Shown: positions 1-64,000, numbered from the stretch's first letter. The stretch: DNA of 64,000 bases from a virus (IMGVR_UViG_3300025693_000001); one strand, 5' to 3'. Notes: a model not told the origin generated them from the sequence alone. Made by a program: numbers and translations.

Positions 1-208
1 GTGAGTAACTAACCACTCCAACCAATGTGATAACACCTTCGATCAGATTGACGCCCTCCCACACCAGTTCTCGATGCCCATCAGTACCATACATATCATC
101 AATAAAATCAGTAGCTCCGGTAATGACAGGAGCTATGTCGTCTAATATCTTTTTGGTTTCAGTGTGAAACACCTCATCACGAGAGCGAAACATCTTCACT
201 ATATCCAT
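1..208 (-). CDS. Hypothetical protein, 3'-truncated by window edge
   Basis: ATG at 208 just after the stop of the upstream gene; frame open to position 1 (MDIVKMFRSRDEVFHTETKK...). Not in the ORF track. Confidence 0.7.
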   Translation of the reverse strand, partial: MDIVKMFRSRDEVFHTETKKILDDIAPVITGATDFIDDMYGTDGHRELVWEGVNLIEGVITLVGVVSYS

Positions 209-211
209 ACG

Positions 212-1324
212 TTAAATTCCTTTTGTTGATATTGTATTTATCACACCACGTTCAAGCCAAACCGACTCCTGCACTTCCATCAGTAAGCCAGCAGCAAATT
301 TGATGTTAGGCTTTTTTGGTAGTTGAGTTTTTTTGTACCATGTGTCGCGTATAGCGGTATCCATAGCAACGGCATAATCCAACAACTCATCATAACTCCA
401 TTTACCAGCTCTGATGTCTAACAATTCTTGAGCATCTGGACGCTTCACTAGGATGTGACCGTGTTCCAATGCTTCTTGTCCCATACGCATCAACCGAACC
501 AGATGCATTGCATGTTTGGTATCATACCCATGCTCAACCTCCAATTCAGATCTAACTTCATTTCGGTTGTTCTTCCACGTCCAGTAATTTTTATACTTTT
601 CTTTATCCACCAAGTAATCCGATTTGTTGAATTTGATTACAGCTAATGGAGGTGGCAAGGATTCCCGTGCACCATCGAACAACACATTCAAACTACCAGA
701 GTCGGAATACATTTGTGAGCGATTTGTATTCAAGCCATCACAATTGACGTTGTGGTATACCCCGAACAACTCTCCACCGTATGGAACCAATCTGGTGTTA
801 TCACGTATACGCGTAACATCAAAATCCCTAGGCATCACTCTTGTGTTACCATACCACTGAACCAACGACACATAGTTGCATTGCATCGGAGGTTGATCGG
901 ATTGGGGATTGTTGATCCACTTGTTGTGTCCTTTGATGCGCTTTAGCTGGGCCATGGCATAGCCGCTCGTGGTGAATGCAATCTTCGATGACAGTAGTTC
1001 AGCTCGGTTTGCTCGCAGCAGATCATATCCAGGTGATCGTGTGATGATATCACTTTCATCTACCCACAACATCTCGATTATGTTCGGGTTACAATCCAAA
1101 CATAATTTCATGAAGTGTGATAATTCATACAACTTAGTATCTTCCTCAGCGCCGTCGTCGACTTCACGCACGGGGAAAAATGGAGTTTGTATATTGATTG
1201 GATCAGCACAGAATAGACCACGCTTGTCGACATCCGACGTTGGTAGGTTGGTGCCATATGAAACAGACCCAGCATACCCTTTGAATATGGTATACTTGTC
1301 CGTCAGAAACGTGTTTGTGTTCAT
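212..1324 (-). CDS. Pol-beta superfamily nucleotidyltransferase, RlaP-like (RNA repair associated)
   Basis: GS-x-SYG-x5-SDVD-x-RG catalytic motif and C-terminal YDTKHAMHLVRL helix typical of this family. Confidence 0.85.
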   Translation of the reverse strand: MNTNTFLTDKYTIFKGYAGSVSYGTNLPTSDVDKRGLFCADPINIQTPFFPVREVDDGAEEDTKLYELSHFMKLCLDCNPNIIEMLWVDESDIITRSPGYDLLRANRAELLSSKIAFTTSGYAMAQLKRIKGHNKWINNPQSDQPPMQCNYVSLVQWYGNTRVMPRDFDVTRIRDNTRLVPYGGELFGVYHNVNCDGLNTNRSQMYSDSGSLNVLFDGARESLPPPLAVIKFNKSDYLVDKEKYKNYWTWKNNRNEVRSELEVEHGYDTKHAMHLVRLMRMGQEALEHGHILVKRPDAQELLDIRAGKWSYDELLDYAVAMDTAIRDTWYKKTQLPKKPNIKFAAGLLMEVQESVWLERGVINTISTKGI

Positions 1325-1360
1325 AATATCCCTGTATTATTATAATTATTATATCGGGAT

Positions 1361-1389
1361 ATTATACTACATTTTAGTTCATCTTGCAA
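1361..1389 (-). promoter_or_regulatory. Sigma70-type (early) promoter
   Basis: Minus strand TTGCAA-17 nt-TATAAT upstream of the nucleotidyltransferase gene. Confidence 0.75.
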
Positions 1390-1390
1390 C

Positions 1391-2059
1391 TTACCACAAC
1401 GACTCGATGTCGTCTGTTGAAACTGCGTTGATGTCTGGTTTTGTATAGAATGGGATGGTGGGTGTTGGTAGAATGGATAGTTCCGCTAAATCGGATGTAT
1501 CACAATTCCACCCAACGTAGCTGTAGCCATGAGTAACGGAACCGAAACTGACTTCCGTCTTTTCGTTTGTGTATTGTGTGAATTTTGATTTCGGTAAGCA
1601 GTACACTGCGCAATCATCGATATCGACCAGCACCAGAAAATCAGCTGTTGGATTTGATATATCGGTATCAGCACTATCCAACCCAACGCGATTGTGTCTT
1701 GTCCTTATGGACTTCACTTGGTATGTGTCGTTGGTATCTAGATCAATGAAATCCAACCCACCTTTTTGTTCGGATTCGGATTCGCATAAACTGAATGCTG
1801 TGGATTTGTTGTGTAATTGTATACTGCGGATGGCAATTAACTCACTAACACATCCAGGAATAGAATGTTGAGCTCCGTACCGGATATTATATTTGTCCCA
1901 AGGCATGTGCTTGTTAGCGGTGCCCTTGGTTGTTATGGTTTTGATTAAGAATCCCTCCCACGCCTGTTGAATGGCTAACGGGAGGGTGTCGAAAAATTGG
2001 TCAACGATACGTGTACCAATTATAGTGAAGTGAGCGGGTGTGCGTTTTAGTGTTCTCAT
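1391..2059 (-). CDS. Hypothetical protein, possible PD-(D/E)XK nuclease fold
   Basis: 222 aa ORF; E...GGLDFID...TYQVKS resembles restriction-endonuclease-like motifs II/III. Confidence 0.5.
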   Translation of the reverse strand: MRTLKRTPAHFTIIGTRIVDQFFDTLPLAIQQAWEGFLIKTITTKGTANKHMPWDKYNIRYGAQHSIPGCVSELIAIRSIQLHNKSTAFSLCESESEQKGGLDFIDLDTNDTYQVKSIRTRHNRVGLDSADTDISNPTADFLVLVDIDDCAVYCLPKSKFTQYTNEKTEVSFGSVTHGYSYVGWNCDTSDLAELSILPTPTIPFYTKPDINAVSTDDIESLW

Positions 2060-2089
2060 AACACTATTTACGCCACACCCAAATTGATG

Positions 2090-3163
2090 TTACTCGCTTG
2101 AGGCTTTTGATTGTCTTTTGGATTTTGATGTTTCTTGTTTCTCAACAATCTCATCACCATCAGCAATGTCAGCTTCCAGAAATTTATCCGACTGGCTTTC
2201 AGCTTGCTGTAGGATGTCCTCCGCGTACTTGTGAAACTCTTTCGAGTACCAAGTTTTTTCGTCACCTGTAATAGCATAACGAGATCCACGTTTTTCAATC
2301 AATCCCATGCCAACTGCAACCTCCAGCAACCCCGAATAAGGATCCATACCAGTATCGTATGGTACTTCCAGAGTAGTCGTTTGAAACGGTTTTGTAAATC
2401 GAGTTTTATACCCTTCGGCTTTCATCAAGATTCCGTGAACCTCTCTGGTAGCTTTGTCACGCATTTTGAGCTTTGTCAGCAATAATACCTGCGATAGAGA
2501 AAACTTGATTGCATCACTAACGATCCACGTACCTTCACCATTACGAACATCTTGGTTCTTGTATACTTGGGCTGTTATAACCATCGATATGTTTGGTCGT
2601 TTGATAGCTTGCACGAATTCACGTAACATAGCTTTCAACTGTTTATTGCGTTGACCTTGATCACCTTTTGAAATCCCCTTATCGAAGTTTTCTTCTTCAG
2701 TTTCCGTCATCAACATGTCCAAACTATCGATAACAATCAACATCCTTGGTGCGTCTTCATTCTCACCGTAATCTTTTTTGAAGCCTTTGATTATCTGTGA
2801 TACGACTTTTTTGGTTTGAGGTATGGTATCAACCGAGACATAGAAATAATCTTTGTCCGTGTCAACTCCAATGCTCTGCATGAATCCGTCATCTAGTGCA
2901 TTTTCGGAATCCAGCACCACAATAAACGCTCCTTCTTTTTGAGCCTCTCGAACTGCGTTACCAACCAGAAAGCTTTTACCGGTACCTGACGGTCCTGTAA
3001 ATGCTGTTATTCTGCCTTGTGGCACACCTTTCTTTAGACTACCTGAAACTATGCGGTTAAGAACATAGTTGCCTGTAGAGAACCAGTAACGAGGGGGCTC
3101 TGACGAGCCCACCTGTATACCAGACTTCTCCAGGTCTTTCGACACTGTTTTGAGAAAATCCAT
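2090..3163 (-). CDS. uvsX: RecA-like recombinase (UvsX)
   Basis: STG..LN..VSG, Walker A GPSGTGKS, LDSENALD, IVIDSL motifs; adjacent to gene 32. Confidence 0.95.
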   Translation of the reverse strand: MDFLKTVSKDLEKSGIQVGSSEPPRYWFSTGNYVLNRIVSGSLKKGVPQGRITAFTGPSGTGKSFLVGNAVREAQKEGAFIVVLDSENALDDGFMQSIGVDTDKDYFYVSVDTIPQTKKVVSQIIKGFKKDYGENEDAPRMLIVIDSLDMLMTETEEENFDKGISKGDQGQRNKQLKAMLREFVQAIKRPNISMVITAQVYKNQDVRNGEGTWIVSDAIKFSLSQVLLLTKLKMRDKATREVHGILMKAEGYKTRFTKPFQTTTLEVPYDTGMDPYSGLLEVAVGMGLIEKRGSRYAITGDEKTWYSKEFHKYAEDILQQAESQSDKFLEADIADGDEIVEKQETSKSKRQSKASSE

Positions 3164-4134
3164 TAGCCGTTTTTGCGTCTGTTACGGATTTTCGCTAAGA
3201 TGTCGCTTGCTTCGTCACTAAACTCTTCACCGGATTCTTCGGAGTCATCTGATCCTTCGTCTTCCGCCACTGCTTTTTTCTTAGCAGGTGCAGATTTCGG
3301 AGCTGGTTCAGCTTCTTCCGCTTCATCGTCGTTAGACTGCTCGACTACTTTTTTCTTACCTGGTGCGTTTTTGGAAGCAGGTTTTGCTGCAGGTGCTTCC
3401 TCATCTTCATCACCACTACCGTCATCGTAACTACCACCAGTGATATCAGCTTCTAACATTGATTCCACTTTTTCGTATGTTGGATGTGCAGGAAGTAATG
3501 TTTCCAAAACCAAAAGGTCTTCTTCGATTGCTGCGATTTCGTCTTCATCCAGAGATGATGATTTACGAGCAAACTTCGAACCAACAGCGTATGTATCATA
3601 CTCACCCTGTTTTGTTTTCTTGATAATGAAATTGCAACCATTTTCGTACGCGTATGGGATTTCTTCCAACTCACCACTTTCGAATGACTCTTTAATGATG
3701 TTATATAATTGGAATCCAAGTGCGATCACTCGTACTTTCCCTTCGTGTGAATCACCAGTTTCCGAATCTGCTGGAAGTGGATCTTCAACAACCAATGCTT
3801 GCACTAAATGTTGTTTCTTGCGCCAGTATTTCTTGCCCTGTACTTTATCTTCAGCTTTGTAGTAAGCAGATGATACTTTACATATAGGGCAGTCGTCTTC
3901 ACCGTACATTTTAAGACAAGGTACAGTTTTGTTTTCACCATTAATAACCAATGTATGCATTAATTTCTCAACCATGAAACCTAGAGGGTTTTCTGGATTA
4001 GCGTCAGGTAAAAATCGGATTGTAGCTTGTTCACCAACCTTCATGTTCCAGAAGGGGTAGTAGTTGTTCGGACGAGATTCTTGAGTGTCTTGCTTTTTGA
4101 ATGCGGATCTAAGTTGTTCTATTGATAATGACAT
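3163..4134 (-). CDS. 32: Single-stranded DNA-binding protein, T4 gp32-like
   Basis: IRFLP motif, H...CxxxxxxxxCPIC Zn site, long acidic tail ending in an amphipathic helix. Confidence 0.9.
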   Translation of the reverse strand: MSLSIEQLRSAFKKQDTQESRPNNYYPFWNMKVGEQATIRFLPDANPENPLGFMVEKLMHTLVINGENKTVPCLKMYGEDDCPICKVSSAYYKAEDKVQGKKYWRKKQHLVQALVVEDPLPADSETGDSHEGKVRVIALGFQLYNIIKESFESGELEEIPYAYENGCNFIIKKTKQGEYDTYAVGSKFARKSSSLDEDEIAAIEEDLLVLETLLPAHPTYEKVESMLEADITGGSYDDGSGDEDEEAPAAKPASKNAPGKKKVVEQSNDDEAEEAEPAPKSAPAKKKAVAEDEGSDDSEESGEEFSDEASDILAKIRNRRKNG

Positions 4135-4257
4135 TTATATTTCTCCATAGTTCTTATTATTGTGTTATGTCTATTTTTATTTCTAAGTATTTCATGAGGC
4201 TGTGCATAAGCACTTTAGTGTTGCATCTGGTGACCTCCACCAGACTGTGTTGAGTAT

Positions 4258-4286
4258 AGTATATTGTGGAACGGTATGTCAGTCAA
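4258..4286 (-). promoter_or_regulatory. Sigma70-type promoter of the gene 32/uvsX operon
   Basis: Minus strand TTGACT-17 nt-TATACT; a late-type TAAATA lies just upstream at 4301-4306. Confidence 0.8.
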
Positions 4287-4419
4287 CTCCAACATACAGG
4301 TATTTATGCATTTGGTTGATGCAGGTGCCCACACCACAGGTTTCCACACCACCAATACACTTGGATTATAGAACGATTCCCATGCTTTCGAAAATCATCC
4401 CAAATCCAATGGTATTATG

Positions 4420-7400
4420 CTATTTTGGTAGATCCGTTACCATCACAACTGTTCCTGTAATCGCAGCCCCAATCTGCGCAGAGTTGAACTTCAACATCCC
4501 GGATGTTCGGTTGAAGTTCACTATACCAGCAGCTGGTTCTGACATATTAGCCGTTGCTATAATATTATTCACAACTGTCAGTGGCACTCCATCTGCGAAT
4601 AATGTCAAAGGGTAATCTGCAGCAAGGAAATCATCAGCAAATGCGCCTGTGCCACCAACTGAATCCCCACACGACATCACCTGAGCATCTTTTTCGTACG
4701 TCCAGAGGATATCATGGAATCCTGATGCTGGATTTTGCACCCCTGCTTGAGCATACAACAATCCTGATGATGCTGTCCCACTAGTGTACAAGTCAGTTGG
4801 GACACCCGATATAACTTTCTGAAATGTTACCGTTGACCCCACCCGCACCAGTCTGAATTCATCACCCATCGCGTGGGTGGTTAGATTGCTTGCTTGTATG
4901 TTTCCTTCATACCCCACACTCACTTGTCCGTTTGTGTAGAATCTAAAATAATGTTTAAAGCCAACACTACTTTCTGGGTCGTATGACGATTCTGATGTAT
5001 TTCGTATCGAATCAAAACCCATAGCAGCGTTCATGTTAGCCATGTTAACTTTGAACGACAACGAACAATCACCATAGGTCGTTTGCATACTCTGTCCACC
5101 ATAGTTGCCATTATTGGATACGTTATCAGATGTGATTTCACCAGGTTGTGTTAGTATACTGGACTCATAATATGACGTGAATACCACACGTTCGGTTGTA
5201 GTTCCGGAAACTCCTGGGACTATATTGGTGTCATCGTGTGCAGAAAAACTGCTAAATGTTGGATCCGATTGGCTAGCCAAATAAATAGACGATCTCATAG
5301 TAATTGTGGTGGCATTATCTTTCTGCAAACCATCCACAACACCAACCGTGTAATATTCACCCGCGACAAATGCGGGGGCTGTTGCACCATCCGTAAAATT
5401 GTTGGTAAGTCCATCAATGGTGGCTTCCGATGCTACGTGAGTTGGTTTTGTTTCCAATCCAGACAGTGATTGTGTTAGCTCATACCGAGATATTAGATTT
5501 GCTCCAGGTTTGGATGCTATCACCCCAGAGATGTCAACCATGTCGTTTGTAACGTCTGTTTGGTCCCATGCTATATTCCACATTTGCACGTTGTTCATGG
5601 TACCGCGGAAAAAATTACTAACATTGTACAGGTTGTTCACGAATGCACGTGCATGCGTTCTGGCACCCACATGAGCAACCAGCGTACTCGATGGATTTGA
5701 GAAATCGAGAGTTGCTGTTAGTGTTAGCGTTGCAACCAGTGTGCCATCAATATACAGATACGCACTGGTGGCGTCAAATGCCACAATAACACGATACGTT
5801 CCACCATCAACCGGTGTTGGAAATGTTACGGATGCTCCACCATCTTCGAGAGATAGATTACCCGTATCATTATCCCAGAATAACATTAACCGATTTGTAC
5901 CACCATCGTTATTGATCTCGAATACAACCGAATGCGGTTCTTGCGCAGACGCAAGCAACTGCGAGGCAGATAACTTAGCGATCGGTGCCAAAGTAAACGC
6001 TAGTGTCCCTGTACCAGCGAAAGTACTAGTAGCAAACGATGGGGTCACATCTATCATAGATCTACCCGTAAAACTATAATCTTCGACATCAAAGTTGTGA
6101 CGGGTAGCATGGTTTAAATTACCAGAGGTATCCACGGCGTCAGCGTGGTAACCCTTTATCCAATCGGAACCGTTCCACTGATATTTATCCCACACAAACT
6201 CCTCAAATGGTGAATATCGTGTGTTTAGGGTATCTAACCCCGTTGCTGGACAAATGTTGCGTATAGTCATTGGACGGGCATCATAATTGTTTGGTTGACG
6301 TAACCACAATCCCTTGCCCACCCCATCGGCATCAACCATTGCAAATGATGCTTGTTGTGATGAGGTATCCGTACTCCCATGTAAAGCATTATACATTTTC
6401 ATATCGATTGAATACATAGCTGGCACATTATCGATTAGACCACTCGCAGCTGCATACGGTGCACCATAGTAATCATATGCGATCATTGGTAGTCCTGACG
6501 TTGTCCGCGACACGGTTGTGTTTGGTCCAAATGTTTGGTTGTTCTCGGTTGTACCGTATACCAGAAGAATCGTAGTAGTTTCGGTGTCGTAAATGTCGTT
6601 GGTATAGTAGTCTCTAGCCCACGTCCACATACCACCAGTGTATGAACAAGCCAACTCCAACATATCCGATCCTTCTCTGTGCGCTGATGAGTAATAGCGA
6701 TAAATAGGAATTGCTGGTCCGGGTAGTGCCGTATCCTCCGTAGACCACCAAGCGATGTGGTTTTCCCACCACCCACTAACGTTGTAGAATGTATGCACAA
6801 TAGCCATTTGCTGGACAGGCGATTCAACATCAACAACAATACCAACAACTCTATGCCAATTATCGTTGGTTATGTTGGTATACGAAAATGGGTGACCAGA
6901 ACCAGGATCGTAGTTAGTCCACGAAGTCCCTCCATCGGATGAGCTTGATAAACCTCCATCAAATAACGCCCACACGGTGTTTCCAGCGCCAACAGCGACA
7001 CCCATACATAACGTTTCTCCTCCTATAGGAATACCATTGGTAACGTTCGTCATCTGTGTTATCGTTGGTGTTCCAAGTGGATCCACGATCTTATACAATC
7101 CAGCTGCACCATTTGCTACCCAAAGATTTTTGTTATCATCGACAGCGGTTTGAATCACACTAACACCACCAATTGGTGGTGTTGTTGTTGTATCAAAGTT
7201 ATTATGCATTCCGTTGATTATGTCAACGACAGTAATCCCAGTCGTATCACGACATATAACTGTCCGTCCGTCGAATTTTGACATCTTTCTGTCATCATTG
7301 GTAGACATACCATGCCCACCAATGATAGTGGGAAAATCATTACGCTCTTTGTGATCGTGACGAAATCCCAAATTATCCTCTCTACTGGAATACGAAGTGC

Positions 7401-8463
7401 CCGAACTGAATCCCACAGTGTTTCGCTGTCTGAATGCGTAAGTTGATACCCCGACATCACCGGTGTTATAAATATCGTACCGTTGATACTTCGGATAATC
7501 CGGATCTGTCCAACCATCACCATTTAGCGTCAACAACCCCGTTCCTGTCGCTAGGTGATTAACATCCAAGAATGGTTGAGTAGCAGTTGCAGCATGAATA
7601 TGAACCGGTTGCACCGGGCTGTTAACAAAGTCTGGTGGCAAAGGTGGTACAAAACACGATCTAGTTAGGTAATCAGTAGTATTGGGGCTAGCATTTTCCG
7701 TCATACCATATAACATGCACCCAAATATACGCCCCCCCCAATCGGTTTGGGATAATACAGTATCCATGACCATGGCATTTCTTGTATGATCCACGCGATC
7801 TAACCACGCGCCAGCATAATCCGTGTCATCAATAATGTCCGTGCCCAGGTGATCAGCCACCCTACCCACCTGTTTAGCCGGAGGTTTGTGCCAGTTGGCA
7901 CCGATGCCACCAAAATACGAAATACCATAATCACTACCAGCCCAATACCCCAACCAATTTCCAAGCCATGATTGTCTTGAAAGTGATGACATATGGGTAT
8001 CCGATAGTGCAGCCTCTTCATACTCCACCCGATACGTTATATCCAGCACCTGGGTATTCAATTGTTCACATGGTGGATCCAATCGAACCTTAGTACCTAT
8101 AATCGTGGTACCTAGTCGCACCTGGCGGATGTATCTGGTTGATGATGGTTGGTTGAATCTAGCAATACGCTGAAAGTAACTGGGTGAGCCCAACACGAAA
8201 CTTATTCCTTGTATCGTCGACGATTGTGCTGTGTAGTTCAGGTATGGGGATGAGTTCGAATACCAGTACCCCACTGATCGTATCTCCGCATAATCAACGG
8301 TTGAGACGGACATAGTACCACTAACCTCAGCCCCGTTTAGAAGTTGTTGTATTCCGTATCTGGTTACCATGTTGGTTTCTGTTCGTTCGGAGATGATCTC
8401 CAAGGTTTCAGCATCTCGTAGTGTTAGGGTTACTATCCCACGTGGGTTGAAAGGTTGTGTCAT
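4420..8463 (-). CDS. Large virion/appendage protein, copy A (beta-propeller-like region plus LamG/concanavalin-like domain)
   Basis: 1347 aa; Asp-box-like SSSDGGTSW, Reg_prop-like VDDNKNLWVA, LamG-like YLYIDG...FRGTMNNVQMWN; colinear paralogue of 9471..13517. Confidence 0.7.
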   Translation of the reverse strand: MTQPFNPRGIVTLTLRDAETLEIISERTETNMVTRYGIQQLLNGAEVSGTMSVSTVDYAEIRSVGYWYSNSSPYLNYTAQSSTIQGISFVLGSPSYFQRIARFNQPSSTRYIRQVRLGTTIIGTKVRLDPPCEQLNTQVLDITYRVEYEEAALSDTHMSSLSRQSWLGNWLGYWAGSDYGISYFGGIGANWHKPPAKQVGRVADHLGTDIIDDTDYAGAWLDRVDHTRNAMVMDTVLSQTDWGGRIFGCMLYGMTENASPNTTDYLTRSCFVPPLPPDFVNSPVQPVHIHAATATQPFLDVNHLATGTGLLTLNGDGWTDPDYPKYQRYDIYNTGDVGVSTYAFRQRNTVGFSSGTSYSSREDNLGFRHDHKERNDFPTIIGGHGMSTNDDRKMSKFDGRTVICRDTTGITVVDIINGMHNNFDTTTTPPIGGVSVIQTAVDDNKNLWVANGAAGLYKIVDPLGTPTITQMTNVTNGIPIGGETLCMGVAVGAGNTVWALFDGGLSSSSDGGTSWTNYDPGSGHPFSYTNITNDNWHRVVGIVVDVESPVQQMAIVHTFYNVSGWWENHIAWWSTEDTALPGPAIPIYRYYSSAHREGSDMLELACSYTGGMWTWARDYYTNDIYDTETTTILLVYGTTENNQTFGPNTTVSRTTSGLPMIAYDYYGAPYAAASGLIDNVPAMYSIDMKMYNALHGSTDTSSQQASFAMVDADGVGKGLWLRQPNNYDARPMTIRNICPATGLDTLNTRYSPFEEFVWDKYQWNGSDWIKGYHADAVDTSGNLNHATRHNFDVEDYSFTGRSMIDVTPSFATSTFAGTGTLAFTLAPIAKLSASQLLASAQEPHSVVFEINNDGGTNRLMLFWDNDTGNLSLEDGGASVTFPTPVDGGTYRVIVAFDATSAYLYIDGTLVATLTLTATLDFSNPSSTLVAHVGARTHARAFVNNLYNVSNFFRGTMNNVQMWNIAWDQTDVTNDMVDISGVIASKPGANLISRYELTQSLSGLETKPTHVASEATIDGLTNNFTDGATAPAFVAGEYYTVGVVDGLQKDNATTITMRSSIYLASQSDPTFSSFSAHDDTNIVPGVSGTTTERVVFTSYYESSILTQPGEITSDNVSNNGNYGGQSMQTTYGDCSLSFKVNMANMNAAMGFDSIRNTSESSYDPESSVGFKHYFRFYTNGQVSVGYEGNIQASNLTTHAMGDEFRLVRVGSTVTFQKVISGVPTDLYTSGTASSGLLYAQAGVQNPASGFHDILWTYEKDAQVMSCGDSVGGTGAFADDFLAADYPLTLFADGVPLTVVNNIIATANMSEPAAGIVNFNRTSGMLKFNSAQIGAAITGTVVMVTDLPK

Positions 8464-8493
8464 TGTGTTATCCTAAAATATGTATGTATTTGT

Positions 8494-8499
8494 TATTTA
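8494..8499 (-). promoter_or_regulatory. T4-type late promoter core (TAAATA)
   Basis: CATAAATA in the intergenic gap before the 1347 aa gene, followed by an AGGA SD. Confidence 0.65.
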
Positions 8500-8507
8500 T
8501 GTGAATG

Positions 8508-9452
8508 TTATCCACCGATATTACCACCTGTTAGCACACTAACTTCATATACCGGTACGTGAGGAATATATGTGTCATTCATCACCGATGAGGAAACTAC
8601 CTGGTTGGTATCCAGTGTTAGCCTAGCTACCGCGTATGTGGGTATACTGGGTAAATACGTATTAGCAAATGTTGATACGGATGTTACTTGGTTTGTTGAT
8701 AATGTCAACCGTTCAACGGTATGAACTGGGGTCGATTGGGTGTATGATGCATTCATAGTCGATGCTGTTACCATTATACCAGATAGCCCAGATGATGGAT
8801 CATACCTAATATTGGACGGTTGATGAAGGCCGTCACGATATATCGATAGTATACGAAAAGCACTTGTTGTGTTTGGTGTTATTGATATTCGACTGCTACC
8901 TTCAGGAACAACATCAAACGTTATCCACGGTCCCAACATCGGTAAATGTTGTATCTGATATTCTTCAAGATAATGAGAGTCGCATGTAGGTAACGTCCAA
9001 CTTAATTGGTATTTGGTGGTTGGCGTGAAATATCCCGTAGAAGTTGCATAAGCTATATAATATAGTGTTGCTCCCCGACAGTCATATTTGGCATAGGACG
9101 TATATGATGCGTCCATCGTCGATTTTGATGTTGGCGTTCCGTATACAACAACTTCATCATACCGCTCAGCCAACGTAAAACGATCAACATATATACGAAA
9201 ATAACGATCCGATGAATCCACTGCATCGTAGGTAACCGATGTAGCATACACAGAAGTCAACCAATTCACGGGGGTTCCCCGAGTTTGCTCCCATTGGTAG
9301 TTGTGCAGTTCCGTATCGGTTGGATCTATCGTTATTGTTGCATTCAGTGTAACCGTAGTACTACACATAGCATATTGGTCAGGGCCAGCATCAACACCAA
9401 CCGGAATGATTGGTGTTGGAGCGCCTATGATTGATACATTTTGAAATGCCAT
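8508..9452 (-). CDS. Virion protein with PKD/Ig-like and FN3-like domains and C-terminal ~29 aa repeats, copy A
   Basis: VDAGPDQ...YQWEQTRG (PKD/K319-like), LSWTLP (FN3-like); paralogue of 13563..14513. Confidence 0.65.
   Translation of the reverse strand: MAFQNVSIIGAPTPIIPVGVDAGPDQYAMCSTTVTLNATITIDPTDTELHNYQWEQTRGTPVNWLTSVYATSVTYDAVDSSDRYFRIYVDRFTLAERYDEVVVYGTPTSKSTMDASYTSYAKYDCRGATLYYIAYATSTGYFTPTTKYQLSWTLPTCDSHYLEEYQIQHLPMLGPWITFDVVPEGSSRISITPNTTSAFRILSIYRDGLHQPSNIRYDPSSGLSGIMVTASTMNASYTQSTPVHTVERLTLSTNQVTSVSTFANTYLPSIPTYAVARLTLDTNQVVSSSVMNDTYIPHVPVYEVSVLTGGNIGG
9379..9452. repeat. 74 bp perfect direct repeat, copy 1
   Basis: Identical to 14440..14513 (first 24-25 codons of the two paralogues). 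Confidence 0.95.
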
Positions 9453-9470
9453 TATATAACCCTTAGCACG

Positions 9471-12400
9471 TTACGCGGTACCCTGCGGAATGGTATTCAC
9501 CACAGTCACATATCCTGTTATAGTTTTACCAACTTCGGCGGAGTTAAACATCACTGCCCCCGATATATAATTATACGTGCACGTGCCGGGGGCTGGTTCC
9601 GTTGTGAATATAACTGGAGTTGAGCTGGTTACGACGTCCAACTCAACACCATCAGCCAATACCTGCGAGGCCCCACTACCACCCAGGTAATTTGGATTGA
9701 ATAAGCCATCACCATTGGTGGAATTACCAAACTGTAACGTGTGTGCTGGTTTTTCGTATGTGACGCTCATATCATAATACGATCCGATACCACTATTGAT
9801 ATTCACAACCATGGCAATTGGGCTTGATATGCTATAAGCGCTAGTGTGAATTAGTGTTTTCACTCCAATCACATATTTGTATAATAGCATCGTGGTACCT
9901 TCGCGTGCCAACACGAACGTGTCCCCTGGTGCCCACGATGATATACCAGTAGTACGTGTTGTGCTGCCAGTGAAGTGCGTAAGTGTATTATCCGAAACAA
10001 ATCTATAGCTCTGGTCAATGTTGGATAGAAATTGGTTGTTCCACCCTGCTGCTATTGAAGTGGATAACCCAAACTGCGAATCGATCTTAACCTGCCCGAG
10101 GGTAAACGTACACTCGAAGTCCCCACTGGTTGATTGCATTGTCCATGCTCCAGCGCCGCTATAGTTAGTGAGCTGTGATCCACATATCACACCAGACTGA
10201 CCTGCTATGGCTTTTGTGTATGTTTTACCAAACATTGCAGGTTCCGTAACAGTAATTGTTCCGGCTGGTACTATATTTGACCCACCATCCCCACCAGCAA
10301 TTGTAGTTACATCTTCGGACGTACCCGTATCAAACCACCGTCCCGTGTGCGTTAGAGATGTGGCGTTATCTTTTAGCAACCCATCAGCAACACCAACGGT
10401 ATAATACTCCCCAGCCACAAACGAACCAGGAAGGGCACCATCTGCAAAACTGTTGGTTAACCCATCCCACAACGGATCATCGGTTACGTGGGTTGTTTTT
10501 GTTTCAGTACCATCCAGTGATTGCGTCATTTCGAATCGTGTTATCAGCGTGCTACCTACAGGTGGTGTTATAACACCACCGATATCCAACATATCTGATG
10601 TGACAGCAGCTTGATCCCATATACCAGTCCAACACTGCACATTGGTCATGTTTCCACGGAAGAAACGGCGCACCATTGGTCGTCCGTTGCTATATACAGC
10701 AGTCGATCCAAGTTTTGCCACAACACCCGTTGAACTCGGGTTTGATAAATCTATCGGCGACGATAATAACAACGTCATGATTAGAGTCCCATCCAGATAC
10801 ACCTTGGCATCTGTTGCAGACACTGTTGCAACTACCCTATAAGTTCCACCAGCCGCTGGTGTAGGTACGGTCACCACTGCACCAGATTGCACGTTACTAA
10901 AAATCGACATAGTGCTGGCTCCACCACGAGCACCACCATCCCACGTAAGCAACAGATTATCACCACCAGCTGCTACTTCAAGTATGGATGCTTGTTGCTC
11001 TTGTTGCCCTATCGTAGTCCTGCTAGCGGATGTGAGCTTATCGCTGGGGTTTAACGTAACAGCAAACGTTGCGTCCGTTCCAAAAACTCCAGTACCAAAA
11101 GTATTGGAGAAATCGATGTTTGATCGTCCTGTAAAGAAGTACGATTCGACGTCAAAATTGTGTCGTATCGCATCGTTTGCATTTCCTGATGTATCGACAG
11201 CGGGGTGGTGGTAGTTAAGTTCCCAATCAGTACCATTCCATTGCATCTTATCCCACGTATTTTCCTCAAATACCGAGTGTTGATAATTCAGCGTTCCGTG
11301 ACTATAACCAACCGACATCCCCATCAAACGCACGGCGTTGTTTGCGTGCGTGTCGTAGTTGAATCTGATTAAACCCTTGCCAACACCAGTGCTCGGATCG
11401 TGCATTGGCATTCCGATTTCTCGAGATCTTATAACAGTAGATAATGTTGTGTACCGCATATCATTAATCCGGTTTCTATCACGATCGACGAACCCCCTAG
11501 CATAGGATGCCGCATACACATAATCCGTCTGAACATATGCGTGTGGGTTGTTGTGGTAGTCGTACATAAATGTCAACCCTTCACACCGACTATTCACCGA
11601 TCCATTGTTCCCAGCAGAGAAATCAGTAAAGGCCGTGGAACCATACGTGTACCCATTGTATTCTGTGTAATAATATGGGTCTCCACTACTCTCTTCCGAA
11701 GGTCCACCAACCCAAAAACCACCATAAATGGAGCAACCAAACATATGTGGTGCTCCAGCTAGTGGACCTATCACCGCTGCATCCACATCAGACCACCATA
11801 TCACCTGGTGTGTCGATGCTGTGACGTACTGCAAAATACCAATTTCATCACTCTCCTGATCAGCTTTGATGCTCCGGATCTTAGTCCAATTGCCATCAGA
11901 TATTCCAACATACGAAAATGGGTGGGTGCTGTTTTCGTCATATATAGTCCACGTAACTCCAGCATCCGTAGTGCTGCAAATACCACCATCGAACGCCGCC
12001 CAAATTTTATCATCCTTTCCAACACAAACTCCCAAACACGATACATCCCCCCCCACAGGAATACCATGTGTGGCATTGGAGAAGTGTGTTATGGTTGCAA
12101 CACCCAACGGATTAGCGATCCTAAATAACCCTGCTTGAGTATCAGCAACCCAGATATCTTTGCCGTTGTCAACTATCGCTTCTCTTATGTTTGATACGGG
12201 TAACGACGGTGTTGTTGTAGCATCGAATATTGTGCTACTGGCATCAATCACATCAACAAACGTAATGCCTGTAAGATCACGGTACATCAACACCCGACCA
12301 TTTAAGTTTCTTGTATGTTTACCGGAATATTTTTGCAGTCCGTGTCCACCTCTGATCGTTGGATACCTAATTACCTCACCCTCAGGGGTATCAGCAACGA

Positions 12401-13517
12401 ATGCCATTGGTACGTGATGGCTCGCATAGCTATTACCCGAATACCCGATTGTGTTCTGGCGGCGAATCGAGTACCGAGCAACACCAGTTTCCCCCGTGCT
12501 AGTCATCTCAAATCTCAAATATTTGGGATAGTCGGGGTTTGTCCACGCATCACCATTCAAACTTAACGTTCCGGTACCAACAGCCAAGTGGTTGACATCC
12601 AAGAATGGAGCAACAGCCGAAGCACTATGATTGTGAATGTTCTGGATTGGTGTGTTTGGGAATTGTGGTCCACGGGTACTAAACGGTATCACAGTTTTGA
12701 GGTTCGCGAAATCAGTGTTAGTGTCATCCATGGCAGCGCCGTATGCAACACTCCCGATTACTCGGCCAACATAATCCGCTTGCTCCAACGTTGTGCTCCA
12801 AGTCATGCGTTGTAGACGAAAATCATATGAATCACTTGGTGTGTGGAAGTCCCAGTTTTCCCCCGTGTGGTGGAATTTTAGATTATCCACCTGCACTGCT
12901 AACTTTGCATTCCACAGTGGATACGAGTTGTATACGTAGTTGTATCCGGGGAACACCTTCTGGTATGCTGCTTGATGGCCGGTTGTTTCATCCTGGTAGT
13001 GAAGTAGGGTGTGTATGCTGGATCGCCCACTATTTCCCATAACCGATACATCGGTACTCTCCACAAAATACAGTCGATATGTCACATCCAATATCTGGGT
13101 GGCAGTTTGTTCACATGGTGGGTCCAATTGGACTCTAGTTATAATGCCACTTCCGGATGGATAGTCATTCAACATGACATTGCGGATGGATCGCGTTGAA
13201 GTGGGTTGATTAAACCGCACCACAATTTCCCAATAGTGGGGATCTGTACCATTATCGTGGTACGTCCAACTTTTCGTTTTGGAATCGTATCGGATCCGGT
13301 CTTCGTGTACAACATCAACCCGCCATAACGCGTTCGAGTCGCCATAGGCAGTAGTGGATATGATTGGTGCTAGCTCATCATCTATGTTGTTATACGCTAA
13401 CGTCTGCACACCTCTTTGTGTGAAGTGGTTTCTTTCATCGCGAGATTCAATAACTTCCAATGTATCTGCATCTCGTAGCGTCAGCGTAACATTACCTTTG
13501 TAGCCAAGTTCTTTCAT
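9471..13517 (-). CDS. Large virion/appendage protein, copy B
   Basis: 1348 aa; same domain order and shared blocks with copy A (VTLTLRDA, LDPPCEQ, PFLDVNHLA.GTG, WT.PDYPKY, RHNFDVE.Y.FTGRS, FVAGEYYTVGV.DGL). Confidence 0.7.
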   Translation of the reverse strand: MKELGYKGNVTLTLRDADTLEVIESRDERNHFTQRGVQTLAYNNIDDELAPIISTTAYGDSNALWRVDVVHEDRIRYDSKTKSWTYHDNGTDPHYWEIVVRFNQPTSTRSIRNVMLNDYPSGSGIITRVQLDPPCEQTATQILDVTYRLYFVESTDVSVMGNSGRSSIHTLLHYQDETTGHQAAYQKVFPGYNYVYNSYPLWNAKLAVQVDNLKFHHTGENWDFHTPSDSYDFRLQRMTWSTTLEQADYVGRVIGSVAYGAAMDDTNTDFANLKTVIPFSTRGPQFPNTPIQNIHNHSASAVAPFLDVNHLAVGTGTLSLNGDAWTNPDYPKYLRFEMTSTGETGVARYSIRRQNTIGYSGNSYASHHVPMAFVADTPEGEVIRYPTIRGGHGLQKYSGKHTRNLNGRVLMYRDLTGITFVDVIDASSTIFDATTTPSLPVSNIREAIVDNGKDIWVADTQAGLFRIANPLGVATITHFSNATHGIPVGGDVSCLGVCVGKDDKIWAAFDGGICSTTDAGVTWTIYDENSTHPFSYVGISDGNWTKIRSIKADQESDEIGILQYVTASTHQVIWWSDVDAAVIGPLAGAPHMFGCSIYGGFWVGGPSEESSGDPYYYTEYNGYTYGSTAFTDFSAGNNGSVNSRCEGLTFMYDYHNNPHAYVQTDYVYAASYARGFVDRDRNRINDMRYTTLSTVIRSREIGMPMHDPSTGVGKGLIRFNYDTHANNAVRLMGMSVGYSHGTLNYQHSVFEENTWDKMQWNGTDWELNYHHPAVDTSGNANDAIRHNFDVESYFFTGRSNIDFSNTFGTGVFGTDATFAVTLNPSDKLTSASRTTIGQQEQQASILEVAAGGDNLLLTWDGGARGGASTMSIFSNVQSGAVVTVPTPAAGGTYRVVATVSATDAKVYLDGTLIMTLLLSSPIDLSNPSSTGVVAKLGSTAVYSNGRPMVRRFFRGNMTNVQCWTGIWDQAAVTSDMLDIGGVITPPVGSTLITRFEMTQSLDGTETKTTHVTDDPLWDGLTNSFADGALPGSFVAGEYYTVGVADGLLKDNATSLTHTGRWFDTGTSEDVTTIAGGDGGSNIVPAGTITVTEPAMFGKTYTKAIAGQSGVICGSQLTNYSGAGAWTMQSTSGDFECTFTLGQVKIDSQFGLSTSIAAGWNNQFLSNIDQSYRFVSDNTLTHFTGSTTRTTGISSWAPGDTFVLAREGTTMLLYKYVIGVKTLIHTSAYSISSPIAMVVNINSGIGSYYDMSVTYEKPAHTLQFGNSTNGDGLFNPNYLGGSGASQVLADGVELDVVTSSTPVIFTTEPAPGTCTYNYISGAVMFNSAEVGKTITGYVTVVNTIPQGTA

Positions 13518-13551
13518 TATAATACATTCCCAAATGGTTTTATGTGTTGAG

Positions 13552-13559
13552 TATTTATA
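13552..13559 (-). promoter_or_regulatory. T4-type late promoter (TATAAATA)
   Basis: Perfect TATAAATA upstream of the 1348 aa gene. Confidence 0.75.
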
Positions 13560-13562
13560 GCG

Positions 13563-14513
13563 TTACCCTCCAATACCGATACCAGTCAGCTCATCAACAA
13601 CATAATTAGTAACGTACGAATCTACGGTATCACCAACGATGTGTGTTGAATCACCACCATATAAATCTTTCTTGGTTAGTTGCACCACAACATAATTAGT
13701 AACATACGAATCTACGGTATCACCAACGATGTGCGTTGAGTCACCAGCATATAACTCTTTCTTTGTTAGCATCTGAACCACAAAGTTGGTCGTATACGAA
13801 TCTACGGTACTCCCAACATTATGCGACGATTGCATGATACCAGCTTTCCCATCTATGGATTCGTATATCCAATTTGAGTGTTGGTGAAACCCATCATTAT
13901 ACACGGATGTAACTCGAAATATACCATTTATGTTCGGGGTTACAAATTTACGAATTTCACCGATACCAACAACCCTGAGTGTTATCCAGGGTCCTGCTGT
14001 GGTTTTTTGCTGAACGTGGAATTCGATAAATTGAACATCATCGCACGTAGGGGCGGTCCACGATAGTTCGTATTGGGATACAGGATCGAGTGAACCGACA
14101 GCTGATGTATATGATAAATGTGATAACGTAACATTGCGGCATGGGCTCGTGTTATAGCCATCAACGGTATCACCAACTTTGTGTGTTGAATTCGGTGTAC
14201 CATATACGACGATATCATCGTATCGTTCAGCCAGCGAGAACCTATCAACGTATATGCGGAATGATCTATCCGATGAGTCGGTAGCTTCATATGTTGCTGA
14301 TGTGGCATGTTGCGATGTTAACCACGTTACACTTGGTCCGCTCAATTGCACCCACTGGTAATTGTGAAGTTCGGTATCGGTCTCATGTACGGTGATGGTA
14401 GCCGTTAGGGTAACCGTGAACTCACAGATGACAAACCTATCAGGGCCAGCATCAACACCAACCGGAATGATTGGTGTTGGAGCGCCTATGATTGATACAT
14501 TTTGAAATGCCAT
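13563..14513 (-). CDS. Virion protein with PKD/Ig-like and FN3-like domains and C-terminal 30 aa repeats, copy B
   Basis: 316 aa paralogue of 8508..9452; repeats of STHIVGDTVDSYVTNYVV type. Confidence 0.65.
   Translation of the reverse strand: MAFQNVSIIGAPTPIIPVGVDAGPDRFVICEFTVTLTATITVHETDTELHNYQWVQLSGPSVTWLTSQHATSATYEATDSSDRSFRIYVDRFSLAERYDDIVVYGTPNSTHKVGDTVDGYNTSPCRNVTLSHLSYTSAVGSLDPVSQYELSWTAPTCDDVQFIEFHVQQKTTAGPWITLRVVGIGEIRKFVTPNINGIFRVTSVYNDGFHQHSNWIYESIDGKAGIMQSSHNVGSTVDSYTTNFVVQMLTKKELYAGDSTHIVGDTVDSYVTNYVVVQLTKKDLYGGDSTHIVGDTVDSYVTNYVVDELTGIGIGG
13597..13830. repeat. 90 bp-period intragenic tandem repeat (about 2.5 units)
   Basis: tacgaatctacggta recurs at 90 bp spacing; encodes a 30 aa repeat. 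Confidence 0.85.
14440..14513. repeat. 74 bp perfect direct repeat, copy 2
   Basis: Identical to 9379..9452. Confidence 0.95.
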
Positions 14514-14525
14514 AAATCCCTCGCG

Positions 14526-17375
14526 TTACGCTATACTACACTGATCTGTTGTCGCGCAAGCCACTATCGTTATACCAATTCCACCAAGCGTTGGATCTGC
14601 TGCGTTGGCAGGATCAGTCCACAATTGCACACTATCCCCTCGAACGAGTGATATTGTACTAGGGATAACGATAACTCCCGTTAGTGATCCTGCAGCAAAG
14701 GTAATCGTTCCAACGTCTGAAATCACATGCGTGACACCATCAACTTTACGTAATATCAAATCGGATGATATATCGGCAGCAATTTCTGTTGTGATAGCGA
14801 TGGATAAACTCGGATCATTCACAACCAACGATCTACTCACGCTATATATACCCATTAAGGTGTTTTGCTGCAATGCTCCAATGATGGAGAATGCGATATC
14901 GTATGGTATTGATATAGGACCACCATTAACCGCCACGGGTACCCAGGAGCTGCCATCGGCGTAAAATAACATATTTTCATCACGAACGTGGATAACCATA
15001 CCCTCGACAGACCCAGCTGTTGGTGCATCAGCAATAGTCAGATATGTTGGTCGTTTTGATGCTTTAGTATCCACCAACTTTTCCAACGCACCTTGAACAT
15101 GCACTGATGTTATTTCCGTGTTGGATATGGTAGTTGGTGTCCCCCAGTTTGGGCTGGTGGCATACGCGTCCACTCCGATGTCCACTCCCATATGAGAATG
15201 TGACAATACTGAATACGTTAGCGCCAAATCAGCTGGTTCCAATCCCTGCCAAAACTTAACATCATTCACTCCACCATCGGCGTATTGCTTAACACTCAAA
15301 ACGTTGGTGCTCATTACTGTGGTAGCATCGTCAACCGAAATAGCTGCTGCCCCACCAAATAATATCCACTTGTCACCATCAAACGCGAATTGATCGAATG
15401 CGTGCAGTGATGATTCAAAGTTAACATACACCGCATTGTTTGTTGTTGGTATTTCAAATCCCGTCAGATTACCCGTAGCATCATACAAGGCTATGTGGCC
15501 TTCGTGTCCCGTAAACGATCCACTCGACGTTGTTGGGGATTGCATTGATATTCCCAACCGAAGATCGGGTCCCATTGCTGTTAGTGGTCCCAAGTCAACC
15601 CAAGCGTCTCCATCCCAAAGTACGATATTCCCACCAGGAATACCACTCCACGCTCCGATTGCTCCACTCGGTAGAATGTATGCATCAGATGGGGTTGGGG
15701 TGATAGGGGGGACGGCAATGCTAGTGGATATCATATTAACCAGTCGGATTGGATCTAACCACACCAAACCACTCACCAACCCATCAACATACTGTTTTGT
15801 TGCAGCGTGCAGAGGCGTTGATGGGTTGCCGTACAATGTTAATGGTCCAGTCATCGTATCACCACCAACATTTACCTTTTCTTGATCCAACTCTTGAAAT
15901 GCTAATTGTGCATTTGCAGATGTCAGCGTACCAGAAGGTGTAACCAACACATCTTGAGCAGGGTGGGTGTGTGGAGATGGTATTCTGGAGTCTGTCAATC
16001 TCGGATCAGTATCAGACACAACCAATCCCCGTTGAGGATCTGAGGATGGTGTTATTAGCGTGACAGCTCCTAAGTGTATTGTGTCTGCCACGGGTAGGTC
16101 TGTTAGTGATCCAGGAGGTCCCTGATCACCCACACCACCAAGCCCCTGTTCGAATATTATCGTATCCACATTAAGGACACGAGCGACAGGAACCCTGGGT
16201 GTGCCATATGTTAACACATCGACAGTGTGTGGATTGATCGATACCAACTCACCATTTTCAACCCACAACGCAGAACCAACCGGTACTGCATTCGGACCGG
16301 ATGTCCAATTCCACTCAGGGTTTGTTATTACACCCTGTATGATAACAGCCCCAACCTCATGCAACAGGACATCCTCGGTTAACATACCGACAACGGCAGT
16401 ACCGGTGTGGTTGTATTGGGCAGTTCCAACCTCTCCTTCACCAACCCACGCAACAACAGTAAACGCGGCTATCGCAGATTCCACTGATGATCCACGAGCC
16501 ACGTTAGATTCTAACCGCAGGGCATCGACCCTCGATTGGTTTGTGAAGAATTGGTCCTCGGTAGTTAGAAATGTGTTATCATCTCGAATGATAATATTGG
16601 CGTTTTCTGTAAATAAAACGCGGCCTATCATCGTGGTGTTTGTGTCTCCGATTTGTGTACCAGTGAATGTATTGTGTCCGTATATGCTAGCGCTAGTGAA
16701 CACTCGGTTTAGCATTTTTGCAGCAAAAACTCGAAGCACCTGCACCCAAGATCCGGCTTGCAGCTCGTAGTGGATGTGATCGTTGGTATCATACCACATG
16801 CGGCCTTCGGTGCGAAGTGGTATACCAGAACGATCGAGATCGAGTGATACATTACCATCAACGGTCGTATCCGTTATCGGTTCAGCTACTGTAAGTGATG
16901 TTAGACCAGTACTACCATCATATACAGCGTATACAATGGTGTACATACCGTCATTTGCTGTTGAGTCAGCTACGGCAATTGGACGGTTGGGTTGCAGGGT
17001 ATATTGCCCATTAACAATGAATTTGGCGTGATTGTTTGATCCCGTTACAACTCCAACGATATCAACTCCTGTTGATCCTGGTGGCATTGATTGAGCTACT
17101 GGTTCGAGTGACGTGTATCCGTATGATCTGAGAAACCTATCCTGTGAAAATTCCCAATACAGCCAATGCTCTACGTTACCAGCGAATGGTCCCACCCAAG
17201 CATCCACAACCGTGGTGTCATCCGAGTGTAGGTAATCGGTGTGGTGGTGAGCAATCGCAACCACCACTGGGCGGTTATTTGCCAGTAAATCAACGTTACC
17301 TGCTGTGTTAATGTGTAGGAAGCCACCTGCTTGATGGCTAACTAGACCTTGTCGCATATCTACTCTCATGTACAT
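14526..17375 (-). CDS. Tail fibre-like structural protein
   Basis: GDTMTGPLTL...HAATKQYVD fibre motif, HxH motifs (PHTHP, SHSH), DUF2793-like segment (AYILPSGAIGAW...WDGDAW); late promoter at 17400-17405. Confidence 0.75.
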   Translation of the reverse strand: MYMRVDMRQGLVSHQAGGFLHINTAGNVDLLANNRPVVVAIAHHHTDYLHSDDTTVVDAWVGPFAGNVEHWLYWEFSQDRFLRSYGYTSLEPVAQSMPPGSTGVDIVGVVTGSNNHAKFIVNGQYTLQPNRPIAVADSTANDGMYTIVYAVYDGSTGLTSLTVAEPITDTTVDGNVSLDLDRSGIPLRTEGRMWYDTNDHIHYELQAGSWVQVLRVFAAKMLNRVFTSASIYGHNTFTGTQIGDTNTTMIGRVLFTENANIIIRDDNTFLTTEDQFFTNQSRVDALRLESNVARGSSVESAIAAFTVVAWVGEGEVGTAQYNHTGTAVVGMLTEDVLLHEVGAVIIQGVITNPEWNWTSGPNAVPVGSALWVENGELVSINPHTVDVLTYGTPRVPVARVLNVDTIIFEQGLGGVGDQGPPGSLTDLPVADTIHLGAVTLITPSSDPQRGLVVSDTDPRLTDSRIPSPHTHPAQDVLVTPSGTLTSANAQLAFQELDQEKVNVGGDTMTGPLTLYGNPSTPLHAATKQYVDGLVSGLVWLDPIRLVNMISTSIAVPPITPTPSDAYILPSGAIGAWSGIPGGNIVLWDGDAWVDLGPLTAMGPDLRLGISMQSPTTSSGSFTGHEGHIALYDATGNLTGFEIPTTNNAVYVNFESSLHAFDQFAFDGDKWILFGGAAAISVDDATTVMSTNVLSVKQYADGGVNDVKFWQGLEPADLALTYSVLSHSHMGVDIGVDAYATSPNWGTPTTISNTEITSVHVQGALEKLVDTKASKRPTYLTIADAPTAGSVEGMVIHVRDENMLFYADGSSWVPVAVNGGPISIPYDIAFSIIGALQQNTLMGIYSVSRSLVVNDPSLSIAITTEIAADISSDLILRKVDGVTHVISDVGTITFAAGSLTGVIVIPSTISLVRGDSVQLWTDPANAADPTLGGIGITIVACATTDQCSIA

Positions 17376-17434
17376 TATCCTTAAAAAATGTGTTTCGAGT
17401 ATTTATGACTGTGGGCATTGCGGCCAGGGTTATG

Positions 17435-18175
17435 TTATTGGTCAGTGTTGGATAATGCAGCTAGCACTTCTCGCACCTTGGAGTTTTGTGCACTTGGCTT
17501 TTTGATATCTGCAATAACACTATCAAGACGTGACGTGTGTTCATCTGTACGTTCGTTATCATCACTATCATCAACTTTTGTAGTTACAGGTTTTGGTGTT
17601 GGGTTGCTAGGTAGCGATAGATTGATTGGTGGAACAACAATCACATCATTTCCACCTTTTTCTTTTTGGGGTGTTGATGATGTCGTTGTAATTGCTTTTT
17701 TTACCAGACTGTCAATTTTTTGCGTCAGTGGATTTACCCGCTTGGATGTTTTTGTTGATTTGGGTTTATCAGCCTCCAACACAACCCGCGCTGGTTTCTT
17801 CGTAGGCTTTTTTGTAGCCTTCGCTGCATTGAGGATGTTTGAAATTACAGGCTTGGATGGTGGAGATTTGGATGTGGATGTCACCGATGGTTCGGATGAT
17901 ACATGCACTGTTCCTTTGTACGGTTCGAAGTAATAACCATTTGTTATTATCTCAACTCGAAAATCGTACGATCCACCATCAATATAATCCGGCTTTGGTA
18001 TCTGTACGATCCACTGTGCTGCTTCAGTTCCTTGCTTGCAAACATACGAGAAGCTAACAGCACCATACGCGATAACAAAACGCACACGCATATCGCTAAC
18101 AGCAGTGCCTTTAACCGCTATATCAAATTGAAGCTCATTATCCTGAATGTTTGTAATTGAAACCAGTGCAGACAT
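17435..18175 (-). CDS. Hypothetical late protein (beta-sandwich N-terminus, Lys/Pro/Thr-rich tail)
   Basis: 246 aa ORF with SD and late promoter core at 18202-18207. Confidence 0.7.
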   Translation of the reverse strand: MSALVSITNIQDNELQFDIAVKGTAVSDMRVRFVIAYGAVSFSYVCKQGTEAAQWIVQIPKPDYIDGGSYDFRVEIITNGYYFEPYKGTVHVSSEPSVTSTSKSPPSKPVISNILNAAKATKKPTKKPARVVLEADKPKSTKTSKRVNPLTQKIDSLVKKAITTTSSTPQKEKGGNDVIVVPPINLSLPSNPTPKPVTTKVDDSDDNERTDEHTSRLDSVIADIKKPSAQNSKVREVLAALSNTDQ

Positions 18176-18204
18176 ATTTTTATTCCTTGTGTGTTAGCTT
18201 GTAT

Positions 18205-18606
18205 TTATTCATTGTGATGTTTGTTTTTTATTTTCGATACATCAAACGACACACGTTGCACCGCATTTCGAATGCTAGTTATCACAACACCAAATCGTTT
18301 ACGCACAACGTCAACCATATCCGAAACCGTAACCACAACTTTTGCATCTTTTGGTAACATCCAAAACACCCGCTCATGCCACATGGTACCAAAACGAACT
18401 CTGACATTTACTTCTATTCGCCTTTCAGGTGGATAGTCATCGTGGTCATCCAAGTCATATGGAAGAGTTTGTGGTTGGGTTGCAATGCCACCACCACCAA
18501 CAACCGGTGGTGGTATAACAATAATACCCTCGAAAAGTTTTAACCGGAATCTACCGATTATCATATCAGAGTGATTGCCACCCAACCCAAACAACCCAAC
18601 GTTCAT
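18205..18606 (-). CDS. Hypothetical protein
   Basis: 133 aa, start coupled to the upstream stop (TAATG). Confidence 0.7.
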   Translation of the reverse strand: MNVGLFGLGGNHSDMIIGRFRLKLFEGIIVIPPPVVGGGGIATQPQTLPYDLDDHDDYPPERRIEVNVRVRFGTMWHERVFWMLPKDAKVVVTVSDMVDVVRKRFGVVITSIRNAVQRVSFDVSKIKNKHHNE

Positions 18607-20726
18607 TATCGTGGCATCCGTTCGAAAATTTCTGTTACAGAGGCAACACCATTACGATCTTTTAGATCATATACAGTCAATGGTGTAGTACCGTCGTCGT
18701 CGTATACTGTTAGTGTGAATGCGTTTTCATCAATCTTAGTTCTGTTTGTATCGTATTTTTGAATGTCAGCTACGATAGACAGGATGTTAACCAGTCCACT
18801 ATCTTGGATATCCAAGTGGCTATTTATCGTCTCATCGATAACAACCGCACTACCGTTACTGTTATCAGTTACAGTCGCATGTCCACGTATAACGATAGTC
18901 CCCGCCGTAACGGTACTATCCAGTATCACCTGTCCACTCGCAACATCAAGCGATGCATCTTGTGCTTGTGATTTGTTTGTCAATTTGATACCACCGTTGT
19001 ATCCACGAAATGCTACACTAACAGGCGCATAGTTGAAATCAAATTCCGGCGTGCCAGTTCCAGGTACGCCGCTATAACAACTAAGAAAGTGTGAAGTTTG
19101 CGTGCCAGTGAATTGTATAGTTCCTGGATTTATCATGGTCTGGTGGAATAACCCTTGCACATTAAACAAGTCTTCGACCATACAGTCACGAACATCAATC
19201 CACCCATCGAACGTGCCTTTCAGTGATGCGTTTGAAAATTGACTGAAACTAGTGCTAGCTCCATCATTGATAGTCACCTCACTTTTGGTGCTGTGTGCAC
19301 CTTCAACCCAAAATCCGTCCAGGATTGCTGTTGCTGGCACAATAACGTCTTCAGCTACTTTTATGTGATATATGCCCTCAGTTACACCGATGGTTATAGC
19401 ATCCAGCATGTTATTAACTGGGTGTGCCGGCGTTCCAAGTGGATATGCGGTACCTGCCACACCAGCATTCGCGTCAACACTGATCGCACCTTGGAAATTT
19501 ATCACCCGAACAGCTTCACCAAACGAACCATCGACAACACCATTGACTGGTACCTGCCACACTTCTTGAGGGATAACACTAATTAAATCAGCGATGCCTT
19601 TCGTTTCTGCGTTCACGGTTTCATCAATCACATTGGCCGTTCCCGTTGAATTGTTGACAACCGTACACACACCACGTACAACAAAGGTTCCTGCTGTTAT
19701 CGATGGTGAAAATATAACTGTACCGGAATCAATATCAAGAGAGTTGTTGACTGTCGTATCCGTACAATTGGTAAGCTCCAATCCACCCTTGTAACCACGC
19801 AACGCAATTGATTGTCCAGATCCACCCATGTCGATTATTGGGCGGGTGTCATTTCCAGCGATTCCCGAATAACAATCCAGTAATGTTGCTTGGACGTTTC
19901 CACCCAAAGTAATGGTGCCTAGTAGTGCAGATTGAAACATGAATCCATTAATGTGCATCATATCACCAACAGCACACTGACGTATGAGGTTGTTGTTATC
20001 CAAAACACCAGTAACGTATATGTTAACAAATTCACACTTTTCAACGTTTGCACCATCCAATACAGTAAGCGTTGAAGCGACTGGATTGTCCCCACGGAAT
20101 ATGTATCCAGATGAATAATCGATCGATGATAATGTTTCAGAGTCGACAATGTTAAACACCCGCAGTCCGCGATTTTCCGCAATTGCTGTTGCATCTGCAA
20201 GTGAACTAGCTGGGTATTGGCGTGTACCGACTGGGAATGTAGTCCCACCAAATGCGGAATTTGTGTTTACCGTGACTGCCCCATCAAATGAAGCGGCCTG
20301 CAATGAATTCAAATCCTGCAATCCAGCACTATTGGATGATCGTACTGATACGTTGTTCACGTTCACCACATCACCAACATTCGAATTTGCACCAACTAAG
20401 TTTATAGCATATGGTCCATCTTCAAACGTAACAGTGTATCCATTGATAATTTCAATTACACGAGCTAGTGTGGCACCACCAACAGTAACGGTTGTGTTGT
20501 GTTGGTGTGTGCGCTCGAATGCCATACCATCAGAGCTATCCTCCAATGATTTCAGAGCCAACCGAAAAACGTCCAAATCTAGTTGGCGAATTTCAGTTGG
20601 TTGGGTTTGGATTTGGATTGACGCGAACTTTGGGACAAAGATAACCTTCGACCCCCAGTATATCGTTATGTCGTCCTGAACGTAATCATCCGCTGTATAA
20701 CCATCTTCTACGTATAATGTAGCCAT
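18606..20726 (-). CDS. Putative virion protein with internally duplicated beta-helix-like domain
   Basis: 706 aa; two copies of F.GA..V...GT..P.GT...P and CYSG..G...RGY.GG..LTN blocks. Confidence 0.65.
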   Translation of the reverse strand: MATLYVEDGYTADDYVQDDITIYWGSKVIFVPKFASIQIQTQPTEIRQLDLDVFRLALKSLEDSSDGMAFERTHQHNTTVTVGGATLARVIEIINGYTVTFEDGPYAINLVGANSNVGDVVNVNNVSVRSSNSAGLQDLNSLQAASFDGAVTVNTNSAFGGTTFPVGTRQYPASSLADATAIAENRGLRVFNIVDSETLSSIDYSSGYIFRGDNPVASTLTVLDGANVEKCEFVNIYVTGVLDNNNLIRQCAVGDMMHINGFMFQSALLGTITLGGNVQATLLDCYSGIAGNDTRPIIDMGGSGQSIALRGYKGGLELTNCTDTTVNNSLDIDSGTVIFSPSITAGTFVVRGVCTVVNNSTGTANVIDETVNAETKGIADLISVIPQEVWQVPVNGVVDGSFGEAVRVINFQGAISVDANAGVAGTAYPLGTPAHPVNNMLDAITIGVTEGIYHIKVAEDVIVPATAILDGFWVEGAHSTKSEVTINDGASTSFSQFSNASLKGTFDGWIDVRDCMVEDLFNVQGLFHQTMINPGTIQFTGTQTSHFLSCYSGVPGTGTPEFDFNYAPVSVAFRGYNGGIKLTNKSQAQDASLDVASGQVILDSTVTAGTIVIRGHATVTDNSNGSAVVIDETINSHLDIQDSGLVNILSIVADIQKYDTNRTKIDENAFTLTVYDDDGTTPLTVYDLKDRNGVASVTEIFERMPR

Positions 20727-20729
20727 GAA

Positions 20730-21434
20730 TTAGGTCCAGAAATCTGGTGCACGTTGTTTCGTACCAATTCCCGTCGATTGGTAATGTACATCAACAAAGT
20801 GTATAAACGGATCCGGTACGCTACCACCCGACACAGTCATGTCGTTTGAGTCTAAGTATACCCGTGCCAAAATGACACCATCCGGCTCCAATGCATTGGT
20901 ATCCAACTGCACAGCACTCCCACCCGGGGTTGATGCTGCCGTTTCAGCTACCATGTGTTGATATTGTATGGTGCTAGCAGCATCAATAACCGATATGTTT
21001 GCCGGTACGTTGAATATTCCTTGGTTGTGTCCTTTTCCGTATACTGTCTCGAATCCGAACGTAACCGTGCCACCAGTGACAGTCGTTGAGTCGTGTGACC
21101 AATGAGCATGCATGTATATTGGAGTACCCACAACATAGTCGTGTGGGATGTGAAAATTTACGTGAGCTTGTTTTGATACAGCAAAACGCAATGCACGAAT
21201 TCCACCACGAAACGGTACCAACGCAGCTCTATCCACGTCATCGGCATATGTAGACATATGGCCAATAATATCGTGCCAAGGATATGTTGGTGTTCCCAAT
21301 GAGTCAACCTTAATCCCCGAATTCATCGTTTTTGGTATAGCTAAATTAACACCATCACGCAAATCGGTGAAGTTTTCATCCAGCTCGGCGTGTGTTAGTG
21401 CGGCACCTTTATCAGCTCTTGTTAATATCGTCAT
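20730..21434 (-). CDS. Putative virion/fibre-associated protein
   Basis: N-terminal R..KG.ALT.AELDENF motif as seen in phage fibre/baseplate proteins. Confidence 0.6.
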   Translation of the reverse strand: MTILTRADKGAALTHAELDENFTDLRDGVNLAIPKTMNSGIKVDSLGTPTYPWHDIIGHMSTYADDVDRAALVPFRGGIRALRFAVSKQAHVNFHIPHDYVVGTPIYMHAHWSHDSTTVTGGTVTFGFETVYGKGHNQGIFNVPANISVIDAASTIQYQHMVAETAASTPGGSAVQLDTNALEPDGVILARVYLDSNDMTVSGGSVPDPFIHFVDVHYQSTGIGTKQRAPDFWT

Positions 21435-21634
21435 TATCCAGTTGCCCCACCAGAGAACAGTTTAACCTGCAATGCTTGTAATTGTGTTGTGTGTAATTTG
21501 ATTTGGTTTTCCAATGCACCAATTCTCGTTTCGTATTGGGTTTCCAACTCACGATACATCGCACGAGTTGTTTCCGAATGGTCCTTTATTGCTATAACAT
21601 TCTTGCGTATAGCGTCTTCTTGTCCTGTACTCAT
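21434..21634 (-). CDS. Small coiled-coil protein
   Basis: 66 aa, coupled to the downstream gene. Confidence 0.7.
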   Translation of the reverse strand: MSTGQEDAIRKNVIAIKDHSETTRAMYRELETQYETRIGALENQIKLHTTQLQALQVKLFSGGATG

Positions 21635-21637
21635 ATA

Positions 21638-23329
21638 TTATTCATCCGAAATCATTAAAATTGTTAGTGTCAGCCCATTCGCTGAATCAATCGTACCACT
21701 AATGGAACTCTGTTTGTAATATGGTGCACCACTACTCTTTCTAGCCCAACCAACAATAGGTTGATCCGCAGTGTATGTTCGGGTGTCTTGAGCCTCACCA
21801 TTAGCATCGGAAAACGCTTTTATTATATCTGTTCCTACAGCTAGTGGTCCACCTGCTGCGGCTTCAACCAAAACGTTAACATCCGATGTTGTTATTAAAT
21901 TGTTGTCAGTGTCTTTGATCACCAATTTCAACGTAACGGGGTTTACGACAACCGTTACCACGGCTCCAGCCGTGCGAATTGATGGTGTTGTGGCTCCCGC
22001 CGATACGTTGATCGTGAGACTACCCGATATCACATTCACATATATCGCTTCGTTCCCAACTGACCCATCGGCAGCTGCGTAGGATCCAGCTTCATACGTA
22101 CTATTCCATACCATTGGTGAATCTGCGATGCTGGTCAATTCCACTGCATGTATCGTGTTATCGCTAGTAAACGCGCATGCATTTACCTTGGTGAGATCGG
22201 TAACCGACAGAGCGGCAACGGTTCCGACACTACCAATAACAGTACACTCAACCAAACCACCAAAACTTACCAACGTTGCTGTATCACACCCCGCCATCGT
22301 TGACGTTCTCATCACCGAGTTGGTAAGAGTAAACAACCCACAATTCTCAAATCTCGACGATTCGACTAACGTGGAGCCGTTAGTAAACGACACGTCCCCC
22401 ATATTGATAAACGTTGAACTGTCTATGCTGAGTGACATTGCCCCTCCGGTAACATCTTTTAGTTCTGCTCCAGTTGTCCCAACAGTTTTGCACACCAGGC
22501 CACTAACGTTGGATTCGGAGAACAACAGCCCACTGCTTTCAAATATCAATGCGTGGTGCGTATCTGATATCACCCGATCCAAAAACACCAACGTCTCCGA
22601 CTCTGATAAAAAATTCGTTACAGGGCCATCAAACGCATTGTCCTTACCGATTTGCAATGTGCCTTGAACGAAGAGCACACCATCCGTTTCTTGTATAACA
22701 CCATAATAATTTGCAGTCAATTTATCAACATCGGCAATATCCTGGAAATTAAACGTGGTTGATGCTGGGTCCAGAGCTACGCTAGTAGCTAACAATCCTT
22801 CTCCATACCGCACAGCGTCCAACCAAGTATTATCGATAATACGGATGGTACCAGAGTTGGAGTTGTCTGTTATCCACTCAATCGATTCAACAGCACTCAA
22901 CGTTAATGTGCCAACCGATGTTGAATGTATGTTTGCTGTGTTCGTCAAATCAAAGATGAAATTCTTCCAACTACCATCCCAGGTATCAGATCCAGCAACG
23001 TGCCACTGCACGAATTCACCCACATCATCCGTAACCTTTAACATAAGCCCCGAATTCGTAGCTCCGGTATTTAACAACTCCGTAAAAGGGAACACGTCAC
23101 ACCGCATAGTCCAGTATAAGTGTGGTGTGGTGTAATTTGCTGTCATATCGATACTTACAGCTGGTGTAAAAATCCCATTACCCGTACCATTCTTTCCCGT
23201 TTGGTACGTGAATGCACCCGTTCCTTGTTTAAAGGACTCCGTGTCCAGCTGACCCGATGTACCTGTCCAACCAGTGGTGGCATCTGCCACACTAACATCA
23301 ATAATTTGTTTGGTTACTACTATACCCAC
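21638..23329 (-). CDS. Putative virion protein (carbohydrate-binding-like plus beta-helix-like regions)
   Basis: 563 aa, GTG start with GGGGG SD; Thr/Ser/Gly-rich. Confidence 0.65.
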   Translation of the reverse strand: MGIVVTKQIIDVSVADATTGWTGTSGQLDTESFKQGTGAFTYQTGKNGTGNGIFTPAVSIDMTANYTTPHLYWTMRCDVFPFTELLNTGATNSGLMLKVTDDVGEFVQWHVAGSDTWDGSWKNFIFDLTNTANIHSTSVGTLTLSAVESIEWITDNSNSGTIRIIDNTWLDAVRYGEGLLATSVALDPASTTFNFQDIADVDKLTANYYGVIQETDGVLFVQGTLQIGKDNAFDGPVTNFLSESETLVFLDRVISDTHHALIFESSGLLFSESNVSGLVCKTVGTTGAELKDVTGGAMSLSIDSSTFINMGDVSFTNGSTLVESSRFENCGLFTLTNSVMRTSTMAGCDTATLVSFGGLVECTVIGSVGTVAALSVTDLTKVNACAFTSDNTIHAVELTSIADSPMVWNSTYEAGSYAAADGSVGNEAIYVNVISGSLTINVSAGATTPSIRTAGAVVTVVVNPVTLKLVIKDTDNNLITTSDVNVLVEAAAGGPLAVGTDIIKAFSDANGEAQDTRTYTADQPIVGWARKSSGAPYYKQSSISGTIDSANGLTLTILMISDE

Positions 23330-23349
23330 GTCGGGACCCCCATAATATT

Positions 23350-23386
23350 AGAAGAAATGGTGCACCTTCACGATGCACCACTCTTG
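23350..23386 (-). terminator. Probable intrinsic terminator
   Basis: TGGTGCA-loop-TGCACCA stem followed by a U-rich tail, downstream of the 569 aa gene. Confidence 0.55.
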
Positions 23387-23443
23387 TGTTTGTTGTTGGA
23401 TTCGAATTCCAACCGATTTTGCGTTTTGTATCAGAAGGACAAA

Positions 23444-25153
23444 CTACTCATCTGACGTTCTAATCGCAGTAATCGATGAGTTCGAACTTACAAACGAAGC
23501 AGAAGATATAAACTGCTTAATTGGAGTTCCACCACCATCACGCACGATAACAACCAAGTCACGATCGACGTTGTATACACCAGTAAAAGCAGCTGTTGTT
23601 CCAGTTGCTAACACATCGATATACGCAATCCACAAATTCGAACTAGCATCAACTTGATCACCACTAAAATCTGTAGATCCGATAGTAAACGTAGAACCAG
23701 TCCACGACGTGTAAGCAACCTCGCGGTATTTACCCGAAGCTAACAACACCCTAATGTCACCAGTAGCTGGTGTATCCGATGGAATTGCTGTAGTAACCAC
23801 AATAGACGTTACCGCAGCACCACTGATAATACTTGCCGTTGTTGTCAATTGTGATATATCGATAGCGGGGTTACCTTCGTTATCAGTAGAAACACCATCC
23901 CAAGGAGCAACTAAAACTCTATCTTCGGTGTTTACTAATCCAGCAACAGTAAATGTTACGTTGTTTGGAGGTGTTTGTTGTGCATTTGTTAGATCAAATA
24001 ATTTATCGGTAGCAACTACATCAGTAGTTTCCATACCAACACCATAAGCACCAATGATAGCAGAACCTGTTGACGCTCCGATGAAAGGCTTACTAATCAA
24101 AGCAGAACGATCCACAACAGTAATATTAACAGTTGCAGTTGCAGTTGATACACCGGTGATGATTTGACCATCCGTTGGTGCTATACCTGTTAACAACTGA
24201 ATCCACATCTTAGTACCAACCGTTGTGCTATCAATAGCCAACATTTGACCTGTACCACCAGTCCAACTAACAGCTTCAAACGCTGCGAATGTGCCTGTTG
24301 GTGTGTCAATGTCAATTTCGTGAGTAATACCACGGAACAATTCACCATTCAACCCATATAGTGTTGAAACAGAACCATCACGTGTTAGCCACTTCATTCT
24401 TTCGTAGAATTCATTGATTGTGTGAGCCGCTTTGTTCCACTCAGAGTAATAGTCTTCAGTGACACTGTTACCATTAATATCAAGTTCGACGAACCCCTCG
24501 GTTGTGTTGTCAATCGTTGTCCACCCTGAAACAGTACCTTCTATCGTTTCATTGTTTAAATCGTTTGCATCAACCAACGCGAATACGTTATTACCACGTG
24601 AAGTACCGTTGATCGAGAACTCACCATACGTATTACCAAACGAACGAGTTGTACCAATCAATCTACGACCGTCGATATCGGTACCAGCAGAACGAGTTTT
24701 AATCATCCATCTATGCGAAATCCCCTGAGCTGCATCAGCATTGATACCAACACCACCCTGGTTCCAATAATCGGATACCATAACAGCACCATCCTGGATA
24801 ACTTGAATCTGTACATCAGCGTTACCAAAGTTTACGATACCATCATAAATGACCTCAGTACCACCAGTACCCTGAATGATGGAACCATCATATAAATGTT
24901 CGGCAGATGTGTCATCTAAATTATACAACCCCAACAATTTGATAATGTTGTCAGTTGATCTTGCTGATGGTAGTTCGTCGGTGATATCAACCTCGTCATC
25001 ACCCACAGATGAAGCGTCATCCGCTAAATCTTGCAACCATCTATGAAATTCAATAACCGTCGCATACGTTGGTGAAGTAACATGGTTACCCCCAATATAT
25101 CTAATGTTACCTGTTGATCGAGTTACTTCCCAATCGCCTGCTACTATAGCCAT
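23444..25153 (-). CDS. Putative abundant virion protein
   Basis: 569 aa, AAGGA SD, late promoter cores at 25201-25206 and 25259-25264, followed by a terminator. Confidence 0.7.
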   Translation of the reverse strand: MAIVAGDWEVTRSTGNIRYIGGNHVTSPTYATVIEFHRWLQDLADDASSVGDDEVDITDELPSARSTDNIIKLLGLYNLDDTSAEHLYDGSIIQGTGGTEVIYDGIVNFGNADVQIQVIQDGAVMVSDYWNQGGVGINADAAQGISHRWMIKTRSAGTDIDGRRLIGTTRSFGNTYGEFSINGTSRGNNVFALVDANDLNNETIEGTVSGWTTIDNTTEGFVELDINGNSVTEDYYSEWNKAAHTINEFYERMKWLTRDGSVSTLYGLNGELFRGITHEIDIDTPTGTFAAFEAVSWTGGTGQMLAIDSTTVGTKMWIQLLTGIAPTDGQIITGVSTATATVNITVVDRSALISKPFIGASTGSAIIGAYGVGMETTDVVATDKLFDLTNAQQTPPNNVTFTVAGLVNTEDRVLVAPWDGVSTDNEGNPAIDISQLTTTASIISGAAVTSIVVTTAIPSDTPATGDIRVLLASGKYREVAYTSWTGSTFTIGSTDFSGDQVDASSNLWIAYIDVLATGTTAAFTGVYNVDRDLVVIVRDGGGTPIKQFISSASFVSSNSSITAIRTSDE

Positions 25154-25306
25154 GTGTATTATTCCTTTAAAATTATACTAGTTGTGTTAGACACATGCGG
25201 TATTTATGGTGAAATCTACCATCAGATTTGTCCCTTAAACACATATGCGCGTACCCACTATTTATGATGTGGTGTGTTTTACTATAAATAATATTTCACA
25301 ACAGGA

Positions 25307-25487
25307 ATGCAACAAACGAAAGTACAGGAGATGTTGGATAAGGAACGAGCAACGATGGGGTGTTAACAACGATAATACGAACGATAACACACCCAAACAG
25401 AAGCTATCGTCTGAATCACTGGGTGTGTTGGTGCATGACTTGGATGTGGCTGTAGAACTAAAAGACGGAAAAACAAAGAGGTGTTAA
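25307..25487 (+). pseudogene. Small late gene apparently split by one extra G (or frameshifted)
   Basis: Perfect TATAAATA at 25283-25290, ATG at 25307; removing one G from GGGG (25357-25360) gives a continuous 59 aa ORF. Confidence 0.4.
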
Positions 25488-26056
25488 CGCACCAGATGCG
25501 CGTCTCGCAATGCCACCACTGTTTTCATTAGGTGTTTGCACACACCTGGGGTATTTTTTATATTTGCCGGAGGTCTGCTGGTGCGTTTGTGGTATGGGGG
25601 TGGGGCTTTACCATCCAGACTATCGACTTTTGCGTTTTGTGTGGCGAAACGCCAATAAAAATCCAAACAATCACAGCTAACTTTACAGTTTGAGCGCTGA
25701 AGCATTATTGGTGATATGTGGGATTCACCACCTCCAACAGCTTTGAATGATACGTTTGCAGCTTGGTCATCTTCATGAAACTCAACACCATCGAATTGTA
25801 TCGTGGTTGTGTAGTTTGTTCCATCACTATTAACAGTAGACCTAACTGATAGAGTTTGGCTTTCCTCTGCTGGGATAAGCTCCATGCTAGTAACACGTAT
25901 AGTGTCCATAGCGTATTGACGCTTTGTTGTGGACGGAGTGAACTGCATCGTTTTCTGTTCCAATTCAACATACGGAGCTTCGACCAATTGCTCGATCCGC
26001 TCCATTTGCTGAAAGATACGTGCACCACGTATTAGGTTTAATTTATTGTTTTTCAT
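25484..26056 (-). CDS. SWIM-type zinc finger protein
   Basis: C-x-C-x-DF...GVCKH motif. Confidence 0.75.
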   Translation of the reverse strand: MKNNKLNLIRGARIFQQMERIEQLVEAPYVELEQKTMQFTPSTTKRQYAMDTIRVTSMELIPAEESQTLSVRSTVNSDGTNYTTTIQFDGVEFHEDDQAANVSFKAVGGGESHISPIMLQRSNCKVSCDCLDFYWRFATQNAKVDSLDGKAPPPYHKRTSRPPANIKNTPGVCKHLMKTVVALRDAHLVR

Positions 26057-26064
26057 CCACCTAT

Positions 26065-27177
26065 TTATGGTAGATTGTCACCACACACATCAATCACATC
26101 ATAATCACCATATAGTGGATACTGAATCTTCATGTATTGATCCACGACAGCTGTATATGGTACCTGTTTATCACCACGCGAATCTTGTCTTGATACCACA
26201 TCAGCACAAGAAACTGGGAATAACACGGCACGTATGGTATAGCCTTTTTTGCGGGCTTCGGTGATGAAGAAGTTTCTACGTTTGTTACCAATGTTCGTGT
26301 TGTCAACAATCAGGTCGTTACCAGTTTTAATTAACCGCATAAACTCGGCTTGTGTTTTGGAATTAAATTGTTTGTCATCACACGACAATTCGTACGCTTT
26401 GGCATAGTTTTCTGAATCATACCAATCATGACGTAACGCATCAAACGAGAAAACGTTGCTCTGTTTTTTATTGTTTTTTGTCCATGTTGATTTTCCGGAT
26501 CCAGACGCACCAATCAACATTGTTAGAACTGGTTTGCTTGGATCTGATTCGTGTATTATTTGAGCTGAATCGCCAGCTAGCGCTACCATGCTGTTGATCC
26601 ACCGTGTAGCTTGTGAGATGCTTGCTGGTCTATCGTCCTGTATCCGTCCCCTCGTATCCGCCATAATCAACTCACCAAATGCATCAGCCCACGTCAATTC
26701 ATTTATGGTTTGTGCTATTTTTTTCAACTTTGTTGGATTTTTGATATCCCAAGGTTTATGATATTCAATCATCCACCCAATTTTGTATATGTGACGAGGT
26801 TCCAAACCAAAAAGCTCAACAAGGCGAGTCCATTTGCTAGCAGCGTAATCCTCCCACAAACGAGCTGATATCAACTCATGTCCTGAGAATCTGTGATATT
26901 TTCCACGTTCTTCTGAGAATTTTTCAACTTTCGCGGTTGGTTTTCCGACATCATGGAACGCTAAAGCTATCGCACGTGCCACATCATCACGATCCCATTC
27001 TGTTTTATAAATAGAGCCGATGTAGTGAGCGACTACCATGTTTGTGTGAATAGCAACCGACTTTTCCCGATGCCAAGGGGAATTCTCAAACGTCGTCCGC
27101 ATTGTTTGGTATACAGGAAGTTCGTGTTGAATTTCACCATAAAACCAGGTAATGAAGTTGTGTTTTAAATCTATCAT
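26065..27177 (-). CDS. HD-domain phosphoesterase fused to P-loop polynucleotide kinase (HD-Pnk-like end-healing enzyme)
   Basis: PWHRE..V..HT, FHDVGK, GHE, H, AD..GR then GASGSGKST, DALR, IVDNTN. Start moved to the ATG at 27177 (ATGA overlap with the upstream stop). Confidence 0.85.
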   Translation of the reverse strand: MIDLKHNFITWFYGEIQHELPVYQTMRTTFENSPWHREKSVAIHTNMVVAHYIGSIYKTEWDRDDVARAIALAFHDVGKPTAKVEKFSEERGKYHRFSGHELISARLWEDYAASKWTRLVELFGLEPRHIYKIGWMIEYHKPWDIKNPTKLKKIAQTINELTWADAFGELIMADTRGRIQDDRPASISQATRWINSMVALAGDSAQIIHESDPSKPVLTMLIGASGSGKSTWTKNNKKQSNVFSFDALRHDWYDSENYAKAYELSCDDKQFNSKTQAEFMRLIKTGNDLIVDNTNIGNKRRNFFITEARKKGYTIRAVLFPVSCADVVSRQDSRGDKQVPYTAVVDQYMKIQYPLYGDYDVIDVCGDNLP

Positions 27178-27449
27178 CTTTTTTTGATCCAGTAATTGTA
27201 AGTGCCTTTCATCCAGGCAACGGTATAAAAAATACTCATAGCAAAAATTCCCCATTGGCTTGCTATGAATGTTGAGTACCACCAAAATGGTTGTCCCACT
27301 AACGCTATTAAGCAGGCATACTTTCTATGGTGATATCGATGATCTTGGCTGAGCCAAGCGGCAACTATACCGGTACACATTATAACCGTTTGGGATATAA
27401 CATCGAGTGTGATTTCCATTTGTAAGATGGATTGTATTAATTCATTCAT
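27174..27449 (-). CDS. Small membrane protein (PnuC-like/three-helix type)
   Basis: 91 aa, three hydrophobic helices, GQPFW...QWG motif. Confidence 0.6.
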   Translation of the reverse strand: MNELIQSILQMEITLDVISQTVIMCTGIVAAWLSQDHRYHHRKYACLIALVGQPFWWYSTFIASQWGIFAMSIFYTVAWMKGTYNYWIKKR

Positions 27450-27456
27450 CGCACCT

Positions 27457-27485
27457 ACGATACTAGGAACATATCGTTACATCAA
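27457..27485 (-). promoter_or_regulatory. Possible sigma70-type promoter
   Basis: TTGATG-17 nt-TATCGT just upstream of the membrane protein/HD-Pnk pair. Confidence 0.45.
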
Positions 27486-29033
27486 CATCGGCATACCTTC
27501 GTCATTCTCATCGTACCCACCTTCATACCCATCATAATCATCCTGACTCCATTCATCGTATTCGGCTGTATACAATTTATCGAAAGCAAGTTGATCATAC
27601 GATGCAATTTCTTCCACCAATCTGATTATAATAAGAACAGCTGATATTGCATCATCTGTTGAACCCAATTGTGCAGCGTAAGCACCTCGTGTACGTACGT
27701 ATGATTTCAATTCAGCTAACAACATGCGAGACTTAACATGCAAGTTGTTTTTCTCCAACATTTCTTTCAGGTTGACACACGCTCGCATTTTAGTTCGCGA
27801 TGTTGTAGTCATTCCACGTTTGTTTTTACCCTCTTCACTAACAAACTCAGCACCTGTTGGTGGTTTTTCGTCAGCTTCGTATAGAGAGATGACACCCTCT
27901 CCCACACCATTGTTTTCGATTGAGAAATATGTGGTCGTTTCTTGCTTTTCCAAATACAGCAACATATTCTTCAAGATGCCATATAAGTCATTGGTTGACA
28001 TTGTGTTGGATCTGTATTCGGCTACCTGTACCAGGGACGGAAAGTGGAATACTGTAATCACACTAAAATCTTCCCCATTACCGGTGGCTGGATCCACCCC
28101 AACCAAATACGTTTCACCGGCTTTGACATTATCCCAAAACACAACATCCTTGATTGTTTTTATTGGTCTAATCTTTTCAACGATTTGTGATAGGTTTGTT
28201 AAGAATAGTGAATTGATTAACAATGCGTCCGATGATAAGAATACGCACTCATACTCCTGCATCCACCGTCTTTCACCAATTCGACCGATCTCATCTTCTT
28301 TGAATTTGCCATCACGCCCAGGAGGTTCATCCCACGTCACGTGTATGGGTTTAAATCCATTCGCTCCAACTAACGCGCCTCGCCATATTTGAGCGTAAAT
28401 GTTCATATCCCCATTTGGCGTTGATGTCATTATACAGGAACCACCAGTAGATAGTGTTGGTGCGATAGCAGTCCAAAATTCATCCTGAATGCCAGCTTGC
28501 ACAAAAGCAAACTCATCCAAGAATAACAATGAGATTGACATGCCCCGTCCGGAATCTGGTGATGTTGCTGAAGATATGATACGAGAACCGTTATCGAATC
28601 CGATGTTGTGTTTGTTCCATCCATCTTCCTGCACCCCTGGCTTTAACCAATGAGGCAGATTTTCGTATGCAAATCGTATCCTGAAAATCATCTCCATCGC
28701 GTTTGCGTTTTTGTTAGCTGCGATTAAGATGGTTTTATCGAAATTGAACATAGCATACCACAACAAGAAAGCTGCGGATGTTATAGATTTCCCTGTCTGT
28801 CTTGCCGAGAGAACCACAGTATATCGTTCTTCGTGATACGCTCGGACCATATCCTTTTGATATTCGTACATCTCAAAAGGAACCGATCCACGCGTTGGAT
28901 GTTGAATCTTTACATAATTCTCGATGAAGTACACAGGATCCGACACACACCGTTTCAACTCTTCTATCGTTTCGGAGGTGTATTCTGTTTCCGTGTTAGC
29001 AGTTTTTATATTTTTGTTTGATGCTCTAGCCAT
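27477..29033 (-). CDS. 17: Terminase large subunit
   Basis: DPVYFIENY, YQK adenine motif, ARQTGKS Walker A, LFLDEFAF Walker B, TSTPNG, GVDPATG and DD nuclease motifs. Confidence 0.97.
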   Translation of the reverse strand: MARASNKNIKTANTETEYTSETIEELKRCVSDPVYFIENYVKIQHPTRGSVPFEMYEYQKDMVRAYHEERYTVVLSARQTGKSITSAAFLLWYAMFNFDKTILIAANKNANAMEMIFRIRFAYENLPHWLKPGVQEDGWNKHNIGFDNGSRIISSATSPDSGRGMSISLLFLDEFAFVQAGIQDEFWTAIAPTLSTGGSCIMTSTPNGDMNIYAQIWRGALVGANGFKPIHVTWDEPPGRDGKFKEDEIGRIGERRWMQEYECVFLSSDALLINSLFLTNLSQIVEKIRPIKTIKDVVFWDNVKAGETYLVGVDPATGNGEDFSVITVFHFPSLVQVAEYRSNTMSTNDLYGILKNMLLYLEKQETTTYFSIENNGVGEGVISLYEADEKPPTGAEFVSEEGKNKRGMTTTSRTKMRACVNLKEMLEKNNLHVKSRMLLAELKSYVRTRGAYAAQLGSTDDAISAVLIIIRLVEEIASYDQLAFDKLYTAEYDEWSQDDYDGYEGGYDENDEGMPMLM

Positions 29034-29063
29034 AACCCATATTTATAGCACGTTTCGTGTGGG

Positions 29064-29510
29064 TTACCGCTCACCCGATAGGGCTTTGAGTATGTCATTA
29101 CGGTCTGCAACGATCAAATTGTTGTTTGTTGTACCAACACCTGCTAATTTACCACGTGCAATGGCTAATTTATCCTTGTGTTGTTTTGTGCTTGATTTTT
29201 CTTTTGCAGCTTGAAGGGCCGTGTTTAGAAATTGGACTGCAACTTCGCCGTTCCGAGCTGCATACTTACCCTCGACGGATTCCGACGTTCCCATCTGGGT
29301 ATCATACGCATCCATTGCGGCATCATACACCTCTTGAAACTGAGTTTCAATCTCTGTGTCTTTGTCGTCGTAAGCTTCTGTTGTCGTTGCTGCGATGTCA
29401 GTTGTCTTGCGTTCAACGATAGGCATCAACGTTGAATTTTCATCGATATCCAATATACCTTCCATTGGATGGTCTACTTGCTTTTCTGAGTGTACAATTT
29501 TAGTTTCCAT
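29064..29510 (-). CDS. Probable terminase small subunit
   Basis: Directly upstream of TerL; helical core and TNNNLIVADRNDIL tail like gp16-type proteins. Confidence 0.7.
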   Translation of the reverse strand: METKIVHSEKQVDHPMEGILDIDENSTLMPIVERKTTDIAATTTEAYDDKDTEIETQFQEVYDAAMDAYDTQMGTSESVEGKYAARNGEVAVQFLNTALQAAKEKSSTKQHKDKLAIARGKLAGVGTTNNNLIVADRNDILKALSGER

Positions 29511-29519
29511 AGCGGGTAT

Positions 29520-29669
29520 TTATGGTTGCATTGGTCCATGTATACTGGTTAAGACCCCCATACCCACTATACCATCGTGTCCATTTTTGAAACGTGCGAC
29601 AAATTATCCGCTTCTGGATGTGAGCAGTTCCAACTCCAGTGGATTATTAAAAACCTCGAATACTAACAT
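29520..29669 (-). pseudogene. Truncated third paralogue of the 29680/30147 family
   Basis: MLVFEVFNNPLELELLTSRSG*FVARFKNG aligns with MLLIEVFSDPIEWKEDTVSAKLYTAEFSVN; in-frame TAA at codon 22. Confidence 0.55.
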
Positions 29670-29679
29670 GGTGACATCA

Positions 29680-30147
29680 TTATTTTAATGCTTGATACAC
29701 TTTTGTTGATTTTAACACTTTTGTGTTGGTTTTCCATCCAATATCATGAAATTGCTTGATGAGACGATCGTACAATTTGCGTCTACTAGCTTCCTTTGCA
29801 CTGAATTCGATTCCGTTCACATCGTGGGATCGTATAAACTGTTTTATTATACTTGCTACTGTTGCAAACACTTTAACCGCATTACCAGTTTTGGTTATAC
29901 TGGTTTTGGATTTTAGTCTTCCTTGCTGTACAGTCTCTAATCCAAATTCCAAATCCCAAATACCGTGTCCTTGGTGTTCCAATTCAACCGAATACTTTTT
30001 GTCACCTATGGTGAAATGTGTTGATAACATCTCCGTATCTTGATTGTATTCATCATCTTCATTGTCATCAATTTCTTCATCTGGTTTTGGAGGGTGCTGC
30101 AAATCAGCATGGTTTACTGGTCTATCAAATACTTCTGCTAATAACAT
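29680..30147 (-). CDS. Uncharacterised phage protein, paralogue 1
   Basis: TGNAVKVFATV...FSAKEASRRKLYDRL shared with the next gene. Confidence 0.8.
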   Translation of the reverse strand: MLLAEVFDRPVNHADLQHPPKPDEEIDDNEDDEYNQDTEMLSTHFTIGDKKYSVELEHQGHGIWDLEFGLETVQQGRLKSKTSITKTGNAVKVFATVASIIKQFIRSHDVNGIEFSAKEASRRKLYDRLIKQFHDIGWKTNTKVLKSTKVYQALK

Positions 30148-30554
30148 TAGTTTTTCTCGAAAGTGTATATTTTTGTAGATGGTTGTTCTTTCAGCTTCGA
30201 TTCCGATAACGTGAATCCCATTCGTTCTAACTGTTTGGCCATACGATCATACAATTTAATTCTACTGGGTTCCTTTGCTTGAAAGATAATAGTGTCTGGA
30301 TTTTTTGTTTTCATAAATTTACGAAATATATCAAGAATTGTAGCAAATACCGAAAAGGATTTACCAGTGTTGGATAATTCATACTTGGATAGCGTATTAG
30401 AAAAGTTTATATACCACGTTCCCTCCAAAACACTACGCTCCGCAACAAACTTATAGTTAAGATCATTAACCGAAAACTCCGCTGTGTATAATTTTGCTGA
30501 TACCGTATCTTCCTTCCACTCTATCGGATCGCTAAATACTTCTATTAATAACAT
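30147..30554 (-). CDS. Uncharacterised phage protein, paralogue 2
   Basis: TGKSFSVFATI...FQAKEPSRIKLYDRM. Confidence 0.8.
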   Translation of the reverse strand: MLLIEVFSDPIEWKEDTVSAKLYTAEFSVNDLNYKFVAERSVLEGTWYINFSNTLSKYELSNTGKSFSVFATILDIFRKFMKTKNPDTIIFQAKEPSRIKLYDRMAKQLERMGFTLSESKLKEQPSTKIYTFEKN

Positions 30555-30562
30555 AAAATGCC

Positions 30563-31006
30563 CTATCTAAATAAATGTTTTTCTGTGATTATACGAAACT
30601 TTATTCCTTTTTTCTGGCAATATAAATTTGCTGCTTTCCACTTTGCATCATTTACTGCCCAGGTTATTTGTTCGTATAGTTGTGTCTTTTTGTTTTTACC
30701 AACGGTTCGGGGTGCTCTGGTTTCTTTATCGGGTTTTACTTCGATAATTTCTTCCAATAACTCCCCCTGCCTCGTAACATATTTAATCCAGTAGTCCGGA
30801 AGATACATATGTACCCGTCCGTCTGTTGGTTTGAGATATGGTATTCGTATACTCTCCGATGTCCATTCGAGAATGTTTGGATTGTTGTCTAGGAATTGGT
30901 GGAAGTTCAACTCCCACGATGACATATACCGTATCTTGGATAGATCACCCTTATATTTCTCAGGGTGATTTGGTTTGTACTTCCCTTGTTTTGTGCGTCT
31001 AGCCAT
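30563..31006 (-). CDS. 4: Head completion nuclease, T4 gp4/TnsA-like
   Basis: GKYKP.HPEKYKGD, SSWE, W.SE, Y.PD, EVKP, N.AKW.AA, ITE motifs. Confidence 0.9.
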   Translation of the reverse strand: MARRTKQGKYKPNHPEKYKGDLSKIRYMSSWELNFHQFLDNNPNILEWTSESIRIPYLKPTDGRVHMYLPDYWIKYVTRQGELLEEIIEVKPDKETRAPRTVGKNKKTQLYEQITWAVNDAKWKAANLYCQKKGIKFRIITEKHLFR

Positions 31007-32823
31007 TATGCTACCATTGAGTTACTCACGGGGGGTGCAACCGTGTTAAGTGCTAACACCGTTGGAGCTGCTGCTTTCGCTGCTGCTTGCGTTGGCGCGT
31101 TTGATGGAGGTGCCGCTTTGTCCTCTTTGCGTGATACCGCAGTTCCGAATGGAACTGGACCATCCCCTTTGATATCTTCTTCGGGGTTGAATATTGGATC
31201 GATTTCGTATCCAGGGGACACACCAGCACCGGATATCTTAGCCATCAGTTCTTTTGTAACTAAACGGTTCGGCTCAACATATAACCCATCATAACTAAAT
31301 TGAATTTCCAATTCGCTACCCGCACCACTTTCTGCCATATCCACATCATCCAAGTTTAAGTTGGTGATTTTCGGATTGTACATATGATACACATTCAACA
31401 ACTTACCCCAGTCGTATAGATGGTATAATTTGACTTCGAGTAGTATATTTGATGCATCTCCATTTAGGGATCCTAGAGATGCGCCCCCAATCGTATTGTT
31501 TGGAACGGCTGTACGAGAAATGGTGTTTGCTGTTAAACTGCGTTCCTGGTAGTGTTGGGGTAACATGGCATTGCCATCCATCCCCTCATTTGCTATCGGA
31601 CTCATCGCTCGCATGTAGTTTGTATAGAACGTACCAGCGTTGTTCTGAATATCATCATAGAACCGCATCGTCATCGGTTCGTATACCGTACGTTTTGGAA
31701 TTTTGGTCCAGTAATTGTACATGTTGATTTCTTCATACTCGAATGATACGTTGGGGCGGGAGCTATTCTTCACCACAAACTCGAACCCCGATTTAACTCC
31801 ACGCTCCGATGTCATTAGGTGTTGGTATTCCGGATGGAACACAAACTCCACCATAAACATGAATTTGAATTTGGGTTGGTGGTTCTCGGCTAAGTGTGAT
31901 GCGAAGTGTTTCGGGAATCGTTGGGTTTCCACTGCGTACTTTGCAACCGTACATTCGTTGCCGATTGCTTCGGTTTCCGCTTTGAATGCTAAAATCTCGG
32001 TGTCTAATGCTAACATTTGTGATGTTACAGCATCTTGCTCAAATTTGTGTGTTATTTTTTCTTCGTCTGATAGCTTCGATGTATCCGTATTACGTAGAGC
32101 GCTTTCACTATCAAATGCACCTGCAGCACGGTCCAGTATATCTGCGCTTCTGCTATCCATAGCAGCAACCGTTTCTTCCGGACAATTTTTAAAAACACCA
32201 ACATCAACACCCAACCGTTCCATTTTGGACACGGGTGGATCGGAATTTTCCATGTTGATTGGGGTGAATTCATCATCACCATTTTCGTCACCACCGAACA
32301 AACCCGATATCGTCGATCCTGCAGAACCCAGAGCATCGAATACGCTACTGGTGCTGAGGTTTTTTAACCCAGCGATTGCGGTGTTGCCTATACCCGACAG
32401 CACACCACCACCAATATTATTAACAATACCTCCAACCCCCAAACCTATATCCGAACCAACCTGGCCGAGTATTTGGTCCGCAGCTCCCTGAACATTACCA
32501 AGAATACCACCAGCACCAGCTGATAAACTACCAGTGAATGCTCCTGTAATGCCACCTGTAGCGAACCCCGAAAACGCTCCCATTGCTGCGTCAGACACAG
32601 CATTGATAGCAATGTTATTGGCGGCTTTTTTCAAACGACCAGGAACCCGTCGGACCGTGTTATTGATCGTGGCGTTTACCTGCGCTTTTAATATATTTGG
32701 AGCGTTGAGTATGCTGCCACTATTACGCAGCAAGTCGGCCGACCGTCTAACCAAGGCGGCGTTTCTGGCTGCTGTTTTTGATCCCGCTACAGGTGCGGTA
32801 AATTTTCGTGGGTCGATTGCCAT
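31006..32823 (-). CDS. Tail tube-related virion protein with long Gly-rich N-terminus
   Basis: C-terminal PKFKF...RP...EINMYN...YEP.T..FYDD...LD......EI.FSYD parallels the adjacent tube protein. Confidence 0.65.
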   Translation of the reverse strand: MAIDPRKFTAPVAGSKTAARNAALVRRSADLLRNSGSILNAPNILKAQVNATINNTVRRVPGRLKKAANNIAINAVSDAAMGAFSGFATGGITGAFTGSLSAGAGGILGNVQGAADQILGQVGSDIGLGVGGIVNNIGGGVLSGIGNTAIAGLKNLSTSSVFDALGSAGSTISGLFGGDENGDDEFTPINMENSDPPVSKMERLGVDVGVFKNCPEETVAAMDSRSADILDRAAGAFDSESALRNTDTSKLSDEEKITHKFEQDAVTSQMLALDTEILAFKAETEAIGNECTVAKYAVETQRFPKHFASHLAENHQPKFKFMFMVEFVFHPEYQHLMTSERGVKSGFEFVVKNSSRPNVSFEYEEINMYNYWTKIPKRTVYEPMTMRFYDDIQNNAGTFYTNYMRAMSPIANEGMDGNAMLPQHYQERSLTANTISRTAVPNNTIGGASLGSLNGDASNILLEVKLYHLYDWGKLLNVYHMYNPKITNLNLDDVDMAESGAGSELEIQFSYDGLYVEPNRLVTKELMAKISGAGVSPGYEIDPIFNPEEDIKGDGPVPFGTAVSRKEDKAAPPSNAPTQAAAKAAAPTVLALNTVAPPVSNSMVA

Positions 32824-32870
32824 TTGTTATACTCCTATGTGCGTATATTTATGGGTGGAACTCCAAACAC

Positions 32871-32898
32871 AAAAAAAGGGCAATGAAGCCCTTTTTTT
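32871..32898 (-). terminator. Intrinsic terminator after the tail tube gene
   Basis: A7-GGGC-loop-GCCC-T7 (bidirectional type). Confidence 0.85.
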
Positions 32899-32922
32899 GG
32901 TTGATGTGCTGATTTACAACAG

Positions 32923-33516
32923 TTAAGCCATACCACCAAGAGCAGTACCTTCCCCTTGTGCGTATCCACCAGCTGATTGTACAGCCAGATCGTATCTAAG
33001 AGTAACTGTGATTTGAACAGCGTCAGATGCTGAGTAGTCCAAATCAGTGTAGTCAATATTTTGTATCCAACAACCACTGATGTTCCATGATTCGATGACA
33101 GTTTCCTTACCATCCAATAGGTTTAGTGTTGTTGCAAATTTATACTGAGAGCCTTCACCGGCTGTTCCCAACCAAGGCCCTTCACCACCGATTAACCATT
33201 GTTGAGCTGATATTTGGTCTTGCAACACCTTGGTTGCTAAACTAGTAACATCATCTTCAAACGTGATTGTCATTGGTTCGAATGTGTGCTTGCCAGCAAC
33301 CCACGCACGTGAGTTGTATCTGTCCAATTGAACTTCTTCAAAAGACAATACAGGTCGTGTCACGGTTACAGCTTGCACTGATAAATCAGAACCTTGAGCG
33401 GCACCACCTGCAATGTTAGCAAACGTAACATTCCATTTGTTTTTCAGTTTTGGCTGAAGGATATTGGTACCTGCATCACCAAGTCCTGGAATACCCATTT
33501 GAGTTATAGTTGCCAT
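32923..33516 (-). CDS. 19: Tail tube protein
   Basis: QPKLKNKW, RP..SFEE, AGK..FEP.TITFEDD, GCW, LDYS motifs; follows the sheath gene. Confidence 0.9.
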   Translation of the reverse strand: MATITQMGIPGLGDAGTNILQPKLKNKWNVTFANIAGGAAQGSDLSVQAVTVTRPVLSFEEVQLDRYNSRAWVAGKHTFEPMTITFEDDVTSLATKVLQDQISAQQWLIGGEGPWLGTAGEGSQYKFATTLNLLDGKETVIESWNISGCWIQNIDYTDLDYSASDAVQITVTLRYDLAVQSAGGYAQGEGTALGGMA

Positions 33517-33570
33517 GTTTAATTTCCTTTAAATGCTTTGATTGTATTTATGTGATTACCGGTAATACTG

Positions 33571-35352
33571 TTAAATCTCAGCACCTGTTGCAACGATTCT
33601 GATTGGGATGTATATAAATTCAGCTGCACGGATCGGTTTTAACGCGATGTCGATGTACATTTCATTTCTATCAACTCTATCAGGTGTGTTGTTTGATTCA
33701 TCACTTATCGTCACGAAATCATACAAGCCTCGTTTTGCAACCAAATCATTTAAGAATCCATCCACAGTAGATTTTAGAGCATCTCGTGTGATTTGATCAT
33801 TCGGTTCAAATACGTAGATCAGTGTATTTCTTCGTAGTTGACGTTTTATGTATTTTACCAACCTGGACACGTTCACCCGATCCATAGCACTTGCAGCTAC
33901 AGCAGATGTTTTTTGTCCCCACACCACAATACCTTTACCAGGAAAGAATGTAATTGGGTTGATATCCCCACTTGGTAAGTATTGATACAGGGCATCACGT
34001 TGACCTAAGTTTAACGCAACTTCTTTAAATTCTGTTACACCACCCAATTGACCGGATACGTAACCAACATTGGTTAACCCCGATACCAAACCACGACGTA
34101 AGCCAGCAGGAGCAAACCACAAGAACGATACATCATCACTATGAGCGTATGTACGTAATGCAATTCCACTAGCAGCAACAACAACATTTCTACCATCCAA
34201 ATTAGAAGCAAGTCCCCAAGGATAGTAATATGCTACATGCTGTGATCTAACGCGAGCGGTTGACGCTGCCCATCCAGTAGATGGGTTTGTTATACCATCT
34301 GGCGATAAGTCTACAGGGGTGTCGGCAATGATTAGAGCTTCCTCTTGGCTGTCCACAACCAATCTAAACAGCTCATCCACCGTTTCGTGATAACCAGGAC
34401 ACAGCACTAAGTTGAAATCAAAGTTTTCCGATCTAATATCAGTGTTGCTGTTGATAGATGCTTGTAATGCGGTAACGATAGCGAATCTGCGAGCTGCATC
34501 ATTCGAGCCTAAGCTGGATTTACTCGTGAACTCTACAGTGTATTTGAAATCATCAGCTAAAGCAACCATTAAGTCGCCAGTCTCTTGTGCTGTGAATTCC
34601 CCAACAACGATACCACCACCCGGAAAAGAAGGGAATGAAACGATGTTGTTCGCTATATGCGTTAATCCTTCGTAGCTTCCTGTTGCTGGTAGATCATATC
34701 CATTCGCATACACATCAAATGGTGCAAGTGATTGATCATCAGTGTAATCGTCATGCAGATCTCTGAATGAATACGCAGCAAACAAATCAGATGTTGCTTG
34801 ATCTGTAACAGCGACTAATTCAGCAGCTGTTACTGTTTGTTTGTACCCAACATCACCAGGAATCAACCCATTGACGCTGTTGTATTCGCCGATAAATTCG
34901 TTAGTCAGATTTTCCAACACGATTTTAGCTTCAAGGACTTTACGATCCCACATATCGCGTATAGCATCGATGTTGTCGTTTAAATTCACATTAGAACGAA
35001 TAACGTAAGCTCTGTTGCCTATTCCAAGGTATTGGTTTAACGCAAACAGACCATATTCGTTACGAGCATCACCATGATGAGCATCATTAGCAACACCAAA
35101 AAGTGGTGCTACGGTAACTGGCTCAATGAGGAAGTTTGGTACTCCATACGTGTTCGTGCTCTGTTTGAGGGATGTTATTGTTCGAATTACATCATACTCA
35201 TATGTTCCATCAGCCGGTGTTACACCATCTGGTTGTGTTTTTTCATCTTGCGTTGCTATGAAAAATAAAGGTACTGTAGGCGCTGATACAGGGATGAAAA
35301 AACTCTCATCAGTTACTGTTACGCTTACGCCTGGGCTTACCAAAGTCACCAT
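33571..35352 (-). CDS. 18: Contractile tail sheath protein
   Basis: LVSPGVSV.V.DES start, WFAPAG.RRG, INPI, WGQKT, RVNV.RL, FEPND, DESNNTP, P.RAAEFI. Confidence 0.97.
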   Translation of the reverse strand: MVTLVSPGVSVTVTDESFFIPVSAPTVPLFFIATQDEKTQPDGVTPADGTYEYDVIRTITSLKQSTNTYGVPNFLIEPVTVAPLFGVANDAHHGDARNEYGLFALNQYLGIGNRAYVIRSNVNLNDNIDAIRDMWDRKVLEAKIVLENLTNEFIGEYNSVNGLIPGDVGYKQTVTAAELVAVTDQATSDLFAAYSFRDLHDDYTDDQSLAPFDVYANGYDLPATGSYEGLTHIANNIVSFPSFPGGGIVVGEFTAQETGDLMVALADDFKYTVEFTSKSSLGSNDAARRFAIVTALQASINSNTDIRSENFDFNLVLCPGYHETVDELFRLVVDSQEEALIIADTPVDLSPDGITNPSTGWAASTARVRSQHVAYYYPWGLASNLDGRNVVVAASGIALRTYAHSDDVSFLWFAPAGLRRGLVSGLTNVGYVSGQLGGVTEFKEVALNLGQRDALYQYLPSGDINPITFFPGKGIVVWGQKTSAVAASAMDRVNVSRLVKYIKRQLRRNTLIYVFEPNDQITRDALKSTVDGFLNDLVAKRGLYDFVTISDESNNTPDRVDRNEMYIDIALKPIRAAEFIYIPIRIVATGAEI

Positions 35353-35417
35353 AATAGAATTCTCCTTCGAATTGCTATGTTATTAATTGTTGTCACTGTT
35401 GTGTGATTACTTGCATA

Positions 35418-35425
35418 TATTTATA
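35418..35425 (-). promoter_or_regulatory. T4-type late promoter (TATAAATA)
   Basis: Perfect octamer upstream of the sheath gene; related cores at 33545-33550 and 32846-32851. Confidence 0.75.
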
Positions 35426-35454
35426 TGTTGCCCCACTAAACCACACAAAACTCA

Positions 35455-36219
35455 TCACTCTAGGTCCACCTCATCTAACGAAAACACATGATCATATGGA
35501 ATTTGTTGGCTATCGAGATCCGCAATAATTTCATACGAATTTGAAGCGTCCGTTGCAACGGCTCCGATTCGTAAGAATATATCCTTAACAAAACGTTGGT
35601 GGACTCGATTAGGCAGCGATAAATGCACCGGCATTGAGAATGATAGTGTGGTTTGTATGATACGTCTATCCCCACCAGGATTAAAATTCTCATCAAAGTT
35701 GATGTTAGTTAGTTCGACGGTGGTAATTTTCGTCCAATCAAACGCTTCGTCGGTCAGTTGCACCTGAAACACTGGATCGAATATGGATAATATCTGCTCC
35801 AACATTTGGTAGTGTTGGTCTTGGTTGCTAGCATATAACGTCAACTCCATTTCAGCCTTATACGGAACGGGCATTCGTTGTTCGACGACTTGCATATCAT
35901 TGGGAAATATTCCACCAGTTGGCATGTACGTGTTCCGACGTTTTTGTGATACTCCCTTTCTCATTTCCGGAGCCATATCCAAACCAGTCAACTGACAAGA
36001 ACACAACGGTAGCCGTAGCAATTTCGTTTGGGTGTTTTCGTTTTTTATGGCAGCAACAACTCTATCCGAACTGGCAACCTTGATCGGCACCGGTACGAGG
36101 TGAGCAGCAACATCTTTCCGTTCACCAACCTCAACCTGAAGCCCCATAAAAATAGCTGCGAACTGAACGATATACTTTCGTAGCTGCTCATCGTAGTAAA
36201 ACTCATCTGGTGTCTTCAT
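35455..36219 (-). CDS. 15: Tail terminator/sheath stabiliser, gp15-like
   Basis: FYYD.Q.R.Y..QF..IF, VPI, LP, PVPY, Q.LEQIL..F.P motifs. Confidence 0.85.
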   Translation of the reverse strand: MKTPDEFYYDEQLRKYIVQFAAIFMGLQVEVGERKDVAAHLVPVPIKVASSDRVVAAIKNENTQTKLLRLPLCSCQLTGLDMAPEMRKGVSQKRRNTYMPTGGIFPNDMQVVEQRMPVPYKAEMELTLYASNQDQHYQMLEQILSIFDPVFQVQLTDEAFDWTKITTVELTNINFDENFNPGGDRRIIQTTLSFSMPVHLSLPNRVHQRFVKDIFLRIGAVATDASNSYEIIADLDSQQIPYDHVFSLDEVDLE

Positions 36220-37913
36220 TATTTATCCTCACAATCTTTGTCTATTCGTGGTCTATCGCGAGTGATCTCGTCGTTATCCCTTCTTTCGTCACCAGCAGCC
36301 AAAAATTCATTAAGCACAGGGTGTTCCATTTGTATGCGTCTATCTTTTTCCAAGAATATCCACCGTCCCTTCTGTTCGGAATATCTAAACAACCTAGATG
36401 GAACATCTGTAGCCAAATCAATGTATGTCATTCTGTGGTAATCCCCATGTTTTGGTGCATTTGGGAATTCAGCCATTTCAGTATACGGTGCATTGTTTGG
36501 CGGCATTGCGTCTTCGTGGAATTTTATCCCAGTCGGTTGTCCCGTTACCTCAAGATTCTTTATCCCAGCCGCTTCCGCGATTGCGATTTCTTCTGGTTCC
36601 CAAGCACGAATAACACTAGACGATTCAACCCCCGCTAGCGGAACAGCATCCTTTGCTTCCGCGTCTATCGTTTGACTAACGTCGAAATAATCCTGGTAGA
36701 AAGCGTGGTTACCATCTTCACCATCAACCAACCCATGCTCGTTTTCAATCTCAGTAGCTGCAAGGTCTCCAAATAAGTCTTGTGTTTCTTGAGATGCAAA
36801 TGCTGGTTGAGCAATAACACGCAGTAGTGTTGGTGTCCATCCAGGTGTATACCCTTCTGTACTCCATGCAACATCAGTTACTTCGACCCACCGCTCAATC
36901 TTTCGCATCTCTGCGGAGTATTGCGCTTCGCTCGGGATTTCGATAATATCTCCGATGATCAATGGACGACCTAACGCTGCAACACAGCTACCAAAAGCAA
37001 CCTGCATGTACAACGATAGTGACGGTAATTCAATACCGAATCGTGTCAATTCTGATGTTATGTCTAGTAAATCATACGTCCCTTTAATCGGTAACGCTTC
37101 TGTATTATAATCACGATCGCGATTTTCCAACAGAATTTTATCTTGGATGTTGTCCGTATTCGTTCCTTCAAATCCATGGAACATTTGCAGCGCTTGAACG
37201 CCCCAAACATCTGGTGTGTCGACTCCATTGAAGTCAACAGGACGTATACGCCAGTATCGCGACGGAACTGATGACTTGAACATAATAGTATTCAAACAAT
37301 CGTCATCGGGTAGCGTGACAAGCGATACTCCATACCACTTGTCTCCATCACTGGATCGTTCGACTCTAGCTCGTGTTATGCGTCGTGTGGCAATATTGGA
37401 TTGTTTTATCGCAATCGCGGTGACGTGTCTATAGATGCTAGTATCAACACCATACGCCGCTCGTGAATTGTCATTCGTTTTTATTGTACCGAAATCGTAT
37501 CCAAGGTATGCCGACAATAACACCCCATCTCCACGCTGAATGGATCGCCATTCAGTGATGAACTTATCATATGCTTGCGATGCAGGGAAATATGGTGCAT
37601 CACCATTTGTTAGTGGTGTACCCAATCCCGTACAATCAATCAACTTCCCTTGTTCATGCACACCCAGCAATTTGTGTACGTTAAATGTTGCACCCCCAAT
37701 ATTCAGATTCTCGTTGACTAGCCCTTCAATAAAAGCTGTGTCACGATTTTTATCCAATTGAAAAGGTGCACACGGAGTTGCGACACTGGAAGTATTCGTG
37801 TATCCGTTTCCACTTACGTGTGGAGCACACGGTCCACCATCAACAATATCATCATTAAAATTGGGCCCTGCAGACCCAACACATTCTTCCAAACCATAAC
37901 AATTTTTAGCCAT
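36219..37913 (-). CDS. 14: Neck protein gp14-like with inserted discoidin (F5/8 type C)-like domain
   Basis: Between gp13 and gp15; LT.FGI...RP.IGDII core; insert with ERSSDG.KW...SRYWRIRP. Confidence 0.65.
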   Translation of the reverse strand: MAKNCYGLEECVGSAGPNFNDDIVDGGPCAPHVSGNGYTNTSSVATPCAPFQLDKNRDTAFIEGLVNENLNIGGATFNVHKLLGVHEQGKLIDCTGLGTPLTNGDAPYFPASQAYDKFITEWRSIQRGDGVLLSAYLGYDFGTIKTNDNSRAAYGVDTSIYRHVTAIAIKQSNIATRRITRARVERSSDGDKWYGVSLVTLPDDDCLNTIMFKSSVPSRYWRIRPVDFNGVDTPDVWGVQALQMFHGFEGTNTDNIQDKILLENRDRDYNTEALPIKGTYDLLDITSELTRFGIELPSLSLYMQVAFGSCVAALGRPLIIGDIIEIPSEAQYSAEMRKIERWVEVTDVAWSTEGYTPGWTPTLLRVIAQPAFASQETQDLFGDLAATEIENEHGLVDGEDGNHAFYQDYFDVSQTIDAEAKDAVPLAGVESSSVIRAWEPEEIAIAEAAGIKNLEVTGQPTGIKFHEDAMPPNNAPYTEMAEFPNAPKHGDYHRMTYIDLATDVPSRLFRYSEQKGRWIFLEKDRRIQMEHPVLNEFLAAGDERRDNDEITRDRPRIDKDCEDK

Positions 37914-37915
37914 AA

Positions 37916-40900
37916 TTATCCACCAAATATGAACGAGCTGTTCATCCCAACACCTTCCATATCCTGCACAATAAAGTCGTCCAGTTGAGACATGAGATCT
38001 TGGCGATATAGTTCAGCCGTAGCCATCAAGTCTGCAGCATCCAACGATACACCACCACCAGCACCTGGAAGTGATCCATATTTACCACGAATACGCGCCA
38101 ACATAGTCATCGCTTCTGCGAGTGCGTACCGCTCTATCCATGTTTTTGCAAAACGATCAGTCATTAGATCCTGTTCCGTTCGTTCTATAAAACAATCCAA
38201 TAACACTCGCTCGTTTGCTGTGAATGATTGAAAAAATCCCAACGCTCGTGTACTTTCATTAAAGTTGTATACCAATCTAGTAGCGAATAAATCTTGCATG
38301 GTTTCTATGTATTGTGAAACCAAATGATAGCTAGTCAAATCATACGTGCCCATATTGTATAGTTGCTGCATAGCCAATTGCCCATACACACCACCACCAT
38401 GAGACGTTGCCATGAATGCAGACGTGAAGCGATATGCAGCTGAAACCGTAACGATCTTGTTGTATCCAATTTGTTTGTTTGTTAAAAAGTAGTTCTGTTG
38501 TTGTGGTTGAATATCAAGAAAGTAAAACCCTCTACGGTATGCCATAGAGCTGCGCTTTCGAAACGATTCAATCGCCCCTTGTATAGCAGTGTCCAATTGA
38601 TATGCAGTCAGTTCAACTTCAACTACAGGATAACCCAACTGCGCTCGTATGCTATATGCCAACTCACGTCTCTCATCTGGCGTTCCATCATCACCAACCC
38701 CAATTTGGTCGTATGATCGTTTACTGTCAGCCCCATCAGCTCCGACGATTGGATTAGCAACAATAGCAGCATCTTTAATAGCATTCCACAAGTAACCAGC
38801 TTCCGTCAAATGACGTACGGTGTACGGGTTTGTTATTCCATTTGCTGTTGAGTATCCACACGTTGTTGTAGCCGATACACCAGGTGCCGAAAAGTCAGCA
38901 AACCCCGATGCAGTACATGAAGGTTGATTCATGACTGGTATCATCACAAAATTTGAACTACCAGTACCACTCGATAATATTGAGATGCCACATTCACCGA
39001 ATACGGCACTAGCCACAGACTCTTTTGCTACGTATGCACCACCATCCCAAACAAGTAGTACGTTTTCCGTCGTATCGAACCACAAACTACCACGTTTTGG
39101 TGTGAGTGGTGATGTTGAAAAAATAACGTTCATCCACACAACACCGTTGCGAACCTGAAGTGTATCAACTGATGTATCATACCAATATGTACCACTAGCG
39201 ATTAATGATGGTAGACCTATATTATCCACCGGATTTATAGCATTCCACCCTGCTGCTGGTGTATCATATATGTACCAAAGTCCGGTGGTGGTGTCTAACC
39301 ATCCGTCACCTAGTGTTTGGGTGTGTGGATCTGTTGGTGATATTAGAAAATTGGTAGTTTCTATCCACGCACTACCATCCCACACCATCACCACGTCAGT
39401 TGAAGGGTTGTACCACACGTGATCGATCACCATCTCGGCTGGAAACACTGGATCAGCGGTAGACACGGTAAAGTTTTGTACAATTACCCAATCATTCCCG
39501 ATTGCGTCCCACAACAATAGCTCATCATCTGTGGATCTCCACCAAGCATCGCAAGTATCAACGGTAGATGGATCAACTGCCCACCCGATTACCTGTTGTG
39601 GTATCCATCCACCCGTGTTACCATCATACAAATTCAACTCTTCGGTTTCTGTACTATACCAAAGAACACCATCAACTCTTGATGTCGGCTCTGCTATCTG
39701 AATCATGACGTTTGGGTTTGCTGTTAAATCAGTCCACGAGCCTGTATTCAATATACTAAGGTGTTCTGTTGTTATATCAAACCAATATGTACCATCGGAT
39801 AGTTGGTTGGGAGCTTCATGCCAATATAATGCTGATCGTGGTTCCCACATATTCAAGTGAGAGTCCCACTCACCCAATTGCATATTTATTTCATCATACC
39901 ACCAAGATCCACATACCGGAACATGACAATCAACAGGATCATCGGTTTGTATTGCTGTAATAGCATCGCACCACACCGTACCGTTCCAACGTCTAGCCAC
40001 ACTACTATCTATCCAGTATGAGTCGCATGTTGGTGAGGTTGGATTGTACGGAGATTGTGTATATTCGATTACATTCCACCCTGTAGGCGATGGTGTGTTC
40101 CATCGTGATAGCGTTTTCGTTTGTGGATCGTACCAGTAATCGCCTATTGATGTGACTGTAGGATCGGATGGTTCAACCATAACAGGAAGTTCGTTGTGAT
40201 TCGAGCCATCAAACAAAAACAATTCTTGTGTTTCGTTGTTCCAATAATACTGACCAGCATCCGGGGCGACAGGCGATATGGGTGGATTATCAACCTTGGC
40301 AATTCCAATATTGATTTGATCGACCAAATCCTGATATGTGCCAGCATCAACACCATCAATATCAATCTCTACGATTTTAGCGTTGGTGCCTTTTGGGTAT
40401 GTATCATCAACAACGATATCAAATTTGTACGTTGCACCAGGTAGCAATCCCGTTCCGTCAGAAGGAATAATGCAGGTTTCGGATCCCGTTTTGATGCTAA
40501 TGCGTTGTTCGGCAGGGAAGTGCGTGCCTTCTTCATGTCCATACGAATCAGAGTACGCTCGTTGTCCATCAGAATGATATCTATGCTGGCAATCTGTCGC
40601 ATACCCAGCTACATAATAAGCAACTTTCGGGTCAAGATCTGTTATAACAAACGAAGTGGTAAGTGGTAGATCGTTGCCTTTTTTGTCGCATTCGTAGAAT
40701 GCTCCTATAACGACAGCATCCCCTATACGATCTCCAACATTAGTGTCTGTGTTAGCCGAAGGATCAGCAACATAAACGGTACCATCTTGTGGGATGTTTG
40801 ACGCGTTGAGGGGTTTTGTGTGCAGTAGTACAACCATACCACTATACACACCGTTGTTGCCACATCCAAGTGCTGGTGTGGGAATGTTCCATTCAATTGT

Positions 40901-41005
40901 TGCCTGTGTGGCAGATGGAACACCTTGTTTCATAGCCAGCGTTATGGTTTCCCCTTCAGTCTTCAATTGAAAACTGGTATCGCTGAACGAGTCGAAAGAT
41001 GTCAT
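37916..41005 (-). CDS. 13: Neck protein gp13-like with very large N-terminal extension
   Basis: C-terminal LGYPVVEVEL...Q...AI, W...YALA......R.K...LPG..GGVSL. Start at ATG 41005 with GGAG SD. Confidence 0.85.
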   Translation of the reverse strand: MTSFDSFSDTSFQLKTEGETITLAMKQGVPSATQATIEWNIPTPALGCGNNGVYSGMVVLLHTKPLNASNIPQDGTVYVADPSANTDTNVGDRIGDAVVIGAFYECDKKGNDLPLTTSFVITDLDPKVAYYVAGYATDCQHRYHSDGQRAYSDSYGHEEGTHFPAEQRISIKTGSETCIIPSDGTGLLPGATYKFDIVVDDTYPKGTNAKIVEIDIDGVDAGTYQDLVDQINIGIAKVDNPPISPVAPDAGQYYWNNETQELFLFDGSNHNELPVMVEPSDPTVTSIGDYWYDPQTKTLSRWNTPSPTGWNVIEYTQSPYNPTSPTCDSYWIDSSVARRWNGTVWCDAITAIQTDDPVDCHVPVCGSWWYDEINMQLGEWDSHLNMWEPRSALYWHEAPNQLSDGTYWFDITTEHLSILNTGSWTDLTANPNVMIQIAEPTSRVDGVLWYSTETEELNLYDGNTGGWIPQQVIGWAVDPSTVDTCDAWWRSTDDELLLWDAIGNDWVIVQNFTVSTADPVFPAEMVIDHVWYNPSTDVVMVWDGSAWIETTNFLISPTDPHTQTLGDGWLDTTTGLWYIYDTPAAGWNAINPVDNIGLPSLIASGTYWYDTSVDTLQVRNGVVWMNVIFSTSPLTPKRGSLWFDTTENVLLVWDGGAYVAKESVASAVFGECGISILSSGTGSSNFVMIPVMNQPSCTASGFADFSAPGVSATTTCGYSTANGITNPYTVRHLTEAGYLWNAIKDAAIVANPIVGADGADSKRSYDQIGVGDDGTPDERRELAYSIRAQLGYPVVEVELTAYQLDTAIQGAIESFRKRSSMAYRRGFYFLDIQPQQQNYFLTNKQIGYNKIVTVSAAYRFTSAFMATSHGGGVYGQLAMQQLYNMGTYDLTSYHLVSQYIETMQDLFATRLVYNFNESTRALGFFQSFTANERVLLDCFIERTEQDLMTDRFAKTWIERYALAEAMTMLARIRGKYGSLPGAGGGVSLDAADLMATAELYRQDLMSQLDDFIVQDMEGVGMNSSFIFGG

Positions 41006-41134
41006 AAATACTCCAATGTTATACATTTATTTGGGTATTTATGCACAGTGGATTGGATTATGGTGGGAATGTGAAGTCTTGATTGTTTGTTGCGTATTCA
41101 CCCGCTCCGTGCCCACTATACGCACATACAATCA

Positions 41135-41398
41135 TCAACCCAAACGAAAACGTTTACGGGTTGAAGTCCCTCCTTTCCTGCGTTCGATCGAGCAATATTC
41201 AAACCCACTATCGGTGCATATTTTTAACACCATTCTTAACATTTGTAGTGTCACAACATCGCAAGCGAATCCAATCACATCACATTCCGTTGCTGATGTT
41301 GGTTTAATTATTGTGTGACAAGTGTAATCCTCAGTTTCATCGGGGTGTAGCCGTAAGTGTATGCATCCTGGTGGTAGGGGTTGTGATGTAATTCTCAT
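41135..41398 (-). CDS. Hypothetical protein
   Basis: ATGA overlap with the upstream stop; 87 aa. Confidence 0.55.
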   Translation of the reverse strand: MRITSQPLPPGCIHLRLHPDETEDYTCHTIIKPTSATECDVIGFACDVVTLQMLRMVLKICTDSGFEYCSIERRKGGTSTRKRFRLG

Positions 41399-41721
41399 TC
41401 CGTGTTTCTGGCTAACCACGTATTGATTTTCTTAGTCGTCCAACTTGGTAACATATCATCCATGGGATCAACATCTTTTGCACCATCAAAGCTAACACTG
41501 GTAGCTATCGGATTGTCAATATCTTCATATAACCAATTAACAGAAATGGTGGATGATGGTTTGAGATTGACTGAGTGTCTATCTTTTTTACTCTCACCTA
41601 CAACAAAATTACAGTACCGTGTTACGCTGTACGTTTTTGTTTGTTTTGGTGTTTGTTTTACCGCTTCACGTAAAGCTGCTTTCGATGCCAAATATTGCTT
41701 AAAAGTTAATTTATCGACCAT
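41395..41721 (-). CDS. Hypothetical protein, possible internal head protein
   Basis: N-terminal LTFKQYL...LREA resembles T4 capsid-targeting propeptides; late core at 41753-41758. Confidence 0.65.
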   Translation of the reverse strand: MVDKLTFKQYLASKAALREAVKQTPKQTKTYSVTRYCNFVVGESKKDRHSVNLKPSSTISVNWLYEDIDNPIATSVSFDGAKDVDPMDDMLPSWTTKKINTWLARNTE

Positions 41722-41751
41722 GAGTTACAATTCCTAAATTCCATTATATTG

Positions 41752-42075
41752 TTATTTATCAAGATCACCCACAACCAACCAAAATGATTTCTTACCTATT
41801 TTAAATTGGGTTAATTCGGGGTGGTTAATCGTACGCCACAACAAGCGCGAATCGATATCGGGTATTTTTTTACTTTGTTTTCTTGTAGCCGCAATCTTTT
41901 TGATCGTGCTGGTTGAGTTGTATAATCCGGCGTGCACCAGTATAGACGGCAAAAACATATTCAATTCAACAGCTTGGTCTTTTGATATGTATAATTTGGT
42001 TTCCGATGGTGTTATCCCCAGATGTTCGTTTGTTAGTCCATCAACCAATTCACCGACAATTATGTTATCTATCAT
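41752..42075 (-). CDS. Hypothetical protein with S4-like (TyrRS C-terminal-like) motifs
   Basis: LPSILVHAGLYNSTS...FKIGKKSFWLV. Confidence 0.55.
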   Translation of the reverse strand: MIDNIIVGELVDGLTNEHLGITPSETKLYISKDQAVELNMFLPSILVHAGLYNSTSTIKKIAATRKQSKKIPDIDSRLLWRTINHPELTQFKIGKKSFWLVVGDLDK

Positions 42076-42266
42076 GCTAGTTGTGGAGGTTGTGGTTGAA
42101 TGGGGTATGCCGTATTCAGGTGGGATTGAAGTTGTTGCTTTGTTGTGTTTACCACATCAACATCACTAGAATCTACAGGCATATATATCTCACACCCACT
42201 AGGAGTGGTTGCCATTACATATACCATTTTGGTGTTAAGTGGGACGTTATCAAGTGGATTAGTCAT
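42072..42266 (-). CDS. Hypothetical protein
   Basis: 64 aa with AGGA SD, ATGA overlap with the next gene. Confidence 0.55.
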   Translation of the reverse strand: MTNPLDNVPLNTKMVYVMATTPSGCEIYMPVDSSDVDVVNTTKQQLQSHLNTAYPIQPQPPQLA

Positions 42267-42299
42267 GCTATCTTCCTATTATGTATCACAAAAGTATCA

Positions 42300-42328
42300 A
42301 CAATACCAAACATATCACACTTTGACAA
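42300..42328 (-). promoter_or_regulatory. Sigma70-type promoter
   Basis: TTGTCA-17 nt-TATTGT immediately after a terminator. Confidence 0.55.
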
Positions 42329-42350
42329 CTGCAACGTTTCTGATAAACAT

Positions 42351-42377
42351 AAAAAAACCCACCGGAGTGGGTTTTTT
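42351..42377 (-). terminator. Intrinsic terminator
   Basis: AAAAAACCCAC-4 nt loop-GTGGGTTTTTTT. Confidence 0.9.
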
Positions 42378-42398
42378 GTTAATGGTGTATACCATCAA

Positions 42399-43166
42399 TT
42401 AAGATGCAGTGAATGTCATCCAAACAGCAAGTGAAGCGCCACCTGTTAAAGCAGTTTCAGCAACTGTCGCAACCGATGTTGTGCTACCTGCAGCAGTTAT
42501 CAAACCACCAGCCATGTAATGGTTTGTGATAGCAAGTGCCAAATCAGCAGTTGTGTGTGTAACAGAGTTACCTGTAACAACGATAGTATTACCTGTTACC
42601 ATAACTTTTGGAGATGCAACAACAGCGTCAACGATTTCGATCGTCAAGTCGTTACCAGCGCTTCCAGAAACAGCTGCAGTTACAACTAAGTCTGTGTTTA
42701 CTGTAACGGTAGCGTATGTACCTGTGCCACCAGTCAAGCTAGTTGGACCAACAGCAGTTAGAGTTGTACCACCAACATTCACAGCAGATACTAATGCCGA
42801 TGCTTCTGGGCTATCTGTAATAGCTGTAACTATCTGTGCTGCTGTAGTCGTTGCATCGCCTGTTACTGTGATTGCTGTACCGACTACGGTTACCACTGGT
42901 ACCGCTACTCCACCTGTTGCGTGTGTAATTGTTACTGCTTCACCGGTAGTGCCTGTTGCTACTGCAACATAAGTGATTGATCCGACTGCTAAGGCTAGAG
43001 ATGCTTCAGGAAATATATCCTCGTCACCAATTGCACATAGAGAAACAACTCCTGTTTCTGCTGTGTCAAGCATACGCATCTGACCACGGATACCACCGTC
43101 GTCGCCTGTTACTGGTAATACTGCTACTTGTGGGATTCTAGATCTGTTTTCGTTTAAAAGTGCCAT
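42399..43166 (-). CDS. Putative capsid decoration/outer protein with two repeated domains
   Basis: Follows the major capsid gene with its own late promoter (43212-43217), AGGAG SD and terminator; Ala/Thr/Val-rich duplicated domain. Confidence 0.6.
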   Translation of the reverse strand: MALLNENRSRIPQVAVLPVTGDDGGIRGQMRMLDTAETGVVSLCAIGDEDIFPEASLALAVGSITYVAVATGTTGEAVTITHATGGVAVPVVTVVGTAITVTGDATTTAAQIVTAITDSPEASALVSAVNVGGTTLTAVGPTSLTGGTGTYATVTVNTDLVVTAAVSGSAGNDLTIEIVDAVVASPKVMVTGNTIVVTGNSVTHTTADLALAITNHYMAGGLITAAGSTTSVATVAETALTGGASLAVWMTFTAS

Positions 43167-43240
43167 TGTTAACTTCTCCTAATTTGTGATGTTTAATGGT
43201 GTATATGAATCTATTTATGCTGATATCAAAACCAGCAGAC

Positions 43241-43268
43241 AAAAAAAAACCCACCGAAGTGGGTTTTT
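43241..43268 (-). terminator. Intrinsic terminator after the major capsid gene
   Basis: CCCAC-UUCG-GUGGG followed by U9. Confidence 0.92.
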
Positions 43269-43285
43269 CTCTATACTGAAAGACC

Positions 43286-44701
43286 TTATGTAAGATCTAA
43301 ACCAACAACGTTGATTTTACCGTAGTAATCAGCACTGTTTCCTAACGAAGTAGTATCATCAGTGAACACGGCTTTACCGTAACGAGTCATCAATGATGTT
43401 ACAGGTTGGAAAGTAGTTGGGTTAACAACCACACCTGAGCTCATTAATGGGATATACGGACAGTAAAAGTAACCTGCGTCAGTTTCACCGTTACCACCTT
43501 TGTAACCGATTAAGATAGTATCATCATTACCAGCTTGTACTTGACCTAAGTTCAATCCAGCACCTGCTTGGTTAAACAAGTAAGAGTAAACTTTGATAGT
43601 ACCATTTAGTGTACCAACTAACATTGTGTTGTTAGGACCTTTGAAAGAACCATCTACAGCTGGAGCAAATACTGATTTGCTAGCAGATTGTAAGATAGAT
43701 ACGATCATTGGAGAAACAACAATGTAGTTACCAGCACCACGACGTGTTTTACGAGCGATTTCATTCGCTACACGGTTGATGATAACACTGATGTTAGCTA
43801 AACGATCACCAACATAAGAAGGTGTGTAGTTTCCAGCAGTACCATATGCACCAGCGCCTGCACCGTCAAAAGTTTCTACTGTACCAGCTAATGCCATTAA
43901 ATCAGTGATGATTTCTTGGTCGATCTCTTGAACGATCTCAGCAGAAAGAGCTTGTGTCATTTCTGACTCTAAGTCTAAACCATGTTGAGCGTTTAAATCT
44001 TGCATAGCTTCGATAGTCCAACCAGCTTGCAATTTACGTGAACCAGCTTCAACAGCCTGAGACACAACGTCCATAGTCATCTTACGACCACCAGAACCTT
44101 CTAAGTATGAACCAGAACCACCGTGTAAGTCACCGTTTGCGTCAACACCAGCAGCGCCAGGAGTAGCAGGTAAGCTTGAAGGCCATGCGAAACCAGATGC
44201 AATAGCACCTTCGATGTCGCCAGTTCCAGCTTGTCCATCAGAACCCATAGCAGATCCACCAGCAGGTACTGGATCAGCATTGTCAAGTGCACCAGCTGCA
44301 CCAGAATACCACTGACGAATTGGAGAAGCATTACCAAATACTTCATCACCAGCTGCAATAGCACCCGGTAAACCGAATGGGTTTGCGTGGTCTGTACCAG
44401 CAACAGCTTCAGCGTAACGGTAACGTAGTGTGTACACTAAGCCAACTGGACCAGTCATTGGTTGTACACCAACTAATTCAGTAGCGATTGTACCAGGGAT
44501 AATTCTTCGAATCATAGGGATCATGATTTTTCTGAATCCAGCGATGCTATCAGCGCCAGTCGAACCAGCAGCAGCTGTTTCGTTTAAAAGGTGGTTTTTT
44601 TGGTTTTCTAACAATGGAGCAACAACTGCTTGTTTGTCAGCGGACAGACCTTCAAGTAAAGCTACTTTAGTTTCTGACCAGTTTTGAAATAATTCTTCCA
44701 T
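43286..44701 (-). CDS. 23: Major capsid protein
   Basis: LLENQ, IPMIRR..P, GVQPMTGPVG, SRKL.A.WT.EA.QDL...HGLD.E, EIDQE, TRRG.GN, YCPYIPL, FQP....TRY. Confidence 0.98.
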   Translation of the reverse strand: MEELFQNWSETKVALLEGLSADKQAVVAPLLENQKNHLLNETAAAGSTGADSIAGFRKIMIPMIRRIIPGTIATELVGVQPMTGPVGLVYTLRYRYAEAVAGTDHANPFGLPGAIAAGDEVFGNASPIRQWYSGAAGALDNADPVPAGGSAMGSDGQAGTGDIEGAIASGFAWPSSLPATPGAAGVDANGDLHGGSGSYLEGSGGRKMTMDVVSQAVEAGSRKLQAGWTIEAMQDLNAQHGLDLESEMTQALSAEIVQEIDQEIITDLMALAGTVETFDGAGAGAYGTAGNYTPSYVGDRLANISVIINRVANEIARKTRRGAGNYIVVSPMIVSILQSASKSVFAPAVDGSFKGPNNTMLVGTLNGTIKVYSYLFNQAGAGLNLGQVQAGNDDTILIGYKGGNGETDAGYFYCPYIPLMSSGVVVNPTTFQPVTSLMTRYGKAVFTDDTTSLGNSADYYGKINVVGLDLT

Positions 44702-44738
44702 AATGATATCTCCTAGATTTTATGAAAATGTTTGATAT

Positions 44739-45722
44739 TTATTTGATACCAGCGATCTTTTGCAAATATGCTATACGTTGAGCTGATGCGTTTTCATCAC
44801 CTGCGCTCTCGATAATCATTTCTGCTGAGTCACCAGTTACAATACGACCTTCTTTAACAGCTTCGTCATCAGAATCTTTTTCGTCATCTTTTTTCTTGCT
44901 GCTTTTTTTCTTGTCGTCTTTTTTGTCATCATCGTCATCGTCAGCTAGTACTTTATCTTCCTTCTCTGAGTCATCATCTGATTTTTCTTCTGCTTCACGA
45001 AGTACACGACCGATAAAAGTGCTGTATCCTTCATGTAATTGCTCTGTGTCCACATTACGTAATATAGCTTCCATCACTTCACGTTGACGTCCTGCAAGAG
45101 GTTCTAAAACTTCTCCCATTACTTCGCTGCGTTGCATAGTAGCTAGTTCTGTTTGTGATTCCATTAATGCTTCTTCTGTATCTGATAAACGTTGTTGAGC
45201 TTCATGTAATGATAGTTCAGCCGCGTCGTCGTCAGAATAACTCATCATAAACTCTTGTGAGAATGCTTCGAAAATCTTACGACCAAAGCTGTTTTTACTA
45301 ACTTCGTCTAAATCTTCGCGTAATTCTGACATTTCTGAGTCTAATCTGATTTCCAAGAAAGCGTCAATCTTTTCAACTAAATCTGATAAATCACCTTTAA
45401 GCTCATCTGACATTGCAGATTTTGCTTCAACTAATTTATCAGCGTATTCAGCTTCGAGGTCACGAAATCTTTCGATGTCCTCTTTTAGTTCTTCAACTTC
45501 AGCTTGCATGAAGTCGGTTACTTTGCTATCAATAGCTTCCACTAATTGATCACGTTCTCCGATCCATTGTTCCGTCAATGAAGCACGAACATCAGCAGCT
45601 GCATCTTCTTTCGCCGCATCAATCGCTTCATCCAATTTTGTTTGGAAAGCACCTTCTAATTCTTTCTTTGTATCTTCAGAAAGAACGTCGGCCTCCAAAA
45701 GTTTTTGCAGTAGTTCGTTCAT
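44739..45722 (-). CDS. 22: Prohead core scaffold protein, gp22-like
   Basis: Acidic coiled coil, position upstream of the major capsid gene, many LxE sites. Confidence 0.85.
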   Translation of the reverse strand: MNELLQKLLEADVLSEDTKKELEGAFQTKLDEAIDAAKEDAAADVRASLTEQWIGERDQLVEAIDSKVTDFMQAEVEELKEDIERFRDLEAEYADKLVEAKSAMSDELKGDLSDLVEKIDAFLEIRLDSEMSELREDLDEVSKNSFGRKIFEAFSQEFMMSYSDDDAAELSLHEAQQRLSDTEEALMESQTELATMQRSEVMGEVLEPLAGRQREVMEAILRNVDTEQLHEGYSTFIGRVLREAEEKSDDDSEKEDKVLADDDDDDKKDDKKKSSKKKDDEKDSDDEAVKEGRIVTGDSAEMIIESAGDENASAQRIAYLQKIAGIK

Positions 45723-45922
45723 GTAAAGTTTCTCCTAATAAACAAATGGTATACTGTAGTAGTATTTCCGTTACAAACTATTTATGTAGAGCGTTGTTTA
45801 TGCAGTGTTAATTGATACGGAGAGGGGAAGAGACCACAGAACCTGCGGTGGCAGATTTGTGGTCATATTTGAGTTTTCTGGAAAATGTCGGTATTTATGC
45901 CATACCAATCGGGAGTTACCTT

Positions 45923-46321
45923 CTACCGTTGATGTTTATCGAAGTAGTAAAAAGTGTGGCGTGTCCCCTTGGGTGACTTGCTCTTGACTACTGGTCCGAA
46001 GTCTTTAGCACCCCAATGCAGATCTTTAAAAACAGAGATTTCGTGGTCGGCTGCTTTATCATCAACAGCATCTACAACAAGGATATTGTTATATTTGAAT
46101 TCATCTTTCGATCCTTTCTTATATACGCCTGCTCGTTTGAAGTTTTGTTTCTCGTGTGCTTTTGCACGCTTATCCTGAACATTTTTGGTGCGGTCATCTT
46201 CACCCCGTTGTGCCATGTCATTGTCAATGTCTTTGCGTTGCTTATACGACATTCTGGATTTGTGGCTTTGATTCTTTTCATCACCAATAAGTGTTGCTTC
46301 AAATATATCTATAACTTTCAC
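45923..46321 (-). CDS. Hypothetical basic protein, possible internal head protein
   Basis: GTG start with AAGGA SD; N-terminus MKVIDIFEA; lies between protease and scaffold. Confidence 0.65.
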   Translation of the reverse strand: MKVIDIFEATLIGDEKNQSHKSRMSYKQRKDIDNDMAQRGEDDRTKNVQDKRAKAHEKQNFKRAGVYKKGSKDEFKYNNILVVDAVDDKAADHEISVFKDLHWGAKDFGPVVKSKSPKGTRHTFYYFDKHQR

Positions 46322-46345
46322 GTGTCATCCTTTGATTCTTAACAG

Positions 46346-46984
46346 TTATTTGCGTTTAGCGAATAACCCTTCGTTTAGAAATTTCATAATTTCTTTTTTC
46401 AGGTATTGTTGTGCTGCTATGTCATGCTTAACCGCTTCCGAAAGATCCATGATGTGACTCCCATTCTTTGATTGCTCAATGGACTCAAGTATCGATTGTG
46501 GAACTGCACCAGGAGCTGATGGTTGAGCTACGATATCAACCGTAACGAACTGAAAACCTGTTACACCACCTGATTCATTTACTGCTCCAGCACCCCTAGA
46601 TGACACACCAATTGCAACGCCAGATTTAACTAATTCTTTTGCAATGTTGCCCATTGGTGTGTTTAATAGTTTAGCTTTACCGATAGCATTACTACCTTCA
46701 ACACGCAATTCAGTGATAACGTGTGATACACGATCCAAGTTAATTGATAGAGTTTGTGGATGATCTAATTCACCCATAATGCCGTTTGATTCTTTGATGA
46801 CGCGTTGGCCAGCTTGTACAGCTGCATTGATTTCATGGATTGGATATACACGTCCGTTACGGTTTTTGATATCCGCTTGCATGAAAATACCATTTAACCA
46901 CAAATCTTTACCATCCTGTGATGATTCTGTGATTAGTCCAGCTTGTGCTGGTGTTAATTCTTCGATTAAAAGTTGGTTGCTCAT
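46346..46984 (-). CDS. 21: Prohead protease
   Basis: GIFMQA..KNRNGR.YP, GELDHP, VSH, TPMG, GVSSRG.G, DIV..PSAP.A. Confidence 0.97.
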   Translation of the reverse strand: MSNQLLIEELTPAQAGLITESSQDGKDLWLNGIFMQADIKNRNGRVYPIHEINAAVQAGQRVIKESNGIMGELDHPQTLSINLDRVSHVITELRVEGSNAIGKAKLLNTPMGNIAKELVKSGVAIGVSSRGAGAVNESGGVTGFQFVTVDIVAQPSAPGAVPQSILESIEQSKNGSHIMDLSEAVKHDIAAQQYLKKEIMKFLNEGLFAKRK

Positions 46985-47012
46985 AATATTAATTCCTATG
47001 ATATATTTTTAG

Positions 47013-47020
47013 TATTTATA
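47013..47020 (-). promoter_or_regulatory. T4-type late promoter (TATAAATA)
   Basis: Perfect octamer upstream of the protease gene. Confidence 0.75.
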
Positions 47021-47039
47021 CTAACTTAGTGATAGACAC

Positions 47040-47070
47040 AAAAAAAGGGAAGTCATTACAACTTCCCTTT
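47040..47070 (-). terminator. Intrinsic terminator
   Basis: AAAGGGAAG-loop-CTTCCCTTT followed by U run. Confidence 0.8.
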
Positions 47071-47096
47071 CCGTTAATTACCCAATAACGAGTATA

Positions 47097-47537
47097 TTAA
47101 GTAGTACCTAGACCATAGTCGCGGCCATCTGCAAATTTAACTGGCTTTTTGATAGGCTCAGCAGTTTTTGCTTTGGATTTACCATTTGTTTTATAATTGA
47201 TTTTACCAACTTTCGGGCAAGGCTCAGTTGTTTTAGCTGATTTCTTACCACCTTTTTTGTATTGGATTTTACCAACCTTCTTTGACATAGAACCTTCGGA
47301 TGGTTGTGAGAATCCTTCGTCAACTTTTTCGTCTTCATCTTCATCATCTTCATCTTCATCATCTTTGTCTTTGTCGTCTTCATCGTCTTCATCTTCATCA
47401 CACGTCTCACCCAACACGATTTCGCGCGCTTTTTCTTGTAGGTATGCGTGAAAGTTTATTTGTGAAGATTCAGCATTTTCGTTAATTAAATCTTCAACCA
47501 TGCTTTGGATGTACGATAGTTGTTGTGTTGTACTCAT
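47097..47537 (-). CDS. Prohead core protein (gp67/gp68-like position)
   Basis: Helical N-terminus, D/E tract, Lys-rich 22 aa tandem repeat; between portal and protease. Confidence 0.7.
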   Translation of the reverse strand: MSTTQQLSYIQSMVEDLINENAESSQINFHAYLQEKAREIVLGETCDEDEDDEDDKDKDDEDEDDEDEDEKVDEGFSQPSEGSMSKKVGKIQYKKGGKKSAKTTEPCPKVGKINYKTNGKSKAKTAEPIKKPVKFADGRDYGLGTT

Positions 47538-47538
47538 T

Positions 47539-47694
47539 TTAGTGTTCCTTGTTTGTATCGTCAGGTTCAGTAGCCTGGACAGTCGATTGTAGTTTTGGTT
47601 TCAGATAATCATGAAAACACTGCTCTGCTTGCTCAGGCTTATTATCAATAAGACTGTCAATCATATCAGTTAAGTTAGCATTTGCATCTTCCAT
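47539..47694 (-). CDS. Small prohead core protein (51 aa), missing from the ORF track
   Basis: MEDANANLTDMIDSLIDNKPEQAEQCFHDYLKPKLQ...; AGGAG SD, late core at 47709-47714; similar to the N-terminus of the next gene. Confidence 0.75.
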   Translation of the reverse strand: MEDANANLTDMIDSLIDNKPEQAEQCFHDYLKPKLQSTVQATEPDDTNKEH

Positions 47695-47742
47695 TAGTTC
47701 TTCGCTCCTATTTATGTGGTAATAATATTTTGTGTGGGTTTT

Positions 47743-49386
47743 TTATATAGCTGCTCCAGCTCCATCACCCGAGCCTCCAGCTGGATCTCCACCACCTTCT
47801 GCACCTGCTGTATCTGCACCTAATCCAAGGTCAGCACCACCGAAGCCACCTCCCATGCTGCCTCCCATGCCGCCAGCGTCAGCTCCCATGTCACCATATA
47901 GGGCTTTCAAATCTTCATTACCACCCTCAACATCCAGACCCATTTCTTCACGTTTCATTCGTTCGTTTGTGATGATTTCTTCATCAGTCATCTGTAAGAA
48001 TCGCTTCATAGTGAATCGTGGTGATAGGTAAGAAATACCATCTGCCGAGCCGTACGTACTCAATAACGCCCCGTCCAATTCCAATTGTTTATACTTGCCG
48101 AAGTTAGAAGGTTCAGGTAGCATAACACGATACATAGACTCATCAACATTGATTTGATTTTGTCGTAAAAACATTTTAAACTCAGCGTCTAATGTTTCTT
48201 CGAGGTGTCCTTGTAACCGTTCAACGTACAACGAGAACCGCAATTCTTGTATATACGCGATTCCAACCTTACCATCGTTCCATATTTGACCACCCTCTTG
48301 CTGTTCAATCATGTACGATGTTGGTACTTTCAAGCCACGCCAAACCTTACGTTGGAAGTATTCCAAATCAGATAGCTCACCCAGACCCTGTCCACCAGGT
48401 AGCGTATCAACACGTGACCCCCGCCCATCCGGACGCGAAGCAAAGAAGAAATCCTCTGACATTGATTGTGGATTGTATACAGAATCAATCTCGGACTGCC
48501 CACCATTTTGTGTAGGTACTTTCTTTTGTTTGATTTCGTTTTTGATACCTTCCAAGTACTGTTTAACACGCTGTGGAGGCATTTTACCAACATCAATGTA
48601 GAATACACGTCTTTCAGGCGCACGTTGAACACGGTATATAATGATAGCATCTTCCAACAATTCCTTTTGCTTGTGAGATCGGTATACTGGTCGTAGTACA
48701 GACTCACCAAACGGTTGGGTATCTGACATATCATCATTCAGCGAAAACCTAACGATTTCCTTTGCTGATATGATTTCTGTCTCATGTTGAGTTGTTTCTT
48801 TTGAGCCCATCGGTAGACCATACCCACCAGCTTTAGGCTTTTTGATATCTGTCTTTATTTGCCATGCGACAATTTTAGTAGCATCATCAACATCTACGAT
48901 AGCAGCAACAACGTTATTTGGATGAATGAATACCCATTGGTCGTATGGTGTTTTTTGTTTACGGAAAAACAAATCTCCATACTTCACCGTCATCCGAGCA
49001 ATACGATATAACCGGTTTTGGAATTTGTGGATTTGTCCCCATCGACGCAGTGCTGCTTTAATAGTTAATACTGCAGTACTATCAATGTTATCTTCATCTT
49101 CGGATAAAATGTCAATTATCAACGGTTCCTTAGATTTTGGTGCATTCCCTGTCATTTCTTCTGCGATCGTATCCAATGCACGCGATACTTCAATATCATT
49201 GTCCATCAATTCGTATTCGCGGTATCGAGTCATTCTCGACGCCGATCCCTGTATTAATCGTTGGTACCAGGTGTAATTATTGTATGCACCCGCATCTGCC
49301 ATTTCTTGGCTATCCGTCATTTTAACGGTTGCGTTTTGTGGAGATACGACTTTAAAGTATCCGGACCATTTAGCTGCTTCTGTCAT
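47743..49386 (-). CDS. 20: Portal protein
   Basis: LLEDAIIIYRVQRAPERRVFYIDVG.MP, EDFFF..R..GRGSRV.TLPGG..LGE..D..YF. Confidence 0.98.
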   Translation of the reverse strand: MTEAAKWSGYFKVVSPQNATVKMTDSQEMADAGAYNNYTWYQRLIQGSASRMTRYREYELMDNDIEVSRALDTIAEEMTGNAPKSKEPLIIDILSEDEDNIDSTAVLTIKAALRRWGQIHKFQNRLYRIARMTVKYGDLFFRKQKTPYDQWVFIHPNNVVAAIVDVDDATKIVAWQIKTDIKKPKAGGYGLPMGSKETTQHETEIISAKEIVRFSLNDDMSDTQPFGESVLRPVYRSHKQKELLEDAIIIYRVQRAPERRVFYIDVGKMPPQRVKQYLEGIKNEIKQKKVPTQNGGQSEIDSVYNPQSMSEDFFFASRPDGRGSRVDTLPGGQGLGELSDLEYFQRKVWRGLKVPTSYMIEQQEGGQIWNDGKVGIAYIQELRFSLYVERLQGHLEETLDAEFKMFLRQNQINVDESMYRVMLPEPSNFGKYKQLELDGALLSTYGSADGISYLSPRFTMKRFLQMTDEEIITNERMKREEMGLDVEGGNEDLKALYGDMGADAGGMGGSMGGGFGGADLGLGADTAGAEGGGDPAGGSGDGAGAAI

Positions 49387-49446
49387 TTTATACTAAGTCT
49401 CGTGTTTGTTGTTATTGTTGTATTTATCTAAGGTACGACAGAGGGG

Positions 49447-51918
49447 TTATTTAACCTTCTGTTGAACCTCGCCAAACTGAGAATTCTCATTTAATAAATC
49501 GTTCTGCTCATCTAAGCTTTCTTGCTGCTTAAAGCTGGTATCTTCTATGGTTTTGTTCATTTTTGTGATGCCCAGAGATGCTTCCATAGCAGCTTCAATT
49601 TGTTTAAGCATCATTGCATTCTGTTCGGATATCTTGGCGTTTAATTCGGTTAATTGTGTCACGGTTTGGTTTGCTGGTGCTTGCTGCACTTGTTGATTGG
49701 TGACAGCAGATCCATCAGCAATGACAGGACCAACTCCCGCAGCAACGGGAGTCGCTGCATCCCCCCCAGAAATAAAATTAGCAACTCTATCAACCAATCC
49801 AACAGTATCATGAACTGATTTTCCAACTGTATCCACAACAGATCCCCACGCATCCGTTCCCAACTTCTTGTCAATGGCCTCAATGCCTTGTCTAACTTTT
49901 GGGCCTGCAATATCACCAAGCTTCAACCCTATCGCTGCTGCTATAGCTATCGGTAGTCGTCTAAACAAACTCTTGGCAAAATTCTTCAGTACACCCCACA
50001 ACGAAGGAACCAAATTCTTTCCATGCTGAACAACTTGAGATCCGATGCTTTTTACCGATTGCATGGCTTTCGATGCTAATTCTGCTGCTTTCTGTACTAA
50101 GCCTCCACCTGCATTTTTTGCTGCAGTTACCATCCCACCGACCCTGGATTTTGCACCATTTGCCAAGTCAGCCACTTTCGACGCTATACCGCTGGCCAGA
50201 CCTTGTCCACCTTTGAACATCTTGAGCGCTCCCCATATGCCACCAACGGAAGTCAATATCGGTCCCAATAAATCCGTTAACACCCCAACTAATCCACCGA
50301 TAGCAGAAACCACTGGATCAGCTATCAGTGGTCGAGCATACGAATCCCATAACTGTTTTATCTCTTGTAGGAATTTCGGTATCGTTTGTAGCGTGTCTTC
50401 GCCTGGATCTTTCGTTCCCTTGCCCGCTCCAAATTCTGTTTCCTTTGCTATCGTTTGTGCAAATTCGTTTACCTTCGGCATTTTTGCGATTAGGTGCTCA
50501 AGTGCGGCAGCTTGTGCCAGTGATGCTGGATCGTTTTTACCCCGAATGTCAGCTATCCTGCTGTTCATCTGTCCCAACAATGTGTTGTATTCTTTTTGTT
50601 GATCTCCATCCTTGCCAACCATCATATCCAGTTGACGCAACCTGTCTGCATCCTTACCACTCATACCGGATTGAGCGGCAACCATTGCGACTACCATGGA
50701 CTCTTTCATCCTATCCATCACACCCCGATCGCTTAATCCTGCAGCTTTCTCTGCCATTGCAAATGTGGATTCTAGCGAAATACCAAGTTTTTTGTTTCGC
50801 TCTGCTTCCTTAAGAATGCTATCTTTATACGCTTTTCGCTCTTGGACGGTTTGCATCTTCAGCATCTTATTACGAACGGCCTCACTACCCAACATCTTTT
50901 GTGTCATTGATGCGACTTCGGATGTGGTTTTATTGGACATTCGCCCGAGTTTGGCAAATTGATTTATCATTATTTCGGATTGATCAGCGATATCATTCAG
51001 GCCCACCTTCTCACCAAACCCCTTCAAAATATCCATTGAAGTACCCATTAACTGCGATGCACCGGCATACGACCCCGTCAGTTTGTAGGTCATATCCATT
51101 AAACTTTCACGTCCATCACGCTCAGCGGTCAACATGCTAACGTTTTGTCGGACAGCGTCGTTTACGCTAGTATAATCCTCCTGCATTGATAGGAATAGAT
51201 TTTTATTCTCTCCAACAAATTTCTGCATTTCTTCGGGAGCCAGCCCCATCTTCAGAGCTGACGATTTTATCCCCTCTCCGATAATACTATACATGCCAAT
51301 TTGTTTTTGTTGGGCATATTCCAATTGGTCGAAACTACGTTTTAGTGATGCTGTTATCGCAGTCATGCCGCGTTCAAAAGTAAACAACCCCTTAACTGAC
51401 GATTTTAGTGCTGCGGTCCTATCCTTCAACGCTTGCGTCGCTTGATATGTCTGCTTCATCGCTTTGACATCAGTTTGCATTCTGCTGTTGGTGACCTTCG
51501 TACTTTTGGTAATTTCAGCATTCAACACATTAAACGCAGACCGAACACTAGCAGCATCATTACCAGCATTATCAAAACTTTTCACCATTTCTTTGGTAAA
51601 CGTTTGGGGTGATGCTTTGTGAAGATCTCTGGCCAATTTCTTCAATTCTTTTGAAGTTTTCTTGGAATTTTTTGTCTGCATCTCATTTTCTTTTTTGAGT
51701 TTGTCAGACTTATCTTGTAGGTCCCCCAAGGCATCGGATGTTTTCTTCAATACCTTGATCCCGTTTTCCTGAGCACGGAGCTCTCTTCTATCGGAAGCGG
51801 TATCGTTGTGGTTTTCCATCTTATCGATGAAAGCACTGTATTGTTTTGTGCTGTTTCTCAATGATAGTCCGAATGCGTTGATCGCTGATAACGCTTCATT
51901 TATTTCACCTGATGCCAT
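49447..51918 (-). CDS. Tape-measure-like protein
   Basis: 823 aa, helical, Ala/Gly-rich with 11-residue-like periodic region; downstream of the chaperone pair; late core at 51948-51953. Confidence 0.6.
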   Translation of the reverse strand: MASGEINEALSAINAFGLSLRNSTKQYSAFIDKMENHNDTASDRRELRAQENGIKVLKKTSDALGDLQDKSDKLKKENEMQTKNSKKTSKELKKLARDLHKASPQTFTKEMVKSFDNAGNDAASVRSAFNVLNAEITKSTKVTNSRMQTDVKAMKQTYQATQALKDRTAALKSSVKGLFTFERGMTAITASLKRSFDQLEYAQQKQIGMYSIIGEGIKSSALKMGLAPEEMQKFVGENKNLFLSMQEDYTSVNDAVRQNVSMLTAERDGRESLMDMTYKLTGSYAGASQLMGTSMDILKGFGEKVGLNDIADQSEIMINQFAKLGRMSNKTTSEVASMTQKMLGSEAVRNKMLKMQTVQERKAYKDSILKEAERNKKLGISLESTFAMAEKAAGLSDRGVMDRMKESMVVAMVAAQSGMSGKDADRLRQLDMMVGKDGDQQKEYNTLLGQMNSRIADIRGKNDPASLAQAAALEHLIAKMPKVNEFAQTIAKETEFGAGKGTKDPGEDTLQTIPKFLQEIKQLWDSYARPLIADPVVSAIGGLVGVLTDLLGPILTSVGGIWGALKMFKGGQGLASGIASKVADLANGAKSRVGGMVTAAKNAGGGLVQKAAELASKAMQSVKSIGSQVVQHGKNLVPSLWGVLKNFAKSLFRRLPIAIAAAIGLKLGDIAGPKVRQGIEAIDKKLGTDAWGSVVDTVGKSVHDTVGLVDRVANFISGGDAATPVAAGVGPVIADGSAVTNQQVQQAPANQTVTQLTELNAKISEQNAMMLKQIEAAMEASLGITKMNKTIEDTSFKQQESLDEQNDLLNENSQFGEVQQKVK

Positions 51919-51983
51919 AAGTATTTTCCAAAATTAGTTATATGTGTTATTTATGTCGGTCAACATACAAAACAAATGGTTTG

Positions 51984-52012
51984 TTGACCCTATTAAAAAT
52001 ACATAGTACAGT
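51984..52012 (+). promoter_or_regulatory. Sigma70-type promoter
   Basis: TTGACC-17 nt-TACAGT upstream of 52047. Confidence 0.7.
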
Positions 52013-52046
52013 GGCTTCAACTTAAACGAATACAGAGGCAAACACA

Positions 52047-52736
52047 ATGAACGATTCACACGAACATGCAGTAATTCAAGGATTTAATGCATTGCACAGA
52101 TATGTTTTGCTTGCGGGTGTAGTATATGTATTAGCTTTATTGGCAGCGGGGGGTTGGGGAATTGTTGTTGTTGGGGAATTGTTTGGTATTGGTGTAGATA
52201 CTTCTGGCGACGGTTCCGGATCTGTTAGTTGGTTTGGTTGGACGGTAATAACCGAGGTGACATTCGTAATGGCATTCAAATCGTGTAACATGGAACAGGC
52301 TTCGAGTGCTTTTTTTAAGATGCAGCGAGACAAAGACCTCCACATGGTATTTCTGAGAGAAGGTGCTATCGGTGCTGATTATGGGCCAGAGGGTTACGAT
52401 TATATAACACAACAAACATTCACATTGCGAGCTTTTGTATTGGGAGTGATAATGGTATTTCTTATGTTGTGTGTTGGTCATTTCTCACAACATTGGGGTG
52501 GGTGGATAGATCTTATTGTAAGTTGGGTCATGTTGTTCATCGCTCTTATGGTATTCACAAAGAAACCCAACGATGTAGCTGAAAAGGCTATCGAGATGCA
52601 TGAAGCTGTGGTGGCTCGCATGCGAGAAGTAAACGCAGAAAATCGCGTTATTCGTGAAACAAAAGACGCAGAGAAACAAACTAAGAAAGCAGCTAAAAAG
52701 CAACGTAAACATCTAAGACGTCTTGGAGTTGCTTAA
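52047..52736 (+). CDS. Multi-pass membrane protein
   Basis: About four hydrophobic helices, basic coiled-coil tail, GAGG SD; opposite strand to neighbours. Confidence 0.75.
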   Translation: MNDSHEHAVIQGFNALHRYVLLAGVVYVLALLAAGGWGIVVVGELFGIGVDTSGDGSGSVSWFGWTVITEVTFVMAFKSCNMEQASSAFFKMQRDKDLHMVFLREGAIGADYGPEGYDYITQQTFTLRAFVLGVIMVFLMLCVGHFSQHWGGWIDLIVSWVMLFIALMVFTKKPNDVAEKAIEMHEAVVARMREVNAENRVIRETKDAEKQTKKAAKKQRKHLRRLGVA

Positions 52737-52759
52737 CACATCAGCGGTAGTACTAAAAC

Positions 52760-52960
52760 CTAATAGACTGGAAACGAGTGATCTTTTAGTTTTTCCATCC
52801 TACGGTCAATGAAAGAACGCATAATGTCCCTTTCACCAGGTGTAAGATTTAAAGCGTCGTGGTATTGAAGACCTCCCCTCATATACCACGACAGCTCCAC
52901 TATTGAATTAACAATCCCCGAAATTTCCAACTGCATTTGCTCCACAGTTTTCTTGTACAT
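52760..52960 (-). CDS. Tail assembly chaperone/baseplate small protein; likely -1 frameshift extension of the upstream gene
   Basis: ELSWYMRGG.QY.DA.NLTP.ER; frame open back to the U7 run at 52990-52996; no clear SD. Confidence 0.65.
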   Translation of the reverse strand: MYKKTVEQMQLEISGIVNSIVELSWYMRGGLQYHDALNLTPGERDIMRSFIDRRMEKLKDHSFPVY

Positions 52961-52983
52961 CTCAGGATTGCCAGATTTTAGTA

Positions 52984-53922
52984 CTAGATAAAAAAACTTA
53001 CTGGGTTCATCGGAATGGTGATATCCATCACCTCACCACAATCTTTACATTTTACTTTTGTTGTAAAATCAGGTCCCCAATCCGTAGTCTCATCGATAGC
53101 AGATGATAACTGGTTAGCCCACTTAATCGGTATTTTCTGTAACCATTCTTTGATCATGTCCGTATCTGTAATGCCATCAACGGATTTAATGATCCCCTCC
53201 AATGTGTCAATCATTCTGTCTTGTTGTTGTTCCGGTGAGATATCATCCTCAAATACCTGCATGATCTTAATAACATTGCGGTATCTGATCGGTAACAATT
53301 CGACAGTCTGTCCGTTGTCCAGCACAACATGAAACTTGTTGTGAATCGTGGTGGGATCAATCTGTTTGGTGTTTTTAATGAACGGTCCCATTTGGATTGC
53401 ATATTCATTCGTTGATGCGTCAGGACAATCGTGAGTATGCGTTACATCGAACTGATCTCCATAAGAAACTTGACGTAAACACACCATCAGGAAATCAACA
53501 TCCTTTGCAAATAAATCCTTCGGTTTCAATACCCCTGGTATGCATCGTTTGAATACTTGTTCAATTGAATCACCACTGAATAGCATATCTGGTGTTCTAA
53601 CAACGATCTCATCAATAGTTGTCATCGGATACACATGCAGTTCACCGTTTACCACAGATGAGTCCAATTCACCATCCGTGTATAGTGTGCCTTGTGAAGG
53701 TATCTGATATGTTTGACCAGGCATACGAATTTTATCCAACAGTGGATTGGATGATGCGGTTGGTTCGGGAATGGGTGTTTGCGCTGGTACCGGTGCTGGG
53801 ATTGTTTTTTCAGCTGGAGCAACCGTCGCGTGTGCGGCTAGCATCTCGGTTTCCGTTATGGATCCTTGTTGGACTTTAGCTTGGTTTGGTGGTTTTTTGG
53901 CAGGTGTTCGTTTAGTAGCCAT
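52984..53922 (-). CDS. Baseplate hub assembly/tail chaperone, T4 gp26-like
   Basis: PSQG..Y, VYPMT..DE, DVDFL...LR..SYG, C-terminal CKDC and P.SFF end; GAGGA SD favours the ATG at 53922. Confidence 0.75.
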   Translation of the reverse strand: MATKRTPAKKPPNQAKVQQGSITETEMLAAHATVAPAEKTIPAPVPAQTPIPEPTASSNPLLDKIRMPGQTYQIPSQGTLYTDGELDSSVVNGELHVYPMTTIDEIVVRTPDMLFSGDSIEQVFKRCIPGVLKPKDLFAKDVDFLMVCLRQVSYGDQFDVTHTHDCPDASTNEYAIQMGPFIKNTKQIDPTTIHNKFHVVLDNGQTVELLPIRYRNVIKIMQVFEDDISPEQQQDRMIDTLEGIIKSVDGITDTDMIKEWLQKIPIKWANQLSSAIDETTDWGPDFTTKVKCKDCGEVMDITIPMNPVSFFI

Positions 53923-53986
53923 TGGCATCCTCATGTAAATACATTAAAAACATATTTATGCATGGGATACCAACAGCAAACTTCGC

Positions 53987-55573
53987 TTATATTACGGTGT
54001 ATGACTCTTTCCACCACTTAGGAATCATGTGGTGTGCTGTTTTATACAAATACCCGAAACTAGCATCGACAATATAGACCGATCCCACATCAGACTTGGA
54101 TCTAACTACGCGTCCCCCTCCTTGAATTATAGCAATTAGGGTTTGTCGTTGGTACCATTCGGATGACATATCCATCCGTCTCTTGATCCATTGGTCACCC
54201 AAATACGGATATGGTGTTTTTACAAAGATTGCAAATTTACCTAACTCACCTTTCAGATCCAAACCCTCTGTAGATGATGGTGAGATCAGTATACGTGGTT
54301 GTGTATCTGTTAAATATGCGTGTATAACGGAATCACGACTATCACCTGAATCTGGGTTGTGATGATATATGTGATGAGGTCCATCTGCTAATTCTTCTGT
54401 AAGCCACTGAGCCACTTGAAAGTTGGCTGTATGTAGGATCCCGCTTTCTTCTTTGTGATTTGCTAGCAAGAACTGTACATCTTGGATCATTTCACCTCTA
54501 GGCTTTTTATTCTCCGGTTTATTCCACCCATAATTCATCTTCATGCGAGGCATGTAATATACTGGTCTGTTTTCTTTATCGAACTCCGAATCAAGCGACA
54601 GGAATGCTGTTTCTTCTTGTGGTATTTGTAAATCTTCACAGAATCCATCTTTATTTAATATGGTTGAAGACATAAACAAGAAGTTTGACGCCATTGGCTT
54701 TAGTATGCGGTTGAATGAATATCCACCAGTTAAGCGCTTGAATTGGAACATTGTTTTATCCCACACTAACACAAAATTGTCTTCCACATAGCTTTCTGTG
54801 CGAGCTATCATCATGTGGCTTTCTTCCACATGTTCGGTTAATGAGTCGAATTCACGGATTTTATTGATATCAGCTCTGGATAAGTCGTTACCGGATTGTT
54901 CTTTTAGATGCTCAACTTCAACTTCAAGCGCTGTATATATTGGCATAAGCTTCGGCATGTAATAGTCCGACATCCATTCTATGGCAGACATTAAGTCTTT
55001 GTGTACCTTGAAATCTATGCTGTATTTTTTGCATCTAGCATATGTGATCATTAATGCATCAAAGTTTACTAGGTGCTGCTCGAGTGTGTGACACTCATCA
55101 GCAATCATCAAGCTGCGTTCTGTAAATGTTTGAGTAAATGCAAATGCGGTTAATGCTAATTTGTAATTAAGTATTACGTTATCGGATTTAACTGCGCTTT
55201 CTTTTGCGGCTTTATGCGGACATGATGCACATCTAGGCTTTACCAAAGAACCAATGTCACATGTAGTACCTTTGCTGCCACATGAGTAGTTGCCTTTACC
55301 ATATAAAGACACGGTTTCTTTTTCTTTGAAATCGTCTTCGTATTGCTTTTGAAGAATCTTCTGTGGTGTTAATATAAAGGATGCTTTCTCTGATTGGTGT
55401 TTTAAGTATCTGGCATATGTTAATGCAATATACGATTTACCCCCACCAACTGGCATTTCCAATATCTGGAATTTTTTGTCTTGAGTGTCGGCTAACCAGT
55501 TTAAAGCAGTAACCTGAGATGCTCTTGGTTCTAGTTCAGGAAAGGGCCAGAAATCTAATATGTTTTTTTGCAT
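53987..55573 (-). CDS. DinG/XPD-family SF2 helicase
   Basis: PR.SQ Q-motif, E.PVGGGKS, four-Cys cluster, DECH, MSSTI, EGLDL, K.PYP, Q..GRVVRS..D.G.VYI.D. Confidence 0.88.
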   Translation of the reverse strand: MQKNILDFWPFPELEPRASQVTALNWLADTQDKKFQILEMPVGGGKSYIALTYARYLKHQSEKASFILTPQKILQKQYEDDFKEKETVSLYGKGNYSCGSKGTTCDIGSLVKPRCASCPHKAAKESAVKSDNVILNYKLALTAFAFTQTFTERSLMIADECHTLEQHLVNFDALMITYARCKKYSIDFKVHKDLMSAIEWMSDYYMPKLMPIYTALEVEVEHLKEQSGNDLSRADINKIREFDSLTEHVEESHMMIARTESYVEDNFVLVWDKTMFQFKRLTGGYSFNRILKPMASNFLFMSSTILNKDGFCEDLQIPQEETAFLSLDSEFDKENRPVYYMPRMKMNYGWNKPENKKPRGEMIQDVQFLLANHKEESGILHTANFQVAQWLTEELADGPHHIYHHNPDSGDSRDSVIHAYLTDTQPRILISPSSTEGLDLKGELGKFAIFVKTPYPYLGDQWIKRRMDMSSEWYQRQTLIAIIQGGGRVVRSKSDVGSVYIVDASFGYLYKTAHHMIPKWWKESYTVI

Positions 55574-55606
55574 GATTTATATTCTTCTTATGTAATTATA
55601 TTAGAT

Positions 55607-55635
55607 ATTATACATTAAAAAGATATAGTAATCAA
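55607..55635 (-). promoter_or_regulatory. Sigma70-type promoter of the helicase gene
   Basis: TTGATT-17 nt-TATAAT. Confidence 0.75.
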
Positions 55636-55638
55636 ATG

Positions 55639-56113
55639 CCCTTTCAGGGAGATGTTAGCAAATAAAAATCAGCTAAAGCAAATTTTTGATTCACCAACAT
55701 CTATTTAGATCAATTTTAGAAGCATATATAATTAAACATTTTTATAATCCCCCCCACACCTAAACGGTGCTTTATGGCTTGAAGAATAATATTAAATACA
55801 CAAAATATTAACTACCAAAAGGAACCGATTAAATAAAACTTCGTACGGGTGACACCGGCCTACCTTACTTTGTTACAATTTCTGTCAAACATATGACAAT
55901 GCTAAACCTCTTCACGAACTTTGTTCAAATCCATTAGTGTAGTTTACATTTTTATAGCACTCTGGCTAAGCGGTTACGTGGCAAAACACGTGTAATCCTG
56001 GCGTATTGTATTTCACGGCACCTTTAAAACGGGACGCGATCAAATAGCCTCTTGCACTTTTAACAAGCAGTCTTCCATCTCATTCGCATGAGCGGGTTTG
56101 TGTATTTAATTCT
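55639..56113 (-). ncRNA. Candidate large structured non-coding RNA (or RNA-dependent origin)
   Basis: No ORF of 60 aa or more; TAAATA at 56119-56124; 14 bp perfect closing stem 56097-56110/55791-55804; several internal hairpins incl. a GCGA tetraloop; G-U pairs favour the minus strand. Confidence 0.6.
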
Positions 56114-56125
56114 GTAGCTATTTAG

Positions 56126-56476
56126 TTAGAATATCATGTGAGCATTGATCAAAATGTCTTTTAATTCTTGGGTCATTTCAGACAGCGGTAATGGTGCGGT
56201 GGTGACTTGTTCACCAACCCTATCATCTGCAGGTCGCAAACGATATTCAAAACTAACGCACATATCTTCTACGGTATCATAGTCTGGTGTGGAAGCATCG
56301 AGACGCTTCGTGATAGCACAAGGCTCTTTGACTATTTCAAACTCATACAACCCAACAACAGTATCATCATCGGCTAAAATATTACCTTTTAAAGCAGGAG
56401 TTATTATGGGTGACTTGAATTCCCCACCATACACATCTCGAGTCTCTACGAACTCGTCATCCCAATATTTCATCAT
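56126..56476 (-). CDS. Hypothetical protein
   Basis: ATGA overlap with the upstream stop gives start 56476 (MMKYWDDEF...). Confidence 0.65.
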   Translation of the reverse strand: MMKYWDDEFVETRDVYGGEFKSPIITPALKGNILADDDTVVGLYEFEIVKEPCAITKRLDASTPDYDTVEDMCVSFEYRLRPADDRVGEQVTTAPLPLSEMTQELKDILINAHMIF

Positions 56477-56679
56477 CGGTTTGGATCCATATCGCCCCAA
56501 TGGGATGTTGGTCTATGGATACCCAACCCACCTATTCGGAATGATGTACCACCTATTAACTTTTGAAGCGCATCTTCTTTACCGCACGCAGGACATTCAG
56601 TAAGCGGTTCATCGCTGAATTTTTGTATCTTTTCGAACTCATTTTCACATTCTTTGCATTGGTATTCGTATATCGGCAT
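56473..56679 (-). CDS. FmdB-family zinc ribbon protein
   Basis: MPIYEYQC..C...FE.......PL..CP.CG. Confidence 0.9.
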   Translation of the reverse strand: MPIYEYQCKECENEFEKIQKFSDEPLTECPACGKEDALQKLIGGTSFRIGGLGIHRPTSHWGDMDPNR

Positions 56680-57197
56680 TATTCTTCCTTATCTATAATG
56701 GCAGCAGCAAGCCACCAGCTATCCGTAACATCATATAACCCCTTGGTTTTTAACAATTTATAGGGTTCTAGTTGTTCTTTGATTGTCTGAGGAAGAGCTT
56801 TATACATGTTTTGCTTCTTCTTCATTTCTTTTGCTTTTAATTCAGGCTCATCCAGTATTATCTTTTTGTGAGCGTGCATTTTGATTGATTTTGGTGCGAT
56901 GATATCGACTTCATATTGCAATTTTTGTAAGTAACAAACAATCACAAATTGTAATCCCGCTAAATCACGGGTAGCACTACCAGTCATACCATACGCCAAG
57001 CCTTCGATAGCTATCTTCGGTGTGTGCTTTTGAACGATATCACCAAGTGTGGTGGCAATGTAGTTCGCACGCGTAAAGATACCCTCATCTTTCGATGTTG
57101 ATATCACTCCACAATCGATGATGTTTTTGTCACCATCCAAGATACTCCAGCCCGTGTATGTATACGATTGATCTATTCCTAAATATAATTTATCCAT
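56679..57197 (-). CDS. RuvC-like Holliday junction resolvase
   Basis: LGIDQS...TGW, IAIEG, P..IK, D.TDS acidic motifs; follows gp46. Confidence 0.85.
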   Translation of the reverse strand: MDKLYLGIDQSYTYTGWSILDGDKNIIDCGVISTSKDEGIFTRANYIATTLGDIVQKHTPKIAIEGLAYGMTGSATRDLAGLQFVIVCYLQKLQYEVDIIAPKSIKMHAHKKIILDEPELKAKEMKKKQNMYKALPQTIKEQLEPYKLLKTKGLYDVTDSWWLAAAIIDKEE

Positions 57198-57226
57198 CAC
57201 CATATTTAGGTGATGGATTTTTGGGG

Positions 57227-59488
57227 TTAGTTTACCACTTTCGAAAATCCATCTTTAAATTGCACGTGAAGCTTGTTATTGAATGCGTTATCTAAATCTC
57301 GGTGAGAGATAACAAAGATAGATGATTTGTCATCTTCTGCCTTGCGTTTAATCATGCTAACAGCATTTTGTATGCCACCTGCATCCAAACCAACATCCAA
57401 CACCTCATCCAATACCCACATATTCAGAGGATCGTGCAAGTATTGTAACACATCTCGGAAGGCAAAGGAAAGCGCTAAATTAACTCGACACTGTTGACCG
57501 TTTGAAAGATTGCCATACTGAAGTGACTTACCCAACCTATTAATACTGACTTCCATCTTCGGGGTAAACATTACACTATGTGGTAACCCCATGTCTTTTA
57601 AGTACTTATCCAGTTGTATGTTTAGGTACGGTATTGACTGATTCAGCATGGTTTTGCGAATAAAGCTGTTTTTGTTAGTCAGTAATTTTAGTAAGAATTT
57701 CTGGTGTTCGATCAATTTGTGCAACTCATCGCTACGCTTGGTACCTTTCACGTATACAAATTCGGTACCGTTGACAGATTCGAACAGCTTATCCATGTTG
57801 GTTGTTGGTAGTTTTATGGACTCGAACAATTCAAAGAAAGTTGTATCACCATCAAATTGTTCATTCTGTAAATCTTGCATCTGATCCAACCAAGCGTTTG
57901 TTTCTTTCTTTACAGCAGCTAGAGTTGTCTCCGCAATTGTTAGCTTGTGTTTGTGATCGTCAATACCTTTTTTGTTGAGTGTGCGTTTACCCTCAATCGT
58001 CTTTAGCTTAATTTCCGCTTTACTGAAATCAGCTTTAGCTTTCGTCAGTAACTTCTCCAATTTAGCTCGTTCTTTTGGATCGAATTTTTCTTTTAATTCT
58101 GCAGCCCGTAACACATGTGGGTTTTCCAACGATGCAATCGTATCCAACCGTTCTTTGTTTGATGTTAGCTGTTGTGTGATGCTAGTCAGATAATCCGGAG
58201 TTGCTGTAATCAAATCAGCCACCGTTTTTATCGTGGTTGCTAACCCTTCTGCTGATTCTGCTATTGTTTCTAGTTTACCAACCAATACATCGATGTCAGC
58301 CTCTGCTGTCGTTACAGCATCCTCACACTTCGCTATATTTTTCTTGGTATCTTTAAATGGCTGCGTGCAATACGGACACGTATTATCGTTTAAGTGAGTC
58401 AACTCCTTGTTGTTATCATCAATGATACCTTCGAGAGCTGCAAATTCACCGGTTATTTTGGTGGTTTCGTTATCAAGCTCTTTCTTTTGATCTAACGCGG
58501 CACGGTAAATGTCGTTTTGCTTTGTTTGATATGCAACGTCAACATCCTCCAATTCGGAGATTTTTGCCTCAATCGCTTCTCTTTTGTCGTTCTGATCTTC
58601 TTCCCACACCAACGCAGCTTCTTCCGCAATTAACATATCAGATGCCAAATTTGTAACAACATCCAACTTTAGTTGCGTTGTATCGATCGTTTGCTCTAAC
58701 ACATCACACTCATCGCCAACGTCATCCGATTGATCGCGCAGACGCTCTTCCGCATCTAGCTGTACATTGTTTAGGTGCGCGAGCTCATCGACAGCAACAC
58801 CCAAATCGATGTCATGTTTCTCATTCCAGTCATCGACACGACCGCTGGTGATCTGCAGTTGCTTCATGAATCGGTGACAGTCTTTGTTGTGTTGTTCAAT
58901 GTTACTTTCTTCAGTCTCGAATGATCTAGTTGAGTCTTTGATTCGGTCTTTTAGAATACCAGCCTTATCGGATAGCATCTTCAAGTCCAATAACTCCTCT
59001 AGCATATCCGCTTGATTTCTCATAGGGAGGTTCAAAAACTGCGTATTAATCGCCGAGAATACGATAACTCGAACGAATAGATCGTGGGGCATTCCCAGAA
59101 TCTGTTCAATTTTCGTGTTTGTATTTGATATACTATCGGGTGTGATCTCCTCATCGTCTTCCCACAACTCAACACCATTGCCTTTCAGCTTTCTGTGTCT
59201 GCGGACCTTGTATGTGTGGTTATTCTTCTCGAACACCACAATCACCTCCATATTCTTTCCGTTGATGTGGTTAATCAACCCATCTTTCGATATATCCGAT
59301 ACTGGCTTATCGTATAAACCGTACGATATTGCATTAATTATTGTTGATTTTCCAACACCATTCGAGCCACCATCGTCGACATTTTCACCAACGATCATTG
59401 TAGTGCCTGGTGTTGTCAGGTCAACTTTGGATGGTACGGAACCATATGATTGGAAATTTTGAAATTGTACTGATATTAATTTAGTCAT
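57227..59488 (-). CDS. 46: Recombination ATPase gp46 (Rad50/SbcC-like)
   Basis: NFQSYG, NGVGKS, CPYC hook, LSNGQ signature, LDE..D..LD, ISH. Confidence 0.95.
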   Translation of the reverse strand: MTKLISVQFQNFQSYGSVPSKVDLTTPGTTMIVGENVDDGGSNGVGKSTIINAISYGLYDKPVSDISKDGLINHINGKNMEVIVVFEKNNHTYKVRRHRKLKGNGVELWEDDEEITPDSISNTNTKIEQILGMPHDLFVRVIVFSAINTQFLNLPMRNQADMLEELLDLKMLSDKAGILKDRIKDSTRSFETEESNIEQHNKDCHRFMKQLQITSGRVDDWNEKHDIDLGVAVDELAHLNNVQLDAEERLRDQSDDVGDECDVLEQTIDTTQLKLDVVTNLASDMLIAEEAALVWEEDQNDKREAIEAKISELEDVDVAYQTKQNDIYRAALDQKKELDNETTKITGEFAALEGIIDDNNKELTHLNDNTCPYCTQPFKDTKKNIAKCEDAVTTAEADIDVLVGKLETIAESAEGLATTIKTVADLITATPDYLTSITQQLTSNKERLDTIASLENPHVLRAAELKEKFDPKERAKLEKLLTKAKADFSKAEIKLKTIEGKRTLNKKGIDDHKHKLTIAETTLAAVKKETNAWLDQMQDLQNEQFDGDTTFFELFESIKLPTTNMDKLFESVNGTEFVYVKGTKRSDELHKLIEHQKFLLKLLTNKNSFIRKTMLNQSIPYLNIQLDKYLKDMGLPHSVMFTPKMEVSINRLGKSLQYGNLSNGQQCRVNLALSFAFRDVLQYLHDPLNMWVLDEVLDVGLDAGGIQNAVSMIKRKAEDDKSSIFVISHRDLDNAFNNKLHVQFKDGFSKVVN

Positions 59489-60539
59489 TGTTGTCTGGTT
59501 GTAAGTCTTGGAAAATTGTTATCAACAGGTCATTATCAATGTGTTTGGTTTCTATGCCACCCAACATTTCACATACCATATCATTTGTGTTGGATGATTC
59601 AATCTCGACGATATCTTCATCCACTTCAGTCTCGGCCAACGCTTCTCGGATCTCAGCCGTTTCCTCTAGGTTAAATGCTCGTAGTCCGTAATCATCCATG
59701 AATTTTTTGCGTATAACGCTACCTTCGGAATAGTCAATCGGTACATCAACTGTACATTTCACTCGAGCTCCATTCGCTAAATCAGGATCTTCGAGTAACT
59801 CCGATAACGTCGCTGAGACATACTTCGGACACTCTTCCCAATTTACAAAAGCTAGTGTTTCGGATTCGTGATCGTATGTAGCCAATCCACGCTCGTTGTC
59901 ACCCGCATCACCAAAGTTGGTGGGGAAGCAATTCCCAATATATGTTATGTTTTTTTCGGTTTGTCGCTTGTGAAAATGACCAGATAGTATGGTGGGTTTC
60001 GTGAAATCTTGTGGATCGGGACCACCCTTCATTTTGGTGTTGTGACCAGTGATGACAAAACCGGAAAATTCGAAATGTCCAGCCCAAAATTTCAGGTGCG
60101 AGTATTGAGCTAGCGTTGAATACTCATCGTGGAATAAAAACGGACACAACAACACACCATCGCCTATATTGTCGATGATGGTTGGTTCGTATATAGGTAT
60201 GAAATTATCAAACACTTCAAATTGAACGATTGAGTGAATTTCACGGGAGTGTCGTTTATACAAATCGTGATTCCCGATTATGAAGTAGATTGGGATACCC
60301 AAATCATTCAACATTCCAGCTCCTTTTTGTGAGTAATTTGATGTTAGGATATCAATGGCGCTTCGCTCTTGATTCCAATCACCCAGAAATATGACGTGAT
60401 CAATTTCTGGGTCATCTTGAACATTTTTACAAAACCATTCCAAATACTTGATACAATCTTCGTTGTGTTGGACAGAGTTCGACTTCGCTCCGAAGTGCAG
60501 ATCTGTAAACAAACCTCCCTTCATTAACTGTTTAGGCAT
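59481..60539 (-). CDS. 47: Recombination nuclease gp47 (Mre11/SbcD-like)
   Basis: DLHFG, FLGD, GNHD, GH, SGHFH phosphoesterase motifs. Confidence 0.95.
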   Translation of the reverse strand: MPKQLMKGGLFTDLHFGAKSNSVQHNEDCIKYLEWFCKNVQDDPEIDHVIFLGDWNQERSAIDILTSNYSQKGAGMLNDLGIPIYFIIGNHDLYKRHSREIHSIVQFEVFDNFIPIYEPTIIDNIGDGVLLCPFLFHDEYSTLAQYSHLKFWAGHFEFSGFVITGHNTKMKGGPDPQDFTKPTILSGHFHKRQTEKNITYIGNCFPTNFGDAGDNERGLATYDHESETLAFVNWEECPKYVSATLSELLEDPDLANGARVKCTVDVPIDYSEGSVIRKKFMDDYGLRAFNLEETAEIREALAETEVDEDIVEIESSNTNDMVCEMLGGIETKHIDNDLLITIFQDLQPDNND

Positions 60540-60595
60540 ATATTATTCCCCTTCACATAAATACATTTTGTGAATAATTATTGTGTGGTGTTAGT

Positions 60596-61336
60596 ATGTG
60601 TTATTATGTATATCTTCTTATAGATCCAACAACAAGTCAACCGTTTTATGTGGGTAAAGGTAAAGGTCGCCGTATGTACGATCATTTTCGATTGCGCAAT
60701 AGACTTTCTAATATGTTATTGCGTAACAAAATTCTAAAGATTGAACGATCCGGTGAAAACATCATATATGAAAAATATATTGAAGATGTTGATGAACCAA
60801 CCGCATTCGATAATGAGGTAACGTTAATACAAAAATGGGGCAGAAAGGTTGATGGTTCAGGGATATTGTGCAATGTTTCATCGGGGGGTGAAGGAAATTC
60901 ATCGAGTTGGACCGAGGAACGAAAACGGAATGTCAGCAAGCGAATGAAAGGGCATCGGGGCAACCTCCCTATCATATCCAAACCTGTAACACAGTACGAT
61001 TTGGATGGTAATTTTATTGCTCACTTTGAATCCGCAAAACATGCGGGAGAACAAACGGCTGCTAATAGGTCATACATAACAGCCGTTTGTAGAAAAGTCA
61101 GAAAATCGTCAGGTGGTTTTTTGTGGACATATAACGGAGATCCAAAACCCACATTTGCTAAAACATATTATAGTGCTGTGTCTCAATATAATAAAGATGG
61201 CTCGTTTATTGCTGAGTATCGTTCGATAACTGAAGCTGTGGCTCAGACTGGGATTGGGTTGCATGCGATATCTTCTTGTTGTCGGGGACTGTCAAAGACG
61301 TCGGGGGGTTTTGTGTGGAAATATTCTCCCAGTTGA
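60596..61336 (+). mobile_element. Free-standing homing endonuclease (GIY-YIG-like domain plus two NUMOD1-type domains)
   Basis: YYVY.L.DP....PFYVGKG...R...H, E..LI, L.N...GGEG; two V.QY..DG.FIA...S...A...I..CC....K.SGGF.W.Y units; late core at 60558-60563. Confidence 0.85.
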
Positions 61337-61889
61337 GGTAAGCAGTAACACCTGAACCGATTACCATCAACCCCGCAAATATGATGGTTAGAATTGGATA
61401 CTGTTTTTGTGGTGTTGGAGCCAACTTTTCGTTGTGATCAAGCATTTCTTGCAACCGTGTTTTTGATAGTGCGAGGCTTTCTTTCACTCTGTTTTTTGCA
61501 TCAACCAATACCCGATTTATACCCTCAACGTCTACGTCATCGTTGATACGCCATAACTCTACTCCTACGTTGACTAGAGCAGGGTGAGATGATATGGTTT
61601 GTTGTATTGTGGAGATGAAGCGTTGTTTGGTTGTTGGATCTGCAGGTACCGGAAGATGGTATAATAACCATTTAAGATCTCTAATCTCTCCTGATTTTGA
61701 TGAGCCTAAATTCAAAATTATTGACACTACGCACGCATCGAATAATGCACGATCGGATCCAGATATTGAATCTCTTTTGATCTGTACCAGCCGAGTGATT
61801 GTTTGCTGTGGGGTTTCGGTTAATAGCAATTCCGCCTTGGTGATTGAACCTTCTGTTGCGTTAAAGTTTGTGTTAGTAAATAGTTCCAA
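61206..61889 (-). CDS. Hypothetical protein with C-terminal transmembrane helix
   Basis: AAGGA SD before a TTG at 61889; hydrophobic ILTIIFAGLMVIGSGVTAYL; 3' end overlaps the homing endonuclease gene. Confidence 0.6.
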   Translation of the reverse strand: MELFTNTNFNATEGSITKAELLLTETPQQTITRLVQIKRDSISGSDRALFDACVVSIILNLGSSKSGEIRDLKWLLYHLPVPADPTTKQRFISTIQQTISSHPALVNVGVELWRINDDVDVEGINRVLVDAKNRVKESLALSKTRLQEMLDHNEKLAPTPQKQYPILTIIFAGLMVIGSGVTAYLNWENISTQNPPTSLTVPDNKKISHATQSQSEPQLQLSNDTQQ

Positions 61890-61917
61890 TGTGGATATCC
61901 TTGTTGTGTAAGTTGTA

Positions 61918-62403
61918 TTAAGTAGGATCAGCTTCACCCAATTGTTGTGAAAATTTCTCTTCATCGTCGTTGTGGTGTGAAGCTGCTGCGTGTTCCATTT
62001 GATAGTTTAGGGATGGTGTTAAACCATTCTTAACCATCAGTACATCTCGTACATTTCTGTGTTTCTTTTCTTGGTTTAGATATTGATTGAAAGAGTTTTT
62101 TATACATTGTGTGTAGAACCCAAATGGGTTATCGCTTTTGTCGGGTTTAAACGCTCTCCACGTTCGAACCAACATCATTACCGCATAAGCCTGCATATCT
62201 TCATTGAATGTGTAACCAGCGTATTTGGATGATGATGCGTATTTTTTTGTTAATAGTGTTAGCATTGCCGCTAAGGTATCAGACATTTGATCCTTCTCTT
62301 TGCTTGCAATAACCGCAGCCATTAACACCTTTCGGTCAATGTAATACTTGCCTTTCTTTTTTGGTGTTTTCTTTACTACTACTTTTTCTGATGATCCTGT
62401 CAT
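61918..62403 (-). CDS. 55: Late-transcription sigma factor gp55-like
   Basis: YY.D.K.L, Y.GYTF.EDM, F.P.KS.NPF..YTQ...N.F...L..EKK; AAGGAG SD before the ATG at 62403. Confidence 0.9.
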   Translation of the reverse strand: MTGSSEKVVVKKTPKKKGKYYIDRKVLMAAVIASKEKDQMSDTLAAMLTLLTKKYASSSKYAGYTFNEDMQAYAVMMLVRTWRAFKPDKSDNPFGFYTQCIKNSFNQYLNQEKKHRNVRDVLMVKNGLTPSLNYQMEHAAASHHNDDEEKFSQQLGEADPT

Positions 62404-62424
62404 ATATAGCTCCTTGTTGACAAT

Positions 62425-62453
62425 ACTATACCACAAAATAATAAGACAGACAA
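62425..62453 (-). promoter_or_regulatory. Sigma70-type promoter of the gp55 operon
   Basis: TTGTCT-17 nt-TATAGT; back-to-back with a plus-strand late core at 62460-62465. Confidence 0.7.
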
Positions 62454-62495
62454 CACCCATAAATACGACAATATTATTCGAGGATACAAAACCAA

Positions 62496-63191
62496 ATGCC
62501 AGCCAATCCATATGCAGCAAAACTACAAAACCGACGGGGTGAGTCTGTAATATTCGAGTCGACGCCGGATATTATCGAGACCCGTAATGTTAATTACAGT
62601 TCGATTGAACCAACGCACATGCCAGGACAGATATATACCTATAAGAATACATCATCTCGAGTATATAACGTATCGAATGTTCGGTTCGTGTCGCGAACTG
62701 CTAGTGAAGCACAGCGCAACCTAATCTGGTTGTGGAGAATGCGCGGTTGGACTATGCCGAATTTTGGTGTTAGTGGTACAGTCGACAAGCAGTGGGAGTG
62801 GCCTGAATGGGACACCGCAAACGCACAAGCAGAGAACAAAGCTAGCGAACCCAACCAATTCCATGAGGATCGATCGCAGATATTAGATGAGCAGCGCGAA
62901 GCAGCGGTAAATTATGGTGTTAATCCGATAGGATCACCACCAGATATACTGTATTTTAGTGCTTACTCTGCTGGTGACGCAGCCAGACAACATATAAAAC
63001 GGGTACCGGTCGTGTTGCAACAACTGAGTATACCATATCCTAGTGACGTTGATTATATTCTAACACCACAAGGAGTACCAATGCCAACACTAATGTCGTT
63101 GGATATTACGCTGATAGAAACACACGCACCGAGAGAGTACGAGTCGTTTAGTTTATCAGCATTCAAACAAGGACTGCTGGGAGGCTTCTAA
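62496..63191 (+). CDS. Baseplate tail-tube initiator-like protein
   Basis: TP.I......NY....PTH, G.PP..L.FSAY, PVV.......YP.DVDY, PT......L.E; precedes a gp53-like gene. Confidence 0.7.
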   Translation: MPANPYAAKLQNRRGESVIFESTPDIIETRNVNYSSIEPTHMPGQIYTYKNTSSRVYNVSNVRFVSRTASEAQRNLIWLWRMRGWTMPNFGVSGTVDKQWEWPEWDTANAQAENKASEPNQFHEDRSQILDEQREAAVNYGVNPIGSPPDILYFSAYSAGDAARQHIKRVPVVLQQLSIPYPSDVDYILTPQGVPMPTLMSLDITLIETHAPREYESFSLSAFKQGLLGGF

Positions 63192-63517
63192 TGGCAAATC
63201 CAAACGCAAACTCGGTGTCATCTGGTAAAGGACGATACGTGCAGGGTGGTAAAACGGACGAATTCAGCAACAGGTTGGGTTGGTGGGAACGTATTGTGTT
63301 TGAACCATCACCTGATGATATCACATATACCGTTAGTAGTGGGGAATCGGGTAGACCGGATCTCATAGCTTATCGATTGTACCAAAAAGCAACACTGGGA
63401 TGGGTGGTTCTTCAATTTAACAACATTGTCGATCCTGCAACAGAATTACAAACAGGGACGGTGATAACACTGCCTACTCCTTCGCGTGTATCACTAACAA
63501 TAACAACAGCGTCATAA
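63191..63517 (+). CDS. Baseplate wedge protein, gp53/LysM-like
   Basis: GRPDLIAY.LY....L.WV...FN...DP...L..G..I.LP. Confidence 0.85.
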   Translation: MANPNANSVSSGKGRYVQGGKTDEFSNRLGWWERIVFEPSPDDITYTVSSGESGRPDLIAYRLYQKATLGWVVLQFNNIVDPATELQTGTVITLPTPSRVSLTITTAS

Positions 63518-63519
63518 CA

Positions 63520-64000
63520 ATGTCTATTCCAAGCAACGCATTAGCGAATTATCGCACGTATTCATATCACCAGTTTCTAGCTGTGTGTAGTAGCACTGCA
63601 GCAGCCGAGAGTCTGGGCAACGTATCTAGTGGAAATTTTTCTGCACTACAACACCCAACGGTGGATAGAGCATACACCCCACGATCCACGTCAGGTGGGC
63701 AATACATATTATTGGTTGATGGTATGTCGGATGCTCATCTGAACATATCCAAAGCTAAATGGACCACATCTATTGTACCAGATGCCAAATCATCGAGTGG
63801 TGCGCAAGTTGGAATGGGTGTTGGTGTTGAGGGTGTGATTGAAATATACGAAGCCAATAGTGCTAGATTTATCAGTATTATTGGATCGGCAGCCACGCAA
63901 ATGGGTGTTCCATTTCCATCTCTCAGTTTTATGCTGAAGACGATATTCGTTGGTGAGCGTTTCGATGGTACAAGCGAATACATTACTGATGTGAACCCGT
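63520..64000 (+). CDS. Probable baseplate hub protein, 3'-truncated by window edge
   Basis: ATG at 63520, open to the end (MSIPSNALANYRTYSYH...); follows the gp53-like gene. Confidence 0.65.
   Translation, partial: MSIPSNALANYRTYSYHQFLAVCSSTAAAESLGNVSSGNFSALQHPTVDRAYTPRSTSGGQYILLVDGMSDAHLNISKAKWTTSIVPDAKSSSGAQVGMGVGVEGVIEIYEANSARFISIIGSAATQMGVPFPSLSFMLKTIFVGERFDGTSEYITDVNP

What the first reader, a model, noticed from the sequence alone, without database searches (positions are those of the whole stretch)
55639..56124. Large structured non-coding locus between the RuvC operon and a DinG-like helicase
This is the largest ORF-free gap (~550 bp) in a densely coded window. On the minus strand a late-type TAAATA (56119-56124) places +1 near 56113, at the start of a perfect 14 bp stem (56097-56110 with 55791-55804) closing ~290 nt. 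Inside are hairpins CUCAU-GCGA-AUGAG, ACGUG/CACGU, GAAC/GUUC and UGUCA/UGACA. Downstream come a GCACC/GGUGU hairpin (which could alternatively pair with 56018-56026), a G7 tract (55749-55755), an AT-rich stretch and a long G-U-containing hairpin (55650-55702). I do not recognise it as tRNA, tmRNA, RNase P or an intron. Inference A: a novel ~330-470 nt phage RNA, possibly working with the neighbouring helicase, zinc ribbon or nuclease. Inference B: an R-loop-primed origin, since structured RNA plus a G tract plus AT-rich DNA recalls ColE1 RNA II, and DinG-family enzymes unwind R-loops.
Basis: partly seen in the sequence, partly recalled or inferred. Interest (0 to 1): 0.85.

Follow-up and report, generated by a model that had tools for sequence, protein, structure and literature searches.

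The report
New helicase-linked structured phage RNA
The 552-bp gene-free gap holds a roughly 380-nucleotide, intricately folded non-coding RNA that matches no catalogued RNA family, and similar RNAs sit just upstream of the same Fe-S helicase gene in many related jumbo phages; its function is unknown.

Summary
Window 55574-56125 is by far the largest ORF-free stretch (552 bp; the next is 119 bp). The 14-bp inverted repeat, the named hairpins and the G7 tract are all present.

Single-sequence folding energy is no better than shuffles (z -1.1 for the gap, -0.2 for the core). Comparative evidence is strong:
- **Conservation:** the core (about 55733-56112, minus strand) is 87.6% identical to a metagenomic relative. 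The adjacent helicase gene is 73.8% identical, and the spacer does not align.
- **Covariation:** in five relatives, 27 of 81 proposed pairs show compensatory double changes (8.7 in shuffles, 4-8 in slid controls).
- **Strand:** invariant G-U pairs place the RNA on the minus strand.
- **G7 tract:** it pairs with C-runs inside the RNA, so it is a helix strand, not a free tract.
- **Helicase promoter:** a sigma-70-type promoter lies between the RNA and the helicase ATG, so the RNA is not the 5' UTR of transcripts started there.

Four mutually unalignable groups of such elements lie just upstream of the orthologous DinG/XPD-type helicase, including in phages XacN1, RAS14 and Xoo-sp13. Covariation was counted in two groups and seen by eye in the other two. 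Rfam 15 gives no match.

Best reading: a new family of discrete structured RNAs, function unknown. An R-loop origin is not excluded. Expression is untested.

The parts
55733..56112 (-). Conserved core of the structured RNA, about 380 nt. The 5' side starts near the AAUUAAAUACACAA arm. The 3' side ends just after the G7 tract plus AUUAUAAAAAUGUUUA.
   Evidence: 87.6% identity to L012:2291-2660, where conservation stops. Covariation in A5. nhmmer finds a single hit in the window.
56119..56125 (-). CTAAATA, one mismatch from this phage's late-promoter consensus (C)ATAAATA. It directly follows the stop codon of the upstream 124-aa ORF. Possible start signal; unproven.
   Evidence: Consensus derived from upstream regions of about 25 minus-strand genes. 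L012 has AATAAATA, L030 has CTAAATAA further upstream, L027 has none.
56097..56110 (-).
   Evidence: Inverted repeat I1, 100% complementary. Kept in L012 and L027 with wobble or mismatch only and no compensatory change.
55791..55804 (-). 3' arm of the 14-bp pairing. It lies in the loop of a local hairpin (about 55776-55818) whose stem covaries, so the long-range pairing is a loop-to-5'-tail pseudoknot or an alternative conformer.
   Evidence: the local hairpin has different stems in window, L012, L027 and L126, and a conserved loop UUUGUGUAUUU.
56094..56096 (-). 5' CCC, predicted to pair with the 3' G tract.
   Evidence: RNAalifold pairs 20-22 with 511-513, invariant in four of four sequences. 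The XacN1 group has C6 and G6.
56079..56092 (-). Hairpin CUCAU-GCGA-AUGAG with an invariant GNRA-type tetraloop (GCGA).
   Evidence: Helix 3: three of five pairs have changes on both sides, 95.7% of cells paired.
56064..56076 (-). Invariant single-stranded or short-hairpin segment GGAAGACUGCUUG.
   Evidence: Invariant columns in A5.
55976..55991 (-). Hairpin ACGUG-UUUUGC-CACGU.
   Evidence: Helix 6: three of five pairs have changes on both sides.
55954..55969 (-). Hairpin UUAGC-CAGAGU-GCUAU with a conserved CAGAG loop.
   Evidence: Helix 7: five of five pairs have changes on both sides.
55883..55898 (-). Hairpin UGUCA-UAUGUU-UGACA.
   Evidence: Each of the five relatives folds a 4-8 bp hairpin here with a different stem sequence.
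55819..55866 (-). Helix AAGG/CCUU plus GCCGGU/AUCGGU, enclosing the invariant loop GUGnnACCCGUAC.
   Evidence: Helices 11 and 12 (four pairs with changes on both sides). L027 and L126 carry a hairpin insertion in the loop.
55756..55770 (-). Hairpin GCACC-GUUUA-GGUGU immediately 5' of the G tract.
   Evidence: Invariant stem that tolerates loop insertions of 11 nt (L027) and about 70 nt (L030).
55749..55755 (-). G7 tract: the 3' strand that clamps the 5' CCC and an internal CC. It marks the 3' boundary of conservation.
   Evidence: All four sequence groups end in a G-run.
55670..55681 (-). TTGCTTTAGCTG in the loop of an A5/U5 hairpin in the poorly conserved spacer. Kept in L012 as TTGCTTCAGCTG. 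Role unknown.
   Evidence: Five copies with at most one mismatch in the window against 0.36 expected.
55607..55635 (-). Sigma-70-type promoter TTGATT-17-TATAAT for the helicase gene, downstream of the RNA.
   Evidence: 10 of 12 matches. L012 has TTGATG-17-TATACT at the aligned place. Equivalent promoters occur in RAS14 and cluster B.
53987..55573 (-). DinG/XPD/Rad3-type SF2 helicase with four conserved cysteines. It is the only constant neighbour of the RNA.
   Evidence: Pfam Helicase_C_2 and ResIII. PDB profile hits to DinG, FANCJ and XPD. C98, C105, C115 and C118 are invariant.

Best explanation
The gap encodes a discrete, highly structured non-coding RNA of about 380 nt on the minus strand, the same strand as the flanking genes. 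It belongs to a previously undescribed family (or superfamily) of RNAs that sit immediately upstream of a DinG/XPD-type Fe-S helicase gene in jumbo phages with T4-like core genes.

**Shown**
- The sequence is conserved more strongly than the neighbouring genes.
- At least eight helices show compensatory substitutions.
- G-U pairs fix the strand.
- An invariant GNRA tetraloop is present.
- Synteny with the helicase is strict.
- A separate helicase promoter lies downstream of the RNA.

**Predicted**
- A 3' G-rich strand pairs with a 5' C-run and with an internal pyrimidine strand, closing the molecule.

**Inferred**
- The RNA folds into a compact, pseudoknotted particle and acts as an RNA rather than as a DNA site.
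- It is made either from its own promoter (sigma-70-type in RAS14 and cluster B; possibly a late-type CTAAATA here) or by processing of the upstream operon transcript.
- My best guess at its role is as a partner or regulator of the adjacent helicase and recombination module (gp46/47-like, RuvC-like, helicase). The role itself is unknown.
For: **Conservation.** The core is 87.6% identical to L012. The helicase gene is 73.8% identical, and the spacer and upstream ORF barely align.

**Covariation in the window group (A5).** RNAalifold gives 67 pairs, 27 of them with compensatory changes. With the 14-bp stem added there are 81 pairs:

| Measure | Observed | Shuffled | Slid controls |
|---|---|---|---|
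| Cells paired | 92.6% | 83.6% | - |
| Pairs changed on both sides | 27 | 8.7 +/- 2.2 (0 of 500 reach it) | 4-8 |

The hairpins were predicted from the window alone. They hold in relatives that have different stems or loop insertions.

**Strand.** Many invariant G-U pairs would be A-C mismatches on the plus strand.

**Not coding.** There is no ORF of 30 aa or more, and indels are not multiples of three.

**Synteny.**
- Elements detectable by sequence profile lie upstream of, and on the same strand as, the helicase in 39 of about 75 IMG/VR loci. They also occur in the metagenomic loci and the three cultured phages.
- The upstream neighbours differ: XacN1 has baseplate genes there, and L012 has an extra ORF.
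- Small ORFs are inserted between the RNA and the helicase in L027 and L030.

**Related groups are also structured.**
- Cluster B has 18 of 31 pairs with double changes and 57 such cells against 19.6 in shuffles. This includes a 5'-3' closing helix.
- By eye only, with no control: the XacN1 group shows GGUAC/GUACC changing to GGUGU/ACACC and ACGGAC/GUCCGU changing to GCAUAA/UUAUGC.
- By eye only, with no control: cluster A has a hairpin with six different stems.

**Independent transcription units in relatives.**
- RAS14 has a promoter 5' of the RNA and a second before the helicase.
- Cluster B has TTGACA-17-TATAAA 5' of the RNA (read by eye, not flagged by the scan). It also has a 13-bp terminator-like hairpin and then the helicase promoter.

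**Copy number.** The element is single-copy in each of the three complete genomes.
Against: **No thermodynamic signal.** Folding energy is no better than shuffled sequence.

**Limits of the structural evidence.**
- The window-group alignment has only five sequences.
- The structure was derived from the same alignment, which inflates the paired fraction.
- The 14-bp stem and the CCC:GGG clamp are invariant, so covariation does not prove them.

**Ends undefined in the window.** No sigma-70-type promoter was found 5' of the RNA, and no intrinsic terminator follows it on the minus strand.

**Common origin of the four groups unproven.** It rests on position, size and the shared 3' G-run with clamp architecture. 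Profiles give no cross-group hits.

**Not universal.** About a third of helicase loci have no room for the RNA.

**No test of interaction.** Any link to the helicase rests on synteny only.
Confidence: 0.55

Rival explanations
1. RNA-primed (R-loop) replication origin. A structured transcript, comparable to ColE1 RNA II, ends in a G-rich segment that forms a persistent hybrid with the C-rich template next to A+T-rich DNA. The neighbouring DinG-type helicase would process or remove the R-loop, as UvsW does at T4 oriF and oriG.
For: - A G-run marks the 3' edge of conservation in all four groups.
- A+T-rich DNA follows it in the window.
- Early-type promoters lie 5' of the element in RAS14 and cluster B.
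- The element sits in a replication and recombination cluster, next to a helicase of a family known to unwind R-loops.
- T4 R-loop origins lie near points of transcriptional divergence, and UvsW unwinds their R-loops (PMC3016281). The divergence point here is 4.4 kb away, at about 60.5 kb.
- The element is single-copy in each genome.
Against: - The G-run is predicted to be paired inside the RNA. In cluster B the 5'-3' clamp covaries, which fits a closed molecule better than a nascent primer.
- T4 oriF and oriG need only about 100 bp (a promoter plus an unwinding element) and no structured RNA.
- There are no iterons.
- Cumulative GC skew has no inflection at 55.6-56.1 kb.
- There is no antisense-RNA promoter pattern.
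- The elaborate, GNRA-containing, pseudoknotted fold is more than a primer is known to need.
Confidence: 0.15
2. Cis-acting RNA element of the flanking mRNAs. It could be a structured 3' UTR that stabilises or processes the upstream RuvC/Zn-ribbon operon transcript. Alternatively it could be a read-through or attenuation switch that tunes late transcription into the helicase gene.
For: - In the window no sigma-70 promoter precedes the element, and it starts right after the upstream stop codon.
- No terminator separates it from the helicase.
- It is on the same strand as both neighbours.
- In L128 and XacN1 the G-run can alternatively pair with a downstream C-run, which hints at alternative conformers.
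Against: - The helicase has its own conserved promoter downstream of the element.
- The upstream gene differs between relatives, while the element stays with the helicase.
- ORFs are inserted between the element and the helicase in L027 and L030.
- Relatives have a dedicated promoter and a terminator-like hairpin.
- 380-500 nt with pseudoknots is far larger than known attenuators.
Confidence: 0.12
3. A ribozyme, or the remnant of a self-splicing or mobile RNA (group I-like or another catalytic RNA) that has become fixed next to the helicase gene.
For: - Its size, its pseudoknots, the invariant GNRA tetraloop and the long invariant single-stranded segments are typical of catalytic RNAs.
- T4-like phages are rich in group I introns (general knowledge).
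Against: - No Rfam ribozyme or intron model scores even at E of 10 or less, nor at gathering level in relatives.
- The element is not inside a gene, so there are no exons to join.
- There is no homing endonuclease ORF.
- Its position is stable and single-copy, which does not fit a mobile element.
Confidence: 0.07
4. Not an RNA at all: a DNA-level site (packaging signal or protein-binding array), an unannotated small protein gene, or chance complementarity in A+T-rich spacer DNA.
For: - Folding energy is no better than shuffled sequence.
- A+T-rich DNA gives many chance hairpins.
Against: - Compensatory changes far exceed the controls.
- The G-U pairs are strand-specific.
- There is no ORF of 30 aa or more, and indels break any reading frame.
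- There are no repeated binding sites.
- Conservation exceeds that of the coding flanks.
Confidence: 0.03

Closest known systems
ColE1 RNA II primer and the T4 oriF/oriG R-loop origins
   Same: - A several-hundred-nt folded transcript (RNA II).
- A G-rich segment at the functional 3' end, with A+T-rich DNA after it.
- An R-loop-unwinding helicase encoded nearby (UvsW in T4).
   Different: - Here the G tract is predicted to pair inside the RNA and to clamp the 5' end.
- No antisense RNA I-like unit, RNase H site or initiation has been shown.
- T4 origins need no structured RNA (PMC3016281).
- There is no sequence or Rfam relation.
GOLLD and ROOL (large ornate RNAs of unknown function, often in phages and prophages)
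   Same: - Large, conserved, multi-helix, pseudoknotted RNAs.
- Carried by phage genomes.
- No known function.
   Different: - No match to their Rfam models.
- Smaller: about 380-500 nt, against about 600-800 nt.
- Linked to a helicase gene rather than to tRNA clusters.
- Found in jumbo phages of Gram-negative hosts.
Type IV CRISPR CasDinG with its crRNA
   Same: A DinG-family helicase encoded next to a gene for a structured RNA.
   Different: - No repeats or spacers.
- No Cas genes in the neighbourhood.
- The RNA is a single large fold, not a guide array.
Group I introns of T4-like phages
   Same: - Size of 250-400 nt.
- GNRA tetraloops and long-range pseudoknots.
- Phage setting.
   Different: - The element is intergenic, so there are no exons.
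- No endonuclease ORF.
- No hit to the Rfam group I intron model (Intron_gpI) even at E of 10 or less.
RNase P RNA and tmRNA (closed RNAs whose 5' and 3' ends pair)
   Same: - The ends are clamped by a terminal helix.
- Pseudoknots are present.
- GGAAGACU in the window and GAGAAAGACUG in XacN1 superficially recall the GAGGAAAGUCC motif of RNase P.
   Different: - ARAGORN finds no tmRNA, and Rfam finds no RNase P or tmRNA.
- In XacN1 the look-alike motif is a covarying hairpin loop, not a P4 (catalytic-core helix) strand.

Membership tests
Any Rfam 15 family (4227 models, including GOLLD, ROOL, OLE, raiA, HEARO, RNase P, tmRNA, 6S, group I and II introns, riboswitches) | Covariance-model score at or above the family's gathering threshold | tested here: not met
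   No matches in the window, in the XacN1-group loci or in 20 cluster A and B loci. With permissive filters on 55400-56300, only chance-level hits appear (E of 1.7 or more, far below the gathering scores).
tRNA / tmRNA | Cloverleaf or tRNA-like domain with a tag ORF | tested here: not met
   ARAGORN finds no genes in the whole window.
ColE1-type RNA II primer | Promoter about 500 nt upstream of the RNA-DNA transition | tested here: inconclusive
   Sigma-70-type promoters lie 5' of the element in RAS14 and cluster B. None was found in the window.
ColE1-type RNA II primer | Antisense regulator (RNA I) transcribed from the opposite strand of the 5' region | tested here: not met
   The only plus-strand promoter-like sites are at 55602-55629 and 55704-55732, outside the 5' region. 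Their number is not above the shuffled expectation.
ColE1-type RNA II primer | Persistent RNA-DNA hybrid, RNase H cleavage and DNA synthesis from the RNA 3' end | not testable with these tools
   Needs DRIP, nascent-strand mapping or in-vitro replication.
T4 oriF/oriG-type origin | MotA-dependent middle promoter (MotA box at -30 plus a -10 element) followed by an A+T-rich unwinding element | tested here: not met
   The pattern TGCTTYA-N11-13-TANNNT occurs twice in the window against 0.97 expected. Neither copy is on the minus strand in the spacer. A TTGCTTTAGCTG motif exists at 55670-55681 but has no properly spaced -10 element.
Iteron-type origin (T4 oriE, plasmid-like) | Cluster of evenly spaced direct repeats | tested here: not met
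   Only three short two-copy direct repeats occur in 55400-56300.
CRISPR array / crRNA | Direct repeats separated by spacers | tested here: not met
Conserved structured ncRNA (generic criteria) | Compensatory base changes above controls in homologous sequences | tested here: met
   for the window group. for cluster B.
Conserved structured ncRNA (generic criteria) | A discrete transcript with defined ends | not testable with these tools

The most novel reading that the evidence does not exclude
The RNA and the Fe-S helicase form a functional pair: a large folded RNA that loads, targets or gates a DinG/XPD-family helicase during phage replication or recombination. This would be a natural RNA partner of this helicase family outside type IV CRISPR. 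It could alternatively be the RNA arm of a new kind of phage origin.
Probability: 0.2. Interest if true: 0.9.

Novelty: categorically new. Interest (0 to 1): 0.72.

Why it matters
From general knowledge, few classes of large (over 300 nt), intricately folded non-coding RNA are known, and several of them turned out to be ribozymes, ribonucleoprotein cores or self-assembling particles.

This one is:
- conserved more strongly than the neighbouring protein genes;
- present in hundred-kilobase-scale phage genomes from many metagenomes, and in three cultured phages (XacN1, RAS14, Xoo-sp13) where it can be tested directly;
- tied by synteny to a single protein, an Fe-S DinG/XPD-type helicase, inside the recombination and replication gene cluster.

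It therefore offers a tractable way to ask what such RNAs do in jumbo-phage DNA metabolism. It also offers a concrete candidate for the unknown replication-initiation signals of these phages.

Tried and rejected
**Searches of known families**
- Rfam at gathering and permissive thresholds found nothing.
- ARAGORN found nothing.

**Folding energy**
- z-scores against shuffles were not significant on either strand or for the core.

**Similarity searches of the phage collection**
- blastn of the gap found no match.
- blastn of cluster A and B representatives found no match.

**Exact-motif scans for more window-group members**
- IMG/VR gave no hits for two patterns.
- The looser pattern GCCRGTGNNACCCGTAC gave 93 hits that are mostly chance. 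Only one weak profile hit came from them.
- Genome contigs gave one hit, in a Burkholderiaceae MAG contig. It has no homology to the element and is a chance match.

**Cluster-B 17-mer scan**
- Six of ten hits are known helicase-linked loci. The other four are chance matches.

**Cross-group homology**
- nhmmer profiles gave no cross hits, so the superfamily claim rests on architecture and position.
I did not build a shorter one, judging cross-group sensitivity too low to be informative.

**Other checks**
- MotA-type middle promoters are not enriched.
- GC skew is monotonic through the site and turns only where gene orientation flips, at about 60.5 kb.
- RNase P resemblance (GGAAGACU/GAGAAAGAC) was rejected. 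See the closest-known entry for RNase P RNA and tmRNA.
- Leader peptide after the G-run: short ORFs exist in some members but are not conserved (read).
- Papers: the XacN1 genome paper does not mention the region. Searches for phage structured RNAs found nothing matching. A 2026 preprint on helicase-associated ncRNAs concerns PhoH2, not this family.

Full report
**1. What is at the site**

Window 55574-56125 has no ORF of 30 aa or more in any frame. It is by far the longest stretch free of ORFs of 40 aa or more: 552 bp, against 119 bp for the next.

All flanking genes are on the minus strand:
- gp47-like and gp46-like nuclease/SMC proteins (59481-60539 and 57227-59488);
- a RuvC-like resolvase (56679-57203);
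- a Zn-ribbon protein (56473-56679);
- an orphan 124-aa ORF (56126-56500);
- then the gap;
- a 528-aa helicase (53987-55573);
- a T4_baseplate protein.

The helicase profile matches DinG, FANCJ, CHL1 and XPD structures and has four invariant cysteines. The window carries a T4-type portal and many structural genes. Its closest cultured relatives, at 44-46% helicase identity, are the jumbo phages XacN1, RAS14/CM1 and Xoo-sp13.

**2.

The following are all present:
- the 14-bp inverted repeat (55791-55804 with 56097-56110, 100% complementary);
- the named hairpins;
- the G7 tract;
- TAAATA at 56119-56124.

The sequence alone does not fold better than chance. The z-score is -1.11 for the gap and -0.19 for the core on the minus strand, and -0.14 on the plus strand. 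Rfam (4227 families) and ARAGORN find nothing.

**3. Comparative evidence overturns the thermodynamic null**

Metagenomic contigs with helicases 69-77% identical (L012, L027/L028, L030, L126) carry the same element in the same place.

Against L012:

| Region | Identity to L012 |
|---|---|
| Core (window 55733-56109) | 87.6% |
| Helicase gene | 73.8% |
| Spacer between core and helicase | does not align |
| Upstream ORF | barely aligns |

. Conservation stops about 16 nt after the G7 tract. Length differences fall in hairpin loops, with insertions of 11 to about 70 nt.

RNAalifold on the five sequences gives 67 pairs, 27 of them with compensatory double changes. With the 14-bp stem added there are 81 pairs. 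Of these, 92.6% of cells pair, against 83.6% in shuffles. Pairs changed on both sides number 27, against 8.7 +/- 2.2 in shuffles (0 of 500 reach it) and 4-8 when the partners are slid by 1-3 columns.

- CUCAU/AUGAG and ACGUG/CACGU each have three covarying pairs.
- UGUCA/UGACA is replaced by a different 4-8 bp stem in every relative.
- GCACC/GGUGU is invariant but keeps its stem around large loop insertions.
- GAAC/GUUC holds in only three of five relatives.
- The 14-bp stem is kept without any compensatory change.

Many invariant G-U pairs fix the RNA on the minus strand.

**4. Architecture**

- **Clamp.** The G7 tract is predicted to pair with the CCC that follows the 5' arm (56094-56096) and with an internal CC. 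It is a helix strand that closes the molecule, not a free G tract.
- **Long-range pairing.** The 3' arm of the 14-bp pairing lies in the loop of a local hairpin whose stem covaries: UUAAUAUU, AUGAAUG, GAAUAUAU and AUAUAUUAA in four sequences. The long-range pairing is thus a loop-to-5'-tail pseudoknot or an alternative state.
- **Tertiary-fold signs.** An invariant GCGA (GNRA-type) tetraloop and long invariant segments (GGAAGACUGCUUG, GUGnnACCCGUAC) suggest a compact tertiary fold or protein contacts.

**5. Transcription signals**

A sigma-70-type promoter (TTGATT-17-TATAAT, 55635..55607) lies between the RNA and the helicase ATG. It is kept in L012. The RNA is therefore not the leader of transcripts started at that promoter.

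The phage's late promoters read (C)ATAAATA. At the 5' edge of the element:
- the window has CTAAATA, one mismatch from the consensus;
- L012 has a perfect copy;
- L030 has a variant further upstream;
- L027 has none.

The 5' end is therefore unknown. No intrinsic terminator follows the RNA on the minus strand.

**6. A wider helicase-linked set of RNAs**

A helicase alignment (A7) retrieved 80 IMG/VR loci, about 75 of them with upstream sequence. Around 40 of 72 have ORF-free gaps of 300 nt or more.

The gaps fall into sequence groups:
- W: the window group, 5 members;
- A: 18 members;
- B: 14 members;
- X: XacN1, RAS14 and Xoo-sp13;
- several singletons.

nhmmer profiles of the four groups hit 39 IMG/VR loci. 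The hits are always on the helicase strand, just upstream of the helicase, and never in more than one group.

- **Group B** is itself a covarying structure. It has 18 of 31 pairs with double changes, and 57 such cells against 19.6 in shuffles. Its G-rich 3' strand pairs both with the 5' end and with a nearby pyrimidine strand.
- **Groups X and A** show clear compensatory changes by eye.
- **Shared feature.** All groups end in a G-run.
- **Promoters.** RAS14 and group B have a sigma-70-type promoter 5' of the RNA and a second one before the helicase. L175 has a 13-bp terminator-like hairpin between the two.
- **Neighbours.** The upstream neighbours differ: baseplate genes in XacN1 and an extra ORF in L012. 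Only the helicase is constant.
- **Copy number.** The element is single-copy in the three complete genomes.
- **Other checks.** No Rfam family matches groups A, B or X. No cultured phage other than the X group carries them.

Whether W, A, B and X share ancestry is not proven. It is an inference from position, size and the common clamp architecture.

**7. Interpretation**

The best-supported reading is a gene for a discrete, compactly folded non-coding RNA of a new family, functionally tied to the helicase and recombination module. The fold, strand, conservation and synteny are shown. The transcript, its ends and any partner are inferred.

**The R-loop-origin idea keeps some appeal.**
- A G-run marks the 3' boundary, and A+T-rich DNA follows it.
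- Early promoters lie upstream in relatives.
- The neighbouring helicase belongs to a family that unwinds R-loops.
- T4 offers a precedent, with origins that use R-loops which UvsW removes (PMC3016281).

**Several points argue against it.**
- The G-run is paired within the RNA.
- The ends are clamped with covariation in group B.
- There are no iterons.
- There is no MotA-type promoter.
- There is no skew inflection at the site.

A cis-regulatory role is weakened by the separate helicase promoter and by the variable upstream genes. DNA-site, coding and chance explanations are effectively excluded.

**8. Novelty and limits**

I found no catalogued family or paper describing this RNA.

Limits:
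- the window-group alignment has only five sequences;
- the structure was derived from the same alignment;
- two long-range pairings are invariant;
- the function is unknown.

Noticed in passing
L030:1674-2065: Between the RNA and the small ORF that precedes the helicase, this relative carries two direct copies of a roughly 200-nt unit, 93-97% identical. It could be a duplicated regulatory region, a second RNA or an iteron-like array. The window has no counterpart.
   Followed up: partly
window 55670-55681 (also 34554-34565; one mismatch at 43657, 47228 and 53811): The 12-mer TTGCTTTAGCTG resembles a T4 MotA box. It sits in an A5/U5 hairpin loop in the spacer and is kept in L012. It occurs five times in the window against 0.36 expected, though three of the copies lie inside genes.
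   Followed up: partly
window, upstream of about 25 minus-strand genes (for example 4420-8463, 9471-13517, 31006-32823, 49447-51918): A clear late-promoter consensus (C)ATAAATA lies 10-70 nt upstream of many structural genes. It is a variant of the T4 TATAAATA late promoter.
   Followed up: partly
Proteins P0039, P0073, P0086 and P0102 (helicase homologues): Some orthologous helicases are 846-885 aa long and carry intein or homing-endonuclease domains (PF05203, PF05204, PF14528). Inteins have invaded this helicase family.
   Followed up: no
Spacers of cluster A loci (for example L136, L139, L140, L143, L146) and L027:1880-1990: GC-rich motifs such as GACGCGCCAGCGGAAG, GCGCAGCGAAG or ..CGAAG recur in the loops of long A+T-rich hairpins between the RNA and the helicase promoter. 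They may be a binding site or a terminator family.
   Followed up: no
L001:5775-5936 (XacN1 ORF313): The only annotated feature inside the XacN1 gap is a 53-aa 'predicted ORF' on the opposite strand. It overlaps the 3' part of the conserved RNA region and the helicase promoter, so it is probably spurious.
   Followed up: no
window 56126-56500: The 124-aa ORF just upstream of the RNA has no Pfam or PHROG match. Only fragments of it align with L012.
   Followed up: partly
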